Below, piece after piece: positions 1 to 64,000 of a stretch of 64,000 nt of DNA. The notes under the pieces are model-generated. The model did not search any database, was not told the DNA's origin, and saw nothing but the letters and a program-made list of their open reading frames with translations. The stretch is from the sequence record PV467749.1; one strand, 5' to 3'. Every line of letters starts with the position of its first letter. Within the stretch, counting starts at the first letter, position 1. The stretch comes from a phage. Position numbers and translations under genes: made by a program.

Positions 1-176
1 ATGTAATTATACACATTGGCTTCTTGATAGTTAGTTCCCAGTGTAGCTTGAACATAGATTTCATTTAACTTAATAATTTTATCAGTATCTGGTAGTTTTG
101 ATGTGTTAATGGCAAATAACTTCAAAAACAGTCCATTTAAGATTGTTAGGTATTCTTCGTCGGTAATGATTCGCAT
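1..176 (-). CDS. family-1 small protein (LGTNYQ motif), C-terminus cut by window edge
   Basis: Minus frame reads MRIITDEEYLTILNG..ATLGTNYQEANVYNY and runs off the left edge; same layout as the copies to its right. Confidence 0.6.
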   Translation of the reverse strand, partial: MRIITDEEYLTILNGLFLKLFAINTSKLPDTDKIIKLNEIYVQATLGTNYQEANVYNY

Positions 177-382
177 TTGCATTGGATAAACCTTTTTAGT
201 TCTTTGATGTAATCATTAATATTGCATTCTTGATAGTTAGTCCCTAGGGTAGCTTGAACATAGATTTCACTCATTAGAATATTTTTTTCTTCATCAGGTA
301 AATCTGTGGTCTTTGCTATATACAATTTTAGAATTAAACTACTTAATAGTTCGTGGTATTCACTTGGTGAAAGGATTTTCAT
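146..382 (-). CDS. family-1 small protein (LGTNYQ motif)
   Basis: Motif ATLGTNYQE. Start set at MKIL, giving an ATGA overlap with the upstream stop (track start 388 adds MQ). Confidence 0.75.
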   Translation of the reverse strand: MKILSPSEYHELLSSLILKLYIAKTTDLPDEEKNILMSEIYVQATLGTNYQECNINDYIKELKRFIQCKCESLPTKNT

Positions 383-594
383 TTGCATGTTCTCAGTACA
401 GATTCTTTAAGTTCATCGATGTAGTCCTCAACGAATTGCTCTTGGAAGTTAGTTCCAACATATAAAAGAACTCTTAAATCTGCTCTAAGTAACTCTTTTT
501 CATCATCATCTATATCAGACAATGTTATGTTTAAGAATTTACTTGTATTAAAGATTAACAATTCTGTTTGTTCACTGTGGCTTAAAATTTTCAT
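379..594 (-). CDS. family-1 small protein (LGTNYQ motif)
   Basis: Tandem paralog, motif YVGTNFQEQ, N-terminus MKILSHSEQ. Confidence 0.75.
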   Translation of the reverse strand: MKILSHSEQTELLIFNTSKFLNITLSDIDDDEKELLRADLRVLLYVGTNFQEQFVEDYIDELKESVLRTCK

Positions 595-802
595 AATCTC
601 TTTTTGCTTTCCTCGCCAAAAGGTACATATACGATTCTTCGTATTGTGCTTGGTAGTTTGTGTTTAAGAGTCGAAACAACTTCTGTTCTGCTAGAACGAG
701 TTGCTTATCTTCATAACAACGATAGCGTATCAACTTTTTGTATTCGATGTTGATTACATCCATTACTATAAGCCCATGTTCATCATCTGTCAAGTGTTTC
801 AT
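572..802 (-). CDS. family-1 small protein (LGTNYQ motif)
   Basis: Tandem paralog, motif LLNTNYQAQ; ATGA overlap with upstream gene. Confidence 0.75.
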   Translation of the reverse strand: MKHLTDDEHGLIVMDVINIEYKKLIRYRCYEDKQLVLAEQKLFRLLNTNYQAQYEESYMYLLARKAKRDYENFKPQ

Positions 803-1041
803 GCATTTTTTCTTTTTCTTATATGTTTAGTTAAAAGGTATATTAGTTTTCTGATGTATTCTTCTTGGTAGTTTGTTCCTAGGAGTGCAAGAAGCTTTGC
901 TTCAACTAGAGCTAATTGACGTTCTTCAAATGTGTGTTCCAGTATGTACTTTGGGTTTGATTTTTTAGAAATTGCACTATTAGTTTTCATTACAATCTTA
1001 TGATATTCATTAACTGTTAGGATTTTTAAATTCTTGAGCAT
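799..1041 (-). CDS. family-1 small protein (LGTNYQ motif)
   Basis: Tandem paralog, motif LLGTNYQEE. Confidence 0.75.
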   Translation of the reverse strand: MLKNLKILTVNEYHKIVMKTNSAISKKSNPKYILEHTFEERQLALVEAKLLALLGTNYQEEYIRKLIYLLTKHIRKRKNA

Positions 1042-1255
1042 GTACCTTTTCCTTTATAGAGAATTTAAGATATCGAAGCATACTTTCAATGTAATACTCT
1101 TGTCTGTCAGTTCCAAGAAAGTACATGAGTTGAATGTATAAAACTTCTGCACTCCTTTCGGCAGGTGACTTGTTTGTGTCGTTTGGAAGTTGATTTGTAA
1201 GTTTTCTGGATTTAATTAATCGTTCTTTTAACTCATCGTCTGTTAAGTATTTCAT
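1010..1255 (-). CDS. family-1 small protein (LGTDRQ variant)
   Basis: Motif FLGTDRQEY. Start set at MKYLTDDE, 1 nt after the upstream stop (track start 1267 adds MQNE). Close to copies at 1257 and 1477. Confidence 0.75.
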   Translation of the reverse strand: MKYLTDDELKERLIKSRKLTNQLPNDTNKSPAERSAEVLYIQLMYFLGTDRQEYYIESMLRYLKFSIKEKVHAQEFKNPNS

Positions 1256-1256
1256 T

Positions 1257-1475
1257 TCATTTTGCATTTACTTTTTCCATAATACTCATTACAAGATGTT
1301 CAATCATATTTTGAACCATAAATTCTTGTTTATCAGTTCCAAGAACGTATTGTAGCTTCTGAAACAATACATTCGCAGACATTTCATATATTGATTGATT
1401 TGGAACGAACTTAAGAGTAATGTTATTGGCTTTTAACATCTTCTCTTGAAATTCTTCATTCGTTAAGTATATCAT
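1257..1475 (-). CDS. family-1 small protein (LGTDKQ variant)
   Basis: Motif VLGTDKQEF; start set at MIYLTNEE (track 1487 adds MQSE). Confidence 0.75.
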   Translation of the reverse strand: MIYLTNEEFQEKMLKANNITLKFVPNQSIYEMSANVLFQKLQYVLGTDKQEFMVQNMIEHLVMSIMEKVNAK

Positions 1476-1476
1476 T

Positions 1477-1701
1477 TCACTTTGCATTTATTTTTTCCAT
1501 AATAGTGATTTTAAGATATTTAATTATACGTTCAACGTGATACTCTTGCCTATCAGTTCCAAGAAGGTATGGTAATGACTGGAATAAAACTTCTGCACTC
1601 CTTTCCGCTGGGGTTTGGTTTGGGTTGTGTGGAAGATATTTTGTAAGTTTTTTGGATTTATCTAGTCTTTCTGTTAACTCATCATGTGTTAAGTATATCA
1701 T
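1477..1701 (-). CDS. family-1 small protein (LGTDRQ variant)
   Basis: Motif LLGTDRQEY; start set at MIYLTHDE, giving an ATGA overlap (track 1713 adds MQNE). Confidence 0.75.
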   Translation of the reverse strand: MIYLTHDELTERLDKSKKLTKYLPHNPNQTPAERSAEVLFQSLPYLLGTDRQEYHVERIIKYLKITIMEKINAK

Positions 1702-1940
1702 TTCATTTTGCATTTAATGTTCCTTACGTAAATTGTCTGGATTAAAAGTGAAATCCATTTTTCTACATATTGGTTTTGATACTGTGTACCTAAGAGGAAC
1801 TGCATTTTAAACTCTGCTTCAAGTTCATATCTCTTTTCTATAGAAAAGCTTAAATGACCATATTCCTTATCGTATCGTCTCATAGCTTCCCCAATTCTAT
1901 CAAATCTTTCTGCTAATCTGATGTTATTCACAATATTCAT
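1698..1940 (-). CDS. family-1 small protein (LGTQYQ variant)
   Basis: Motif LLGTQYQNQ; ATGA overlap upstream. Confidence 0.7.
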   Translation of the reverse strand: MNIVNNIRLAERFDRIGEAMRRYDKEYGHLSFSIEKRYELEAEFKMQFLLGTQYQNQYVEKWISLLIQTIYVRNIKCKMK

Positions 1941-2194
1941 CGATCAGTACACCTCAGTGGTTGGGTCATTTGATAAAAGTACAGCTTACCTTTGATTTCC
2001 AATAGTAACTCCGCGATTAAGCGATTTACTTCTGGCTCTTGATAGTTTGTTCCTAAGAATACACCCATCTTTAACTCACGCATCATAATCATTTTCTTAC
2101 TGTGTTGAATTTCTGGGTTGTGATAGATTGTATTACGTTTGTGTGTAATTTTTGTCATACGCTCGGTATATTCATCTTTACTTAAATTGATCAT
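1937..2194 (-). CDS. family-1 small protein (LGTNYQ motif)
   Basis: Motif FLGTNYQEP; ATGA overlaps on both sides. Confidence 0.75.
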   Translation of the reverse strand: MINLSKDEYTERMTKITHKRNTIYHNPEIQHSKKMIMMRELKMGVFLGTNYQEPEVNRLIAELLLEIKGKLYFYQMTQPLRCTDR

Positions 2195-2427
2195 TTTTTA
2201 TTCTCCAAAGCATCGCATTTATTTTCGATACAATTCATTAGTTCTCTAAGATAGTTTTTTACCTTACCTGCCTGATAGTTCGTCCCCAGGAAGTTGCATA
2301 ACTCTGCTTCTATTATTTTGATTCTTCTGTTATCAGGTTTCAATTTTTTGTTATTGAAGATTTGAATCCTTATATCCCTTGATGCATTTAAACGTTTTTG
2401 ATAATCATGGTAAGATAAATGAATCAT
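2191..2427 (-). CDS. family-1 small protein (LGTNYQ motif)
   Basis: Motif FLGTNYQAG; ATGA overlaps. Confidence 0.75.
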   Translation of the reverse strand: MIHLSYHDYQKRLNASRDIRIQIFNNKKLKPDNRRIKIIEAELCNFLGTNYQAGKVKNYLRELMNCIENKCDALENKK

Positions 2428-2636
2428 TTACTTTGTATCTCTCTCTTGAGGGCATCAATTAACAACAGTACAGCATTCTCTTGATAGTTTGTTCCTAAGA
2501 CTGAAAGCATCTTAATCTCATTTACTACAATCAACTTCTTTGAGCGTTCAATAATGTTACTATTATAAACGGCGTTACGTGCTGGATAAGTTTTTGCAAG
2601 ACGATCATAATATTCATCTTTACTTAAATTAATCAT
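2424..2636 (-). CDS. family-1 small protein (LGTNYQ motif)
   Basis: Motif VLGTNYQEN; start set at MINLSKDEY, giving an ATGA overlap (track 2642 adds MQ). Confidence 0.75.
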   Translation of the reverse strand: MINLSKDEYYDRLAKTYPARNAVYNSNIIERSKKLIVVNEIKMLSVLGTNYQENAVLLLIDALKREIQSK

Positions 2637-2851
2637 TTGCATTTACTTTTGACCTCTTTCAGTAGAGCATCAACCCATATGTCTACATACATTTGTTGAT
2701 AGTTTGTGTCTAATAGTGCACCTACATATAGTTCAGCTACCATTGCGTGCTTTAGGTCAACAGGGATGCTCTTATCAGATTGAATCTTTACCCTTCTGCT
2801 TCCACATGTTTTCAGAAGCTTAACATATTCGTAACCTATTAATTTTCTCAT
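2633..2851 (-). CDS. family-1 small protein (LDTNYQ variant)
   Basis: Motif LLDTNYQQM; ATGA overlap. Confidence 0.75.
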   Translation of the reverse strand: MRKLIGYEYVKLLKTCGSRRVKIQSDKSIPVDLKHAMVAELYVGALLDTNYQQMYVDIWVDALLKEVKSKCK

Positions 2852-3063
2852 TCTCTGGATAACACCTTGTTGCGTAAGGCACTTAACAATACGTCAGTGT
2901 AGATGTTTTGATAGTTTGTTCCTACGAAAGCACCCAACTTCATTTCAGCTATTATAACACATTTGTCCTCTTGTGCAATAGACTTGTCTAAAGAAATACT
3001 AACAACTTTCCTTCTTATAGCTTGTAACCTCCAATGATACTGAAACTCATTTAGTGTTATCAT
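2848..3063 (-). CDS. family-1 small protein (LGTNYQ motif)
   Basis: Motif FVGTNYQNI. Confidence 0.75.
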   Translation of the reverse strand: MITLNEFQYHWRLQAIRRKVVSISLDKSIAQEDKCVIIAEMKLGAFVGTNYQNIYTDVLLSALRNKVLSRE

Positions 3064-3298
3064 TATCTCGTCTCCATATCTCGGTTCTAATGTGTTGACA
3101 TTGTGCTTCGATGAACATATCTATTGATTTGGCAATTGCGTTTTTATCTGTGCCAGTCATCAGTACAAGCATCTCGGCCTCACAGTGAAGTAAACGCATG
3201 ATATCATAGGGTAATATTCCAGATACCGTGTCATAGTGTTTCTGTGCCAGTGTCTGTAATAGTTTACAATACATTTTGTGATTTAGTCTGTGTCGCAT
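3047..3298 (-). CDS. family-1 small protein, divergent member
   Basis: Same size and position in the array, but the motif is degraded to MTGTDKNAI. Confidence 0.6.
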   Translation of the reverse strand: MRHRLNHKMYCKLLQTLAQKHYDTVSGILPYDIMRLLHCEAEMLVLMTGTDKNAIAKSIDMFIEAQCQHIRTEIWRRDNDNTK

Positions 3299-3537
3299 TG
3301 TTTATTCCATTCTTTTTTTTTGGCCTTGATGGTTTTATATTGGATTTGGTTTCTTAATGCTGATAAGTATCGTTGAATGAACAGATCTTGATAGTTTGTT
3401 CCAATGAATTTCATAAGATAAAGTTCACCGTTGATAACATCCACTTCAGGTGCACCATATAAGGCATTGTTTTTTCTAAGGGCATGGATTAAAGAGAATA
3501 GGGCAGTTTGATACTCAACTCCTGATAAAATCTTCAT
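3283..3537 (-). CDS. family-1 small protein (LGTNYQ motif)
   Basis: Motif FIGTNYQDL; start set at MKILSGVEY (track 3558 adds MIICSQN). Confidence 0.7.
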   Translation of the reverse strand: MKILSGVEYQTALFSLIHALRKNNALYGAPEVDVINGELYLMKFIGTNYQDLFIQRYLSALRNQIQYKTIKAKKKEWNKQCDTD

Positions 3538-3772
3538 GTTTTGTGAGCAAATAATCATCTAGTTTATCCTGTATAACATTCGTTAATTGTTCGATATATT
3601 CTGTGCAAAACTTATCTTGATATTGAGTCCCCATAAAGTACAGCAACCATAGCTCATTAACTTTAGCTCGCATTTGGTTCCATGTAAGGCTGGGGTCATC
3701 GTAGACTATCCTTGCTATAGGGGTTAGTTTACGGACTATAGTTTCATATTCATCTAGTGTTAAGTGTTTCAT
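3515..3772 (-). CDS. family-1 small protein (GTQYQ variant)
   Basis: Motif FMGTQYQDK; ATGA overlap upstream. Confidence 0.75.
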   Translation of the reverse strand: MKHLTLDEYETIVRKLTPIARIVYDDPSLTWNQMRAKVNELWLLYFMGTQYQDKFCTEYIEQLTNVIQDKLDDYLLTKHEDFIRS

Positions 3773-3987
3773 TTACATTTGTCCCTTATTAGATCAGTGA
3801 GGGCAACTATGTGTGCAACAACATACTCTTCCTGAAAGTTCGTCCCCAGTACAGCCATCATGCGTATATCGGTGGTGTTTATCCTGTGTTCCCTTACACA
3901 TAAACCTTCTGTGTGAGGAAGTGTAAAATATTTGTTTATTGCAGCAACGATAATTTTATTCTTCTCGGAGTTACTTAAATGTTTCAT
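3769..3987 (-). CDS. family-1 small protein (LGTNFQ variant)
   Basis: Motif VLGTNFQEE; ATGA overlaps. Confidence 0.75.
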   Translation of the reverse strand: MKHLSNSEKNKIIVAAINKYFTLPHTEGLCVREHRINTTDIRMMAVLGTNFQEEYVVAHIVALTDLIRDKCK

Positions 3988-4196
3988 AGTTTACTCCTGA
4001 TATAATTCTGAAGTGCAATTAAGTATTCCCCTACATAATACACCTGAAAGTCTGTATCAAGGAATGCACCCATAAGTAAATCTTTTTCTAATACCCTTGA
4101 TAAGTTAAGGTCTGCATTTGAAAGGTATATAAGTAAGATTTCACCCTGTGCGGAATTGAAACGTTTCTTATATTCTTCTGGTGTTAAAAAAATCAT
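3984..4196 (-). CDS. family-1 small protein (LDTDFQ variant)
   Basis: Motif FLDTDFQVY; close duplicate of 4193..4408 (shared DLNL..VLE..LLGAFL and YIRSKL). Confidence 0.75.
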   Translation of the reverse strand: MIFLTPEEYKKRFNSAQGEILLIYLSNADLNLSRVLEKDLLMGAFLDTDFQVYYVGEYLIALQNYIRSKL

Positions 4197-4408
4197 AATT
4201 TGCTCCTGATATATTTCTCAAGAGATGACAAATACTTTTCCTCATAATACTTCTGATAGTCTGTTCCTAAGAATGCACCCAAAAGTATTTCATTTTCCAA
4301 TACCTCGGCTAAGTTTAAATCAGAAGTCTCTTCGTATATTATGAGGATTTCAAGTTGTCTGGCAGCGATGCGTTCAGTATATTGATATGAGTTTTCTATA
4401 ATAATCAT
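4193..4408 (-). CDS. family-1 small protein (LGTDYQ variant)
   Basis: Motif FLGTDYQKY; ATGA overlaps. Confidence 0.75.
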   Translation of the reverse strand: MIIIENSYQYTERIAARQLEILIIYEETSDLNLAEVLENEILLGAFLGTDYQKYYEEKYLSSLEKYIRSKL

Positions 4409-4614
4409 AATTTACTCTTTATATCTTGAATTAAAAATCGAATCCATTCTTCAACATAATCTTCCTGATGGTTTGTGTTCAGTACAGCCAACATGCGGAT
4501 CTCTGCTCTTGCAACTTCAATTTCAGTTTTAGGAAGGTCTTTGCTGATATCCACCATTAAGTCCATGTATTTCAAGATAAGACCGTATGATTGGGTTCGT
4601 GTTATAGTTTTCAT
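4405..4614 (-). CDS. family-1 small protein (LNTNHQ variant)
   Basis: Motif VLNTNHQED; ATGA overlaps. Confidence 0.75.
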   Translation of the reverse strand: MKTITRTQSYGLILKYMDLMVDISKDLPKTEIEVARAEIRMLAVLNTNHQEDYVEEWIRFLIQDIKSKL

Positions 4615-4811
4615 TGTTTCCTCGTGGACAATATTTTATTTTTCAATGTATCCATATATTGAATCACCCATCTTTCCTGATAGTTAGTTCCCAAAGTAAT
4701 CAAAAGGTATAACTCCATTCGTTCTACGTGTGTGTCTGTATTATAAATCTTTGTGAAGTTTTTACGTAACAGTTCTTGATAATCTTCTTTATTTAAAATA
4801 CGCATTTTCAT
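4611..4811 (-). CDS. family-1 small protein (LGTNYQ motif)
   Basis: Motif TLGTNYQER; ATGA overlap. Confidence 0.75.
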   Translation of the reverse strand: MKMRILNKEDYQELLRKNFTKIYNTDTHVERMELYLLITLGTNYQERWVIQYMDTLKNKILSTRKQ

Positions 4812-5005
4812 AGTCTACCTTTTATGTCCCTTCGTAATTCTTGTAAGTATAGTTCGATATACTTTTCTTGATAGTTAGTTCCTATGAAAAGTTTCATAAC
4901 CAATTCACGCTTATATGCAATACCACGGATATGTGACATATGTAGGATATATGCCATGTTGGATATGAGTGTGTGGTTGTGCTCTTCTTGAGTTAAAATA
5001 CGCAT
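4808..5005 (-). CDS. family-1 small protein (LGTNYQ motif), first gene of the array
   Basis: Motif FIGTNYQEK; SD GGAG upstream; a promoter lies just upstream. Confidence 0.75.
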   Translation of the reverse strand: MRILTQEEHNHTLISNMAYILHMSHIRGIAYKRELVMKLFIGTNYQEKYIELYLQELRRDIKGRL

Positions 5006-5035
5006 AGGGACTCCATTAAAAATAATATCAATCCA

Positions 5036-5063
5036 ATAATATACGATTCATATAAAAAGTCAA
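5036..5063 (-). promoter_or_regulatory. sigma70-type promoter for the family-1 array
   Basis: TTGACT-N16-TATTAT on the minus strand, about 30 nt upstream of the ATG at 5005. Confidence 0.55.
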
Positions 5064-5254
5064 TAACATTTTATAAGTAATACCCCTTTATCGAAGTCGC
5101 TAAGGTTACCCGCCCTTTAGCCCCCTACGCATTTTGCCATAGTCCAATCCCTTTTTATTCATAAAAGTCAAGGGATTACCTATGCATTTTTTTAACGCTG
5201 AAGTTTAAAAATGCCTTGACTTTTTTATGATTCAGTACTAAATCCTTTTACGCA

Positions 5255-5464
5255 TTAATCCTTCGTTACGCTTACGATTATCTGTGTATCCCCATAGTCC
5301 TGCCATACTTCCACGCCAGCCGTCGCCCTGGTTAGTCGTGCTGTCATCTGCTTAATGGTCTTAGGCTTTAGTGGAACCTGTTGCAGTACTGTACGCATAG
5401 CACTATCGACGTTATCATGTACGCCTGCAATAGTGCCTAGGACGCTGTATACTGTATAGAACAT
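5255..5464 (-). CDS. hypothetical protein
   Basis: 69-aa ORF, SD AGGAGGG upstream; GGCCGC..GCGGCC stem-loop in the leader. Confidence 0.65.
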   Translation of the reverse strand: MFYTVYSVLGTIAGVHDNVDSAMRTVLQQVPLKPKTIKQMTARLTRATAGVEVWQDYGDTQIIVSVTKD

Positions 5465-5532
5465 ATGTATGCCCTCCTGATATAGTTAAGGCCGCTACAA
5501 GGCGGCCTATGATGTTTGGTGATGTGTAACGC

Positions 5533-5934
5533 TTACAGTCCTAAGATAGTGCGTGCTTCGTTACGTTCCGTACACAGCTGCATGATGTGAGCAAGTAAGT
5601 CCTTGCTAATGTATCCGGTGTTCATAGCTTCACGAATAGATACATCATAAGCACCGAACCCAGTGCGAACGATACGCACATCATTCAGGTTAGTATTATA
5701 GATACCGCCGAGATCAACGGCTTCGAATACTACATCAACAGAATATTCATTGTTGCCATCGTGGAAGTTTTCCAGTGCAATAGTATTGGAAACCGCCCAA
5801 CGTTTGCAGTTTCCAATGATGCGGCACTGTTCCGGTTGGATAGTGCCATTACTTACAGCGTACTCCAGTGCATCTTTACCAAAAGTCCGAGCCAGTACTA
5901 AAACGTCAGCGAAGGAAGTGATTGAGAAGGTCAT
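5533..5934 (-). CDS. hypothetical protein
   Basis: Start moved to MTFSITSF (SD AAGGAG). The 21 extra residues in the track are read-through of the promoter/hairpin cassette. Confidence 0.75.
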   Translation of the reverse strand: MTFSITSFADVLVLARTFGKDALEYAVSNGTIQPEQCRIIGNCKRWAVSNTIALENFHDGNNEYSVDVVFEAVDLGGIYNTNLNDVRIVRTGFGAYDVSIREAMNTGYISKDLLAHIMQLCTERNEARTILGL

Positions 5935-5988
5935 GATAAAACTCCTTAATTTAGGAGGGAGAACCATTTCCCCCTCTCTATGTAAAAC

Positions 5989-6016
5989 ATTATACATGAA
6001 TCTAAGTACTATGCAA
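5989..6016 (-). promoter_or_regulatory. promoter + 5' stem-loop cassette (PeSL-like)
   Basis: TTGCAT-N16-TATAAT, then GAGGGGGAAATGGTTCTCCC hairpin (about 5954-5978); drives 5533..5934. Confidence 0.7.
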
Positions 6017-6023
6017 GTACTTT

Positions 6024-6356
6024 TTACATTTTGATACCTGGATTCAGGTAGCGGTGAGATCCATACTCTGGATCGGTTTCGGTCCAGTACTGTAAATCGA
6101 TAGTACCTTTCGCGTTAATCTTGTCTACCAGCTTATTCATCTTAGCGTATACTACATCAGCATCGATGCGTTTAAAGCCAGTGGCTTTAGTGAAGTAGTA
6201 GTGATTTGCTTCACTATCATTCAGGATGTACCGAGAACCGTTTGCCGTTTGTGCGATAATGATTGAGTATTCTACGTTACGGTCGAGGCCGTCGATGAAT
6301 ACAGAGGAAACATTAGTACGGATGAATGCTTTAACGATAGCGATTGAAGTAGTCAT
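6024..6356 (-). CDS. hypothetical protein
   Basis: 110-aa ORF, SD GGAGAT, own promoter. Confidence 0.75.
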   Translation of the reverse strand: MTTSIAIVKAFIRTNVSSVFIDGLDRNVEYSIIIAQTANGSRYILNDSEANHYYFTKATGFKRIDADVVYAKMNKLVDKINAKGTIDLQYWTETDPEYGSHRYLNPGIKM

Positions 6357-6409
6357 TTTGAATCTCCTAACTTTGTGGGCCGTCGCACCATTGCCGCCCT
6401 ACGAGATAC

Positions 6410-6438
6410 ATTATCGCAGTACTGATATACTTTGTCAA
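6410..6438 (-). promoter_or_regulatory. sigma70-type promoter
   Basis: TTGACA-N17-GATAAT, followed by a GC-rich hairpin; drives 6024..6356. Confidence 0.65.
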
Positions 6439-6550
6439 TACTTTTTTATTAATAGTTTTCACCCCACCAGCAGATAGTTACTCACCGTTATTAACTATAT
6501 ATTTTGGATACACCTATGCACCCTGTGGGCTAGTTTTTGTCTATGCGTAT

Positions 6551-6590
6551 ATAATAGCAAAGGGACTGACCGGAGTCAATCCCTTTTTTT
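6551..6590 (-). promoter_or_regulatory. terminator-promoter fusion cassette
   Basis: Hairpin GGGATTGAC-TCCG-GTCAGTCCC (6562-6583) contains the -35 TTGACT; N17; TATTAT (6551-6556). Sits directly after the stop of 6602..6802. Confidence 0.6.
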
Positions 6591-6601
6591 ATTCTTTTTT
6601 G

Positions 6602-6802
6602 TTAGATGATTCTCCAATCATCAACGATCATGGTAAGATACCGAACCAGTGATTCGAGTGATTCGTGTTCTCGATAGTCTGCCGCTCCACCAGCGGTACA
6701 AGTACAGCCGATTAAGCCGTTTTGTAGTTCCTGGATCTTTACGTCGATCTGGTTGGCTTTAGCTTCTTTCAGTACTGCAACCAGGGCGATAGCGATAGAC
6801 AT
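6602..6802 (-). CDS. hypothetical protein
   Basis: 66-aa ORF, SD GGAG, own PeSL-like cassette. Confidence 0.65.
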   Translation of the reverse strand: MSIAIALVAVLKEAKANQIDVKIQELQNGLIGCTCTAGGAADYREHESLESLVRYLTMIVDDWRII

Positions 6803-6857
6803 AATGTTTTACTCCAAACTATTGGCGGGAGAACTATTCCCCCGCTCTATGTAAAAC

Positions 6858-6885
6858 ATTATACATTACTGGTTAGTACTGTCAA
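6858..6885 (-). promoter_or_regulatory. promoter + 5' stem-loop cassette (PeSL-like)
   Basis: TTGACA-N16-TATAAT, then GAGCGGGGGAATAGTTCTCCCGCC hairpin. Confidence 0.7.
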
Positions 6886-6892
6886 ATAGTTT

Positions 6893-7150
6893 TTATGAAA
6901 TATCTTCGATGTAGTCGGCCCATTTCATTTTTTCAGTACTGTCAATGGCGACCGGATTATTTGGATCAAACCATTCACCATCACCGCAATACATACCCAC
7001 GGCTACGGTTTTATAGCCATCCTGGGCAGTACACCACGACATTGCACGATAGATATGGCCTTTAACTGGTTGCAGTACTGGTAACGTTTTATGGTCTTCT
7101 ACGTAGGCCATAGCTTGTGGATTTACCCGATATTGTGTGAACTGATCCAT
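6893..7150 (-). CDS. hypothetical protein
   Basis: 85-aa ORF with own promoter. Confidence 0.7.
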   Translation of the reverse strand: MDQFTQYRVNPQAMAYVEDHKTLPVLQPVKGHIYRAMSWCTAQDGYKTVAVGMYCGDGEWFDPNNPVAIDSTEKMKWADYIEDIS

Positions 7151-7178
7151 TATGTTTCCCCTTGTAGTTAGTAAAGTT

Positions 7179-7207
7179 ATTACATCAGTACTATCAAGCT
7201 ATGTCAA
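7179..7207 (-). promoter_or_regulatory. sigma70-type promoter
   Basis: TTGACA-N17-TGTAAT; no hairpin. Confidence 0.55.
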
Positions 7208-7226
7208 TAGTACTGAAATAAAACTT

Positions 7227-7451
7227 TTAGATTAGATTATTGAGGCCGTCAATGGTAGACTCACCTTCTTCTTTCTCCCATTGTCGGTAGTACTTCCATG
7301 CTTCATGATAGGTGGCGATTAGTTCATCTTTTTGATCCTGGTTACATGCCAGTACTGAATCACGGTGAGCGGTGTTATAGATAGAATCGAATGATTTCTT
7401 CTCTTCTGCCAGGTTAGCTACTTCCCGCATCAGTTCATCAAAGTTAGCCAT
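7227..7451 (-). CDS. hypothetical protein
   Basis: 74-aa acidic ORF, SD AAGGAG. Confidence 0.7.
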   Translation of the reverse strand: MANFDELMREVANLAEEKKSFDSIYNTAHRDSVLACNQDQKDELIATYHEAWKYYRQWEKEEGESTIDGLNNLI

Positions 7452-7498
7452 TTTATTACTCCTTTTAGTGGGGGAGGATATCTCCCCCTATGCAAAAC

Positions 7499-7526
7499 AT
7501 TATACTTTGTTTTAGTTATTATGCAA
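7499..7526 (-). promoter_or_regulatory. promoter + 5' stem-loop cassette (PeSL-like)
   Basis: TTGCAT-N16-TATAAT, then GGGGGAGATATCCTCCCCC hairpin (7470-7488). Overlaps the stop of the upstream gene. Confidence 0.7.
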
Positions 7527-7782
7527 GTACTTTTTTCATATAAACATTAAATTCTACACCGCCGTAACCTTCCACGATGATATGTTTTGCGTTATCACGT
7601 TTGCACATAGTGAAACCGTTGTTGATGTGTTCTGAATTTTCCAGGGCGACATCACCGATAGCGGCACATACAGCACTAATAACAGTATTCCGCAAAGTAC
7701 TGGTATCATTGGCGGTCATAGTAGTTTGCAGTACTACGTTGTCGTATACGTGTGCATTGATAGTGATTTCGATAGTGTTCAT
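7519..7782 (-). CDS. hypothetical protein
   Basis: Start moved to MNTIEITI (SD AGGAG). The track N-terminus MFYIERGKWF.. is translated cassette sequence. Confidence 0.7.
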   Translation of the reverse strand: MNTIEITINAHVYDNVVLQTTMTANDTSTLRNTVISAVCAAIGDVALENSEHINNGFTMCKRDNAKHIIVEGYGGVEFNVYMKKVLA

Positions 7783-7834
7783 GTTGTATCTCCTGGACTT
7801 GAGGGGAAACCATTTCCCCCTCTCGATATAAAAC

Positions 7835-7862
7835 ATTATACGTTAATCTAACTACAATGCAA
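7835..7862 (-). promoter_or_regulatory. promoter + 5' stem-loop cassette (PeSL-like)
   Basis: TTGCAT-N16-TATAAT + GGGGGAAATGGTTTCCCC hairpin. Confidence 0.7.
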
Positions 7863-7869
7863 GTACTTT

Positions 7870-8061
7870 TTAAATTTTATTTCCGATATAGTCCGGCATG
7901 TTCTTTTCAGTCATACGCTTTGCTAATGTCTGCATATGGCTTATAGCGTTCAAGGTGTCTTCCTCCAGGGATGAATCGAGATAATCAGGATCATTCTTCA
8001 CCTTGCAATGATTATGATAGCGTAGTACTGCCAGTACTTTTTTAACTTCTTCAACTGTCAT
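7870..8061 (-). CDS. hypothetical protein
   Basis: 63-aa ORF, ATGA-coupled to 8058..8330. Confidence 0.65.
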   Translation of the reverse strand: MTVEEVKKVLAVLRYHNHCKVKNDPDYLDSSLEEDTLNAISHMQTLAKRMTEKNMPDYIGNKI

Positions 8062-8330
8062 AATAAGTACTCCACTTCGTTAGCTTTCAGGTTAGTATCA
8101 ATCATCAATGGTTTTTTGTAGTTCACAAAACGATTAGTTTTTTCGATAGCAAATCCCATATAATCCAGCTTACTAACAGTACATTCATTCTTAAAAACTT
8201 CTTTCGCTGCATCGATGGCTGATTGCATGGATAACCGACCATCTAAATTAATGTTTCCAAATGATCCACCAGCAGAAGTAGGATTACCGTTCATATCTTT
8301 AATGATCATAGTAGCGGAGTAGCTGGACAT
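8058..8330 (-). CDS. hypothetical protein
   Basis: 90-aa ORF, SD AAGGAA. Confidence 0.7.
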   Translation of the reverse strand: MSSYSATMIIKDMNGNPTSAGGSFGNINLDGRLSMQSAIDAAKEVFKNECTVSKLDYMGFAIEKTNRFVNYKKPLMIDTNLKANEVEYLL

Positions 8331-8383
8331 AATTTTGTTTCCTTTTATTGGTGGGGAGAACTATTCTCCCCTTGATGTAAACT

Positions 8384-8411
8384 ATTATACAGTACTGATA
8401 TACTTTGTCAA
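8384..8411 (-). promoter_or_regulatory. promoter + 5' stem-loop cassette (PeSL-like)
   Basis: TTGACA-N16-TATAAT (TG-extended) + GGGGAGAATAGTTCTCCCC hairpin. Confidence 0.75.
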
Positions 8412-8417
8412 ATACTT

Positions 8418-8825
8418 TTATTCGCCCATATAGATTAGATTATCATCGCCTACATAGGGATCGCAAACGTTGATTTCTTCGCAGTACTTAGTGAATATAT
8501 CATCATAGTGACCGATATCACGATCCCAAAAACCAGTGCCGTGACCTTCGCGAGTAAGAAAGAGATCATGACCTGCATGACTATAAGTATAATCAGGATT
8601 ATGGTGTTTTTGTACTGTTTCCATATCTTCACCATGTACAGCAAGGAAACGTGAACATGCAATCACTGCCGCTTGATGGGCTTGCTCTGATAATTCATAA
8701 TCTTCCAGGTATTCGCCGTTCTCATTGTGTACTGTACTGAATTGCATAGCTTCAATGTAACCAGCGACCATTGCAGCATGATTTTTATCGTTGGCGATGG
8801 ACCGAGCTTGATTAGTAGTAGTCAT
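8418..8825 (-). CDS. conserved hypothetical protein (GHDLFLTREGHGTGFWDR motif)
   Basis: 135-aa ORF. The H-D-x-F-L-T-R-x-G-H-G-x-G-F-W-D motif resembles a widespread phage/plasmid domain that I cannot name. Confidence 0.8.
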   Translation of the reverse strand: MTTTNQARSIANDKNHAAMVAGYIEAMQFSTVHNENGEYLEDYELSEQAHQAAVIACSRFLAVHGEDMETVQKHHNPDYTYSHAGHDLFLTREGHGTGFWDRDIGHYDDIFTKYCEEINVCDPYVGDDNLIYMGE

Positions 8826-8877
8826 GATTTTATTCCTTTTAGTATCGGGGAGAACTATTCTCCCCTTGATGTAAACT

Positions 8878-8905
8878 ATTATACAGTACTGGTATACTTT
8901 GTCAA
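8878..8905 (-). promoter_or_regulatory. promoter + 5' stem-loop cassette (PeSL-like)
   Basis: TTGACA-N16-TATAAT + GGGGAGAATAGTTCTCCCC; near-identical to the cassette at 8384. Confidence 0.75.
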
Positions 8906-8908
8906 TAC

Positions 8909-9130
8909 TTAATTACGTTTAAAATGATATGTACCTTTATCATCCTGTACGCCCCATACTGATTTACCATTTAAACCAGTGAAGCCGGATTGTAATTCAA
9001 TATGGAAACCATTATTATCAACTACAAAAACTTTTTTATTTTCATCCCGATAGCATTGATATTCTTCACCTGCTTTAAATGCTGCATCATTCAGAAGATT
9101 TGAAGCGTGAACGCAGGTCATAGTAGTCAT
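8909..9130 (-). CDS. hypothetical protein
   Basis: Start moved to MTTMTCVH (SD AAGGAA); 45 track residues upstream are cassette read-through. Confidence 0.65.
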   Translation of the reverse strand: MTTMTCVHASNLLNDAAFKAGEEYQCYRDENKKVFVVDNNGFHIELQSGFTGLNGKSVWGVQDDKGTYHFKRN

Positions 9131-9185
9131 CGTCTTGATTCCTTTTAGTACTAGGGAGAACCATTTCCCCCTCTCGATATAAAAC

Positions 9186-9213
9186 ATTATACGCTCATTG
9201 AGATAGTTTGCAA
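9186..9213 (-). promoter_or_regulatory. promoter + 5' stem-loop cassette (PeSL-like)
   Basis: TTGCAA-N16-TATAAT + GGGGGAAATGGTTCTCCC hairpin. Confidence 0.7.
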
Positions 9214-9307
9214 GTACTTTTTTAAAAATAGTTTTCAGTACTGAATACTTATATAATAGATACACTTCCGCACCCTATGGGTCAGTGAGTTATCTCTCAA
9301 TGGATAT

Positions 9308-9347
9308 ATAATAGCAAAGGGACTGACCGGAGTCAATCCCTTTTTTA
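9308..9347 (-). promoter_or_regulatory. terminator-promoter fusion cassette
   Basis: Hairpin 9319-9340 (GGGATTGAC-TCCG-GTCAGTCCC) carries TTGACT; N17; TATTAT. Follows the stop of 9355..9939. Confidence 0.6.
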
Positions 9348-9354
9348 ATCTTTT

Positions 9355-9939
9355 TTATCGTGTTACCTTACTTGCTGCCACATCACGCTTTTTATAGTAC
9401 TGATTCCAGATATTGCAGGTTAAACCGTAATCAAGTACTTTAATAAGGCCATTACGATCCTGGCCGATATTCTGTTTTCTGATATCTCTTATCGTTAGTG
9501 TTGATAATGTATCATCGACGTGTTGTAGTGCATCAGCAAAGCGGTGCTGGCGTTCGATTGCATTACGTTTAATATTGTACTTTAATTCATTGCACGCGTT
9601 TACGTGCTTCACACTACCTTTGCTTGCAGTACTCAACCGATCCATAACGATAAACATATTATCAGGATCGCATAAATGCATATGCACCTTTGCAAAGTAC
9701 TGTTTCAACTGAGGGCGGTCATAGTCTAAAAAATTCCATACCTTACATTCAGTTTCATTTTGTTCTACACCCGCATCACAATTCGCGACCTTAATCACTA
9801 ACCGATCATTTAAAGCGAAAACTATACGGGAAGAACCAGCACCGATGATCTCCAGGCCAGCTAACCGACAAGCTGAAAGGATCTCTTTGTTGGTTTCCAT
9901 TTCTGACAGTGTACGGATGAATTTAGTATAATTACGCAT
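9355..9939 (-). CDS. minimal protein-kinase-like protein
   Basis: Start at MRNYTKF (SD AAGGAG). IGAGSSRIVF (Gly loop), VIKV (Lys), DIRKQN (catalytic loop), LDYG (DFG-like); ends about 20 aa after DYG. Confidence 0.6.
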   Translation of the reverse strand: MRNYTKFIRTLSEMETNKEILSACRLAGLEIIGAGSSRIVFALNDRLVIKVANCDAGVEQNETECKVWNFLDYDRPQLKQYFAKVHMHLCDPDNMFIVMDRLSTASKGSVKHVNACNELKYNIKRNAIERQHRFADALQHVDDTLSTLTIRDIRKQNIGQDRNGLIKVLDYGLTCNIWNQYYKKRDVAASKVTR

Positions 9940-9967
9940 TGCATGTTCTCCTTGAGTTAATGAAACT

Positions 9968-9996
9968 ATATTACAGTACTTTACTATCAATGGCAA
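9968..9996 (-). promoter_or_regulatory. sigma70-type promoter
   Basis: TTGCCA-N17-TAATAT; overlaps the stop of 9971..10213. Confidence 0.5.
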
Positions 9997-10213
9997 CTAC
10001 TTTTTTAACATTAACGGCGTGGATCACTTCCTTCGTGTTTTTAGTACTGAATACTTTCGCCGCTCCTTGTTCGACCGTGATACGATAGCGACCATTAACA
10101 TCAACCATATTAATAAAGTCCGGCGTGCTGAATGGTGTTGTTTTACATTTGAGTACTGTTAACAGTTCCACCAGCGATGTAGTTTCTTTGATACGTTTTT
10201 CTAAAGTAATCAT
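9971..10213 (-). CDS. hypothetical protein
   Basis: Start moved to MITLEKRIK; the 19 upstream track residues (MTVLKCFST..) are promoter read-through. Confidence 0.65.
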   Translation of the reverse strand: MITLEKRIKETTSLVELLTVLKCKTTPFSTPDFINMVDVNGRYRITVEQGAAKVFSTKNTKEVIHAVNVKKVVAIDSKVL

Positions 10214-10241
10214 TTTGTTTCCCCCGTGTTGGTATGTACAT

Positions 10242-10270
10242 ATAGTACTAAAACATTTGAGTACTGTCAA
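10242..10270 (-). promoter_or_regulatory. sigma70-type promoter (duplicated unit)
   Basis: TTGACA-N17-TACTAT; the same 57-bp unit recurs at 10490-10546. Confidence 0.65.
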
Positions 10271-10489
10271 TTAGATAATATTATATTTCTTAAAATAAAA
10301 TGCGTCCTGTGTTGGTTGATACTCAATTCCATTGCCGTTATTGACTTCAACTAATAAACCTTTGTCAATAAGTTTTTTAATAGTACGATACCCTTGTTGA
10401 AAATTGGTAAAATGTGAATCATTACGAAAGGTATAACCGTGCTTAACTGCTTCATCAATAGTTTTCTTTTCGATTTTAGATAATTTCAT
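10271..10489 (-). CDS. hypothetical protein (possible winged-helix)
   Basis: Start moved to MKLSKIEKK; 72 aa; the KKLIDKGLLVEV segment is helix-turn-helix-like (weak). Confidence 0.6.
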   Translation of the reverse strand: MKLSKIEKKTIDEAVKHGYTFRNDSHFTNFQQGYRTIKKLIDKGLLVEVNNGNGIEYQPTQDAFYFKKYNII

Positions 10490-10517
10490 TTTGTTTCTCC
10501 CGTGTTGGTATGTGTAC

Positions 10518-10546
10518 ATAGTACTAAAACATTTGAGTACTGTCAA
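10518..10546 (-). promoter_or_regulatory. sigma70-type promoter (duplicated unit)
   Basis: TTGACA-N17-TACTAT; copy of 10242..10270. Confidence 0.65.
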
Positions 10547-10797
10547 CGTGATATTAGTTTTATTTTCTTATTGTATTGTTGATGCTCATAAAGGTTTATC
10601 TTTCCTGTGTTCTCGATTACTATCCTGTTGTTAGTGTCCACGTCGATTACACGCAGTTTCCCGTTGCTTAACTTCCTAGGTAATAGGTTACCATTAATAA
10701 ACTCATTAGCAAGCTGTACGGCCTTTGTGATGATTCTCTGAGGTGCTTTATAGTGTACCCGTAAGATGTTATCTTTATATAGTTGAACCTTAATCAT
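10543..10797 (-). CDS. hypothetical protein
   Basis: 84-aa ORF downstream of a terminator hairpin. Confidence 0.65.
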   Translation of the reverse strand: MIKVQLYKDNILRVHYKAPQRIITKAVQLANEFINGNLLPRKLSNGKLRVIDVDTNNRIVIENTGKINLYEHQQYNKKIKLISR

Positions 10798-10810
10798 TTT
10801 GTTTGTCCGA

Positions 10811-10837
10811 TAAAAAAGGCGGGAACTGATCCCGCCG
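10811..10837 (-). terminator. rho-independent terminator
   Basis: GGCGGGatcagttCCCGCC followed by TTTTTT on the minus strand, after the stop of 10859..11254. Confidence 0.7.
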
Positions 10838-10858
10838 TGTTGTTAGTACTGCAAGTTA

Positions 10859-11254
10859 TTAGATAACCTGGCGGCGTTTACTGTATACTGTTACACGATT
10901 ACCCTTACGATCATGTCGGATCTCTTTCTGGTTGCGAATCAGTTCACTTGGACGCTTAAGGTTTGCCAGGTGATCCGCGTGAGTCCATGCGGTGTGGTTT
11001 ACCTGTACTTTGATATCAGAATCAGCGATAAACTCATCTTGTGCGTCAAGTATTGCCGCCAGCATATCCGCTCGTTTTAGTTCTGCTGCTGTCAGTACTG
11101 GCTCAGGTGAATTCACAATATCAGAGATTTCTTTGAACTGTACGGCCCAGCGTTGACCTTTCGGTGCATCTTTGCCCATGTCTTTAAATGCTGCTCCTTC
11201 CTCGCGTGCAACAATACGGGCAGCTTCACGGGTAGCGTAGAATTTAGTAATCAT
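10859..11254 (-). CDS. hypothetical protein, paralog of 22841..23107
   Basis: Shared FATREAAR..FKDMG..KRWA..DRKGNRVTVY; start set at MITKFYATRE (track 11263 adds MYT). Confidence 0.75.
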   Translation of the reverse strand: MITKFYATREAARIVAREEGAAFKDMGKDAPKGQRWAVQFKEISDIVNSPEPVLTAAELKRADMLAAILDAQDEFIADSDIKVQVNHTAWTHADHLANLKRPSELIRNQKEIRHDRKGNRVTVYSKRRQVI

Positions 11255-11298
11255 GGTATACATCCTATTAGTTAAGTTAGTACTACAAGTTAGAGTCT

Positions 11299-11327
11299 AT
11301 TATAAAGTACTATCTGGACAGTGTCAA
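11299..11327 (-). promoter_or_regulatory. sigma70-type promoter
   Basis: TTGACA-N17-TATAAT. Confidence 0.65.
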
Positions 11328-11349
11328 ATAGTACTTTAAATGGATTCTA

Positions 11350-11673
11350 TTACATGTCTTTCTTACGTTTTACATCGTGGTAGCGAACTGTAATTTCTTT
11401 GTTGATCTCTTCCTCGATGCGGTGAATAACTTTTTCTTTCGGGTTGAAACCTATAACGGTTTCTTTAATGATCTCCAAGCCCGTGTATTCGCCTTGTGTA
11501 CCGTAACCGTATGTAAAGGTTTCGTGTCCCAGGTCTTCCCAGCGATCACCAATCAATGCGGACACGTAGCAGGAGTGGTAAGTATTGCCGTGGCTATCAG
11601 TCCACCGATTAACTTTAATGTCAAAGGAGGTTACAATTTTCAGTTCTACTTTCTGGGTAAGGATCATAGCCAT
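11350..11673 (-). CDS. hypothetical protein, paralog of 17861..18184
   Basis: Shared RWTDSxGNTYHSCxVS..FTYGY..V(K/Q)RKKD. Confidence 0.8.
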   Translation of the reverse strand: MAMILTQKVELKIVTSFDIKVNRWTDSHGNTYHSCYVSALIGDRWEDLGHETFTYGYGTQGEYTGLEIIKETVIGFNPKEKVIHRIEEEINKEITVRYHDVKRKKDM

Positions 11674-11729
11674 TTTTATTTCTCTCTCTTTGTTAGGAGG
11701 GGAACCATTCCCCTCGCTTGATGTAAACT

Positions 11730-11757
11730 ATTATACAGTACTAAGATACTTTGTCAA
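11730..11757 (-). promoter_or_regulatory. promoter + 5' stem-loop cassette (PeSL-like)
   Basis: TTGACA-N16-TATAAT + GAGGGGAATGGTTCCCCTCC hairpin; about 85 bp near-identical to the cassette at 11999. Confidence 0.75.
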
Positions 11758-11760
11758 TAC

Positions 11761-11943
11761 TTATTTTTTGGAAAGTTTACGCATTAATTCTACGCTTTCT
11801 TGTGAACGTTTTGCTACCTGGCAAGCTGTATGGGCAGTAAACATTTTTGTATAGTCTGACGCTTTGCCACCGAACCGAGCGGCACGTTCACGGGCACTTG
11901 GAACTAATACTATTTCTTTCTTGCAGATAGTGCACTTAGCCAT
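11761..11943 (-). CDS. hypothetical small basic protein
   Basis: 60-aa ORF MAKCTICKK..; own cassette. Confidence 0.65.
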   Translation of the reverse strand: MAKCTICKKEIVLVPSARERAARFGGKASDYTKMFTAHTACQVAKRSQESVELMRKLSKK

Positions 11944-11998
11944 TTTTATTTCTCTCTTTTAGTTAGGAGGGGAACCATTCCCCCTCTCGATGTAAACT

Positions 11999-12026
11999 AT
12001 TATACAGTACTAAGATACTTTGTCAA
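11999..12026 (-). promoter_or_regulatory. promoter + 5' stem-loop cassette (PeSL-like)
   Basis: TTGACA-N16-TATAAT + GGGGGAATGGTTCCCC hairpin. Confidence 0.75.
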
Positions 12027-12029
12027 TAC

Positions 12030-12305
12030 TTAAGTATTGTAAATGTCGTGAATAGTGATAAAGTTTTTACGACCGTAAACATGTAAATCAGTATCAATGT
12101 AGTGCTTATCAAGTACATCATCGACGCTTAAAGACGTGTCGTGAATATCTTCATAAAATTGTGGATCAACAATCGTGCTTAAGTCATCTGGCGTTAACTT
12201 ATCGTTAAGGCATTGAACCGCCTGGATATCTGCTTCACGTTTCCATTGTTCCAGATTAGTAGTCAGTACTTGCTCGATTTCGTTAGCTGTAAGTAAAGTC
12301 CGCAT
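12030..12305 (-). CDS. hypothetical acidic protein
   Basis: 91-aa ORF downstream of tandem promoters. Confidence 0.7.
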   Translation of the reverse strand: MRTLLTANEIEQVLTTNLEQWKREADIQAVQCLNDKLTPDDLSTIVDPQFYEDIHDTSLSVDDVLDKHYIDTDLHVYGRKNFITIHDIYNT

Positions 12306-12320
12306 TTTAATGTTTCCTTA

Positions 12321-12510
12321 TCAGTGGTTGATGTAAGTATTATACTCGTTTACTTTCTATTGTCAAACTATTTTATCAGGGGAGTTTTTCGTATGTCTTA
12401 CTCCTGGACTACTTAACGGGGTTACTTATTTCGTTCCCCGTCCTGATGTAAAACATTATACTTGATTCTAAGTACAATGCAAGTACTTTTTAAAAATAGT
12501 TTTCAGTACT
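12321..12510 (-). repeat. ~190-bp dual-promoter unit with structured ~75-nt spacer (copy A)
   Basis: Near-identical to 22107..22298. P1 12455-12482 (TTGCAT-N16-TATAAT), two-hairpin spacer, P2 12339-12366 (TTGACA-N16-TATAAT). Confidence 0.75.
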
Positions 12511-12572
12511 AGCCACCAGTAAACAATAGATACATTTATGCACCCGGTGGGCTGATTTGTTTCTATGCGTAT

Positions 12573-12611
12573 ATAATAGCAAAGGGACTGACCGGAGTCA
12601 ATCCCTTTTTC
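12573..12611 (-). promoter_or_regulatory. terminator-promoter fusion cassette
   Basis: Hairpin 12584-12605 with embedded TTGACT; N17; TATTAT; follows the stop at 12620. Confidence 0.6.
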
Positions 12612-12619
12612 AATTATTT

Positions 12620-12769
12620 TTAAACTTCTTTCGGGTTGCGATATGTGATAGCGTTCGGGTACATTTGTTTAATGTTATTCCATGCCTGGTTAACATTATA
12701 ACCACTTGATCGAATCAGTTGGTTATTACCGACACCTTGAAACACTACTTCAAATAAGAATTCTTTCAT
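12620..12769 (-). CDS. hypothetical small protein (49 aa, below ORF-track cutoff)
   Basis: My translation: MKEFLFEVVFQGVGNNQLIRSSGYNVNQAWNNIKQMYPNAITYRNPKEV; ATGA overlap with 12766..12939. Confidence 0.5.
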   Translation of the reverse strand: MKEFLFEVVFQGVGNNQLIRSSGYNVNQAWNNIKQMYPNAITYRNPKEV

Positions 12770-12939
12770 GCTTTCACCTCGCTATCTGCTTTGCCTTTAC
12801 GCCAGGCCGTTGCTAATTGTTCGCGTTGCCATAAGTCGAGTGATACGTAAAGTTTTGCATTATCACCCTTCGGATATTCGCCAGTAGTACCAATCCGATA
12901 AAACAGATCTTTCAGTACTGTTAATTCTACCTGGACCAT
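12766..12939 (-). CDS. hypothetical protein
   Basis: Start moved to MVQVELTVLK; 20 upstream track residues are cassette read-through. Confidence 0.6.
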   Translation of the reverse strand: MVQVELTVLKDLFYRIGTTGEYPKGDNAKLYVSLDLWQREQLATAWRKGKADSEVKA

Positions 12940-12990
12940 TATACTTTCCTCTTTGTTCGGAGGGGAACTATTCCCCTTCCGATATAAAAC

Positions 12991-13018
12991 ATTATACACT
13001 TTATTCAGTACTGTGCAA
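12991..13018 (-). promoter_or_regulatory. promoter + 5' stem-loop cassette (PeSL-like)
   Basis: TTGCAC-N16-TATAAT + GGGGAATAGTTCCCC hairpin. Confidence 0.65.
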
Positions 13019-13026
13019 GTACTTTT

Positions 13027-13239
13027 TTAATCTTTCAGCCAATGATCCTGAATGAATTTTTCACCGGAACCTTGCTGCATTGATTGTAACAGACGTTCGC
13101 GATGAGCGGCGGCGAATTGCTCAGTACTATGCGTTACACCTGGTTGATATCTGGATTCACCATTGGGGGCGATGTATTGTACATCCCACGGTTTTTCGTT
13201 AGTATCAGACCATTTACGAACGATTAGTTGACCTTGCAT
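13027..13239 (-). CDS. hypothetical protein
   Basis: 70-aa ORF, own cassette. Confidence 0.7.
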   Translation of the reverse strand: MQGQLIVRKWSDTNEKPWDVQYIAPNGESRYQPGVTHSTEQFAAAHRERLLQSMQQGSGEKFIQDHWLKD

Positions 13240-13288
13240 TTTTCTTTCCTCTTAGTGGGGAGAATCATTTCTCCCCTTCATGTAAACT

Positions 13289-13316
13289 ATTATACAGTAC
13301 TATAATCTATTGTCCA
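13289..13316 (-). promoter_or_regulatory. promoter + 5' stem-loop cassette (PeSL-like)
   Basis: TGGACA-N16-TATAAT + GGGGAGAAATGATTCTCCCC hairpin. Confidence 0.65.
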
Positions 13317-13324
13317 GTACTTTT

Positions 13325-13513
13325 TTACAGTTTATGAATCAATTCTTTATCTAAGCGATAGCGTACATTATTAATGGTAACAGCATTATTTTTAATGCTA
13401 CGCTGTACGGGTCCACCAGCAATAACAAACGTTGCTTTATTGCCCCGAACAATGATAGCACTTCCAGGATTACCGAAATCATCTTGTACTAAAATACTTG
13501 ATAAGTTTTCCAT
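13325..13513 (-). CDS. hypothetical protein
   Basis: 62-aa ORF, SD GAGGAA. Confidence 0.65.
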   Translation of the reverse strand: MENLSSILVQDDFGNPGSAIIVRGNKATFVIAGGPVQRSIKNNAVTINNVRYRLDKELIHKL

Positions 13514-13560
13514 TTTTATTTCCTCTTAGTAGGGGAAGATGTTTCCCCTTGATGCAAGTA

Positions 13561-13588
13561 CTATAACAGTACTGAAAACTAAATGCAA
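13561..13588 (-). promoter_or_regulatory. promoter + 5' stem-loop cassette (PeSL-like)
   Basis: TTGCAT-N16-TTATAG + GGGGAAACATCTTCCCC hairpin. Confidence 0.55.
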
Positions 13589-13591
13589 GTA

Positions 13592-13948
13592 CTATGATAA
13601 AATCATGATAGGATATTCACTATCGATCAGTACCTCGAATCCGAATCCTTCGTACCATTCTTTAAGATTAAAGGCGTTATCTTCTCCCGTATCGCATTCT
13701 AAGATGATACAATCTGAATCATCGGCGGCATCGATAAAGGCATTCATTAATTCGTTACCTTCACCATTGCCCCGACTATCAGGATCAACATAAAGAGAAT
13801 CAATAAACGCTACACGGTCATAATCAAGATCCGGTGCAATGATTCCACGTTTAACAAACCAGTACTGCAATTGTGCTACTTTGCCCTGTACTTGATAACC
13901 AGTGATCTCGCCATTGTCAGTAGTACGCGTGATATGTTGTATTCCCAT
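13592..13948 (-). CDS. GNAT-family N-acetyltransferase
   Basis: 118 aa; acetyl-CoA motif A-like LYVDPDSRGNGEGNELMNAF, followed by an acidic beta-strand region. Confidence 0.75.
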   Translation of the reverse strand: MGIQHITRTTDNGEITGYQVQGKVAQLQYWFVKRGIIAPDLDYDRVAFIDSLYVDPDSRGNGEGNELMNAFIDAADDSDCIILECDTGEDNAFNLKEWYEGFGFEVLIDSEYPIMILS

Positions 13949-13977
13949 GATTTCAATCCTCAGTTAAGATATAAAAC

Positions 13978-14005
13978 ATTATACACTACTGGATAGTACT
14001 GTCAA
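13978..14005 (-). promoter_or_regulatory. sigma70-type promoter
   Basis: TTGACA-N16-TATAAT, no hairpin. Confidence 0.65.
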
Positions 14006-14011
14006 TACTTT

Positions 14012-14269
14012 TTATCTCATAGATCTATGCCAACAATTACGCGGATCTCTTTTAAAAGTACTATCATGATCCTCCTGGCAAGTAATACAATACATGCACC
14101 CTATAACGGCCTGGCGTCGATTCTCAGGGATTTTATCGCCGCAGTCGAGGCAATGTACTAGTGATTCTCTTTGTGCGTTAATTTGCTTTCTAGCGTGGTT
14201 AACGGCGGCCTGAATCACTGCGTTAATCTCGTCTTGCTCGGCCCCATCTTTCGCGAATCCTACTGCCAT
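14012..14269 (-). CDS. DksA/TraR-family C4 zinc-finger protein
   Basis: 85 aa; CLDCGDKIPENRRQAVIGCMYCITCQ = C-x2-C-x17-C-x2-C, with IP..RR typical of TraR-like proteins. Confidence 0.8.
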   Translation of the reverse strand: MAVGFAKDGAEQDEINAVIQAAVNHARKQINAQRESLVHCLDCGDKIPENRRQAVIGCMYCITCQEDHDSTFKRDPRNCWHRSMR

Positions 14270-14429
14270 TATTTTAACCTCATTATAAAAATACTATAGT
14301 ACTGTAATGCTACAATAATACTACTAGTGTTTATCTTATTCAAACCATATGATACTACATATCCACCAGCATTACCACGGATAGTAACGCCTTTGTACTG
14401 TCTATATAAATTCAACTGCGTATATTGCC

Positions 14430-14512
14430 TTTGATCAAGAATTGATCAGAATTATACTCCTTATGCTAAATTGATCCAGTACTTTTTTGATCATTTATTG
14501 ATCGATATTATA
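14430..14512. repeat. cluster of five TTGATC(A) motifs (GATC sites) in the long leader of the TraR-like gene
   Basis: TTGATCAAGAATTGATCAG (inverted pair), TTGATCC, TGATCA, TTGATCG within about 80 bp. Confidence 0.6.
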
Positions 14513-14565
14513 TAGTTACATTTGTGCACCCTATGGGTTAGTGACGTTCTCGTCTTGATGTAAGT

Positions 14566-14594
14566 ATTATGCCAGTACTGGCATTGTATGTCAA
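14566..14594 (-). promoter_or_regulatory. sigma70-type promoter with downstream CCCAYNGGGTGC box
   Basis: TTGACA-N17-CATAAT; box at 14526-14537; about 290-nt ORF-free leader to 14269. Confidence 0.6.
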
Positions 14595-14605
14595 CAATTA
14601 TTTTC

Positions 14606-14642
14606 AAAAAAAGAAAAAGCCCACCAGCGTTAACCAGTGGGC
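14606..14642 (-). terminator. rho-independent terminator
   Basis: GCCCACtggttaacgctgGTGGGC + T-rich run on the minus strand, after the stop at 14650. Confidence 0.7.
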
Positions 14643-14649
14643 TATAATC

Positions 14650-14793
14650 TTACATCTTGCGGATAATCTTAACAGTATCTTTCACCGATTTACCGTTTTG
14701 CTGACATTGCTCGATCATTGCGTATTGTTCTGCGGTCAGATCCTCGCCAGTTTTTGCCAGTACTGCATCGATGAATGAATCCAGTGCGATCAT
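14650..14793 (-). CDS. hypothetical small protein (47 aa, below ORF-track cutoff)
   Basis: My translation: MIALDSFIDAVLAKTGEDLTAEQYAMIEQCQQNGKSVKDTVKIIRKM. Promoter upstream, terminator downstream; replaces antisense track ORF 14569..14778. Confidence 0.55.
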   Translation of the reverse strand: MIALDSFIDAVLAKTGEDLTAEQYAMIEQCQQNGKSVKDTVKIIRKM

Positions 14794-14837
14794 TTTGTTT
14801 CTCTCTTATGTTAAGTTAACTACTGTTTATAAAACTT

Positions 14838-14865
14838 ATTATACAGTACTATCAAACTATGTCAA
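14838..14865 (-). promoter_or_regulatory. sigma70-type promoter
   Basis: TTGACA-N16-TATAAT. Confidence 0.65.
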
Positions 14866-14884
14866 TAGTACTGGTAATATATTT

Positions 14885-15097
14885 TTAGTTAATGATAGTC
14901 AGTGTAAAATTGTAATCACCTGCCTGGTATAGTACTTTGTCGCCGAACGTTCCAACACGTTTCATATTGCAATAGATACCCATAACACTTTTTACATCTT
15001 TGATATTCCGAACGCCAGTAATATCCTTGTTTAAATGATCGTGATCAGAAAATAAAACTTGTTTTGCATTTTTCAGTACAGTGCAGATATTAGCCAT
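14885..15097 (-). CDS. hypothetical protein
   Basis: 70-aa ORF, own cassette. Confidence 0.7.
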   Translation of the reverse strand: MANICTVLKNAKQVLFSDHDHLNKDITGVRNIKDVKSVMGIYCNMKRVGTFGDKVLYQAGDYNFTLTIIN

Positions 15098-15151
15098 TTT
15101 GTTTTCTCTCTCTGTTAGTGGGGAGAAGTTTTTCTCCCCTTGATGTAAACT

Positions 15152-15179
15152 ATTATACAGTACTATAATCTATTGTCAA
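15152..15179 (-). promoter_or_regulatory. promoter + 5' stem-loop cassette (PeSL-like)
   Basis: TTGACA-N16-TATAAT + GGGGAGAAAAACTTCTCCCC hairpin. Confidence 0.75.
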
Positions 15180-15193
15180 ACTATTTTTTTATA

Positions 15194-15535
15194 TTATTCG
15201 AAATCTTCTGGACCGGACTGATAATCATCTTCACCGCATGCACTTTCTAACGTTTCACCAGTGTAGTCATCAGTTAGTGAGTCATCCTCATAGTTCACGT
15301 CTACGCCAGTGATGTAAAACTGGCTATCGTCTGGATCATTGAAATTAATTTTTTGGATGTTTACAATAACTGTATTGATACCCAGGACACCGCCATCAGC
15401 CGTTACAAAGTACTGATATTTTTCACAACCGCCTGAATTGAAACCGTAATTAATTTCGGCCCGACCATCATTTAAACGCAGTGCCTGGGCGATGATTTCA
15501 TTTTCAAAGTTAGATTGAGCAATTGAGATAGTCAT
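15194..15535 (-). CDS. hypothetical acidic protein
   Basis: 113-aa ORF, very D/E-rich C-terminus. Confidence 0.75.
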   Translation of the reverse strand: MTISIAQSNFENEIIAQALRLNDGRAEINYGFNSGGCEKYQYFVTADGGVLGINTVIVNIQKINFNDPDDSQFYITGVDVNYEDDSLTDDYTGETLESACGEDDYQSGPEDFE

Positions 15536-15586
15536 GATTTGTTTCCTTATTACCAGGGGAAACCGTTTCCCCTTTCGATGTAAAAC

Positions 15587-15614
15587 ATTATACGCTTATC
15601 AGGAAGTAATGCAA
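15587..15614 (-). promoter_or_regulatory. promoter + 5' stem-loop cassette (PeSL-like)
   Basis: TTGCAT-N16-TATAAT + GGGGAAACGGTTTCCCC hairpin. Confidence 0.7.
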
Positions 15615-15617
15615 GTA

Positions 15618-16085
15618 CTATTTCACGTTAATTTCAAAGTACTGCTCTTTGATGTTTTCCTGTTGGTAAATCTCGTTTAATGCTTTAAGATCTAAAACCT
15701 GTTTACCTGCTGCCTGAATATACTTTTTAAGAGTCGCTAACAGCTTCTCAGGCGTGTTTGTAGTCTTACGTGTTGGGATCTTATCGTGCCCCATAGCGTA
15801 ATACTGCTTACGTGCTATAGTACTGATAACACTGCGGTACGGTTCCATGATCAGCTTGTCTGTGTATTCGTCGCTATCCCCAAACTTCATACCGTGGATC
15901 GCAAAGGTCATCATCATGCGGTCGTTATCGCGGATATTGTGGGGGCAGTCGGCAAGCTCGCGAGTCAGTGACATAGTGATCCCCACGTCGCCACCCAGCG
16001 GTAAAGGTCGGGCGATAAAGAAACCGTTAGGGAATACTTTCAGGAAGTTTTCTTGAACTGCTGCGACGAATTCGATGCTATTCAT
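15618..16085 (-). CDS. hypothetical protein
   Basis: 155-aa ORF, SD AAGGAA. Confidence 0.8.
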   Translation of the reverse strand: MNSIEFVAAVQENFLKVFPNGFFIARPLPLGGDVGITMSLTRELADCPHNIRDNDRMMMTFAIHGMKFGDSDEYTDKLIMEPYRSVISTIARKQYYAMGHDKIPTRKTTNTPEKLLATLKKYIQAAGKQVLDLKALNEIYQQENIKEQYFEINVK

Positions 16086-16137
16086 AATTCATTTCCTTAA
16101 TTAGTGGGGGAAACCGTTTCCCCTTTCGATGTAAAAC

Positions 16138-16165
16138 ATTATACGCCTATTGAGATAGTTTGCAA
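16138..16165 (-). promoter_or_regulatory. promoter + 5' stem-loop cassette (PeSL-like)
   Basis: TTGCAA-N16-TATAAT + GGGGAAACGGTTTCCCC hairpin (same stem as the cassette at 15587). Confidence 0.7.
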
Positions 16166-16259
16166 GTACTTTTTAAAAATAGTTTTCAGTACTCAATACT
16201 TATATAATAGATACACTTCCGCACCCTGTGGGCTAGTGAGCTATCTCTCAATGAATATA

Positions 16260-16298
16260 TAATAGCAAAATGGCTGACCGAAGTCAACCACTTTTTTC
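16260..16298 (-). promoter_or_regulatory. terminator-promoter fusion cassette
   Basis: Hairpin TGGTTGAC-TTCG-GTCAGCCA (16272-16291) carries TTGACT; N17; TATTAT. Confidence 0.6.
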
Positions 16299-16300
16299 AT

Positions 16301-16435
16301 TTATTTTTTAGCTTTAAGTACTGCGGCCTTTCGCGTCATGCCTTGCTTGATGTACTCCTTTACTTTCGCTTTTTTAGCGTTTACCTTGTCTGCTTTCGTT
16401 TTAGGAGTACTGTAAATTATACCGTTAGGATTCAT
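16301..16435 (-). CDS. hypothetical small basic protein (44 aa, below cutoff)
   Basis: My translation: MNPNGIIYSTPKTKADKVNAKKAKVKEYIKQGMTRKAAVLKAKK; its start abuts the stop of the 29-aa ORF. Confidence 0.45.
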   Translation of the reverse strand: MNPNGIIYSTPKTKADKVNAKKAKVKEYIKQGMTRKAAVLKAKK

Positions 16436-16525
16436 TTAAATCACCATAAAGAATAGATAGGTTACTAACAATGCCGCGATCAATGCACCGACCAGGGCCG
16501 AACTATAGTAAGCTAATGATTTCAT
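16436..16525 (-). CDS. hypothetical 29-aa hydrophobic peptide
   Basis: My translation: MKSLAYYSSALVGALIAALLVTYLFFMVI (single TM-like helix); ATGA-coupled to 16522..16674. Confidence 0.4.
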   Translation of the reverse strand: MKSLAYYSSALVGALIAALLVTYLFFMVI

Positions 16526-16674
16526 TTTTTAGCCTGAAAATAATGTTTAATTTGAGCGGCGGTCAGTGCACAATTACGCAGGAAGTTTTCTGTATAACTT
16601 TTGCGAGTACTGAAAGAGAATTGACCTTTGCCGTTACCGATAGTAACATCAAACCGAGCGTTGTATTGTTTCAT
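16522..16674 (-). CDS. hypothetical small protein
   Basis: Start moved to MKQYNARFDV (50 aa); upstream track residues are cassette read-through. Confidence 0.55.
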   Translation of the reverse strand: MKQYNARFDVTIGNGKGQFSFSTRKSYTENFLRNCALTAAQIKHYFQAKK

Positions 16675-16724
16675 TTTGATTCTCCTGTTATTGGGGAGAA
16701 TCATTTCTCCCCTCTATGTAAAAC

Positions 16725-16752
16725 ATTATACGCGTTTAAAAACTAATTACAA
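16725..16752 (-). promoter_or_regulatory. promoter + 5' stem-loop cassette (PeSL-like)
   Basis: TTGTAA-N16-TATAAT + GGGGAGAAATGATTCTCCCC hairpin. Confidence 0.65.
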
Positions 16753-16755
16753 GTA

Positions 16756-16902
16756 CTATTTTTTAGATTTACGCAAACTTTCTACCATCTCAGGAGTAAG
16801 GCCCGGCGGGTAGGAAACTACTTCATCAACGAAACGTAATGGGAATACCCCATCTAAGGTTGAACGTGCTTTCTTGTTAGTACTCTTTTTTGATGCTTTC
16901 AT
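16756..16902 (-). CDS. hypothetical small basic protein (48 aa, below cutoff)
   Basis: My translation: MKASKKSTNKKARSTLDGVFPLRFVDEVVSYPPGLTPEMVESLRKSKK; SD AAGGAA 7 nt upstream. Confidence 0.5.
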   Translation of the reverse strand: MKASKKSTNKKARSTLDGVFPLRFVDEVVSYPPGLTPEMVESLRKSKK

Positions 16903-16953
16903 TTCATATTCCTTAATTAGTGGGGAGAATCATTTCTCCCCTTCATGTAAAAC

Positions 16954-16981
16954 ATTATACGCGTTTAAAAACTAATTACAA
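16954..16981 (-). promoter_or_regulatory. promoter + 5' stem-loop cassette (PeSL-like)
   Basis: TTGTAA-N16-TATAAT + GGGGAGAAATGATTCTCCCC; duplicate of the cassette at 16725. Confidence 0.65.
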
Positions 16982-17181
16982 GTACTATTTGAAAGTAAAT
17001 GCTCATACGCTGCATTAACTACGTTTTCAATAACCGACTGTACAGAAAGATCCCCCACGTCCTGGCTATAGTAGAAATTGCTTACAGTGGTGTCATCGTA
17101 TGCAAATACTTTACCAGGTACGGCATCAATCACATACATATTAACCTTTAAGATGTCGATCTTATCCTGTACAGTAAGCAT
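16972..17181 (-). CDS. hypothetical protein
   Basis: 69-aa ORF following 17187..17459. Confidence 0.65.
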   Translation of the reverse strand: MLTVQDKIDILKVNMYVIDAVPGKVFAYDDTTVSNFYYSQDVGDLSVQSVIENVVNAAYEHLLSNSTCN

Positions 17182-17186
17182 ATTAA

Positions 17187-17459
17187 TTACCCTTTTAAGT
17201 ACTGGATTAAGTAGTCTTGTTGATCTTCGGTGATTGCCGCCATCTTCCCTAGTACTGGATTAATGATATAATCCCCGGTAACGTCCTGTAACGCATTCTC
17301 AGGCGGTGAAACGGCTGGGGTAGCCATAGCCATCGCCTGGACTTGTTCGACGCTGTATCGCTCATATAGGCGGCATTCTTCCGGTGTTAACATAGCATCA
17401 GTACGCTTCATCGGTTTAATGATGCTTTCGATCTCATTCAGTACTTGATTAACGTTCAT
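17187..17459 (-). CDS. hypothetical protein
   Basis: 90-aa ORF. Confidence 0.7.
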   Translation of the reverse strand: MNVNQVLNEIESIIKPMKRTDAMLTPEECRLYERYSVEQVQAMAMATPAVSPPENALQDVTGDYIINPVLGKMAAITEDQQDYLIQYLKG

Positions 17460-17510
17460 GGTATAATCCCCAATATAAGCGGCCTGAATCGACCGCTAAC
17501 GATGTTTTGA

Positions 17511-17780
17511 TTAATAGGTGTATGGTTGACGCTCAAACAATGATTGCACGTTGTACGCCCCGCTTATGGGCTTCGCTGGTAAATCAATTTTATATTGTTC
17601 ACGCTTAAAGATAATAAAACGGCAATTGTTTTTAACATCAAAATTGATTGAACGTTCCAGGAGTTTTCCATCGTGCACAAATACAAGATAACCGCTTGCT
17701 ACTTGTTTTGTAGTACTGGTTGCAACCATAGACCGCCGAACATGTGTACCTGCGTCGATTAAAGTACTGATATTTTTCAT
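17511..17780 (-). CDS. hypothetical protein
   Basis: 89-aa ORF, SD AAGAGGA. Confidence 0.7.
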   Translation of the reverse strand: MKNISTLIDAGTHVRRSMVATSTTKQVASGYLVFVHDGKLLERSINFDVKNNCRFIIFKREQYKIDLPAKPISGAYNVQSLFERQPYTY

Positions 17781-17860
17781 TATACGATCCTCTTAAGTTA
17801 ATTTAATTTCTTTCCCCTATGCAGACACTATATCAAAGTATCTGCATAAAGTAAAGCTAA

Positions 17861-18184
17861 TTAAAGATCTTTTTTGCGTTTAACATTCTGTACAGTACAA
17901 TGCAACGGGATATTAAGATCATTGCACAAACGAGTAAGGGAGGTTTCATCAGTATTAAGCCCGTCTACTGATTCCTTTAAGAGAGATAACGCCGTTTGTT
18001 GATATGCATCTTCATAGCCATAAGTAAATGATTCAACCGCCAGATCATTCAAACCGTTATCCAGTTCAACGCTTACATGACAAGAATGATAAGTATTGCC
18101 ATATGAATCAGTCCAACGTTTACCGTCAACATTGATTGCACGGATTGCAGCCAGGGAAACGGTGTTAATGATAGTTTTAGCCAT
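17861..18184 (-). CDS. hypothetical protein, paralog of 11350..11673
   Basis: Shared RWTDSYGNTYHSCHVS..FTYGY..VKRKKDL. Confidence 0.8.
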   Translation of the reverse strand: MAKTIINTVSLAAIRAINVDGKRWTDSYGNTYHSCHVSVELDNGLNDLAVESFTYGYEDAYQQTALSLLKESVDGLNTDETSLTRLCNDLNIPLHCTVQNVKRKKDL

Positions 18185-18225
18185 TTTTGTATTCCTTAAA
18201 TTAATATGTTGTCTTGATAAAATCT

Positions 18226-18254
18226 ATTATGCCAGTACTATCAAACTATGTCAA
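18226..18254 (-). promoter_or_regulatory. sigma70-type promoter
   Basis: TTGACA-N17-CATAAT. Confidence 0.65.
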
Positions 18255-18273
18255 TAGTACTGTGATAATATTT

Positions 18274-18417
18274 TTACTTACTTTTTGCTTTCTTTGCTGC
18301 TTCCACCTGGTCGGCCCATTCTTTACCCCATACTTGTAAATTATAATGGTACTGGCAAAGAGCAACGCCCCGCTTTAAACCAGTAATAGATTTCTGACCA
18401 CATTGACAAGTTTTCAT
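18274..18417 (-). CDS. hypothetical small Cys-containing protein (47 aa, below cutoff)
   Basis: My translation: MKTCQCGQKSITGLKRGVALCQYHYNLQVWGKEWADQVEAAKKAKSK; own cassette. Confidence 0.5.
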   Translation of the reverse strand: MKTCQCGQKSITGLKRGVALCQYHYNLQVWGKEWADQVEAAKKAKSK

Positions 18418-18466
18418 TTTAGTTTCCTTGTAGTGGGGAGAACCATTTCTCCCCTTGATGTAATGT

Positions 18467-18494
18467 ATTATACTTTATTCGATTTACTTTGCAA
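18467..18494 (-). promoter_or_regulatory. promoter + 5' stem-loop cassette (PeSL-like)
   Basis: TTGCAA-N16-TATAAT + GGGGAGAAATGGTTCTCCCC hairpin. Confidence 0.7.
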
Positions 18495-18502
18495 GTACTT
18501 TT

Positions 18503-18730
18503 TTAATTTAATTCATCAAGGCAAAGGATACGCTCAACGCCCAAATCAGTTAAACTAATCGACGGCACTTGATAGGTTTCAATGTATGCTACACTTGCCC
18601 ACTGACCGAACTCATTAACGGCCCAGGTATTCATTGCATTTTGCAATTCCGCACCTTCCTTGTTGGTAATGACTGCAACTACTTGTTCGTTGCCAGTAGT
18701 ACCAGATACGCGAGTAATGATAATAGCCAT
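18503..18730 (-). CDS. hypothetical protein
   Basis: Start moved to MAIIITRV (75 aa); upstream track residues are cassette read-through. Confidence 0.65.
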   Translation of the reverse strand: MAIIITRVSGTTGNEQVVAVITNKEGAELQNAMNTWAVNEFGQWASVAYIETYQVPSISLTDLGVERILCLDELN

Positions 18731-18785
18731 TGTTTTGATTCCTTTGATTTTGAAGGAGAACCGTTTCCCCCTCTCGATGTAAAAC

Positions 18786-18813
18786 ATTATACGCTAATCT
18801 CTTAATCGTGCAA
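18786..18813 (-). promoter_or_regulatory. promoter + 5' stem-loop cassette (PeSL-like)
   Basis: TTGCAC-N16-TATAAT + GGGGGAAACGGTTCTCC hairpin. Confidence 0.65.
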
Positions 18814-18965
18814 GTACTTTTTATTACTTTTTGCAAAATACTTTAAACGCTCTCAATCGCGTTCTTACAGCCTTAACGCCACCAGCTAGGGCAATGCATC
18901 AGATAATCAGTTTAATGCGTTAGAATCGTTTCTAGGCGGTGCTGGTGGCCTGGTAAACGATAAAC

Positions 18966-18994
18966 ACAAAAAAGCCCACCGTTTAAGGTGGGCT
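18966..18994 (-). terminator. rho-independent terminator
   Basis: GCCCACCttaaacGGTGGGC + TTTTTT on the minus strand, after 19016..19498. Confidence 0.75.
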
Positions 18995-19015
18995 AGTGAT
19001 TCAGTACTTTAATTG

Positions 19016-19498
19016 TTATGCTTCAACTTTGCGATGAGCTTCGATCCATTCCTCGCGAGTCATACCACTGGAGTTAATCGCGTCCAGTACTACCGCAATA
19101 CAGTTACCACGCACCGGAATCAGATATTCTTCCCCGTTGTCCAGTACTACCGCTACGCGTTCCTGAATCCATTTTTTGGCTTTTACTTCTGGCTTGTCTT
19201 CCCCATACTTAACCGCCAGGGCTTTTTGTGCCATCTCTGTAACTACTTCCAGATCCAATCCAACTACTGCCGCCTGAATACTTTCGATTGTTGCTTGTAG
19301 TTCTGCTTCACGGGCCGCCTTTGCCGCTTCAATTTCTGCCGCTTTATTTGCTTGTAGTTCTTTCGCAGTACTGTACGCGATGTTAAAATTATTGCGTACC
19401 GCTTTCATGGTATCGTTATCCAGTTCAGCCAGGATCTCAGCCGCTACGTTAGTTTCATTTGCTACCAGTGCTTTGATGAATGATTTTACATTAGCCAT
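19016..19498 (-). CDS. hypothetical protein (Ala/Glu-rich helical N-terminal half)
   Basis: Start set at MANVKSF (SD GAGGAT); 160 aa. Confidence 0.8.
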   Translation of the reverse strand: MANVKSFIKALVANETNVAAEILAELDNDTMKAVRNNFNIAYSTAKELQANKAAEIEAAKAAREAELQATIESIQAAVVGLDLEVVTEMAQKALAVKYGEDKPEVKAKKWIQERVAVVLDNGEEYLIPVRGNCIAVVLDAINSSGMTREEWIEAHRKVEA

Positions 19499-19621
19499 TT
19501 TATAAATCCTCAATTAAAGTTTAGTTTACGTTTATTAGTGTATCAAAGTTTTCTCGACGTGTCCAGTTTTTCGTTCGACTTACTGGCGGTCTACTTAGTG
19601 CTCCCCGTCTTGATGTAATAC

Positions 19622-19649
19622 ATTCTACGCTTTTCTGCGGTAATGTCAA
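19622..19649 (-). promoter_or_regulatory. sigma70-type promoter with diverged copy of the structured leader
   Basis: TTGACA-N16-TAGAAT. The leader at about 19540-19620 resembles the spacer of the 12321/22107 repeats. Confidence 0.55.
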
Positions 19650-19700
19650 CTACTTTCTTAAAACTATTTTCAAAGTATCTCAGTACTACGATACTACAAA

Positions 19701-19725
19701 AACAAAAAAGCCCACCAGGTGGGCT
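19701..19725 (-). terminator. rho-independent terminator
   Basis: GCCCACctgGTGGGC + TTTTTTGTTTTT on the minus strand, after 19732..19962. Confidence 0.65.
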
Positions 19726-19731
19726 ATGTAC

Positions 19732-19962
19732 TTAATCAGTGAGTAAAATATTAAACACTTTACCATTTAACGTTATTGGTGCACTGCTACCAGGCTCAAG
19801 ATCCGTTAATATACCTGCAATCGCTTTATCATTGGCGACCTTTCCAGTGTCCAACAGTACTACAGTACTGATAAGATTAACGCTCGTTTCAATATCATAA
19901 TGCACGGCGTTAAGTAGTTGTGTAGTACTGCTTTCGTTAAGTAAAACAATTCGCTTAGTCAT
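19732..19962 (-). CDS. hypothetical protein
   Basis: 76-aa ORF. Confidence 0.7.
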   Translation of the reverse strand: MTKRIVLLNESSTTQLLNAVHYDIETSVNLISTVVLLDTGKVANDKAIAGILTDLEPGSSAPITLNGKVFNILLTD

Positions 19963-19983
19963 GATGTTACCCCGTAGTATCTA

Positions 19984-20283
19984 TCAACGGCAATTAATAA
20001 CGCCGGTATGCGTTACTTTCTCAGTATCCATTACAGTGACCGAACCGCGTTTAGTACTGGCATCATAATAAATTGTTGTGCTACCGTTTTCGTCTTCTTC
20101 ATGGAACGGGCCGTTTTTAAATGCTTCCGGCTGGATCTCTAAATCCTTTAATACAATCTCGCCAGTACTTTCATCGGTCATTGCAACAGTGCACTGAATG
20201 AATTTTTCACTACTTACATCTAATGACGCATTAACAGCGAAAGAGGAAACAGATAAAGCCAGGGCGATGATTGTAATTTTCAT
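19984..20283 (-). CDS. small secreted protein (signal peptide, two-Cys family)
   Basis: Start moved to MKITIIALALSVSSFAVNA|S; Cys near the mature N-terminus (FIQC) and 1 residue from the C-terminus (VINCR). Confidence 0.75.
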   Translation of the reverse strand: MKITIIALALSVSSFAVNASLDVSSEKFIQCTVAMTDESTGEIVLKDLEIQPEAFKNGPFHEEDENGSTTIYYDASTKRGSVTVMDTEKVTHTGVINCR

Positions 20284-20328
20284 TTGATTATCCTTAGTTA
20301 CCAGGGGAACCGCTCCCCTATGCAAAAC

Positions 20329-20356
20329 ATTATACGCGTTTAAAAACTAATTGCAA
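20329..20356 (-). promoter_or_regulatory. promoter + 5' stem-loop cassette (PeSL-like)
   Basis: TTGCAA-N16-TATAAT + GGGGAGCGGTTCCCC hairpin. Confidence 0.7.
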
Positions 20357-20389
20357 GTATTTTAATAAAAAGTATTTGAAAAATAATTG

Positions 20390-20418
20390 TTGACAACTGC
20401 ATCCAGTACTGGCATAAT
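20390..20418 (+). promoter_or_regulatory. plus-strand sigma70-type promoter with no ORF downstream
   Basis: TTGACA-N17-CATAAT; CCCACCGGGTGC box at 20447-20458. Confidence 0.6.
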
Positions 20419-20424
20419 TACTAC

Positions 20425-20519
20425 ATCAAGACGAAACAGTCACTAACCCACCGGGTGCCGAGATCCGTCTATTAAATGATTCAGTACTGAAAAAGTAACG
20501 GGGAGTTATTATCTCCCCG
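20425..20519 (+). ncRNA. candidate ~95-nt small RNA
   Basis: Runs from the promoter at 20390-20418 to the GGGGAGttattatCTCCCC hairpin (20500-20518). No ORF or SD; contains the conserved box. Confidence 0.3.
20488..20519 (-). terminator. terminator hairpin (possibly bidirectional)
   Basis: GGGGAGataataaCTCCCC, followed on the minus strand by gttaCTTTTT; lies after the stop of 20525..20746. Confidence 0.6.
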
Positions 20520-20524
20520 CGTTG

Positions 20525-20746
20525 TTATTTTGTAAGGTATAAACAGAAGTCGCCTTTATTTGCTACGCCGCCAGTGTAACGCGATGAATAGTTAGAAACG
20601 TCCTGGACTTCTGCTATTACCAGGGTATCATCATTCAATTCGTCGCAGAAGCAAACGGCTGGATCTTGTACGCCGATTTTGTCGGCATGTTCCCGCATAG
20701 ATTTAACCAGTGCTTCCAGTTGGGAAAGAGTAGTGATATTAGCCAT
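20525..20746 (-). CDS. hypothetical protein
   Basis: Start moved to MANITTLSQ (73 aa). Confidence 0.7.
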   Translation of the reverse strand: MANITTLSQLEALVKSMREHADKIGVQDPAVCFCDELNDDTLVIAEVQDVSNYSSRYTGGVANKGDFCLYLTK

Positions 20747-20796
20747 TTTATTTTCCTCATTACCAGGGAGAACCATTTCTCCCTTTGATGTAAACC

Positions 20797-20824
20797 ATTA
20801 TACAGTACTGAAAACTAATTGCAA
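20797..20824 (-). promoter_or_regulatory. promoter + 5' stem-loop cassette (PeSL-like)
   Basis: TTGCAA-N16-TATAAT + GGGAGAAATGGTTCTCCC hairpin. Confidence 0.7.
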
Positions 20825-20832
20825 GTACTTTT

Positions 20833-21093
20833 TCAATATTGTTTGTCGTCGTCTTCCTCGATGAATTGACCGACGAAATGATCTACTTTCGCTTTGAGGC
20901 TTTTATAATCTTCTTCTACTTCCTTTAAACGTTCCTGGTAGTATTCCAATGCTTCAAGATACGCCGCCTCAGCAGTTTTTGCACGCATGGCTAAATTCAT
21001 GCCACGCGTTTCATCAAATAGCCAATAACCATCGGTGCACTGGCTAATAGATAATGTCTTGCTTAGTGCTGTATAGCTAATTACTTTACTCAT
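20833..21093 (-). CDS. hypothetical protein (coiled-coil C-terminus)
   Basis: 86-aa ORF. Confidence 0.7.
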   Translation of the reverse strand: MSKVISYTALSKTLSISQCTDGYWLFDETRGMNLAMRAKTAEAAYLEALEYYQERLKEVEEDYKSLKAKVDHFVGQFIEEDDDKQY

Positions 21094-21131
21094 TAGATAA
21101 CCCTCAGTAAAGGCGGGAACTATTACCCGCC

Positions 21132-21161
21132 ATTATCTCAGTACTGAATATTACATTCCAA
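21132..21161 (-). promoter_or_regulatory. probable promoter + stem-loop
   Basis: TTGGAA-N18-GATAAT + GGCGGGtaatagttCCCGCC; overlaps the 3' end of 21151..21390. Confidence 0.45.
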
Positions 21162-21390
21162 CCATTGCAGCACGGATCGCAGTAGTGCTATATTTGAATC
21201 CGTCCGGCGTTGTAGTAGTACCGTTGGCTTTTAATCTGCGGTACATACATTCCGCAGCAATATCTTTAGTTCTACTTTGTGCGATGCAACTTTGTGCAAG
21301 CCGATACAATGACTCACCGTTATTAATCCAAAGGCTTACATTCCAATGAGTTTTGTTTTTGTGTCCGTTGTAAGTTTTAGTACTAGCCAT
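21151..21390 (-). CDS. hypothetical protein, paralog of 23196..23435
   Basis: Start moved to MASTKTYNGHK. Shared GHKNKTHWNVSLWINN.ESLYRLAQ and TPDGFKYSTTAIRAAMVGM. Confidence 0.8.
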   Translation of the reverse strand: MASTKTYNGHKNKTHWNVSLWINNGESLYRLAQSCIAQSRTKDIAAECMYRRLKANGTTTTPDGFKYSTTAIRAAMVGM

Positions 21391-21440
21391 TTTTAAATCC
21401 TCGTTTGAGCGGGGAACCACTCCCCGCCTTGATGTAAAGT

Positions 21441-21468
21441 ATTATACGCTTTTAAACTTAGTTTACAA
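21441..21468 (-). promoter_or_regulatory. promoter + 5' stem-loop cassette (PeSL-like)
   Basis: TTGTAA-N16-TATAAT + GGCGGGGAGTGGTTCCCCGC hairpin. Confidence 0.65.
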
Positions 21469-21480
21469 GTACTTTTTAAA

Positions 21481-22092
21481 TTAATATTCGATTGATTCCA
21501 CTACGCCATCAATAACATTGAATTGATATTCGTTACCCTCAATCAGTGCAGTAATGTTTTCAGTAGTGAATTGATCCTCATATGCATTCTCTAAATCACG
21601 GTACAACTTACGAGATAATTCACGGATCGCATCAGTCAGTAAGTTTTCCAGGTCATCAGCAAGTGCCGCTTGTTTTACAGTTAAATCAGTGTAGCGAGTA
21701 TCAACGCAACCGCTTACCGTGTTTTCGTGTGCGTAGCGAGAGTGTGAACGTTCTACACTCATTGCCAAATCATCTTCATTCAACAAGTGACGGATTGAAC
21801 GATATTTCGTTAACGCCTTAACCTTGCGTAAAAACTTCTCAGCGTCAACGTGGTTAGTACTGATTGATGCACCGTCACCTTGCGACCAAAAACCACTGTA
21901 TTGCAATTCAGCTTCATCTATGCCGTATTCTGGTAGTACTGTTTCTTTATAGTACTCGATAACGCCCTCAGCAAAGAAATTATCCTCACATGAACGCTCA
22001 CGATCCCGAACCAGTTCGATAGCCGCCGTTTTTTGTTCTGCGTTCAGTTCAGAAAAAGCCATAACAAAAGTAGTAGTAGTGATAGTTTTCAT
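21481..22092 (-). CDS. conserved hypothetical protein (YSGFWSQGDGAS motif)
   Basis: 203-aa acidic ORF. The motif is reminiscent of plasmid/phage-borne families, but I cannot assign one. Confidence 0.8.
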   Translation of the reverse strand: MKTITTTTFVMAFSELNAEQKTAAIELVRDRERSCEDNFFAEGVIEYYKETVLPEYGIDEAELQYSGFWSQGDGASISTNHVDAEKFLRKVKALTKYRSIRHLLNEDDLAMSVERSHSRYAHENTVSGCVDTRYTDLTVKQAALADDLENLLTDAIRELSRKLYRDLENAYEDQFTTENITALIEGNEYQFNVIDGVVESIEY

Positions 22093-22106
22093 TTTGTAAC
22101 CCTCAT

Positions 22107-22298
22107 TCAGTAGTTGATGTAAGTATTATACGCTTTTAAAAACATTTGTCAAACTATTTTATCAGGGGAGTTTTTCGTGTGCCTTACTCCTGGGCTACTT
22201 AACGGGAAGTTACTTATTTCGTTCCCCGTCCTGATGTAAAACATTATACGCTTATTGAGATAGTTTGCAAGTACTTTTTAAAAATAGTTTTCAGTACT
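22107..22298 (-). repeat. ~190-bp dual-promoter unit with structured ~75-nt spacer (copy B)
   Basis: Near-identical to 12321..12510. P1 22243-22270 (TTGCAA-N16-TATAAT), P2 22125-22152 (TTGACA-N16-TATAAT). Confidence 0.75.
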
Positions 22299-22316
22299 GA
22301 ATAGTAAAAAAAAGTA

Positions 22317-22345
22317 TTGACAGCATTATCAAGTACTGGCATAAT
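22317..22345 (+). promoter_or_regulatory. plus-strand promoter, convergent with 22461..22489
   Basis: TTGACA-N17-CATAAT; box CCCACCGGGTGC at 22367-22378; no ORF. Confidence 0.6.
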
Positions 22346-22460
22346 ATACCCCATGACAACAGCTAACCCACCGGGTGCACAATTGTAACTATACTAAACT
22401 AATTTTTCTATAGATACACTCCCGCACCCTATGGGCTACGGCTTATCTGCCAATGAATAC

Positions 22461-22489
22461 ATTATGCCAGTACTGACAAAATAAGTCAA
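22461..22489 (-). promoter_or_regulatory. minus-strand promoter, convergent with 22317..22345
   Basis: TTGACT-N17-CATAAT; box (minus sense CCCATAGGGTGC) at 22424-22435. Confidence 0.6.
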
Positions 22490-22522
22490 TACCGGCAATT
22501 GTAAATTTTTCAAAAAATATGA

Positions 22523-22753
22523 TTATACTGCAATCGCGTCCAGGCTGTAATAATAATAAGTGCCGTATTGGTGTACTTTATTACCTTTTATTTCAGTACT
22601 GAATGAATCCGAACGATTTGCATATGATGTTAATTTAAAGTACTTTGATTTGCTGATACGTTGCCATACACCACAGATCCGCTGTAAGTAAGTAGTTTTA
22701 TTCGTGGTCGTATCTTTTACGGTTTTAACTTCAGTCATATACATATTAGTCAT
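22523..22753 (-). CDS. hypothetical protein
   Basis: 76-aa ORF, SD GGAG. Confidence 0.7.
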   Translation of the reverse strand: MTNMYMTEVKTVKDTTTNKTTYLQRICGVWQRISKSKYFKLTSYANRSDSFSTEIKGNKVHQYGTYYYYSLDAIAV

Positions 22754-22805
22754 TTTTATTACTCCAGGTTATAGGCGGGAAGAGTTCCCGCTCTCGATGT
22801 AAAAC

Positions 22806-22833
22806 ATTATACGCCTTTAAACATAGTTTGCAA
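22806..22833 (-). promoter_or_regulatory. promoter + 5' stem-loop cassette (PeSL-like)
   Basis: TTGCAA-N16-TATAAT + GAGCGGGAACTCTTCCCGCC hairpin. Confidence 0.7.
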
Positions 22834-22840
22834 GTACTTT

Positions 22841-23107
22841 TTATTCAAGTACTGCAATCTTTTTAGTACGGTACACGGTCACGCGGTTGCCCTTTCGGTC
22901 GAGCTTTATTTCTACCACTCGACGCGATACACTATCGGGACTTTTTAAGGCCGCTAACCAGTACTGTAATGATCTGGCGGTACTACGCTTTACAATGGCC
23001 CAACGTTTACCACGTTCCGATTGTACGCCCATATCTTTAAACGTTGCCCCGTCCTGGCGTGCGGCGATCCGAGCTTGTTCACGCGTCGCAAAATACTTAA
23101 TATTCAT
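22841..23107 (-). CDS. hypothetical protein, paralog of 10859..11254
   Basis: Start moved to MNIKYFATREQAR; shared FKDMG, KRWA, DRKGNRVTVY. Confidence 0.75.
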   Translation of the reverse strand: MNIKYFATREQARIAARQDGATFKDMGVQSERGKRWAIVKRSTARSLQYWLAALKSPDSVSRRVVEIKLDRKGNRVTVYRTKKIAVLE

Positions 23108-23195
23108 GCTGTTGCCCTTATCGTTGGTGTATGAATAAAACACTATTATAAAGTACTATCCCCGTGCAATAGTACTTTAAATAAATTCTATTCTA

Positions 23196-23435
23196 TTACA
23201 TTCCAACCATTGCCGCACGGATCGCAGTAGTGCTATATTTGAATCCGTCCGGTGTTTTATCTTGTCCAGTCTGTTCTAAAAATAACATCATATGACGGGC
23301 CGCATCATTGCGATTAGTGCTATCGTTAATAAAGTCCTGGGCCAACCGGTATAATGATTCATCGTTATTAATCCAAAGGCTTACATTCCAATGAGTTTTG
23401 TTTTTGTGACCTAAGAACATTTTTGATTTAGCCAT
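23196..23435 (-). CDS. hypothetical protein, paralog of 21151..21390
   Basis: Start moved to MAKSKMFLGHK (SD AGAGGA). Confidence 0.8.
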   Translation of the reverse strand: MAKSKMFLGHKNKTHWNVSLWINNDESLYRLAQDFINDSTNRNDAARHMMLFLEQTGQDKTPDGFKYSTTAIRAAMVGM

Positions 23436-23486
23436 TTTTTTAATCCTCTTATATAGTGGGGAACTATTCCCCACCTGATGTAAAAC

Positions 23487-23514
23487 ATTATACGCTTTTA
23501 AACTTAGTTTGCAA
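23487..23514 (-). promoter_or_regulatory. promoter + 5' stem-loop cassette (PeSL-like)
   Basis: TTGCAA-N16-TATAAT + GGTGGGGAATAGTTCCCCAC hairpin. Confidence 0.7.
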
Positions 23515-23528
23515 GTACTTTATTAAAC

Positions 23529-23891
23529 TTATTTGTAAATTTTGCCACTTTCTACCCATACCAGGAAACGAGGCATATTATCCCATGCATCTTGCTTTAA
23601 GTTTAAGCCGTGCAATTCCTCAGTTGTTGCCATGCCTGGGACTGGTTTACTATACACCGAGAATTTTTCGCCCATGTACTGATAAACCATCGTCAAATCA
23701 CTGGCGATCATCTTATGGATCATCGCATCAAGCATCACGGTCGCGGCGTATTGTTCACGCTTAAGCGGCAGCATTTTAATCAGTTCGCGGTATGCGTCAA
23801 TGTGAGTTTTAACCGTTGCCGCCGGAAGATCTTTCATCTCGTCGCGGAAGTTAACCAGGTTAGCAATAATTTTGGTGATTTGAGTCGCCAT
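23529..23891 (-). CDS. hypothetical protein
   Basis: Start moved to MATQITKII (120 aa); 47 upstream track residues are cassette read-through. Confidence 0.7.
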   Translation of the reverse strand: MATQITKIIANLVNFRDEMKDLPAATVKTHIDAYRELIKMLPLKREQYAATVMLDAMIHKMIASDLTMVYQYMGEKFSVYSKPVPGMATTEELHGLNLKQDAWDNMPRFLVWVESGKIYK

Positions 23892-23948
23892 CGTTTTAAT
23901 CTCTCTTAAAAGTGAGTTAGGAGCGTTTCCCCCGTCTCGATGTAAAAC

Positions 23949-23976
23949 ATTATACGCCTTTAAACATAGTTTACAA
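23949..23976 (-). promoter_or_regulatory. promoter + 5' stem-loop cassette (PeSL-like)
   Basis: TTGTAA-N16-TATAAT + GACGGGGGAAACGCTCC hairpin; leftmost-pointing promoter at the edge of the ORF-free region. Confidence 0.65.
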
Positions 23977-24199
23977 GTACTTTCTACAAATACTTTTAAA
24001 ATAGTTTTCTTTCTATATAGGGAAACTATCATTCAGTACTGAATCAACCAAATCACTACTACACCCCGTAAAACGGCCTCAATCGCATTCTAACGCATTA
24101 TTACACCTAAGCTATACATTTGCACCATTCTAATCATTCCAGTGCGTTACGGGCCGTTTAAACGCGTTAAATTATTTTCAATTATTTTGTTTTTAGGTA

Positions 24200-24227
24200 T
24201 TGACTCAGTACTAAAAAAGCGTATAAT
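24200..24227 (+). promoter_or_regulatory. plus-strand promoter, no ORF
   Basis: TTGACT-N16-TATAAT; box CCCCAGGGGGTGC at 24255-24267; an opposite-sense box at 24313-24325. Confidence 0.6.
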
Positions 24228-24415
24228 TACTACATAGACGCGAGAAAGCGGATACCCCAGGGGGTGCGGAATTGTGCCCAAAATTCAAGATATAAAAAAA
24301 GGATACACTCCCGCACCCTAGCAGGTAAACGCACTTTCTCAGTACTGAAATATAGTACCATAGTCCGGCCCAGGATAGCAAGCAAATTAATTAAAACTTT
24401 TTTGCTTCCAGGGTA

Positions 24416-24443
24416 TTGCTTTATTTTTTCAGTACTGTATAAT
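24416..24443 (+). promoter_or_regulatory. plus-strand promoter, no ORF
   Basis: TTGCTT-N16-TATAAT (TG-extended); box CCCACCGGGTGC at 24472-24483. Confidence 0.55.
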
Positions 24444-24540
24444 AGTTCCATCAAGTCGAGAAAGACTCAAGCCCACCGGGTGCATAGTTACGCCCAAAAT
24501 TCAGTACTGAAAAAATTTTTAAAAATATCCGTCCAGGTCG

Positions 24541-24569
24541 TTGACATTGCCCCCAGTTTATAAGATAAT
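24541..24569 (+). promoter_or_regulatory. plus-strand promoter reading into the TAGCCRTC iterons
   Basis: TTGACA-N17-GATAAT; GCGGGGAaactaTCCCCaCGC hairpin about 40 nt downstream. Confidence 0.6.
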
Positions 24570-24666
24570 GATTCCAGATTCAGAAAAATCTAACACCAGA
24601 TACTGCGGGGAAACTATCCCCACGCGGTAGGGGAACTATTGGAAAAAACAAAATAAAATTTTGATT

Positions 24667-24778
24667 TAGCCGTCTATACTTCCAGACGTGTAACCATCTA
24701 GCCGTTTAGCCGTCCAAACGTCTAGCCATCCAGCCATCCAGAAATCTAGCCGTTTAGCCGTCTAGATGGATAGCCATC
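24667..24778 (+). repeat. iteron cluster, 8 copies of TAGCCGTY / YAGCCATC
   Basis: Copies at 24667, 24699, 24707, 24723, 24731, 24747, 24755, 24771. Flanked by a CTTCCAGAC pair and RCCCAAAATYC repeats. Confidence 0.8.
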
Positions 24779-25180
24779 TTTACTTCCAGACTTCTGGAGG
24801 GCTAGACATATCTACGCCCAAAATCCATCCAGGGTAACTACACCCAAAATCCGTCAGTACTATACCATAGATCTATCTTTTGAAAGGGAGTATTCAGTAC
24901 TGCCATCATAGCCCTCACTATGTTACCCTAGGAGGATGAAGACTATCATGTAGTACTGAATACTGTTAGAGGGAATCCACCAGCTTGTGCTGGTGGCATA
25001 ATGCTTTAGATTAAAATCAGTACTGACACCATTCTGTTAATATCAGTACTGTTATTACGATTTTCATATGAGGTTCAAAAAGATGTACCACCACAGGAGG
25101 AACTATCTTTTCTGTACTGTCTCACGACAGGAGGTAGAGTAAATGAATTGTTCGCAGCAACTCATCTCTCTATGTAGAAC

Positions 25181-25208
25181 ATTATACAGTACTGAATCAT
25201 AATGTCAA
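25181..25208 (-). promoter_or_regulatory. orphan PeSL-type promoter (no gene downstream)
   Basis: TTGACA-N16-TATAAT with a GTTCTACATAGAGAG leader like the early-gene cassettes, but followed only by ORF-free DNA. Confidence 0.55.
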
Positions 25209-25486
25209 TAGCTTTCTTTCATTATTCAGTACTGATATTCTTGAGAACTACCCGACTACAAACATCATTATATCCCACAAATCATAAACGTCCCAACGTA
25301 AATTTCAACTTTCGAAGAACCAACTTTTATTTCATAGGTACTCCAAAATTTTTAGGATCGAGATTTAGGATGGAGTACTAACCAACTTTTTGCTGGAGCC
25401 TCAAGGGGTAATTGAATTTTACCCCGAAGGGTAAAAGGGTAATTGAAATTAAGGTGAAAGTAATAATTCAGTACTAATCATTGCGT

Positions 25487-25514
25487 GATTACTTTTGATT
25501 ACATTTGATGTAAT
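25487..25514 (+). repeat. three GATTAC-type hexamers phased at 10 bp
   Basis: GATTACttttGATTACatttGATGTAAT. Confidence 0.7.
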
Positions 25515-25726
25515 TTGCAAAATGGAAAAGGAGCTTGGAAACTACAAAGTACGGCAGACTTCCTCTGCCTACTTAGTGACATATCGACACCTTCAGTACT
25601 GAATACTTTTAGGGCAGTACTGAATCCTTCCCTAGCATTCTTGAGTAATCTTGTCTATAATAATCAGTACTGAATCATATATAATCATTCTGTGATTCTA
25701 CGGTGCTCATATAAATGTTTATATAT

Positions 25727-25752
25727 GATTACTTATGACTACATATGATTAC
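25727..25752 (+). repeat. three GATTAC-type hexamers phased at 10 bp (second cluster)
   Basis: GATTACttatGACTACatatGATTAC. Confidence 0.7.
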
Positions 25753-25875
25753 GGGGTTTAGCCTGGGGAGAATCCTAGTGATCGCATTTGTCCAGGCTGA
25801 ATTTTAACAATTCTTCTAATTGTTAAAGCCTGTCCAATGCTTTCCCTGCGGAGCTTCCCCTGTCTATATGTTGAA

Positions 25876-26082
25876 TTACTTCCTATATATAAGCATTAAC
25901 ATATAGTAGTACTGATTATGCTGTACATTCTCTTTAATATTATAAGGGTCTATAGCAATCTCGGTACATCTGTTAAATGCATATCTATTAAATGCCAGTA
26001 CTATTATAGATCTAATCCATGCTTGGTCAGTCGGTGGTAGTTTACTTATATAGTACTCTTTATAGTTTTTTATGTTCTGCAT
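25876..26082 (-). CDS. family-2 small protein
   Basis: MQNIKNYKEYYISKL..YYYMLMLIYRK; last gene of the array. Confidence 0.7.
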   Translation of the reverse strand: MQNIKNYKEYYISKLPPTDQAWIRSIIVLAFNRYAFNRCTEIAIDPYNIKENVQHNQYYYMLMLIYRK

Positions 26083-26093
26083 AGTATACCTTA

Positions 26094-26285
26094 TTATTTC
26101 AAAGTACCATATAGTACTCTTAATAGGAAGTAGTACGTATTAGAGATATCATTAGTAGTTAAAACAATCTTAGTACACATATTAAATTCGTATTGAGTCA
26201 TTGCCAGGGGGATTAAATTGTTAACCCATGCTTGTTCGTTTTCTTTGAGTTTACTTATATAGAAATCTTTATGTTCTTTATTCAT
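26094..26285 (-). CDS. family-2 small protein
   Basis: MNKEHKDFYISKL..YYFLLRVLYGTLK. Confidence 0.7.
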   Translation of the reverse strand: MNKEHKDFYISKLKENEQAWVNNLIPLAMTQYEFNMCTKIVLTTNDISNTYYFLLRVLYGTLK

Positions 26286-26487
26286 ATAGGAATAGTATAC
26301 CTATGATGCCGGAGTACATATTAGTACTGTTATTATTGTCGTTTGCGTTTAAGGTCATTTGAATACAATTATTGTAGCATAATCTGCCGAAATATGTATC
26401 AGTACTTAAAGGTGCTGTAGTCCTTAGAAACATTTGTTCTGTGGGGCTGAGGTGTTTGGAGTAGAATTCTTTATGTTCTTTATTCAT
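26278..26487 (-). CDS. family-2 small protein
   Basis: MNKEHKEFYSKHLSPTEQMFLR..; close to 26861..27067. Confidence 0.7.
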   Translation of the reverse strand: MNKEHKEFYSKHLSPTEQMFLRTTAPLSTDTYFGRLCYNNCIQMTLNANDNNNSTNMYSGIIGILFLYE

Positions 26488-26492
26488 ATTAG

Positions 26493-26678
26493 TTAGTGTC
26501 TGTATATAAGTAATAGTAAGAATACGTACTGCACCTGTTCATCTTTAGTATTGAGTACTGTACGTATTGCGTCATGGAACAAGAATATAGTACTTGGGTC
26601 ATTAGAATTTAAGGGGTTTACGGGGACGGCGTGTTTGTAGTTCCCTTTAACAAATTGTATATAGTATTCTCTATGCAT
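26493..26678 (-). CDS. family-2 small protein
   Basis: MHREYYIQFV..YVFLLLLIYRH. Confidence 0.7.
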   Translation of the reverse strand: MHREYYIQFVKGNYKHAVPVNPLNSNDPSTIFLFHDAIRTVLNTKDEQVQYVFLLLLIYRH

Positions 26679-26679
26679 A

Positions 26680-26868
26680 TCAGTACCTATATATTAGGGC
26701 GAGAATGTAGTACAGTTTATATGTATTATAATCTGGGTTGATAGCACATAGTGTGTGGTAGTGGAATTGTTTGGTATTTTTCTTATCCTTGATATCTATT
26801 GGGATTTGTGGTATAAGCATTTGGGAGTTTAGATCGAGATGGCTTAAGTAGAATTCTTTGTTATTCAT
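26680..26868 (-). CDS. family-2 small protein
   Basis: MNNKEFYLSHL..LYYILALIYRY. Confidence 0.7.
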   Translation of the reverse strand: MNNKEFYLSHLDLNSQMLIPQIPIDIKDKKNTKQFHYHTLCAINPDYNTYKLYYILALIYRY

Positions 26869-27067
26869 AGAAGAATATTAGTCCCATTACGCCTGAGTAT
26901 TGAATATTTTTGTTATTGTTTTCTAAAGCTTCTAGAGTAATACGTATACAATTATTAAAGCAATCTCTGGCGTGTGGTGTATCTAAACGTAAAGGTGATA
27001 CACTCCTTAGAAACATTTGTTCTGATGCACTGAGGTGTTTGGTGTAAAATTCTTTCTGTTCGTTCAT
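26861..27067 (-). CDS. family-2 small protein
   Basis: MNEQKEFYTKHLSASEQMFLR.. Confidence 0.7.
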   Translation of the reverse strand: MNEQKEFYTKHLSASEQMFLRSVSPLRLDTPHARDCFNNCIRITLEALENNNKNIQYSGVMGLIFFYE

Positions 27068-27077
27068 ATTGGCCTCT

Positions 27078-27266
27078 TTAGTACACGAAAGCTAGGTACA
27101 GTACATGATACAGTACTCGATGATAGCTATCAAAATCTAGTATACATGCTTTAGTGCACATAGTAAAGTACACTTTATCGTTTTGAGCATTGATACCGCG
27201 AGGTTTATCTAATAGATTAGTACTGAGGTACATTGGGAAATATTTTGTGTAGTATTCTTTATGCAT
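27078..27266 (-). CDS. family-2 small protein
   Basis: Start set at MHKEYYTKYF (the track adds 15 residues that overlap the upstream gene). Confidence 0.7.
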   Translation of the reverse strand: MHKEYYTKYFPMYLSTNLLDKPRGINAQNDKVYFTMCTKACILDFDSYHRVLYHVLYLAFVY

Positions 27267-27267
27267 A

Positions 27268-27450
27268 TTAGTACCTGAATATAAGTAGGATAGTGTTATA
27301 TAATTGGTCATAGCTACTACTATTTTCTATACTGCGTTCTATGCAATTATTGAATCCCAGTACTGCCAAATCGTTATCCAGGGGGACTTTATATCTGGCG
27401 TAGTGTTCAAATATACTGGGGAGAAATTGTGTGTAGTATTCTTTGTGCAT
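27268..27450 (-). CDS. family-2 small protein
   Basis: MHKEYYTQFL..LYNTILLIFRY. Confidence 0.7.
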   Translation of the reverse strand: MHKEYYTQFLPSIFEHYARYKVPLDNDLAVLGFNNCIERSIENSSSYDQLYNTILLIFRY

Positions 27451-27451
27451 A

Positions 27452-27643
27452 TTAGTACTTATATATTAGTAAAAGGATGTGATACAGTACTCTATTATAG
27501 TCCTCAATATATATCGAGGATTTAGTGCACTGAATGAAGTAGTCTTTTTCGTAGTCTTTTTCTATACTCAATTGTTTTGTTGGTACAAGGTGTTGGAGAT
27601 ACATTGGGAGTTTCTCTATGTAGTATTCTTTGTGGTTATTCAT
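27452..27643 (-). CDS. family-2 small protein
   Basis: MNNHKEYYIEKL..LYHILLLIYKY. Confidence 0.7.
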   Translation of the reverse strand: MNNHKEYYIEKLPMYLQHLVPTKQLSIEKDYEKDYFIQCTKSSIYIEDYNRVLYHILLLIYKY

Positions 27644-27651
27644 ATTATGTG

Positions 27652-27825
27652 TTATTTCGTGAAAACAAGGGTTAGTACTGCATAGTACAAGTCATACGTA
27701 TCTTTAGGGTTAATAGCACCTTTAATACATTCTTTCATTACTTCATTATAGATAATTTTAGTACTGAATGTATTGGATGTTACTATATCGGAATTAAGGT
27801 ACGAGAGGTAGAATTCTTTATACAT
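27652..27825 (-). CDS. family-2 small protein
   Basis: Start set at MYKEFYLSYL (57 aa); 8-nt overlap with the stop of 27818..28477. Confidence 0.65.
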   Translation of the reverse strand: MYKEFYLSYLNSDIVTSNTFSTKIIYNEVMKECIKGAINPKDTYDLYYAVLTLVFTK

Positions 27826-28477
27826 AGTTTGAAATATACGTAATGAGGTGATGAAATTTCTTATCAGTACTGATAAGTTCCTGTACATGTTTTGTTAGTT
27901 TGTACGCGTTTTTATAGAGTCCTGGATTATCGATTACAGTACTGTACATGAATTCTTCTTCCTCGGATAATTCTTTGTGTTCTAGTTCTTTGAGGAATTG
28001 CAGTACTGTATCAGTTTCGTTAGTACGTTGCTTTTGGAAGAAGTGCATGTTATCGTGTATTTTTTCTGAACCCATGCAGTACATATCGCCGATTTGGAAT
28101 TGTGCAGTACTGATATCATGGGTGCTATTACAATTCCCGAAGAAGTATACATTCCCGAAAGATAGAATTATAGTGCACGGGATATTATCCATGTGTATAT
28201 AGATAGATGCATTCTTTAGTGCTTTTGTGCTGGTATTAGTACTCAATACTTTTAAATCAGTATTATAGATATTAATAAAAGCAAGAGCTATATTATTTTT
28301 CTTCAAGTACGATTTGAGGTTCTTAGATACGAGAACATTTCTGGATTTTTTCTTTTTATTTCGTTTCTTTAGTACACACGGGTCGTAAGTATATGCTGGT
28401 GTAAAAGATTCTGCTTGAATACTGTTGAGGTATTTAAAGTGCTTAAGGTATTGTTTGCTGTGTGCATTAAGTTTCAT
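27818..28477 (-). CDS. hypothetical 219-aa protein, distant paralog of 48973..49623 and 62828..63400
   Basis: Basic N-terminus with a family-2-like KQYLKHFKYL. Shared late motif ELSEEEEFMYSTVI vs KLPEEQLFQYSLI vs KLNEEEYFQESIV. Confidence 0.75.
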   Translation of the reverse strand: MKLNAHSKQYLKHFKYLNSIQAESFTPAYTYDPCVLKKRNKKKKSRNVLVSKNLKSYLKKNNIALAFINIYNTDLKVLSTNTSTKALKNASIYIHMDNIPCTIILSFGNVYFFGNCNSTHDISTAQFQIGDMYCMGSEKIHDNMHFFQKQRTNETDTVLQFLKELEHKELSEEEEFMYSTVIDNPGLYKNAYKLTKHVQELISTDKKFHHLITYISNYV

Positions 28478-28487
28478 TTGGTTTCCT

Positions 28488-28667
28488 TTATACAGATGCG
28501 AGAGCGAGGATTTCCCTGAAGGGATTATCTTTTGTTAGTGCGTGATGAATGCAGCTATTGAGATTAATATTTTTAGTACTATTAGTTGCCAGGTTGTAGT
28601 ACTTCACGAAGGTGTCGTACATGAAACGGTCTTTAATGCTTATGTGTTCTATATAGTATTCTTGCAT
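28488..28667 (-). CDS. family-2 small protein (59 aa, below ORF-track cutoff)
   Basis: My translation: MQEYYIEHISIKDRFMYDTFVKYYNLATNSTKNINLNSCIHHALTKDNPFREILALASV. Confidence 0.6.
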   Translation of the reverse strand: MQEYYIEHISIKDRFMYDTFVKYYNLATNSTKNINLNSCIHHALTKDNPFREILALASV

Positions 28668-28675
28668 ATTATTCC

Positions 28676-28864
28676 TTACATAGAGATGAGTTTCAGTACA
28701 TCAATATACATATAACGTTCAGATGACAGTACACGGGTAGTGATAATCTCAATCGATATATTTTTAATTCCATGTGCAGATGATTGATGGTGCTGAATAA
28801 ATGAGTTGTGCATACTTTGTTCTATGTGGTTTAGTTTATTGAAGTAGTACTCAAAAGTGTTCAT
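28676..28864 (-). CDS. family-2 small protein
   Basis: MNTFEYYFNKL..YMYIDVLKLISM. Confidence 0.7.
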   Translation of the reverse strand: MNTFEYYFNKLNHIEQSMHNSFIQHHQSSAHGIKNISIEIITTRVLSSERYMYIDVLKLISM

Positions 28865-28871
28865 GTCTACC

Positions 28872-29051
28872 TTAGATTAAGATTAGTTTAAGTACTTCTC
28901 TGTACGTGTACTTTTCGTTTTGTGCTTCTACTGTACACGAGAGTAGATAACGTTTTTTATCTCTTTTGTTCCCGACTGTGTAGTACCTTTGGAATTTATT
29001 ATAGTTGTATCTATCTTTGTGCTGGAGGTTATAGATATAGAATTCTTGCAT
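28872..29051 (-). CDS. family-2 small protein (59 aa, below ORF-track cutoff)
   Basis: My translation: MQEFYIYNLQHKDRYNYNKFQRYYTVGNKRDKKRYLLSCTVEAQNEKYTYREVLKLILI. Confidence 0.65.
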   Translation of the reverse strand: MQEFYIYNLQHKDRYNYNKFQRYYTVGNKRDKKRYLLSCTVEAQNEKYTYREVLKLILI

Positions 29052-29059
29052 AGAGTACC

Positions 29060-29245
29060 TTAGATTGCTATCAGTTTGAGTACTTCAATATATGTGCGGT
29101 ACTCTGCTTTAATTAAATTTGTACACACTGTAAGGGAATTTCTTTGTATAAGTTTATTGCCGCTTTTATACGCATTTCTCCACACATAGAGATGAGATCT
29201 TTCAGGCATAGATAGTTTATTTGTATAGTACTCAAATGTGTTCAT
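29060..29245 (-). CDS. family-2 small protein
   Basis: MNTFEYYTNKL..YRTYIEVLKLIAI. Confidence 0.7.
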   Translation of the reverse strand: MNTFEYYTNKLSMPERSHLYVWRNAYKSGNKLIQRNSLTVCTNLIKAEYRTYIEVLKLIAI

Positions 29246-29253
29246 ATATTACC

Positions 29254-29436
29254 TCAAATAGAGATTAGTTTAAGTACTTCTCTGTATGTGTACTTTTCGT
29301 TTTGTGCATCTCTTGTGCTTGTATATAGGTATCCTCGACGATATTTGTTGCTCCCGTTCTTGTAGTTGAATTCGAACTTATTGTAGATGAATCTATCGCC
29401 AGGCTGTAATTTACTTAAGTACAATTCAATGTTCAT
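29254..29436 (-). CDS. family-2 small protein
   Basis: Start set at MNIELYLSKL (track 29457 adds MICKENT); ends YTYREVLKLISI. Confidence 0.65.
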   Translation of the reverse strand: MNIELYLSKLQPGDRFIYNKFEFNYKNGSNKYRRGYLYTSTRDAQNEKYTYREVLKLISI

Positions 29437-29446
29437 AGTATTCTCT

Positions 29447-29632
29447 TTACATATCAATAAGTTTCAGTACTGCTCTGTACGTGTACTTAGTTGTTAGTGC
29501 TTCTTTTATAGCAATACAGAAGTAATGTTGTTTGTCTCTTATACTACCGCGTTTGTAGTACCATACATTGGAGTTGTGGGTGTACTTGTCCCTGTCGGAT
29601 AGATTTTGGTAATAGTATAATATATGATTCAT
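29447..29632 (-). CDS. family-2 small protein
   Basis: MNHILYYYQNL..YTYRAVLKLIDM; ATGA overlap upstream. Confidence 0.7.
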   Translation of the reverse strand: MNHILYYYQNLSDRDKYTHNSNVWYYKRGSIRDKQHYFCIAIKEALTTKYTYRAVLKLIDM

Positions 29633-29841
29633 GGTAATGTAATTAGCCTTATTATGTTAAAGTACTCGGTCCCTGGTACACCTTGTAGAATATTATCAAC
29701 TACATTTTCTTGGTGCAGGATTAATACATTCGGTGCGGTTCTTTTAAGGTTTTTTAAAGTACTGTATTCTTGTTTAAGGATGAACTGTACATCTTTAGGG
29801 AGAATATCTAAGTAGTACTGGTGTATGTTCATAGTTTTCAT
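29629..29841 (-). CDS. family-2 small protein
   Basis: MKTMNIHQYYLDIL..YFNIIRLITLP. Confidence 0.7.
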   Translation of the reverse strand: MKTMNIHQYYLDILPKDVQFILKQEYSTLKNLKRTAPNVLILHQENVVDNILQGVPGTEYFNIIRLITLP

Positions 29842-29852
29842 ATAGTACTCTT

Positions 29853-30038
29853 TTAGAACTTAAAGATGAGGTTCATGATAGATAAGTACTTAGTTTCAGG
29901 AAATTGATGTTCTATTGCATAACGTGTCTCCAGTCTGAAGTCAAATTTATAAAAGGGACTATTCATATCCATAGGTTCATTGGGAAATGAATCTCTGTAT
30001 TGTTTGTGCAGCTTACTACAGTAGAATTCTTTATACAT
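29853..30038 (-). CDS. family-2 small protein
   Basis: MYKEFYCSKL..YLSIMNLIFKF. Confidence 0.7.
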   Translation of the reverse strand: MYKEFYCSKLHKQYRDSFPNEPMDMNSPFYKFDFRLETRYAIEHQFPETKYLSIMNLIFKF

Positions 30039-30039
30039 A

Positions 30040-30252
30040 TTAGTGCTCGATTAAAAGGGTTAGGATGTAATAGTATTGCATACTTTCTACCCCTTGTACA
30101 GCATTTCTTATTTTATTATTCCTGTACGAGTTCAAGAGTTTAGGACAATGTTTGAAGTTTATATAATTATTTTGTGTATACAGTAGGCTTTCTCGTAGAC
30201 CTTTTGTTGGTAGTGCATCAATGTAGTACTGTTCAATGTTCATAGTGTTCAT
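30040..30252 (-). CDS. family-2 small protein
   Basis: MNTMNIEQYYIDAL..YYYILTLLIEH; ATGA overlap. Confidence 0.7.
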   Translation of the reverse strand: MNTMNIEQYYIDALPTKGLRESLLYTQNNYINFKHCPKLLNSYRNNKIRNAVQGVESMQYYYILTLLIEH

Positions 30253-30476
30253 AGAGCTACCAGTACTAAGATTTTTGATAATTGTTTATTGCTATCCCCG
30301 CAGATGTTGCTGTGTAAAATACTCACTACAAGGGTATCAAGTGCATTGTTCAGCATAAGGTTACATCCAGTACTGTTATGTGTTTTTAGCTCAATTAGCC
30401 ACGAACTATCCGCGAGAAACTTCGCGTACTCTAGTTCATTTAGAGTATTAATGTAGTACTTAAGTGTAGTTGTCAT
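30249..30476 (-). CDS. family-2 small protein, first gene of the array
   Basis: MTTTLKYYINTLNELE..LSKILVLVAL; SD AAGGAG. Confidence 0.65.
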   Translation of the reverse strand: MTTTLKYYINTLNELEYAKFLADSSWLIELKTHNSTGCNLMLNNALDTLVVSILHSNICGDSNKQLSKILVLVAL

Positions 30477-30485
30477 GTACAGTTC

Positions 30486-30512
30486 TCCTTATATTCCTTA
30501 TATTCCTTCTAT
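30486..30512 (-). repeat. 3 x 9-bp tandem repeat in the leader of the family-2 array
   Basis: Plus strand: TCCTTATAT TCCTTATAT TCCTTCTAT. Minus strand: ATAGAAGGA ATATAAGGA ATATAAGGA (SD-like AAGGA x3). Confidence 0.8.
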
Positions 30513-30539
30513 AGTACATCAGTACTGAAAGGTTGTCAA
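30511..30539 (-). promoter_or_regulatory. sigma70-type promoter for the family-2 array
   Basis: TTGACA-N17-TACTAT on the minus strand, in the divergent gap shared with the RCC1 array. Confidence 0.65.
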
Positions 30540-30565
30540 GGGTTTTCTTTTTGGGGTAAATATGA

Positions 30566-30587
30566 TATAATGAATAAAGGAGGAAAT
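30566..30587 (+). promoter_or_regulatory. RCC1-array leader (-10 TATAAT + SD), copy 1
   Basis: TATAATGAATAAAGGAGGAAAT then ATG; no recognisable -35. Confidence 0.45.
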
Positions 30588-31724
30588 ATGTTACCTTTTG
30601 CAAGAATGGTTAAGTACGGGAACGTAGCACCAGATAAACTAAAAATACGTGATATTGTTGCAGGTGCTAATTCATTATTACTAATAACCGAGGATAATGA
30701 ATTATGGGTGCGTGGTAATAATGCGTATGGCAAATTAGGTATAGGAACTGATACTATAGTGAATGTAACCGAGTGGACTAAAGTTAGAGATGATGTTAAG
30801 TTTGCTTGTGCTAGTAATTTAGTATGCGTTGTATTAACTGTAGATAATAAAATTTTCTACTGTGGTGATCAATGGTTTGAATCTGGTGGTTCGACAAGTT
30901 CTAAAGTTGTTACATGGAAAGATGTTACGACACAATTTAGTGCAGTGAATCTAAGCACAGTTCGTGAAATGAAAATAACTTATTATTGTGTAGGATTACT
31001 TACAAATGATAATAGATTATATGCTAAAGGATATGATAATAACCAATCATTTGGTGGTTCAACAAGCAAAGTTAATGCTGTATTAGTTGCGTCAAATGTT
31101 TCAAAATTCTACACTTCTCTATCTGGTACTATATATTCTAGTACTACTGGTGGTTACTACCGCTGTGGTATAAGCAATACTGGAGCATTGGGTACTAGCA
31201 CAAATTTAACTTCTTATAATTTGTACTCTGCTCCCGAATTTGCATCCGAATGTGCAGTTGGTATGTCAACATTAAACTCTGGTATATTATATTATGATAC
31301 TAATGGTATCACTAGATATGTTATAGCAGGTCAAAATAGAAATTATCAACTAGGTAATTCTTCTTCAAATACCACAAACGTATATTCGTATACAGAATTA
31401 ACCGGATATAGAGGCAGGTTTAGGGATTTGTGGAGTGATATGAATAACTCTGTTCTTTCTTTTGCTATAAGCACAGATGGCAATACTTTATATTATGCTG
31501 GTACTAACAATACACTATCTTCTGGTGATCCTGGTGTTGAATATTCATCTGCATTTAAAGAAGTACCACACGGGTTTAATGATATAACAAAGGTGGTATC
31601 GTTAGCCTATCTATCTATAGTGCAAGATTCAACTGGATGGTATTATTCTGGAAATGCAACTACGTTATATGGTTTGCCATCGAGTGATGAATTTATACCA
31701 TTACCATTACCAACAATAATTTAA
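30588..31724 (+). CDS. RCC1-like seven-bladed beta-propeller protein, array copy 1
   Basis: Start at MLPFARMVKYGN (the track adds MNKGGN = translated SD). Blades e.g. LWVRGNNAYGKLGIG; close to copy 5. Confidence 0.85.
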   Translation: MLPFARMVKYGNVAPDKLKIRDIVAGANSLLLITEDNELWVRGNNAYGKLGIGTDTIVNVTEWTKVRDDVKFACASNLVCVVLTVDNKIFYCGDQWFESGGSTSSKVVTWKDVTTQFSAVNLSTVREMKITYYCVGLLTNDNRLYAKGYDNNQSFGGSTSKVNAVLVASNVSKFYTSLSGTIYSSTTGGYYRCGISNTGALGTSTNLTSYNLYSAPEFASECAVGMSTLNSGILYYDTNGITRYVIAGQNRNYQLGNSSSNTTNVYSYTELTGYRGRFRDLWSDMNNSVLSFAISTDGNTLYYAGTNNTLSSGDPGVEYSSAFKEVPHGFNDITKVVSLAYLSIVQDSTGWYYSGNATTLYGLPSSDEFIPLPLPTII

Positions 31725-31730
31725 ATACAG

Positions 31731-31757
31731 GCCAGTACTTGATACTGGCTTTTTTTG
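31731..31757 (+). terminator. rho-independent terminator
   Basis: GCCAGTActtgaTACTGGC + TTTTTTT. Confidence 0.8.
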
Positions 31758-31768
31758 ATTAAATATAG

Positions 31769-31790
31769 TATAATGAATAAGGGAGGGAAT
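31769..31790 (+). promoter_or_regulatory. RCC1-array leader cassette (-10 + SD), copy 2
   Basis: TTGATTAAATATAGTATAATGAATAAGGGAGGGAAT then ATG. Confidence 0.45.
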
Positions 31791-32939
31791 ATGTTACCTT
31801 TTGTAAGAATGTTTGATTATGGAAATGAAGCTCCTACCAACTCTGGTCGTTATAAAATATATTCCAGTGATTCTATGTATCTTCATGATACTTATACTGA
31901 CAAGTTGTATGCATCTTCTGCGACGAATTGGGGTACTGGTACAGGTGTAGCATCGAGTAAATTTATTCTTTGTGCGGAGAATGTTAAACGAGTTCTATTG
32001 GAAGATAACAGTAGTGATTGTCAATTGTATGAAGAGAAAGGTACTGGAAAAGTTTTTATCACTGGTAACACGAAGGCATTCACTGGTGTAACTGATAGAA
32101 AAACTTTGTGGACGGACTGTACTACGTGGATAACATCAAGTGGTATTAATGTTTCTGATATAAAATACATGAGTAGTTTTTATGATATGAAGGTGAATTT
32201 GATAACAAACGATGGTACATTGTATTGTTGTGGAGCTAACAATATATCGAACATATCATCATTTGGTGATGGCACAAACATTAATTCTTTTAACACATTC
32301 AAAAGAGTAGATACTATAACTTCGGTTAAAAAGGCTGTTGGTAACATTTATTTGCGAGAAGATAATACTTTATGGGGTTGTGGTTTTAACTATTACTACC
32401 AGTTGGGCACGGGTAATCAAACTTCTATTACTGGGGTGACGATGATTTCTTCGGATGTTATAGATTTTAATGTAAGTTATCAGAGTACATTTTTTATCAA
32501 ATCGGATAATAATTTGTACGCTTGTGGTAAACAGTTCGGTGCACAATATGGGAACGAATTTGGTACAGGTGGTACTTCCTCTTCTACTGATATACAATAT
32601 AAAACTCCGACATTATTGAGTTCAGGAGTTTATACTCTATATACTTGTGTTGGTAACATGGCATCACATATTGTCAAAGCAGATGAAGTTCTATATGCTT
32701 CTGGATCGAATAGGTTTGGGCAATTAGGTGTTGGTAATAATAATAATCAGTACTCCTATACTCCTTCATATACTTCGTTTAATACTTCGTGTAATTTGGT
32801 ACGCACTCCATCTGGTTCACTTATACTTACTGACACTTCGAAGTTATATTATTCGGGTGCTTCATTTGTAGTAATGGGTGGTGGTGCTGGACAGAACGTT
32901 CTTAATTATACCGAAGTCGATATGTCATTTGTGCAGTAA
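31791..32939 (+). CDS. RCC1-like beta-propeller protein, copy 2
   Basis: MLPFVRMFDYGN; LWGCGFNYYYQLGTG, LYASGSNRFGQLGVG. Confidence 0.85.
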   Translation: MLPFVRMFDYGNEAPTNSGRYKIYSSDSMYLHDTYTDKLYASSATNWGTGTGVASSKFILCAENVKRVLLEDNSSDCQLYEEKGTGKVFITGNTKAFTGVTDRKTLWTDCTTWITSSGINVSDIKYMSSFYDMKVNLITNDGTLYCCGANNISNISSFGDGTNINSFNTFKRVDTITSVKKAVGNIYLREDNTLWGCGFNYYYQLGTGNQTSITGVTMISSDVIDFNVSYQSTFFIKSDNNLYACGKQFGAQYGNEFGTGGTSSSTDIQYKTPTLLSSGVYTLYTCVGNMASHIVKADEVLYASGSNRFGQLGVGNNNNQYSYTPSYTSFNTSCNLVRTPSGSLILTDTSKLYYSGASFVVMGGGAGQNVLNYTEVDMSFVQ

Positions 32940-32947
32940 ATTAATAT

Positions 32948-32977
32948 GCCAGTACTTGAGTACTGGCTTTTCTTTTT
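32948..32977 (+). terminator. rho-independent terminator
   Basis: GCCAGTACTtgAGTACTGGC + TTTTCTTTTT. Confidence 0.8.
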
Positions 32978-32990
32978 GTATTAAATATAG

Positions 32991-33012
32991 TATAATGAAT
33001 AAGGGAGGAAAT
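32991..33012 (+). promoter_or_regulatory. RCC1-array leader cassette, copy 3
   Basis: TATAATGAATAAGGGAGGAAAT then ATG. Confidence 0.45.
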
Positions 33013-34122
33013 ATGTTACCTTTTGTAAGAATGGTTAAGTACGGGAATATTGCACCAGTACCGAAAAAAATAAAGAAAGTTATAGCAGGATATGATAATT
33101 TATATGTACTATATGGTGATGGTTCGCTATATGGTTGTGGAATCAATAACTATCAACAGTTAAATATTGATGGAACTGCTACACAAAATAATTGGGTACT
33201 AATTACCAATGGTGTTAGTAATGCATGGGCTGGTGGATACAATATTTTATATTTGAAAGAAGATAAATTTATAATGCACGGAACTAATGTCTCATTAGGT
33301 TTAGGAAATACTACAATTCCATTAGGTGGAGTAGATGTAACTTCTTCATTCCCAGATATCTCTAATATTAAAATGATATCCATTGGTTTTGATTCAATGC
33401 ACTATGTTAGTGCTGATGGTACAACTGTATATGGAAGAGGTATGAACACAAATGGTTCTGTTGGTTCAGGTAGTACTTACTCACAGAGTACTTTCACTTC
33501 AGTACTGAATAATGGAACTAATCAGGTTATTGATATATTTGGTAACGTTAATAATACAGTGCTTCTAACATCGAATGGTGAGCTTCGAGCATGTGGGACA
33601 AGTGCTTATGGTTCTATAGGAAATGAAACTGGTAAGTGGACATCGTTTGGTTTAAAATTATCTGGCACTAAAATAATGGGTGGTAATGGGTATAGTACGC
33701 TTGCATATACAAATTCGGGAATGTACCACTCAGGGTGGCAGTTAAATGGGGAACTAGGAAATGGTTTAAATACTAACGTACAGGTATATCCATTTCAATT
33801 TAACTCTAAAACGATAGATAGCAAGATAGATAAAATTGCCAAATCATCATCTGGGTCATATGTTAACATGTACTCAACAACAGAAGGAAAGATATATACG
33901 ACAGGTTCGTTTGGTAAAAACGGGTCAACTACTGCATTGAATTTGTTCACCAATACATTAACACTTATAAATTACAATCCAGATACCGCCTCGTTGTATA
34001 CGTGCACAAACTTCAGTGTTGTGTATGATGGTAATGAAACTATTGCTGTAAGTGGTAGTCCTACATATGTACCAGGGGGCGTTGCCGCTAATAGATGGAC
34101 TACAATTCCATTACCCAAGTAA
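33013..34122 (+). CDS. RCC1-like beta-propeller protein, copy 3
   Basis: MLPFVRMVKYGNIAP; LYGCGINNYQQL, VYGRGMNTNGSVGSG, MYHSGWQLNGELGNG. Confidence 0.85.
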   Translation: MLPFVRMVKYGNIAPVPKKIKKVIAGYDNLYVLYGDGSLYGCGINNYQQLNIDGTATQNNWVLITNGVSNAWAGGYNILYLKEDKFIMHGTNVSLGLGNTTIPLGGVDVTSSFPDISNIKMISIGFDSMHYVSADGTTVYGRGMNTNGSVGSGSTYSQSTFTSVLNNGTNQVIDIFGNVNNTVLLTSNGELRACGTSAYGSIGNETGKWTSFGLKLSGTKIMGGNGYSTLAYTNSGMYHSGWQLNGELGNGLNTNVQVYPFQFNSKTIDSKIDKIAKSSSGSYVNMYSTTEGKIYTTGSFGKNGSTTALNLFTNTLTLINYNPDTASLYTCTNFSVVYDGNETIAVSGSPTYVPGGVAANRWTTIPLPK

Positions 34123-34128
34123 TACTAT

Positions 34129-34155
34129 GCCAGTACTTGATACTGGCTTTTTTTT
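34129..34155 (+). terminator. rho-independent terminator
   Basis: GCCAGTActtgaTACTGGC + T8. Confidence 0.8.
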
Positions 34156-34167
34156 GATTAAATATAG

Positions 34168-34190
34168 TATAATGAATAAAGGAGGGAATT
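34168..34190 (+). promoter_or_regulatory. RCC1-array leader cassette, copy 4
   Basis: TATAATGAATAAAGGAGGGAATT then ATG. Confidence 0.45.
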
Positions 34191-35318
34191 ATGTTACCTT
34201 TTGTTAGAATGTTTGATTATGGGAATATAATCGAAGTTAATAATATAAAGAAAAGTGTTGTTAGTTACACTCTTGAAATGTTTCTAATGCAAGATGGCAC
34301 TGTATATGCACACGGTGAAGATTCAAACTATAATGCGGGTTTAAGTACACAGTTTGTATCGTTAGGAGCAGTTCAACAAATCACAACTGAAGTTGATGAC
34401 TTATGGTTAGGATCGTTTTCCGTTGTTATTAAAGGTGATAAAATATATGGTTCAGGTTCAACATATGCATTCACGAATTCTAATACTTTCCAACAAGGAT
34501 ATACTGACTGGGCTGTGTATTTCACTGGTATAGATGTTACCCAAATTAAAAAAATGTTATGTGGTTATACAGCATTTATATTAATGAAAGACGGAACACT
34601 TTATGGAAGAGGATGGAATCGAAGTGGTGCATTAGGTTTAGGACATAAAAATTATGTTTCAGCGTGGACTGTACTTGACACTAATGTGGATAATATATTT
34701 GGCGGTTACCTTGGCGATACATTGTTTAAGATTAAAAACGATGGAACTGTATATGGTTCAGGTTCAAATAACAGCTTTCAAGTTAAAGCAACATCGGGTG
34801 ATGCAACCACATTTGTTCCATTGTTTGATGATATATCTTATGATATAAAATGCAGTTTTGTTTCTGGTGTTGGTTTTGTAATGATAACATCTGATAATAA
34901 AATATATACAACTGGAACTACTTTTGCTGGTAGTGGTGCACATAGTAAAGTTTTTGATGTTGGTTTTACTATAGGTGATATGAGTAATATATATCATCCT
35001 GATTCGTTGGACTATTCGACTAGTGTTGTATTTTTAATTAATGCAGATACAAACAAACTAATAGCAACTGGGCATACCCCATTTACGGGAAGTAGTTCAA
35101 GTTCCCTTCCATATTTTACAGCATTTCAAGAATTCAATTTTACATCGTTCAATTCGAATACACGATATAGTGGGTCTTTATACTGGAATACATTTTACGA
35201 AGGTAATAATGTATGGATGAATGGATATAATCCTGAAAATACGGGTGGAAAGAATTTCTCATTGTGTTCAATACCGTTAGATACTATTATTACTAAGCAA
35301 ATTGATTTACCTTTTTGA
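34191..35318 (+). CDS. RCC1-like beta-propeller protein, copy 4
   Basis: MLPFVRMFDYGN; LYGRGWNRSGALGLG, VYGSGSNNSFQV. Confidence 0.85.
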   Translation: MLPFVRMFDYGNIIEVNNIKKSVVSYTLEMFLMQDGTVYAHGEDSNYNAGLSTQFVSLGAVQQITTEVDDLWLGSFSVVIKGDKIYGSGSTYAFTNSNTFQQGYTDWAVYFTGIDVTQIKKMLCGYTAFILMKDGTLYGRGWNRSGALGLGHKNYVSAWTVLDTNVDNIFGGYLGDTLFKIKNDGTVYGSGSNNSFQVKATSGDATTFVPLFDDISYDIKCSFVSGVGFVMITSDNKIYTTGTTFAGSGAHSKVFDVGFTIGDMSNIYHPDSLDYSTSVVFLINADTNKLIATGHTPFTGSSSSSLPYFTAFQEFNFTSFNSNTRYSGSLYWNTFYEGNNVWMNGYNPENTGGKNFSLCSIPLDTIITKQIDLPF

Positions 35319-35325
35319 ATACTAT

Positions 35326-35353
35326 GCCAGTACTTGATACTGGCTTTTTTTTT
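35326..35353 (+). terminator. rho-independent terminator
   Basis: GCCAGTActtgaTACTGGC + T9. Confidence 0.8.
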
Positions 35354-35365
35354 GATTAAATATAG

Positions 35366-35388
35366 TATAATGAATAAAGGAGGGAATT
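35366..35388 (+). promoter_or_regulatory. RCC1-array leader cassette, copy 5
   Basis: Identical cassette sequence. Confidence 0.45.
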
Positions 35389-36510
35389 ATGTTACCTTTT
35401 GTTAGAATGTTTGATTATGGAAATGAAGTACCTGATCCTAGTTCGGGATTTCGAATAATAAGTACAGGAGACGCATTACTATTAATTACTAAGAGTGGTG
35501 ATTTGTGGGTGCGTGGTTATAACCGTTATGGTAAGTTAGGTATAGGTAATAACACCACTACCTATGTACTTGATTGGACGAAGGTTAGAAGTGATGTAAA
35601 GTTTGCGTGTGGTAGTGGATTGGTAACAGTTATCTTTACTAAGGATAATCGCATATTGTACTGTGGTGACAAATGGTTTGAAACGGGTGGTGTTGGTAGT
35701 GCACAGATTTTCACATGGACAGATGTTACGCATCAATTTGGGGTAGTAGATTTGAGTACTGTAAGGGATATGAAAATATCTTATTACGCGATTGGGTTAG
35801 TTACTACTAATAATCAATTATACGCTAAGGGATTTGATAATAACCTATCATTTGGTGGGGTTACTAATAAGGCGACTGCTGTGTTTATTGCGAATAATGT
35901 ACAAGAGTTGTATACGAGTTTAGTTAGTACTATCTACGTTGATACAAGTGGTATATTACATCGTTGTGGCATGAGTGATAACGGTTCGTTGGGTAATAAT
36001 GGTAGTTTAACTTCGTATCTAAGTTATTCACAGACTGGTATGACGATTAAGGACATTGGAATGATGACTACGAACACTGGGTTATTATATACTGATTCTA
36101 GTGCACGCACGAGATATTTTATTGCTGGACAGAACTTGAATAAACAGATGGGTAATGCGGCGGGTGCGAGTGCCATTACGAGTACTTACACAGAGCTTTC
36201 TGGTAGTGTTGATAAGTTTTCTTCTTTATGGGAGAATGATGGGATATTGATGACATTTGCTGTGGGTAAGAACACTAATCAGTTATTTTATGCTGGGATG
36301 AATACTTTTCATGCGAGTGGTGGTGAATCTTCATATGCGGATACATATGAGTTAGTCCCGATGGTGTTTAATGACATACAGGAAGTGTTATGTGCACAGC
36401 GTTTATCGGTGGTACATGATTCTACGAAGTGGTATTACTGTGGTGATGCTAATTCAATGTATGGTTTACCGGACGTAAGTACTTTTACTGAGTTACCGTT
36501 GCCCTTTTAA
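35389..36510 (+). CDS. RCC1-like beta-propeller protein, copy 5
   Basis: MLPFVRMFDYGN; LWVRGYNRYGKLGIG; close paralog of copy 1. Confidence 0.85.
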   Translation: MLPFVRMFDYGNEVPDPSSGFRIISTGDALLLITKSGDLWVRGYNRYGKLGIGNNTTTYVLDWTKVRSDVKFACGSGLVTVIFTKDNRILYCGDKWFETGGVGSAQIFTWTDVTHQFGVVDLSTVRDMKISYYAIGLVTTNNQLYAKGFDNNLSFGGVTNKATAVFIANNVQELYTSLVSTIYVDTSGILHRCGMSDNGSLGNNGSLTSYLSYSQTGMTIKDIGMMTTNTGLLYTDSSARTRYFIAGQNLNKQMGNAAGASAITSTYTELSGSVDKFSSLWENDGILMTFAVGKNTNQLFYAGMNTFHASGGESSYADTYELVPMVFNDIQEVLCAQRLSVVHDSTKWYYCGDANSMYGLPDVSTFTELPLPF

Positions 36511-36516
36511 TAATAG

Positions 36517-36546
36517 GTCAGTACTCAAGTACTGGCTTTTCTTTTT
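36517..36546 (+). terminator. rho-independent terminator
   Basis: GTCAGTACTcaAGTACTGGC + TTTTCTTTTT. Confidence 0.75.
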
Positions 36547-36558
36547 GATTAAATATAG

Positions 36559-36581
36559 TATAATGAATAAAGGAGGGAATT
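36559..36581 (+). promoter_or_regulatory. RCC1-array leader cassette, copy 6
   Basis: Identical cassette sequence. Confidence 0.45.
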
Positions 36582-37763
36582 ATGTTACCTTTTGTTAGAA
36601 TGTTTGATTATGGGAACGTCGTTGAGCCACCTGTGGGTACACGTTATACCTGTAGTGACTATAGTGCGACTTATAGTTTAATAAAGGATGGTGTGTTATA
36701 TGTATCTGGGATGAATAACTATTATCAGTTAGGTAATAACACTAACGTAACACGTTACAACGAGTGGTTAAAAGTTCCAGAGACTGATAGTGTTAAGTTT
36801 TGTAGTACTGGTTATAGTCAGACAATGTATCTGACTAACAATGGTAGGATAATGATAGCAGGTGAAGATCCTACTTCCAGTGCGACTTCGGTAAGTGTAA
36901 AGGTTTGGACGGATATAACTTCTAGATTTCGTGCAGTTGATACTAAAAAGATTGTTTATATTTCAATAGAACGCTTTGGTGTAATGATGATCATGGAAGA
37001 TGGTTCAGTATGGGCGTGTGGTGTTGATAATACTGGTTGGAGTGGACAAGGGAGTAAGACTGTTGGTTTCTTTACTTTCAGACAAATATACACCGGAAGT
37101 GCAGGAAGTGCAGTTGCTTGTACTGCTGGTACTGGTACTGCGAGAATTCTGTTAGCTAATGGAACAATCTTGTCCTCTGGTACTAATACATATCATCAAT
37201 GTAATGCTAGTACTAATCCGGCTGTTCTAACATTCACTGAATCATTCCCTGGGGTTGATCCTTCATTGATATATCAAATCAAGATGTGTAATAACAACTG
37301 TATTATATTTTTGAGTGATAAGAGATATTACGGTACTGGCTGGGGAAGTTTTGGTGCATTGGGTGATGGTGATATTACGGGTTCGAATAATAAATTCTAT
37401 GCAGGTACATTGTCAGTTGCTCCTAAAAACATGCGTGCTTATATGTCGTATCTATGTAGTTCTTCTGGGGATTCTAGTATGTACATAGGCGATGATAATT
37501 TCATATACACCTGCGGTTATCGTGGGAGGAACTTAATAAATGCCACTACAGATATTGGTACGTTCACGAAATGCATTCAAAGTGCACAAGGATACAAGAA
37601 TGGACTTATATATAGTGGGAATTATTGTGCTGTAGTTTTTGATCCAGATTTGGGTTCAGGAATGTCATATGCGGTTTCATCACCAAAATTGAATTCTCCA
37701 GCACCACAGGCTAGTGTTCCAGCATTGGGTATGAGTTCGTTACAATCTATCATTTTACCATAA
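36582..37763 (+). CDS. RCC1-like beta-propeller protein, copy 6
   Basis: MLPFVRMFDYGN; LYVSGMNNYYQLGNN, YYGTGWGSFGALGDG. Confidence 0.85.
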   Translation: MLPFVRMFDYGNVVEPPVGTRYTCSDYSATYSLIKDGVLYVSGMNNYYQLGNNTNVTRYNEWLKVPETDSVKFCSTGYSQTMYLTNNGRIMIAGEDPTSSATSVSVKVWTDITSRFRAVDTKKIVYISIERFGVMMIMEDGSVWACGVDNTGWSGQGSKTVGFFTFRQIYTGSAGSAVACTAGTGTARILLANGTILSSGTNTYHQCNASTNPAVLTFTESFPGVDPSLIYQIKMCNNNCIIFLSDKRYYGTGWGSFGALGDGDITGSNNKFYAGTLSVAPKNMRAYMSYLCSSSGDSSMYIGDDNFIYTCGYRGRNLINATTDIGTFTKCIQSAQGYKNGLIYSGNYCAVVFDPDLGSGMSYAVSSPKLNSPAPQASVPALGMSSLQSIILP

Positions 37764-37766
37764 ATG

Positions 37767-37802
37767 ATACCAGTACTGAAATACGTACTGGTATTTTTTT
37801 GT
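37767..37802 (+). terminator. rho-independent terminator
   Basis: ATACCAGTACtgaaatacGTACTGGTAT + T8. Confidence 0.8.
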
Positions 37803-37810
37803 AAATACAT

Positions 37811-37837
37811 TATAATTATTATATGGAGATTTTAGTT
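37811..37837 (+). promoter_or_regulatory. variant leader (-10 + SD), copy 7
   Basis: TATAATTATTATATGGAGATTTTAGTT then ATG. Confidence 0.4.
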
Positions 37838-38968
37838 ATGTTACCTTTTGTTAGAATGTTTGATTATGGGAATACAGTGGCTGCTCCCACTGGTATAAAG
37901 GATTTCCAAGCAAATGGAAGCCACTGTATGGCACTAACATATAGTGGTGAGATGTGGGCTTATGGTACAAGTACAAGTGGATCAATGGGAACCGGATTCA
38001 CGGTGGGTGCTGCTGATAAGGGTTGGTACAAGTCTAACATTAGTAATGTTAAATCATTCAGTTCTAATATGCAGACTAGCACAGTGGCTTTGACAAATGA
38101 TGATAGAGTGCTAGTTTGTGGCTCAACTAGATTTGACAAATTCAGTACTCCAGATATTGCATCATCTAACCTTGATTGGTTGGATGTTACTGATCATATT
38201 CCACAGGAAGTTATTGATGCTGGGATGAAGCAAGTTATTAACCACGCATATTATGTTGCCATTTTTACTGAAAACAATCTATTATATAGTGTGGCATTAT
38301 CTTTGGGTAATACTAGTACTATAATAGATAGAACATGGCGAAGAAATACATTTGGTGATATACAAGTTGAACGTGTTGTTTCGTTGACACAAACCCCAAG
38401 TGGTCCTTTGTGTATAGTTCAAGATGCTGCCGGATACCAGTATGGTATTGGATATAATGGTAATAAGATTATTGATAATACTTCCACTAATTCATATTCT
38501 GTATATACCAAAATGGGTACACTTCCTTACAATGAATTTGCCATATCGAATAGCGGGAAATTCAGTTCAGCGGTATTATCAGATGGGAGAAGTGTTTATA
38601 GTGGTACATTTCCAAAGTCATTCAATGATAGTTTTGGTTCATTTTTGAAAGTTGGTGCGGTATCAAATACTGTGTTTGGTTTAGATGCAAAAAATATGCG
38701 TGGTCAATATGGTCAAAATCAATTACCAATTGCGTCGGCTGATAACAATGCAAGTAATGGCGTTGTGAGCCTTCGTAATGTTCCAGCGGGAACACAAACG
38801 AAAGACATTCGATTTATATGCGGAAATGATGTAAAGAACGTTTATATCATATACACAAATGAAGACGGCATTAGTTCATTTTATGGATTGGGACCAAACT
38901 TTGATCAAAATTCCTCAGCATATGCACAATTCGTCAAAGTGGATTTGCCAGGGGCATTACTAAATTAA
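37838..38968 (+). CDS. RCC1-like beta-propeller protein, copy 7
   Basis: Start at MLPFVRMFDYGN (the track adds MEILV); more diverged blades (MWAYGTSTSGSMGTG). Confidence 0.8.
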   Translation: MLPFVRMFDYGNTVAAPTGIKDFQANGSHCMALTYSGEMWAYGTSTSGSMGTGFTVGAADKGWYKSNISNVKSFSSNMQTSTVALTNDDRVLVCGSTRFDKFSTPDIASSNLDWLDVTDHIPQEVIDAGMKQVINHAYYVAIFTENNLLYSVALSLGNTSTIIDRTWRRNTFGDIQVERVVSLTQTPSGPLCIVQDAAGYQYGIGYNGNKIIDNTSTNSYSVYTKMGTLPYNEFAISNSGKFSSAVLSDGRSVYSGTFPKSFNDSFGSFLKVGAVSNTVFGLDAKNMRGQYGQNQLPIASADNNASNGVVSLRNVPAGTQTKDIRFICGNDVKNVYIIYTNEDGISSFYGLGPNFDQNSSAYAQFVKVDLPGALLN

Positions 38969-38978
38969 GGAGAGAAAT

Positions 38979-47787: not shown

Positions 47788-48939
47788 ATGTTACCTTTTG
47801 CAAGAATGGTTAAGTACGGGAATATTTCACCTGTTCCTGCAACACCAACTATAAAAGATTTTAAGATTGGTTTTACCCATGAAGTGTTATTGGACAGTGC
47901 AGGTGATGTGTGGGGTATTGGATATAATACCGCTGGACAGTTGGGATTTCTGGATGCTAACACAAATTCAATAGGAATGTGGTCTAAGATACATGAGAAT
48001 GTTAGATTAATTGGCGTTACTGCCAAATATACTGTAGTTGTTACAAATGATAATAGAATACTTTACGCCGGAAATAACTTAATTTCTAGTACTACAACGC
48101 TTGGGTGGAACGATATAACGTCCAGTATGGGAGAGGTTGCAGTGGATAGTATAGATACATTATATTGCACAGATGGAATGATGCATATTAAAACTGCTGA
48201 TGGCTCTTTATATGCATATGGACGTAATATGAACGCGAACGCTGGAGTTACAGGCGTTTCTGGCGTTATTAGTGTTGCAACTAAAGTTAATGGTTTACCA
48301 TCGGCAGTGAAGGATATACGATATACGTTTAGTTATGGTTCAGTACTATGCCAATTTGATACCACTTCGGTATATGGATGGGGAAGAAATGTCAATGGTG
48401 AATTAGGTCAGGGGAATGCAGCCGCAGTTCCTGCCCCATACCTATTGGCGGGAGCTTCTATTGTTATAGGTACTTCTTATAATGCTACTGCCATTGTTTC
48501 TGGTACTGGAACGTTAGTTACATGTGGTGGACAAAATAATGGTCAGTTAGGTAATGGTATTACTACTGCTGGTAATGTATACATATATGGTGCTAGGTCA
48601 TACCCTGGCGATCTTAATAATATAAGAAGTCCAGTAGATTGTAGTACAACTTATACTTCCGCATTTATGAGTACAGATGGTATATATTACACGGGTTCGA
48701 ACCGAAGTGTTTTTGGTGGTGCGAGTGGTTCTGCTACTGTTGCATTATATACTAAATGTAGTGATTTGCCAATATTATATTCCAATATAACTCAGTGGGG
48801 TAGTGGTACTATTGGTGGGGCGATATGTAGCAGAACTGAATTATATCAGTGTGGTACAGGTAGATACATTGCCGGAGATGGACAGAACGCAACTAGGTAT
48901 GGGTTTAGAAAGACACCATTACCTTGGGATGTTTATTGA
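47788..48939 (+). CDS. RCC1-like beta-propeller protein, copy 15
   Basis: MLPFARMVKYGNISP. Seven clear blades: VWGIGYNTAGQLG, VYGWGRNVNGELGQG, LVTCGGQNNGQLGNG ... Confidence 0.9.
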   Translation: MLPFARMVKYGNISPVPATPTIKDFKIGFTHEVLLDSAGDVWGIGYNTAGQLGFLDANTNSIGMWSKIHENVRLIGVTAKYTVVVTNDNRILYAGNNLISSTTTLGWNDITSSMGEVAVDSIDTLYCTDGMMHIKTADGSLYAYGRNMNANAGVTGVSGVISVATKVNGLPSAVKDIRYTFSYGSVLCQFDTTSVYGWGRNVNGELGQGNAAAVPAPYLLAGASIVIGTSYNATAIVSGTGTLVTCGGQNNGQLGNGITTAGNVYIYGARSYPGDLNNIRSPVDCSTTYTSAFMSTDGIYYTGSNRSVFGGASGSATVALYTKCSDLPILYSNITQWGSGTIGGAICSRTELYQCGTGRYIAGDGQNATRYGFRKTPLPWDVY

Positions 48940-48944
48940 AATAA

Positions 48945-48975
48945 TGCCAGTACTCAAGTACTGGCATTTCTTTTA
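48945..48975 (+). terminator. terminator between convergent genes
   Basis: TGCCAGTACTcaAGTACTGGCA + TTTCTTTT. Confidence 0.75.
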
Positions 48976-49623
48976 CATATTATATAATGTGAATGCAGTC
49001 ACTTTACCAGTTGTTGTTAGTTCATTATAAAGATACTCCAAGATTCTCGCACACTCTAAGTATATCTCGATATCATCATGAATAAGTGAGTACTGAAATA
49101 GCTGTTCTTCAGGTAATTTGTATTGACTTCCTTTTAATGAATTGAGAATATCTTTCACATCATCAAGTACTGGGTAAAGTACGAAATCTTCATCATATTT
49201 TGAAGCAATAAATTCAAATCCACCACCATCAGTACTAGATATACCAATCAGTACTTTATCAATCAAGTTAATGTTTATATAACGGTTGTGATTTGGGTGA
49301 ATTGAAATCTCAAACATACGAGTACTGTTACAATCAACATCAATATACAAATATACATCATTGAATTTATAAGTTAAACAACCGTACTCAAGAAAATCAG
49401 AACAAATAATTGATGAGTTTTTTCTTGTCTCTGCGTAATGCATCTTGATATTCTTTTCACGCATAAGTAATTCGAACTTTGCACTAAACTTGCCACCAGC
49501 AAGATAGTTAGTATTAGGACGTTTGTAACTTGCAACTGGTCGGTGGGATGATGTAAAGTATTTTTTTGTGAATCGTTTCTGTTTAGTGAAATATTCTTGA
49601 TAGAACTTACTTCTTTTATTCAT
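48973..49623 (-). CDS. hypothetical 216-aa protein inverted inside the RCC1 array; distant paralog of 27818..28477 and 62828..63400
   Basis: Basic N-terminus MNKRSKFYQEYFTKQ (family-2-like); KLPEEQLFQYSLI motif. Confidence 0.75.
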   Translation of the reverse strand: MNKRSKFYQEYFTKQKRFTKKYFTSSHRPVASYKRPNTNYLAGGKFSAKFELLMREKNIKMHYAETRKNSSIICSDFLEYGCLTYKFNDVYLYIDVDCNSTRMFEISIHPNHNRYININLIDKVLIGISSTDGGGFEFIASKYDEDFVLYPVLDDVKDILNSLKGSQYKLPEEQLFQYSLIHDDIEIYLECARILEYLYNELTTTGKVTAFTLYNM

Positions 49624-49700
49624 GAGTACCTCAATTAAATCGCTGTAAAATTGTACATTATAAAATGATTAAATAAAGTATAACACAAGGAGATTTTATC

Positions 49701-50825
49701 ATGTTACCTTTCGTATTGTTATTTGATTATGGGAACGAAAAACAAGAAAGTTCTTATGATGTTAGTGTATATGGAAACAATAACTACATTTTAAATAAAC
49801 AAACTGGAAACCTTTTTGCATCCGGTGCTGCGGCATTCATGGGTGATAACACAGTTAAGTATTATATTACCCAAATAGAATCAAATGTTCATAGCTGTGA
49901 GATAGGTTTCCTATCATCATGGATAATTAAGAAGGACAAAACTGTTTTCATTTTAGGAAACAAAAGCAGTATAGGATTAACTGGTTCGACAACATCATGG
50001 TTCGAAATTACAAATTTATTTTCTGCTGTTCCTGAAATATGGGACAACCTATTTGAATGTAAAGTTCAATTGGGATATAACTGTATACGTGTTATGACAC
50101 CACTAGGATCAATCTATGCGATTGGTACAAACACTTATGGTGCATTGGGTACTGGTACTACATCCTCATCAACTTCGTTCGTTAAAAGTGGTGCTGTGGA
50201 TGCTGTACGCATGGAATCAACAGAACGTTCAGTGTTCTATCAAAACAGTTCTGGACAATGGTTTGGATGTGGTGATAACACATATGGTATACTAGGTCTA
50301 GGAACTACCGCGAGTCGTGTAAACTCATACACCGCACCAGTATGGACTAATGCAGAAGCTGTTAGCTTCTCTAACCGTGGGATCATATACAGCCTCAATG
50401 GTACTCTATACTCATGTGGTGACAAAGTTAATGGTCAGCTAGGGGATGGATATACACAAAGCATAGACGCTGCCAGGAGCACACCATACACCATAGGAAC
50501 CGCATTCCAAATTGGTAAGGCAATAACATCAGCTACACAAGCATCAGCCAACGTATTCATTGGTAAAGATAATAAGTTCTATGGTACTGGTAGTATTGCT
50601 GCTGGTATAAATGGTAGTACTAGTGCTGCATTAAGTAAAGTTACTGCGTTATCAGCAGCACTACCACCTGACATTACATACAATGATATTATAACATTTA
50701 ATACAGGGACCGTAACTTTTATTCAAGCAAAAGGACAACTATATTATGTTGGTAGAAGAACTTACATAGATAATAGTTCAGACGTTACCACACAGTTCAG
50801 TGTAATTGGTGGCTTAGATAATTAA
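49701..50825 (+). CDS. RCC1-like beta-propeller protein, copy 16
   Basis: MLPFVLLFDYGN; IYAIGTNTYGALGTG, WFGCGDNTYGILGLG, LYSCGDKVNGQLGDG; unique upstream region. Confidence 0.85.
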   Translation: MLPFVLLFDYGNEKQESSYDVSVYGNNNYILNKQTGNLFASGAAAFMGDNTVKYYITQIESNVHSCEIGFLSSWIIKKDKTVFILGNKSSIGLTGSTTSWFEITNLFSAVPEIWDNLFECKVQLGYNCIRVMTPLGSIYAIGTNTYGALGTGTTSSSTSFVKSGAVDAVRMESTERSVFYQNSSGQWFGCGDNTYGILGLGTTASRVNSYTAPVWTNAEAVSFSNRGIIYSLNGTLYSCGDKVNGQLGDGYTQSIDAARSTPYTIGTAFQIGKAITSATQASANVFIGKDNKFYGTGSIAAGINGSTSAALSKVTALSAALPPDITYNDIITFNTGTVTFIQAKGQLYYVGRRTYIDNSSDVTTQFSVIGGLDN

Positions 50826-50831
50826 AATTAA

Positions 50832-50860
50832 TCCAGTACTATTATAGTACTGGATTTTTT
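50832..50860. terminator. bidirectional terminator between convergent arrays
   Basis: TCCAGTACTattatAGTACTGGA flanked by T-runs on both strands. Confidence 0.75.
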
Positions 50861-50861
50861 A

Positions 50862-51233
50862 TTATAACATACGTTTTTTACGAATAGTATTGTGGATATT
50901 TTTTAAGTAGTTCACACCTTTACACAACCCATAAAATACACCAGCACATACACCAAATGCAGGTATCATACATGCAAACATCGTTATCAATTCCCACATC
51001 TCCATGCCATCTTGATTCGGTCCAAGGTCAAAGATAACAACCGAAACCAAACCTGTGATACTTAGCATATAATATGCCATGAAGATAATAAAAGAAACAA
51101 TACCAACATCAGAGCGAACTGAATTTAGCATATTATATACTGGGGTTACACAGAAGTAATACAATAACCAAATCAAAGAACCTAAACTAAACACAATAAT
51201 AGTAATGATCGAAAATATTTCACGATAACTCAT
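50862..51233 (-). CDS. small multi-pass membrane protein, TM family member
   Basis: 123 aa, 3-4 hydrophobic helices, basic tail IHNTIRKKRML. Confidence 0.75.
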   Translation of the reverse strand: MSYREIFSIITIIVFSLGSLIWLLYYFCVTPVYNMLNSVRSDVGIVSFIIFMAYYMLSITGLVSVVIFDLGPNQDGMEMWELITMFACMIPAFGVCAGVFYGLCKGVNYLKNIHNTIRKKRML

Positions 51234-51234
51234 T

Positions 51235-51597
51235 TTAGTTCCTCTTACCTAAACGCTCATGGATTTCGGAAATCTTATTATACATCCATGCCAGCAACTC
51301 AACGGATGCACAGAGAATAACCACACACAGTGTTAGTGAACATACCATAATACCAAATGTTATAAAATTCGAACTCGATGTTAATAATGCAACCAGCATT
51401 AGAATAAAACCAAAATTGAATGCTGTACTCAACACAGTATATGCTGGACTATATCTCCTTTGTATTACATCATATATATTTGATAATGGTCGCTTATGGA
51501 AGTACTTCCCAATGCACACGAATGCATTCAGTGAGAAGATAAATGTATACGCCATTACCATTAATTGACCAATAAAAGATAATTCAATATTATTCAT
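51235..51597 (-). CDS. small multi-pass membrane protein, TM family member
   Basis: 120 aa; tail IHERLGKRN. Confidence 0.75.
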   Translation of the reverse strand: MNNIELSFIGQLMVMAYTFIFSLNAFVCIGKYFHKRPLSNIYDVIQRRYSPAYTVLSTAFNFGFILMLVALLTSSSNFITFGIMVCSLTLCVVILCASVELLAWMYNKISEIHERLGKRN

Positions 51598-51598
51598 G

Positions 51599-51970
51599 TT
51601 ATCCTCGTTTGCGGTATTTGATGCTTTGGTGCATTCTCTGAAAATGTGGAACTAATACATATTGTACGGTTTGCCAAATTACCATCAGATTATGGACAGC
51701 ACCACCGAGTAGACCAAACACTACACAGATAATTGCCAGTACTGGATCACCATCTACCATACCCCATTTGAATATATGTAAAATCCATACAGTGATAAGT
51801 AGTAATAAACTAATCCAATACGTAGTAAAAAATCCTGCATGTAATTCATAGTCATCAGCAATTTCATCGTATACGGTTTCCAAGAAGGATACACAGAAGA
51901 ACTTGCCAATAATAATAATTGTACTAATAAACAACATAGCAGTTAATATAATAAGTGCAATTTCCATCAC
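51599..51970 (-). CDS. small multi-pass membrane protein, TM family member
   Basis: 123 aa; tail MHQSIKYRKRG; ATGA overlap upstream. Confidence 0.75.
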   Translation of the reverse strand: MMEIALIILTAMLFISTIIIIGKFFCVSFLETVYDEIADDYELHAGFFTTYWISLLLLITVWILHIFKWGMVDGDPVLAIICVVFGLLGGAVHNLMVIWQTVQYVLVPHFQRMHQSIKYRKRG

Positions 51971-52281
51971 ATCCCTCGTTTACGCTTTTGATTGCGTCTA
52001 AATTCGGTTAGCCCACGACTAATCGGTGGCATCAGACTACATAAAAAAATAACAGTTGTTGGTAATAACATGAAGTCAATCATTGCTGTATTAACAGGTG
52101 GATCACATACCAAATAATACAAACAAGTAATACTAATTATGGTTGACCCAATAAAAGGAATACAAAATTCTTTTATCTGTTTTTCAACATAATCAAACAT
52201 CTTCAATACAAATAAAAATCCAACCCAACACATAATAAAATAGAATGAATAAAGCGTGTAAATCAATGTTACGATATCCAT
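51967..52281 (-). CDS. small multi-pass membrane protein, TM family member
   Basis: 104 aa; tail EFRRNQKRKRGM. Confidence 0.75.
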   Translation of the reverse strand: MDIVTLIYTLYSFYFIMCWVGFLFVLKMFDYVEKQIKEFCIPFIGSTIISITCLYYLVCDPPVNTAMIDFMLLPTTVIFLCSLMPPISRGLTEFRRNQKRKRGM

Positions 52282-52619
52282 TAGTACCTCGCATCAGGAA
52301 CTTTAGCACGTAATTTATGAACGACTGGGAACAACAACAAACTTACATATGCAATAGTTGAACCCCAATAGAATACTAATATAATTGGTTCACCATTGGA
52401 ACGGAACCCTCTACTAATCATTGAGTAGTGAATAATAGGCATGAACATCGCCATACCAAACCATGCGTGTAATTTTAATTGCAGCATGTTATCAGAGATG
52501 AATACTGAAATTGGTCGTTTGAAGAACCACATCAGAAAGTAGAATCCAGCACTAAGGATATAGTACATAGTACTAACTTTCATATACCACGGCAGTAAGT
52601 GTAAAAAATATTCCATCAT
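52281..52619 (-). CDS. small multi-pass membrane protein, TM family member
   Basis: 112 aa; tail KLRAKVPDARY. Confidence 0.75.
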   Translation of the reverse strand: MMEYFLHLLPWYMKVSTMYYILSAGFYFLMWFFKRPISVFISDNMLQLKLHAWFGMAMFMPIIHYSMISRGFRSNGEPIILVFYWGSTIAYVSLLLFPVVHKLRAKVPDARY

Positions 52620-52963
52620 TCCTCCGGTATCTTGTTTCGAAGTTCAATCATAACACAACAAAGTTTAATGGTCAAGTAAAAAACTACACATATCATACCC
52701 AATGTACCGTAAACTGCGGAGAATGCTGGCAGTACCTTTCCTGTGAGTGTTGCTACAATACATGCTATCAATGTTGATGCAAACAACGATTGATTAATGA
52801 AAGAATTCATAAAATCTTCACCATTACGCTTATAGAATTGTCGTTTAAAATACCATCCTAGAAACATAACTACCCAAAATGTTACATAACCTGTTAGAAT
52901 AATCCCTGCAATTGAATGTGCAACAGAACTACTCTTTAAAAACTCAAGATAAGATTCAAACAT
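52616..52963 (-). CDS. small multi-pass membrane protein, TM family member
   Basis: 115 aa; tail ELRNKIPEE. Confidence 0.75.
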   Translation of the reverse strand: MFESYLEFLKSSSVAHSIAGIILTGYVTFWVVMFLGWYFKRQFYKRNGEDFMNSFINQSLFASTLIACIVATLTGKVLPAFSAVYGTLGMICVVFYLTIKLCCVMIELRNKIPEE

Positions 52964-53301
52964 TAGAAGTCCCCACGAATTTTTGCTCTACCATTAATGA
53001 TGAGATTAAACAAGTATATCAGCACCCAAATTAGTAATCCAAGGAATACAATATATTGTGATATTGAGTTCAACTGTGGATTAGCACAATAAATTAAGTG
53101 TGCGATAAGACCAACAATTGCAAACATACCTTGGATAATAGTGAAAAGAAGTAGTGAAATGTTTCCATCTGGATACAGTTTGAAAACGATTTTCTTTTTA
53201 AAATACCATAGTACTACAACTAGTGCATGATAAAAGAAAAAACCAAACAGATAAATCAAAGTAATACTAAGCATTGTATCTGAATTAAAAAACTCAAGCA
53301 T
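52963..53301 (-). CDS. small multi-pass membrane protein, TM family member (first of the operon)
   Basis: 112 aa; tail INGRAKIRGDF. Confidence 0.75.
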   Translation of the reverse strand: MLEFFNSDTMLSITLIYLFGFFFYHALVVVLWYFKKKIVFKLYPDGNISLLLFTIIQGMFAIVGLIAHLIYCANPQLNSISQYIVFLGLLIWVLIYLFNLIINGRAKIRGDF

Positions 53302-53330
53302 ATCGTATCTCCGGTGGTGAATATTAAGTT

Positions 53331-53359
53331 ATAGTACTACACTATGGTAGTACTGTCAA
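53331..53359 (-). promoter_or_regulatory. sigma70-type promoter for the membrane-protein operon
   Basis: TTGACA-N17-TACTAT. Confidence 0.65.
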
Positions 53360-53368
53360 TACATGTAA

Positions 53369-54142
53369 TTAAATTTTCTCAAGGAACATGTTTTCTGCCA
53401 TTGACTCCCAATCATATGGAAATTTATTATACAGACCAGCGATCAGTACTGGCATACGCAGAGAAGGTGAACGCAGCTTTTCTTCGTTGTTCAGCATCCA
53501 GTTTAAGATAGCTTTACAACCATTTTTATTAACCCCATTGTTCTCAAGAATATTAGTCTTGTTCATGATGTTCTCAATGTGAATCATAACTTCTTCGTTA
53601 GTGAACAGTTGAAGATCAACAAAGATACTACGAGTAATCAGTGCATCAATGTGTGGTGCTAAACTGCTTTTACCTTTAGCAATCTGTGACAGGTTTTTGT
53701 TCGTCAGGAAGATTACCTTCCCACGGAATTCAAACTGCTTAGGAATACCCTGCTGTTCCAGGTACTTCCCAGAAGTTGCATAAGATACAACCCGCTTCTC
53801 TGAAGTATCCAGTACTGCTTTGAGCAAGTCAATGTTGGTTTCATCGCTGAAGATATCAACGTCATCAAGTAACAGTACTGAAGCGGCATGACGTGAACGA
53901 TACAGTGCTTCGTACAAACCCATAGTGGTTACTTTACCGCTGATCTTTTTGTAGTCGATTTCAAAGTTATCATCAGCTTTCTGTAAACGCTGGTCAACGT
54001 TGTAAGTTTTACCAACACCACCTTTACCAGATACAATCAGGGAATTGATTGAATTAGCTTGGGTATCAAGTAAACATTCCAAAGCTGCCATCATGCTGTT
54101 GAAGTTCTTTTCGATTTGGATTGCTTTCTCTGTACGGGTCAT
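53369..54142 (-). CDS. P-loop NTPase (AAA-like ATPase)
   Basis: 257 aa; Walker A SGKGGVGKT, Walker B VLLLDDVD, sensor-like FLTN. Confidence 0.85.
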   Translation of the reverse strand: MTRTEKAIQIEKNFNSMMAALECLLDTQANSINSLIVSGKGGVGKTYNVDQRLQKADDNFEIDYKKISGKVTTMGLYEALYRSRHAASVLLLDDVDIFSDETNIDLLKAVLDTSEKRVVSYATSGKYLEQQGIPKQFEFRGKVIFLTNKNLSQIAKGKSSLAPHIDALITRSIFVDLQLFTNEEVMIHIENIMNKTNILENNGVNKNGCKAILNWMLNNEEKLRSPSLRMPVLIAGLYNKFPYDWESMAENMFLEKI

Positions 54143-54170
54143 GTATTCATCCTCTCGTCTTGATGAAATA

Positions 54171-54210
54171 ATTATAGCAAAAAGGGCTGACCGAAGTCAA
54201 CCCTTTTTTC
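54171..54210 (-). promoter_or_regulatory. terminator-promoter fusion cassette
   Basis: GGGTTGAC-TTCG-GTCAGCCC hairpin + T5, with TTGACT as the -35; N18; TATAAT. The HNH gene's TGA stop lies inside GGGTTGACT. Confidence 0.7.
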
Positions 54211-54610
54211 TTTCAATCAAACATAGTCTACCAGAATGTACCATGCGATGGTGATTAGAACAAAGAATCATACACTTTCGAATTTCATCTTTGATAGCAT
54301 CTCGACTTTTACTGAACATAGAACTTGGTGTATGTTCTTTGGTATTAGGGTCAAGATGGTGAAAGTCTAAACATTCTGGATACTTCATCATACAAACACT
54401 ACAACCATAAAATGATTTAACTCTGGTCATGAAATCTTTATTTTTTCTTTTGATTTCTTCAAGTTTTTTGACATCAGTTTTTTTATTTCTGGTTTTCTTA
54501 CTGGTAATATTACTACAACCTTTGCATGTATTTCTATGTTTCCCAGTATCACTTCTTATACCAAATTCACTAATGTCTTTTTCAATATTACACGTGATAC
54601 ACTTCTTCAT
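54197..54610 (-). CDS. HNH endonuclease (free-standing, homing-endonuclease-like)
   Basis: 137 aa; Cys pairs CITC, CKGC, CSVC; LDFHHLDP..K..; ILCSNHHRMVH. Confidence 0.85.
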   Translation of the reverse strand: MKKCITCNIEKDISEFGIRSDTGKHRNTCKGCSNITSKKTRNKKTDVKKLEEIKRKNKDFMTRVKSFYGCSVCMMKYPECLDFHHLDPNTKEHTPSSMFSKSRDAIKDEIRKCMILCSNHHRMVHSGRLCLIERKKG

Positions 54611-54912
54611 TGTTTAATCCATTTATTCAACAATGCACCCAACTTCACAATCTCATACCCATCCAGATAGCCATAGGAACACTCAGGTGTTTCATAAGTT
54701 GAACCATCATGGATACCTTGGCATTGGCTTTTGGAACGTTCAAGCAATCGTTGCAGTACTGATACGTCATCAAGAACGTAATACAAGTTAGCATATGGGT
54801 CCGTCACAATACAGTACTTAAACATACCAAATGTATCAATCGATTTTTCAACCTTAGCAAATTGTTTCTTTTCTTTATTATACAGTGCGTACATATTAAT
54901 CTCCACAATCAA
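54607..54912 (-). CDS. hypothetical protein
   Basis: 101-aa ORF; ATGA overlap with the HNH gene. Confidence 0.7.
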   Translation of the reverse strand: MIVEINMYALYNKEKKQFAKVEKSIDTFGMFKYCIVTDPYANLYYVLDDVSVLQRLLERSKSQCQGIHDGSTYETPECSYGYLDGYEIVKLGALLNKWIKQ

Positions 54913-55267
54913 GTTTAACTAACTTACCACCCAGATACCCAAAGTTTTCTGGCTTCGCATCTGAATAGAAGAAGTCAGTACTCAACTCTGAATCCAATGC
55001 TAAAGCACACAACTCCACCCAAAATAAACCCCTATGTTGTACTGGCTTACAACGTTTCTGTACAGTTACTAGTCCAGTACATGATGACCACAACGTAGGG
55101 CAGATACCACTATCACTACGCTTGGAGTACTGCATCCAAGAACGTTCATTGAGGTTAGCTATCATCCCTGTTAAGAATAGCTTCCAACTTTTAAAGGTTG
55201 GAATCTTGATAGCATATTCCCCAATGAGTATGACAGTTCGGGTTGCACCTTTCAAATCTATATTCAT
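54896..55267 (-). CDS. minimal protein-kinase-like protein (second copy of the architecture)
   Basis: 123 aa; YAIKIP (Lys), DAKPENFG (catalytic loop D-x-K-P-x-N), KLDCGD (DFG-like) at the very C-terminus. Confidence 0.6.
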   Translation of the reverse strand: MNIDLKGATRTVILIGEYAIKIPTFKSWKLFLTGMIANLNERSWMQYSKRSDSGICPTLWSSCTGLVTVQKRCKPVQHRGLFWVELCALALDSELSTDFFYSDAKPENFGYLGGKLVKLDCGD

Positions 55268-55276
55268 ATTTTTTAA

Positions 55277-55528
55277 TTAGAAGAACACAAACCAAGTCCA
55301 GAATAAATTCCACACTACAAATAAAGACATAGTGGTTTTATGTACAATATCAGCAGTACTGGTCCATCCTCCACCGTGTCCTATTCCATTTATGAATAGA
55401 ACTAAGAACAAGATACCATTTACTACAATAGTACATAGTAAGTACACAAACACATTCCATGCAAGTTCAGGGGATACTAACGTAAATGGTAAAACAATTA
55501 GTAGTATTAGAACTAATAAAATTTTCAT
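55277..55528 (-). CDS. small membrane protein
   Basis: 83 aa, three hydrophobic segments. Confidence 0.7.
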   Translation of the reverse strand: MKILLVLILLIVLPFTLVSPELAWNVFVYLLCTIVVNGILFLVLFINGIGHGGGWTSTADIVHKTTMSLFVVWNLFWTWFVFF

Positions 55529-55556
55529 TTATCGCCTCACTTAATTAACGTGACAA

Positions 55557-55733
55557 TTAGTACGAATCAGATTCCCAGTACTCGATTGCTTCTTTCAGCA
55601 ATTCTTTAGCACGTTGTTTTGCAATGCGAGCGGGTAACAGATATGTGTACATTAACTGACGCTTCACTTCATTCAGTGAAAGCTGTTCATGGTACAGTGC
55701 ATCCATCAGTCGATTACGAGTACGTAGTTTCAT
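55557..55733 (-). CDS. hypothetical small protein (58 aa, below cutoff)
   Basis: My translation: MKLRTRNRLMDALYHEQLSLNEVKRQLMYTYLLPARIAKQRAKELLKEAIEYWESDSY. SD AAGGATAA; replaces antisense track ORF 55619..55822. Confidence 0.55.
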   Translation of the reverse strand: MKLRTRNRLMDALYHEQLSLNEVKRQLMYTYLLPARIAKQRAKELLKEAIEYWESDSY

Positions 55734-55744
55734 ATAAGTTATCC

Positions 55745-56299
55745 TTATTTCAAAGAATCATAGTAAGCAGTGTCAAAGATTGGAGTCATAATAACATAGT
55801 CAATACGGTCAATGTAAGTTGAACTCCACATTTCTGGTTTGTCATAAAATTGACGCTCGCGTTCATTCATACGAGTCAGTACTTCTTCCAATTTACTACG
55901 TGAAGCCATCAATGTATTACGCGATCCATAAGTGAAGTACTCAGTCCATTGATATTCATATTCAGTACTGATAGATTGAATAGTACCATCTTTGAAATGA
56001 GCTAAGGCATATCCTTTCTCTACAAAGTTATCAGGTGGAAGAACACTATCTGGATTAGTTTTCAATGCTTTGGTTAACTTTTCTTTAATTTCAGTTAACG
56101 TGCATACTGAACGAATGTTCTTCAGGTTTGATACTTGAAAATCACTGTACTTTCCAAAGAAAAATACACGCCAATCTTTAGGTTCATTATCAGATACGGT
56201 AATATTCGGATGATGGGCGAGTAAACGAAGAAGGCCAGCTTTGTGACCGTTAATGTAGATCTCATGGATGTGGTTAGCAGTTTTCTTAAAAGTAATCAT
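55745..56299 (-). CDS. hypothetical protein
   Basis: Start moved to MITFKKTANH (SD GAGGAA); 184 aa. Confidence 0.8.
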   Translation of the reverse strand: MITFKKTANHIHEIYINGHKAGLLRLLAHHPNITVSDNEPKDWRVFFFGKYSDFQVSNLKNIRSVCTLTEIKEKLTKALKTNPDSVLPPDNFVEKGYALAHFKDGTIQSISTEYEYQWTEYFTYGSRNTLMASRSKLEEVLTRMNERERQFYDKPEMWSSTYIDRIDYVIMTPIFDTAYYDSLK

Positions 56300-56355
56300 G
56301 ACAATTCCTCGATTGTGGGATGAGAAGTTCATCCCCTTGATAAACATTATACAGT

Positions 56356-56383
56356 ACTGAATGAGTTTGTCAACTCAAAATAA
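56356..56383 (-). promoter_or_regulatory. promoter + 5' stem-loop cassette (PeSL-like)
   Basis: TTGACA-N16-TATAAT + GGGATGAacttcTCATCCC hairpin; overlaps the 3' end of 56375..56755. Confidence 0.7.
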
Positions 56384-56755
56384 ATTCATTTCATGTGCGT
56401 ATTGTGGTTCAAGATGCGATAAGTTTTTGAAGCTTTCTTTCAACTCAGCATCATCTACATACACCGTGCCTGGTACATTCCCCATAGTGAAACCTACCCA
56501 CACAGTCATGTCACCAGTCCCTAAGCGTGGCATTGATAGCGAACCATCAGGTGAAACATCAAACGCTACACTGAAGTCATCAGTAACAACGTCAGAACCA
56601 TTTTCGAGAATAATACATCCACTATCTTTAAGCTTCTGAATGTGGATAGCAGCCTCTACAGCACGTTTGAAGTTATAGTAAGACTCTTTATCCTCAAACA
56701 TTGATTGTTTAATCAGACGCTTGTTTAGCTCGGTTACTTTGTGCATTTGACGCAT
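56375..56755 (-). CDS. hypothetical protein
   Basis: 126-aa ORF. Confidence 0.75.
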   Translation of the reverse strand: MRQMHKVTELNKRLIKQSMFEDKESYYNFKRAVEAAIHIQKLKDSGCIILENGSDVVTDDFSVAFDVSPDGSLSMPRLGTGDMTVWVGFTMGNVPGTVYVDDAELKESFKNLSHLEPQYAHEMNLF

Positions 56756-57012
56756 TACTTATCCATCTCCCACAGTTGTAGAATTTCATAAGAGCCTGGT
56801 GGTGCTGGATTCCTGATCTCAGGGAATTGAGTACTTTTAGGATTTCCACCAGCATTAAATTCGTCAAGTAATGATTCCAGTTCGCGACGATCCTGAACAA
56901 CATAAACACAATCACCTGAACCTTCTTCGAGAATCATTTCACTTCCTGCACAATCCCATACTGTTGAGATACATAGAATCTCTTTTGTATTTTTATTACG
57001 CAATGCAAACAT
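56755..57012 (-). CDS. hypothetical protein
   Basis: 85-aa ORF; 1-nt overlap with the downstream start. Confidence 0.7.
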   Translation of the reverse strand: MFALRNKNTKEILCISTVWDCAGSEMILEEGSGDCVYVVQDRRELESLLDEFNAGGNPKSTQFPEIRNPAPPGSYEILQLWEMDK

Positions 57013-57020
57013 AGCACCCC

Positions 57021-57365
57021 CTATCGATTTGGCATTTTATCTCGTAATCTAATGAGATAATCAACCACAGACCATGTTGAAATGAAAGTGATATAAGTAC
57101 CGAAGAATCCTACCAGAATAAAGGCAACAAGTGTACTCCCATTTGGATCTTCAGCTTTAATACCGATGATACCATCAAATACAGTGAAAAATGTAGACAT
57201 ACACGTTAAACAGATGTACATCACCAATAAGAATTCATGTTTCAATGATGGATATAAACGGTCAAAGAGTTTATAAAATTTAAAGTACAGTAGGAGTATA
57301 CCAACAAAGACATAGAAAGTAAACAGTGTTGTTATGATATATGATATTAAATTTAAATTATACAT
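57021..57365 (-). CDS. small multi-pass membrane protein, TM family member
   Basis: Start set at MYNLNLISY (2 nt after the upstream stop); tail LIRLRDKMPNR. Confidence 0.7.
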   Translation of the reverse strand: MYNLNLISYIITTLFTFYVFVGILLLYFKFYKLFDRLYPSLKHEFLLVMYICLTCMSTFFTVFDGIIGIKAEDPNGSTLVAFILVGFFGTYITFISTWSVVDYLIRLRDKMPNR

Positions 57366-57366
57366 C

Positions 57367-57714
57367 TCAACGCTCCGGTAGATTATCACGTAATGTTTTG
57401 ATTCGATTATACAATTTCATTGCTACATTTCCAAATAAACCAAAACCCATTACTAAAATGTATGCGATGATCATAGTAATAATTACAATAGTACCTAGAC
57501 TGTAATGTACTGCACTGATACCCATTATTGTTTCTACAATGATGTGAGCAACAGAAATAATCAAAAGTACTACTACAATTGGATGATTTGGATACATTCG
57601 GTTAAACAATGTTTTGTACTTAAAGAAGTACAGTACTCCACCAAATAAGAAGTACACAATGTAGATTGATGCAACTGCATAAGCAAACGCATTAGTGTAA
57701 AAAATCATTATCAA
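57367..57714 (-). CDS. small multi-pass membrane protein, TM family member
   Basis: 115 aa; tail IKTLRDNLPER. Confidence 0.75.
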   Translation of the reverse strand: MIMIFYTNAFAYAVASIYIVYFLFGGVLYFFKYKTLFNRMYPNHPIVVVLLIISVAHIIVETIMGISAVHYSLGTIVIITMIIAYILVMGFGLFGNVAMKLYNRIKTLRDNLPER

Positions 57715-57717
57715 TCC

Positions 57718-58056
57718 TTACTTTTCAGGGATTTTATTACGCCACTCATCGATGCGATGAAGCAGTTTAAAGAGCAAAAATATCGGAACAGTAGCTATCA
57801 TAGTAGCAATTGTTAGTAATGTCAACACCGATACGAGATTTAATTCGTCAGTACTATATCCACATACCAGTGCTTCAATTATCCCCCACGTACATACACT
57901 GAACATCAAAAATGAAATTGGTGCATCGTAGTATATGCGTTGATACAAGGTCGTGTATCGGAAGAATGCAATAATGTAACAAAACATGTAATACACCCAA
58001 ATTAACGATACTACATAAAATGATACCTTATTAATTAATTCAAAATGATGTTCCAT
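57718..58056 (-). CDS. small multi-pass membrane protein, TM family member
   Basis: 112 aa; tail IDEWRNKIPEK (compare ELRNKIPEE at 52616). Confidence 0.75.
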   Translation of the reverse strand: MEHHFELINKVSFYVVSLIWVYYMFCYIIAFFRYTTLYQRIYYDAPISFLMFSVCTWGIIEALVCGYSTDELNLVSVLTLLTIATMIATVPIFLLFKLLHRIDEWRNKIPEK

Positions 58057-58065
58057 TTTTACCCC

Positions 58066-58341
58066 CTACATATATTCTAAGAATAATGTATTAGCTTCGT
58101 CTATGTTCTTAAGATAATACATGTAATACAGATTTGGTTGTCCGTCTTTTGAACTCAAATCAAAGTACTTTAAACTATGCACCTTCATGACAAAAACAAA
58201 TAATGACTTAAAACCAATCTCACCGTACTTAATAAACAGTTCATCTAAATGAATGTAACTCTTAGTTTCAGATAATTCCTTCACATCATCTTCAATTTCT
58301 TGTAAGCGAAGTTTACCGATTAAGTTTTCAAATGAACGCAT
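58066..58341 (-). CDS. hypothetical protein
   Basis: Start set at MRSFENL (SD AAGGAA); the track start 58368 overlaps the upstream gene. Confidence 0.65.
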   Translation of the reverse strand: MRSFENLIGKLRLQEIEDDVKELSETKSYIHLDELFIKYGEIGFKSLFVFVMKVHSLKYFDLSSKDGQPNLYYMYYLKNIDEANTLFLEYM

Positions 58342-58352
58342 GATGTTGTTCC

Positions 58353-58766
58353 TTATGCTGGTACACAATTTTTTATAATGAATACACGTTTCATGAATGA
58401 ACTTTCATATACGTACTTCAGTTTACCATTTTCACGCATACGATGAAACACATCTTTACCGCTAGTACTCCATGTTGAACCAGTCTCTGCATCAACATTG
58501 TTCATTACACCAGATGTTACATTCACCCCGTACTTGAAGCTAAAGGTACTACCTTCTTCTACTAGAGGGATTGGTGTACTACGTTCATGTTCCAGTACAA
58601 GTTTACTGCCGATGATGTTGTACGAAGTTAGCTTGCATTTTAAAACACCCATCTCTTGTGCAGTTGGGTAATTCTTCTCAAATAAATCAGATACTTCATT
58701 TGCATAACAAACTGAACTAATCATAAGAAGTAATGAACTGATAGAACGGAAAATAACTTTTAACAT
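58353..58766 (-). CDS. secreted protein (signal peptide, two-Cys family)
   Basis: MLKVIFRSISSLLLMISSVCYA|NEV; Cys at VLKC and 3 residues from the C-terminus (IKNCVPA). Confidence 0.75.
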   Translation of the reverse strand: MLKVIFRSISSLLLMISSVCYANEVSDLFEKNYPTAQEMGVLKCKLTSYNIIGSKLVLEHERSTPIPLVEEGSTFSFKYGVNVTSGVMNNVDAETGSTWSTSGKDVFHRMRENGKLKYVYESSFMKRVFIIKNCVPA

Positions 58767-58792
58767 GTTTGCCTCCAGTAGTTGATGAAATG

Positions 58793-58832
58793 ATTATAGC
58801 AAAAAGGGCCGACCGAAGTCAACCCTTTTCTT
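58793..58832 (-). promoter_or_regulatory. terminator-promoter fusion cassette
   Basis: GGGTTGAC-TTCG-GTCGGCCC hairpin + T-run; TTGACT-N18-TATAAT. Confidence 0.7.
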
Positions 58833-59207
58833 TTATATTTTACATGTCATGTCTGGTTTTGGCTTTTCATTCTTTGGCTTTTCAAATGGATTTGGCTTAG
58901 GGGACTTTTTATCTTTGTCATCTTTAGCTTTCTTTTTGTTTTCTTTTTTATCCGATTTGTCAGCTTTGTCTTTCTTATCTTTTGAATCTTTGTCAGCTTT
59001 AGATTGTGGTTCCTCACATACAGCAGTTTTTGGCTCCGGCATATCACATGAGTTATCCACTGGTTTAATGAACTCTTTACAGTTGTAGAAGTATAAACTT
59101 TCATTGGTAGTAAGATTGTGGAATCTAAAGGTATTTTCACCATTAGTATATACTTTCTTAGTACTCTCAATATCATTACACATTGCAACTGTGTCACCGG
59201 AATTCAT
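58833..59207 (-). CDS. hypothetical protein with Lys/Asp-rich low-complexity tail
   Basis: 124 aa; C-terminal KADKDSKDKKDKADKSDKKENKKKAKDDKDKK; preferred over alternative frame 58847..59197. Confidence 0.6.
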   Translation of the reverse strand: MNSGDTVAMCNDIESTKKVYTNGENTFRFHNLTTNESLYFYNCKEFIKPVDNSCDMPEPKTAVCEEPQSKADKDSKDKKDKADKSDKKENKKKAKDDKDKKSPKPNPFEKPKNEKPKPDMTCKI

Positions 59208-59445
59208 GCTCGATACCTATTACATCCGACTTACGTTCAGATAGTATTCCAGACGTATATCGATCTTTGTTATCAAATGCATTGAACCCTATAGTTTTAT
59301 TATTGTCATGTACCAATCCTCTAGTGTAAGACTTGGTATAGAACTCACCGTTTCTAAACTCCTGTCTAGCAATGGAGCACTGGTATTCAGTACTATAAAC
59401 TATATCAGTAAACAATACAAGTGAAAATAAAACATATTTAAACAT
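59194..59445 (-). CDS. small secreted protein (signal peptide)
   Basis: MFKYVLFSLVLFTDIVYS|TEYQC..; 83 aa. Confidence 0.65.
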   Translation of the reverse strand: MFKYVLFSLVLFTDIVYSTEYQCSIARQEFRNGEFYTKSYTRGLVHDNNKTIGFNAFDNKDRYTSGILSERKSDVIGIEHEFR

Positions 59446-59480
59446 TGCATTACCTCTTATAAAACCCTCTACAATATTTA

Positions 59481-59507
59481 CAAAAAAAGGTTGACCGAAG
59501 TCAACCT
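59481..59507 (-). terminator. rho-independent terminator (UUCG tetraloop)
   Basis: GGTTGAC-TTCG-GTCAACC + T7 on the minus strand, after the stop of 59517..61028. Confidence 0.8.
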
Positions 59508-59516
59508 TTTAAATGT

Positions 59517-61028
59517 TTATTTTTTATCCTTTCCAACACCACGGTCGTACTCTTTGAATGAGTTATCAAGTGTAGTTAGTGCATACTCATATGCTTCTGG
59601 TGATTCAATGTCAACATCATCTGCACCATTTACTAAATCAGCCCAAGCCTTTTGAAGTTTACGAGCATTGTTACCAACATTATCTTTAATCCAACTAATA
59701 TTTTTGTTGATACTTTTACTATCAGCACCTGCTTTTTTACCAATCTCGGATATCCACATCATTAACTTTTGAAGTTCATGAATTGATTTATCAGTCATTT
59801 CAAGATGTTCTTCTTCCATACCGTCAGAATCAGATGAACCAACGTCAATTCCATGTTTAGCTAATAGTTTACCAAGTTCAAAGAATGCAGCTTCAGCAGG
59901 GAAGTCATAACCTTTGTCTTTGTAGTTATTCCATGCACTATCAAACTCGTCAACAAAACGGTTAGCATAATCTGGATTTTTAACTAATGCTTTATATACT
60001 GCCATTGCATGTTCAAAACCTTCTTTATCTGACCCAAACTCTTCCATCTCAGGACGATGAATATATCCATCCATATCAACGGTATCAGGTAGATCTTCTT
60101 GTTCAGGTTCTACATCTTTCTGTTCAACTGCACCTTCTTCATCTGCACGCTTTAGATAACCATCTGGTGTTACCTTCTCACCATGTTCTGCTTCATACTT
60201 TTTCATAGTGTTGAATGCAGCATCCATAGCTGTTACGAAGCGACTTTTCTCACCTTGTACATAAGATTTAAGTGCACTGTTAACTGCATCTGATACGAGC
60301 TTAACCTTATCGTCTTTACCTTCTAAACGGTTTTCAAGTTTAGCCAGTACATTCTTGATTTGCTGGGCATTAGCACGGTCTGCTTTACCAATACTATCAA
60401 AAGTTTTAAGAATACCATCAAGACTTGCTTCACCCTGTTCAGGTTCTTTCGAATCTTCTTTGTGTGTACCTTCAAGTGCACGCATGATAGTACTGAATAC
60501 TTCAGTGGGTTCAGTACTCTTATTACCTTTCATTGCATCAAGTACAGCTTGTGCTTTACCTTTGAGTTCTTCTTTAGGAACTGCCTGTAGTGCTTTGACA
60601 ATACCCTGAATCAACTGTGGTTTGTTAGCAAAGATCTTACCTAAGTTATCAGATAACTCTTTAACAGGGTTAGCTGCTTTAGGAGCTTCTGGTTTTGGTT
60701 CTTCTTTAGGAACTGCTTGTTCTTTCTCAGCACGTTCCATATCAGCAAGGCGTTGTTTCTGTGTTGCGTTAAGAAGACCTAATGAGTTAACATAACGTAG
60801 CTTTTCTAGCTCAGTCATGTTCTCAGTACTCTTAACTTCACCTGCTTCTGCGTTTGCCTTACCAGCTAAACCTGTCCCTTGATTACGTGAACCACGTGAC
60901 CCCTGTCCTGCTTGGTAGCTATTTTGACGACGATTGCGTTCACTCCATTTATCAGAGTGACCTGCCATGTTCCCGCCATTTTTATCAGTAAATTGACCTG
61001 GCATTTGATTTCTCTCCATAGATTTCAT
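59517..61028 (-). CDS. large acidic hypothetical protein; N-terminal region paralogous to 61861..62259
   Basis: 503 aa. Shared DKWS/DKWN, Y(V/L)(N/D)SLGLL, PKEE(L/H).(G/A)K. Alternative start at MPGQF (61004) has the better SD, GGAGAG. Confidence 0.8.
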   Translation of the reverse strand: MKSMERNQMPGQFTDKNGGNMAGHSDKWSERNRRQNSYQAGQGSRGSRNQGTGLAGKANAEAGEVKSTENMTELEKLRYVNSLGLLNATQKQRLADMERAEKEQAVPKEEPKPEAPKAANPVKELSDNLGKIFANKPQLIQGIVKALQAVPKEELKGKAQAVLDAMKGNKSTEPTEVFSTIMRALEGTHKEDSKEPEQGEASLDGILKTFDSIGKADRANAQQIKNVLAKLENRLEGKDDKVKLVSDAVNSALKSYVQGEKSRFVTAMDAAFNTMKKYEAEHGEKVTPDGYLKRADEEGAVEQKDVEPEQEDLPDTVDMDGYIHRPEMEEFGSDKEGFEHAMAVYKALVKNPDYANRFVDEFDSAWNNYKDKGYDFPAEAAFFELGKLLAKHGIDVGSSDSDGMEEEHLEMTDKSIHELQKLMMWISEIGKKAGADSKSINKNISWIKDNVGNNARKLQKAWADLVNGADDVDIESPEAYEYALTTLDNSFKEYDRGVGKDKK

Positions 61029-61059
61029 ATTGTTTATTCTCTATGACTATATTTATAGT

Positions 61060-61088
61060 ATAAAGAAAAGGTTGACCGAAGTCAACCC
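61060..61088 (-). terminator. rho-independent terminator (UUCG tetraloop) overlapping a -35 TTGACT
   Basis: GGTTGAC-TTCG-GTCAACC + TTTTCTTT; TATACT/TACTAT -10 candidates follow. Confidence 0.75.
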
Positions 61089-61109
61089 TATTTTCACTGT
61101 ACTATACCA

Positions 61110-61406
61110 TTAGTAGTTACAGTCAGCTTTCGCTGTGAATGTTTTACTTTCACCTCGTTGTGTGGTGATTCGTCCGAGTAAAGTAGTTTTGTCAATAGTC
61201 ATTGTAGTTAGTACTGGAACATTACCTTCAAAGTCAATAGCTTTGAAATTGTAGGTGGTTTCATTCTCCACTACACTTGGACCAAAGAGTTCATATGTGT
61301 TGATTTCAAGTGTGTCACCATCTGAACGCAACAGTGTGCAGTCCAGATTAGGAGTAGCCAGTACTGGGAAAGCCAAACACATCATCATTACAATAATTAA
61401 TTTCAT
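61110..61406 (-). CDS. small secreted protein (signal peptide, two-Cys family)
   Basis: Start moved to MKLIIVMMMCLAFPVLA|TPNLDC; C-terminal KADCNY. Confidence 0.75.
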   Translation of the reverse strand: MKLIIVMMMCLAFPVLATPNLDCTLLRSDGDTLEINTYELFGPSVVENETTYNFKAIDFEGNVPVLTTMTIDKTTLLGRITTQRGESKTFTAKADCNY

Positions 61407-61407
61407 T

Positions 61408-61665
61408 TCACTTCTCCTGTTTTTTCTTAGGATCAACCAATGACCAAATGAAGAATCCGAGAATTACAAGTACCCACAGAATCATGATAAAGAAAGCAAA
61501 CAGTACAATAGTATTTGTCAAAAAGAAATACAATAGAATGTTCGACCCAATACTACATACAATCAATGCAGCTTCATGTTTAACAACACGAATGGCTGTA
61601 ATGAGTGCGGGAAGAAATCCGACAAATAACAGTACTAATGCATATAGTGATAATGTTTCAGCCAT
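61408..61665 (-). CDS. small membrane protein
   Basis: 85 aa, three hydrophobic helices, basic tail. Confidence 0.7.
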   Translation of the reverse strand: MAETLSLYALVLLFVGFLPALITAIRVVKHEAALIVCSIGSNILLYFFLTNTIVLFAFFIMILWVLVILGFFIWSLVDPKKKQEK

Positions 61666-61673
61666 GATATCCC

Positions 61674-61787
61674 TTATTTGGTTTGTTCAACACTAGGTGT
61701 ATTGATATAGGTGTCAATTGAATAACATACTGTACCCACTACAACAGCAGCGATTAGGGCAGTGATGATGAATTTAGTACCTTGCAT
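61674..61787 (-). CDS. hypothetical 37-aa single-TM peptide (below cutoff)
   Basis: My translation: MQGTKFIITALIAAVVVGTVCYSIDTYINTPSVEQTK; SD GAGGT 8 nt upstream. Confidence 0.45.
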   Translation of the reverse strand: MQGTKFIITALIAAVVVGTVCYSIDTYINTPSVEQTK

Positions 61788-61834
61788 AATTTAATACCTC
61801 ACGTTGTTTGTATTTTGTATCACTTGATGAAAAT

Positions 61835-61868
61835 ATTATACGACAAAGGGCTGACTGAAGTCAACCCC
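61835..61868 (-). promoter_or_regulatory. terminator-promoter fusion cassette
   Basis: GGGGTTGAC-TTCA-GTCAGCCC hairpin; TTGACT-N18-TATAAT. The TGA stop of 61861..62259 lies inside GGGGTTGACT. Confidence 0.7.
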
Positions 61869-62259
61869 TTTTAATTATTTTTTTAAACTTATGTTTTTCG
61901 CCTTCAATAGAGTTCACGATGTCATCATGAATCTTGCGAAGGTTATGAGTTTTCTTTAGTGCTTCATGTAGTGCACGGAATGCTGCGTGTACTGTTGCCT
62001 TGAAGTGCTCTTTAGGAGTCACTTTAAGTTTCTCAATGATATCACGTACATAAATTGGATGATCTTCAAATACACGATTCAATTCATGGCCTAGTGATTC
62101 TAGACTGAAAGCTTTTTCACGTGAAGGACGATCATGTGCAAGACTTTGGTCAGGCTTTAGTAGACCTAGTGAATCAAGATACTTATGCTTATGTGCATTA
62201 TCAATTCCAGAAATATCCACATCATGCGATGGATCTTTCTTATTCCATTTATCAACCAT
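61861..62259 (-). CDS. hypothetical protein, short paralog of the N-terminal region of 59517..61028
   Basis: 132 aa; see shared motifs above. Confidence 0.75.
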   Translation of the reverse strand: MVDKWNKKDPSHDVDISGIDNAHKHKYLDSLGLLKPDQSLAHDRPSREKAFSLESLGHELNRVFEDHPIYVRDIIEKLKVTPKEHFKATVHAAFRALHEALKKTHNLRKIHDDIVNSIEGEKHKFKKIIKRG

Positions 62260-62370
62260 TTCATACTCCTTAAAGAGATAAATTACTTTAATATTTATAC
62301 TTCATGTGCTGTTTATTTCAACAGACACTTAAGATTATATCACATATGAAATGGTTGTTCCAACGTCAAA

Positions 62371-62814
62371 TCAGTACTGTTTAAGTTCTGAACTGAAGAT
62401 AAAGGAATCCATATCTTCTAGTGTTAACTTCAAGTTCGGTGTGTACTTTAATATCACACATTCAGGTTTCTTAATGGCAGCTTGATAGGCAGCAATTGCC
62501 AACTGTTGAAGCTGCTCTGGTGTGTAGTTCATGCGTTCTGCATTGAATACGATGTTCTTAATATCACCACCTGGCAGCTTCTCAAACTCACGCATAACAG
62601 CAGCCATCACATCATCAGATGTATTCTTATAAGCCCAATGAGGTAGTTGCATAACGTCATAAATCTCGCCATTGTCGTTCATAAGAGAGATCCATTTTTT
62701 ACCGTCCGATGAACTAAACAGACGACCTTTAATAGCAATGTTCTCTACCAAATTAACAAAGGCAAATATGTCTTGCTCATTTAGCTCAATGCTATTAACG
62801 TTAATCCAACCCAT
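62371..62814 (-). CDS. hypothetical protein
   Basis: 147-aa ORF, SD GGAGAT. Confidence 0.8.
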   Translation of the reverse strand: MGWINVNSIELNEQDIFAFVNLVENIAIKGRLFSSSDGKKWISLMNDNGEIYDVMQLPHWAYKNTSDDVMAAVMREFEKLPGGDIKNIVFNAERMNYTPEQLQQLAIAAYQAAIKKPECVILKYTPNLKLTLEDMDSFIFSSELKQY

Positions 62815-62827
62815 ACTTCATCTCCAG

Positions 62828-63400
62828 TTATAAATCACGAACGACATTCATTAAACACAATTTGGGCTTTATCGCATTCAAAACCCATATGCATTCTTTG
62901 TAAGTTGCTATTATAGCATCTAAATGCTCAGTTACAATGCTTTCTTGAAAATATTCTTCTTCATTGAGCTTTGCTAAATTAGTTACATCACATGTAGGTA
63001 CTATAGGTCTGGATTGTACACCCATTCCATTATTGATATTGGTAAAATGTAAAAAATTGTACTTCACCACACCTTTATCTACATTTATGATACATGACAA
63101 ATGTTCCAACTCAGTTAGTTCTGTATTACAAGTGACATTAATGAATCCAGCATTATAGGCTCTATAATCATCTACTGATATCTCAAAATCATTACGTTCA
63201 AATATAAGTGAAATGAGTTTGTCTTGTGGTTTAACCTTCTGAAATTTTACCGAATTTACGTATGATACGTTAATCTTAGATGAAATTATCTTTTTACTAA
63301 GTGCAGTTAATTCTTCTTTAGCCTTAAAAGTTAAAGTTATAGGTCTAAATCTAGAACTTTTGTTCTTCTTTGATACTTTGAACTTACCTTTTCTATTCAT
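62828..63400 (-). CDS. hypothetical 190-aa protein, distant paralog of 27818..28477 and 48973..49623
   Basis: Basic N-terminus; KLNEEEYFQESIV motif. Confidence 0.7.
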   Translation of the reverse strand: MNRKGKFKVSKKNKSSRFRPITLTFKAKEELTALSKKIISSKINVSYVNSVKFQKVKPQDKLISLIFERNDFEISVDDYRAYNAGFINVTCNTELTELEHLSCIINVDKGVVKYNFLHFTNINNGMGVQSRPIVPTCDVTNLAKLNEEEYFQESIVTEHLDAIIATYKECIWVLNAIKPKLCLMNVVRDL

Positions 63401-63454
63401 TAATTAAACCCCACATAAAGTAAAAGGGATGGCATATTACCAACCCTATATCTT

Positions 63455-63691
63455 TTATTTTTTAATAGATTCATAAAGCAGAAACAACCAAATAAACATT
63501 GATGAACAAACTACTACTGGGATTAATGTAAATTCAGTAAAGAATAAAAGTATTCCATAAGTTAGTATGCAACATAAGTTTACGTACATAATTGCTTCTG
63601 CATTTTTATTTTTCATTTTATATGCAATGAATGTTGGTGACCACATTACCAAAAATGCAAACAACGCACATATGATGATTATAGTTTCCAT
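63455..63691 (-). CDS. small membrane protein
   Basis: 78 aa, 2-3 hydrophobic helices; SD GGAGGTG. Confidence 0.75.
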   Translation of the reverse strand: METIIIICALFAFLVMWSPTFIAYKMKNKNAEAIMYVNLCCILTYGILLFFTEFTLIPVVVCSSMFIWLFLLYESIKK

Positions 63692-63761
63692 ATTACACCT
63701 CCGTAAAATAATGTTCTGTACTGCTATTATTTACAGAGAATATCTGAAAAATTGATCTAGA

Positions 63762-63986
63762 TCAATTTTTAGTCACTTTACAATTTGAATCTTTTTTGTA
63801 CTGAACAATCACATTGTTCTTAAGGAAGATGATGGTCCCATAGGAACCTTGGGCTGCAACTTCAACAATATGGTTCTTATATGTTTCAGTATACCCTTCC
63901 ATCTCGTTGATACACACTACATGATACTTTGGTTTAGCACATACAACAGTACTCAAGAATAGCAGTACTAGTACTAGATATTTCAT
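63762..63986 (-). CDS. small secreted protein (signal peptide, two-Cys family)
   Basis: MKYLVLVLLFLSTVVCA|KPKYHVVC..; C-terminal DSNCKVTKN. Confidence 0.75.
   Translation of the reverse strand: MKYLVLVLLFLSTVVCAKPKYHVVCINEMEGYTETYKNHIVEVAAQGSYGTIIFLKNNVIVQYKKDSNCKVTKN

Positions 63987-64000: not shown

Follow-up and report, generated by a model that had tools for sequence, protein, structure and literature searches.

PeSL-type cassettes with predicted terminator and promoter functions in the small-gene region of an Asteriusvirus jumbo coliphage

Promoter-early stem-loops (PeSLs) are small composite terminator/promoter sequences of the hyperplastic regions of T4-type phages (PMC2839356; PMC4122927). 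Each joins an AT-rich tract, which holds the stop codon of the upstream gene, to -35 and -10 boxes of sigma-70 type, a stem-loop, and an SD followed by ATG (PMC2839356; PMC4122927), with the stem-loop placed between the boxes, overlapping either the -35 or the -10, or lying to either side of them (PMC2839356). Experiments with the PeSLs of RB49 and phi1 have shown strong promoter activity and the formation of minicircles by PeSL-to-PeSL recombination (PMC2839356; PMC4122927); the strength of the promoters prevented their cloning without mutation, and the RB49 stem-loop terminates transcription in vivo as strongly as rrnB T1 (PMC2839356). PeSLs are associated with indels (PMC2839356; PMC4122927), and the stem-loop consensus in nt-1 and KVP40 is A3-4G3-loop-C3T3-4 (PMC4122927).

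We analysed a 64,000-nucleotide stretch of phage DNA (sequence record PV467749.1; 'the window'), which is 85–99% identical to the ~350-kb Asteriusvirus phages 121Q, PBECO4, SP27, G17, WPEC3 and EC.P1 and which, judged by sequence identity, belongs to an Asteriusvirus, that is, a 121Q/Rak2-like jumbo coliphage. A preliminary description of this DNA had presented a hairpin that encloses the -35 hexamer of the next promoter as a recurrent modular element not described before. This claim of novelty fell, as PeSLs were published in 2010 and 2014 and the same cassette is present in KVP40, a PeSL genome: the cassettes are a lineage-level addition, in Asteriusvirus, to the known PeSL kind and not a new type of element. 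PeSLs and the cassettes are alike intergenic and combine an AT-rich tract that carries the upstream stop codon with a promoter of sigma-70 type, a stem-loop free to overlap the -35 and, in only part of the Asteriusvirus copies, SD plus ATG; the two are also concentrated in plastic regions rich in ORFans, where they flank indels and replacements between close relatives; and the AAAAGGG...CCCTTTT of the Asteriusvirus copies matches the nt-1/KVP40 consensus. There are also differences. The hosts of PeSLs are T4-like Straboviridae (RB49/phi1, PST/T4, nt-1/KVP40), whereas the phage studied here is a jumbo phage; the Asteriusvirus copies share one nearly fixed hairpin with the whole -35 in its 5' arm, while the RB49 PeSLs fall into five positional subclasses with varied stems; four Asteriusvirus copies have a long leader and a second promoter where PeSLs have SD plus ATG; and promoter activity, terminator activity and minicircle formation, established experimentally only in RB49/phi1, would be predictions for the Asteriusvirus copies. 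Occurrence outside the T4-type phages is an extension of the host range of the PeSL family rather than a structural failure to belong to it. In the literature searched, the PeSL concept was not found applied to Rak2-like phages, and the descriptions of Asteriusvirus or RaK2 promoters and terminators did not mention an overlap of hairpin and -35.

Two further systems bear comparison. Like canonical intrinsic terminators, including bidirectional ones with an upstream A-tract, the cassettes have a G+C-rich 8-bp stem, a tetraloop, a downstream U-run and an upstream A-run that can extend the helix; unlike them, they have a U-run of just 3–4 nt in five copies, a stem that must hold TTGAC and a tail that must hold TGnTATAAT. 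The lambdoid morons (Hendrix et al. 2000, via PMC2839356) resemble the cassettes in that single genes or small groups of genes with their own promoter and terminator are gained and lost as units, but in morons the promoter and the terminator are separate, there is no conserved repeat, and they are not thought to mediate recombination (PMC2839356).

Searching the window with the 20-mer GGGTTGACTTCGGTCAGCCC, with up to three mismatches allowed, yielded nine matches, all on the minus strand (0.00 expected from shuffles), and we name the cassettes after the positions of these matches. A covariance model of 53 positions and 11 pairs, built from the nine window copies and six variant copies from relatives, returned exactly nine sites (47.6–74.8 bits) when run over the whole window with filters off; the next-best matches, at 30 bits or less, were palindromic mirror images of the nine. 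The nine sites of the preliminary description are thus the correct and complete set. All share a layout of ~45 bp that consists of an A-run, an 8-bp G+C-rich stem with TTGAC in its 5' arm, a tetraloop and a T-run:

54171..54214, minus strand: index cassette 54184, reading gaaagaaaaaaGGGTTGACTTCGGTCAGCCCtttttgcTATAAT from 54214 to 54171; -19.8 kcal/mol; 74.8 bits; 11/12 promoter match, spacer 18, TG present
54204-54214, minus strand: A-run of the index cassette
54203-54196, minus strand: its 5' arm, GGGTTGAC
54200-54195, minus strand: its -35, TTGACT
54195-54192, minus strand: its loop, TTCG, the first T of which doubles as the final base of the -35
54191-54184, minus strand: its 3' arm, GTCAGCCC
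54183-54179, minus strand: its T5 run
54179-54177, minus strand: TGC
54176-54171, minus strand: its -10, TATAAT
54142: ATG of the gene downstream of the index cassette
58793..58836, minus strand: cassette 58806, GGGTTGACTTCGGTCGGCCC, T5 and TGCTATAAT; -18.0 kcal/mol; 70.9 bits; SD and ATG of ORF 58353..58766 lie 26 nt downstream
59474..59518, minus strand: cassette 59488, perfect palindrome hairpin AGGTTGACTTCGGTCAACCT and T7, then GTAAATA; -15.6 kcal/mol; 53.6 bits
61057..61098, minus strand: cassette 61069, GGGTTGACTTCGGTCAACCT, TTTCTT and TATACT, spacer 17; -13.7 kcal/mol; 47.6 bits
61835..61877, minus strand: cassette 61848, GGGGTTGACTTCAGTCAGCCC, TTTGTCG and TATAAT, spacer 18; -16.0 kcal/mol; 64.8 bits
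6551..6596, minus strand: cassette 6563, TCCG-loop variant GGATTGACTCCGGTCAGTCC, CTTTGC and TATTAT, spacer 17; -19.5 kcal/mol; 64.6 bits
9308..9353, minus strand: cassette 9320, TCCG-loop variant with the architecture of 6551-6596; 66.0 bits
12573..12618, minus strand: cassette 12585, TCCG-loop variant with the architecture of 6551-6596; 64.1 bits
16260..16304, minus strand: cassette 16271, TGGTTGACTTCGGTCAGCCA with a compensatory T/A outer pair, TTTTGC and TATTAT; -15.9 kcal/mol; 67.6 bits

Among the copies at 54–62 kb, SD and ATG follow 26–28 nt past the -10 at 54184, 58806 and 61069, the last of which precedes the gene of a 503-aa virion structural protein (59517..61028). The four copies at 6–16 kb have instead a ~200-nt leader and a second promoter: after cassette 6563 come the conserved leader CCCACAGGGTGC... 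and, ~115 nt on, a second (type-B) promoter ahead of ORF 6024..6356, and the leader after cassette 16271 is the same as that after the TCCG-loop variants. A conserved leader motif, CCCAC(A/C)GGGTGC(A/G)..GTATC, lies 20–30 nt past the -10 of these four cassettes (6500-6540, 9250-9300, 12520-12560 and 16210-16250) and of three other sites (20414-20467, 24223-24276 and 24439-24492); it has no Rfam match, and may correspond to a short RNA made from the leader or to a regulatory site.

All nine cassettes lie between genes, spaced through the small-gene region of the window and oriented as the runs of small minus-strand genes around them. The neighbouring genes are mostly ORFans, members of PHROG families of unknown function without a Pfam match; only the HNH endonuclease encoded upstream of 54184 and two members of 'virion structural protein' families stand apart. 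In the complete TH47 genome (352 kb), TTGAC-containing hairpins – 14 of the cassette type and four of a second type – are found only at 90–147 kb, on one strand and co-oriented with the genes, and the window thus contains most of the cassette family. Rfam (at gathering thresholds) and ARAGORN gave no matches anywhere in the window.

The search of related genomes that the preliminary description had proposed found the cassette widely: with the 63-nt index cassette as query, blastn matched 175 phage records. Besides Asteriusvirus, these include the Rak2-like phages RaK2, GAP32, Munch, fHe-Yen9-04 and the Erwinia SNUABM phages, as well as KVP40-like Vibrio phages, the Aeromonas phages 65, CC2 and AS-zj, and the Certrevirus phages CR3, CR8 and CR9. 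In KVP40 the cassette (GAAAAGGGTTGACTGCGGTCAGCCCTTTCGCGTATTAT / GAAAAGGGTTGACTGCGGTCAGCCCTTTCGCGTATTATAGCTTCATCAAC; 51.5 bits) is located between genes 0037 and 0038, with the TGA of gene 0037 inside TTGAC; the covariance model scores the cassette of Aeromonas phage 65, AAAGGGTTGACTTCGGTCAGCCCTTTTTGCTACTAT, at 58.7 bits.

The hairpin is predicted in all nine window copies (-13.7 to -19.8 kcal/mol with the A:U extension counted in, z-scores -3.8 to -6.6), and its pairing is conserved. Across 15 distinct copies 98.2% of cells pair, as compared to only 19–61% in slid registers; four of the 11 pairs have changed on both sides (GGG/CCC, AGG/CCT, GGA/TCC, TGG/CCA), and none of 500 column shuffles reached the observed covariation score. 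For a wider sample we scanned IMG/VR with the 15-mer GGTTGACTTCGGTCA as seed; since about half of the matches were chance hits in G+C-rich coding DNA, only those with an A-run, a T-run and a -10 context were kept. In the resulting 75 distinct copies from other phages, 97.3% of cells pair. Opposite the first T of TTGAC stands a G in 72 of 82 copies; the pair is a U:G wobble in the sense RNA but would be a C:A mismatch in the antisense one. The loop is of the UNCG or GNRA type in 64 of 82, a figure in which TTCG is over-counted, as the seed used to fetch the loci itself contained TTCG. Together, the wobble and the predominance of these tetraloops point to selection on the RNA structure of the sense strand. 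Promoters impose little sequence constraint on their spacers, and the continued complementarity of the 3' arm, which falls in just such a spacer, fits a hairpin.

The promoter boxes are conserved alongside. At eight of the nine sites TTGACT is followed after 17–18 nt by a -10: TATAAT at 54184, 58806 and 61848, TATTAT at 6563, 9320, 12585 and 16271, and TATACT at 61069, with TG at -15/-14 usual in the TATAAT and TATTAT copies. The preliminary description does not hold at 59488, which lacks an acceptable sigma-70 -10 (the best hexamer is TAAATA/TGTAAA). In the IMG/VR loci TTGAC is invariant in 74 of the 75 distinct copies, and among the 82 copies the spacing is 17–18 in 79, TG is found at -15/-14 in 62, and the -10 is TATTAT, TATAAT or TATACT in 59. 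Since other stem positions covary while TTGAC does not change, the 5' arm is selected for its sequence over and above pairing, as fits a -35. An 18-bp spacer is suboptimal for sigma-70. Estrem and co-workers are said to have described, in 1999, a proximal UP-element subsite AAAAAARNR, and the A-run of the cassettes (~-39 to -45) sits at its location; in the paper on the related phage CBB, RpoD-like promoters are described as preceded by a UP-like element. At 59488 the T7 is followed by GTAAATATTG, and the GTAAATA after the hairpin resembles the late-type motif ATAAATA/GTAAATA tabulated in the CBB paper; 59488 is probably a terminator joined to a late-type promoter motif. A generic promoter scan was uninformative alone (67 promoter-like sites as compared to 68.9 in shuffles), and the three 11/12 hexamer matches that fall inside hairpins at 49–64 kb are exactly cassette sites.

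The G+C-rich stem and loop of an intrinsic terminator are present at all nine sites; the T-run varies. It has 5–7 T at 54184, 58806 and 59488 and 3–4 T at 6563, 9320, 12585, 61848 and 16271, and at 61069 the U-tract is interrupted (UUUCUUU); the five cassettes with 3–4 U after the stem may be weak attenuators at best. A generic terminator scan missed most cassettes, as it takes the A/T extension to be part of the stem. In relatives, terminators have been annotated at cassettes. In the GenBank record of G17, ARNold terminators of -13.5 to -17.0 kcal/mol coincide with eight of the cassettes within 15 kb, and the records of GAP32, Munch and P7_Pc have a 'terminator' under the cassette match. Table S8 of the CBB paper lists GGGTTGACTTCGGTCAGCCC three times (-16.8 kcal/mol), plus AGGTTGACTTCGGTCGGCCT; these hairpins are not among the 18 RpoD-like promoters of that paper, so their double nature as terminator and promoter went unremarked. 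The idea of a terminator-like hairpin holding the -35 of a near-consensus sigma-70 promoter in its 5' arm is borne out in silico at eight of nine sites, the exception being 59488, and is supported by covariation and by the ARNold calls in relatives. Cassette 59488 scores as a terminator on the plus strand too. The TH47 copy at 147270 has a T-run and lacks a -10; by its sequence it is a plain terminator. No transcript-end mapping for this phage or any Asteriusvirus was found in the literature searched.

The hairpin is also conserved where the U-tract is poor. In the unrelated uncultured phage L006 (IMGVR_UViG_3300025759_000061, 119 kb, G+C ~48%), hairpin and TTGAC precede four successive small genes at 10700-11720. 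These copies read TGA/A-run, GGGTTGAC(TCCG/TTCG/ATGA)GTC(A/G)GCCC, then TTCTGGCATTAT, with CATTAT as the -10, and the hairpins are followed by CCCUUCUGG / CCCUUCUGGCAUUAU, a poor U-tract (UUCUGG), which suggests that the conserved role of the hairpin may not be termination proper: copies with a short or poor U-tract may serve attenuation instead of full termination, or another RNA role. Megablast of the 119-kb contig found no relative, and PHROG matches of its proteins gave no taxonomic placement. The identical 23-mer hairpin has eight exact matches in bacterial genomes, in Vibrio, Bdellovibrio and Bacteroidetes MAGs, where with its T-run it stands at gene ends as an apparent terminator. We rejected homology for these matches, as coincidental identity is to be expected; bacterial terminators are very numerous and, by a rough estimate, the space of 8-bp stems with a UUCG loop is small.

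An A-run precedes every cassette, and the upstream stop codons lie in this run or, twice, in TTGAC. The ORF of the HNH endonuclease (54197..54610, ...LIERKKG*) ends in a TGA that lies inside its cassette's TTGAC, at 54199-54197, and ORF 61861..62259 (...KKIIKRG*) likewise ends in the TTGAC of cassette 61848, as had been noted before. Only the first of these overlaps is conserved: that of ORF 61861 is specific to this genome and results from a run of A7, where WPEC3, fEgEco12, 121Q and ph0011 have A6 and the equivalent gene stops at an upstream TAA. The HNH endonuclease gene, 54197-54610, is shared by the window with WPEC3, fEgEco12 and ph0011 and is missing from 121Q, G17 and SP27 (breakpoint 54622); it is inserted immediately upstream of cassette 54184, and its stop uses the TGA of the -35.

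A role of the cassettes in recombination was missed in the preliminary description. We located breakpoints by local blastn of the window against six relatives and the whole TH47 genome. Breakpoints lie on both sides of cassette 54184 (54205-54208 and 54135-54149), at the upstream edge of 61069 (61094/5) and at the downstream edge of 61848 (61824 and 61845). Cassette footprints make up 1.15% of the window and contain five of the 50 breakpoint clusters (binomial p = 2.8e-4); the five rank with the most recurrent clusters, although survival of breakpoints at gene boundaries is partly expected from selection alone. Where the window has a single cassette, two copies enclose 0.5–4.3 kb of additional genes in WPEC3, fEgEco12 and TH47, and at the window's single cassette 54184 the flanking copies of the relatives overlap by ~70 bp in the alignments. 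The insertion in WPEC3 is 2.6 kb long, with four genes, among them those of an endonuclease and of endonuclease V; that in fEgEco12 holds an endonuclease V gene; that in TH47 is 4.3 kb long. Further, 121Q, G17 and SP27 have half a cassette: GGGTTGACTTCGGT runs into unrelated DNA at a site where the cassette of fEgEco12 is complete. The junction in these three is just past the loop, and likewise in RB49 the minicircle crossover falls just past the loop (Arbiol et al. 2010; PMC2839356). Two other repeated promoter cassettes at 5–26 kb show the same breakpoint behaviour against TH47.

Several other features of the window are of note. A second regulatory cassette has at least 22 copies on the minus strand at 5900-25300 (e.g. 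16092-16207, 9140-9255 and 22197-22312), laid out as AAAAAGTACTTGCAAAC...(G)TATAATGTTTTACATCGA, a hairpin GGGGAAAC...GTTTCCCC in the 5' leader, and SD plus ATG; its copies flank indels relative to TH47 at 7874/9153, 11774/11937 and 16765/16923. In a third promoter class the hairpin CAGTACTAT-TGACATAG..-ATAGTACTG encloses the -35 TTGACA and the spacer, and the -10 comes directly after the stem, without a T-run; it occurs at 7162-7229, 14820-14887 and 18209-18276, and also at 11303-11338, 22465-22497 and 56346-56376, with two copies in TH47 as compared to one in the window at 14873. Tandem repeats are found at 24671-24822, an array of ~15 units such as CGTCTAGC/CATCCAGC with an 8-bp period, and at 24-4296, where a period of ~215 bp reflects a run of small paralogous minus-strand ORFs of ~80–85 aa (families D7, D12-D14 and D16).

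Separate from the cassettes, and more unusual, is the extreme over-representation of AGTACT and the palindromic octamer CAGTACTG in Rak2-like genomes. AGTACT is the most over-represented hexamer of the window (274 copies as compared to ~22 expected); it is densest at 5000-32000 and absent from 1-4000, and it appears in each of the three codon frames, with a 2.3-fold higher density in non-coding DNA. The complete TH47 genome (L127-L134) has 917 copies of AGTACT (119 expected) and 203 of CAGTACTG (3.6 expected). The motif is likewise enriched in the Rak2-like loci L004, L071 and L092 but absent from CR3 and from the contig of the uncultured phage L006. Only primer sequences were found when the literature was searched for CAGTACTG. 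At 50830-50856, a perfect 12-bp palindrome, AATCCAGTACTATTATAGTACTGGATT, lies between convergent genes, scores as a bidirectional terminator and has CAGTACT in its stem.

We consider it likely that the cassettes are PeSL-type elements which, in this Asteriusvirus jumbo coliphage, serve as terminator or attenuator, as sigma-70 promoter and as recombination substrate. In the sense RNA, the G+C-rich stem, the UNCG-type tetraloop and the U-run would end or attenuate transcription from the upstream small-gene operon, with the terminated 3' end falling at about the -10 of the next promoter. In DNA, the same bases would form a near-consensus promoter for host sigma-70, active early: the A-run at ~-39 to -45 would be a UP-like element, the TTGACT of the 5' arm the -35, the 3' arm and T-run the 17–18-bp spacer, and TGnTAT(A/T)AT an extended -10. 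From this promoter, transcription would start again into the next operon, which has an SD and ATG of its own. As ~45–75 bp directly repeated between gene cassettes, the elements would also be substrates for homologous recombination, which may insert, delete and swap the ORFan genes lying between them.

Could the elements have only one of these functions? The inverted repeat might belong to a promoter without any termination, either as promoter architecture or regulation (a cruciform, sensitivity to supercoiling) or as a 3'-end stabiliser or processing site of the upstream transcripts. The short U-tracts at five sites would fit this, as would L006, which keeps hairpin and TTGAC before each small gene despite its poor UUCUGG, and promoter types B and C of the window, which embed or adjoin hairpins without T-runs. 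Nevertheless, we think this improbable: 54184, 58806 and 59488 have 5–7 U right after a stem of -14 to -17 kcal/mol, ARNold calls terminators in the relatives, TH47 147270 has a T-run with no -10, and the RB49 PeSL stem-loop does terminate in vivo (PMC2839356). The converse, that TTGAC persists only as stem sequence passed on within a family of duplicated terminators, and that the TATAAT-like hexamers reflect an AT-rich background, would accord with the apparent terminators that the 23-mer hairpin and T-run form in unrelated bacteria, with the retention of TTGAC without a sigma-70 -10 at TH47 147270 and window 59488, and with the promoter scan finding no excess over shuffles. It is very hard to reconcile with an invariant TTGAC among covarying stem positions, a -10 at a fixed 17–18 nt with TG at -15/-14 in most copies and SD plus ATG 26–28 nt later, or with the coincidence of the 11/12 hexamer matches in hairpins at 49–64 kb with the cassettes, and PeSL promoters are too strong for unmutated cloning (PMC2839356); we give this possibility little credence. 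That pairing and promoter boxes are conserved together weakens both of these readings.

A different role for the palindrome is that of an operator, in which TTGAC-N4-GTCA(A/G) binds a dimeric regulator – an FNR/CRP-family protein with the site TTGA-N6-TCAA, or a phage early-gene repressor – that shuts the promoter off. We considered an FNR box since the only match of a full-text literature search for the cassette motif was a table of FnrL sites, in which TTGACttcgGTCAA is listed verbatim as a Rhodobacter site; the palindrome does overlap the -35, so that a protein bound to it would act as a repressor. The half-sites argue against an FNR/CRP-family box: the 3' one is TCAG and not TCAA in 72 of 82 copies, an asymmetry that RNA pairing (U:G) tolerates and that is not expected of a symmetric operator. 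Covariation of the outer GGG/CCC and of the A/T extension as base pairs, and the enrichment of N4 for stable RNA tetraloops, likewise make an operator of any kind highly unlikely as compared with the PeSL-type reading.

A broader proposal, which we put forward tentatively and regard as doubtful, is that the PeSL-type cassettes belong to a single pan-phage mobile module of ~45–75 bp, consisting of an A-run, GGGTTGAC-tetraloop-GTCAGCCC, a T-run, TGnTATWAT and CATCNAAC. This family would be shared, by descent or horizontal transfer, among uncultured phages and three unrelated groups of large myoviruses: Asteriusvirus with other Rak2-like phages, Straboviridae (for example KVP40 and Aeromonas phage 65) and Certrevirus (for example CR3). 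The U:G wobble would be selected for unidirectionality, avoiding both an antisense -35 and an antisense terminator.

The PeSL-type cassettes are hereby extended from T4-type phages to the 350-kb Asteriusvirus jumbo phages, and a concrete consensus and a covariance model are available for annotating them. Because existing records list cassette sites only as terminators, the early promoters and operon boundaries predicted here are missed. As a compact insulated promoter/terminator part the cassette may have some appeal for synthetic biology, though no concept is changed by it. For the phages themselves, recombination between cassettes would explain much of the gene-content mosaicism among the 121Q-like phages used in therapy work.
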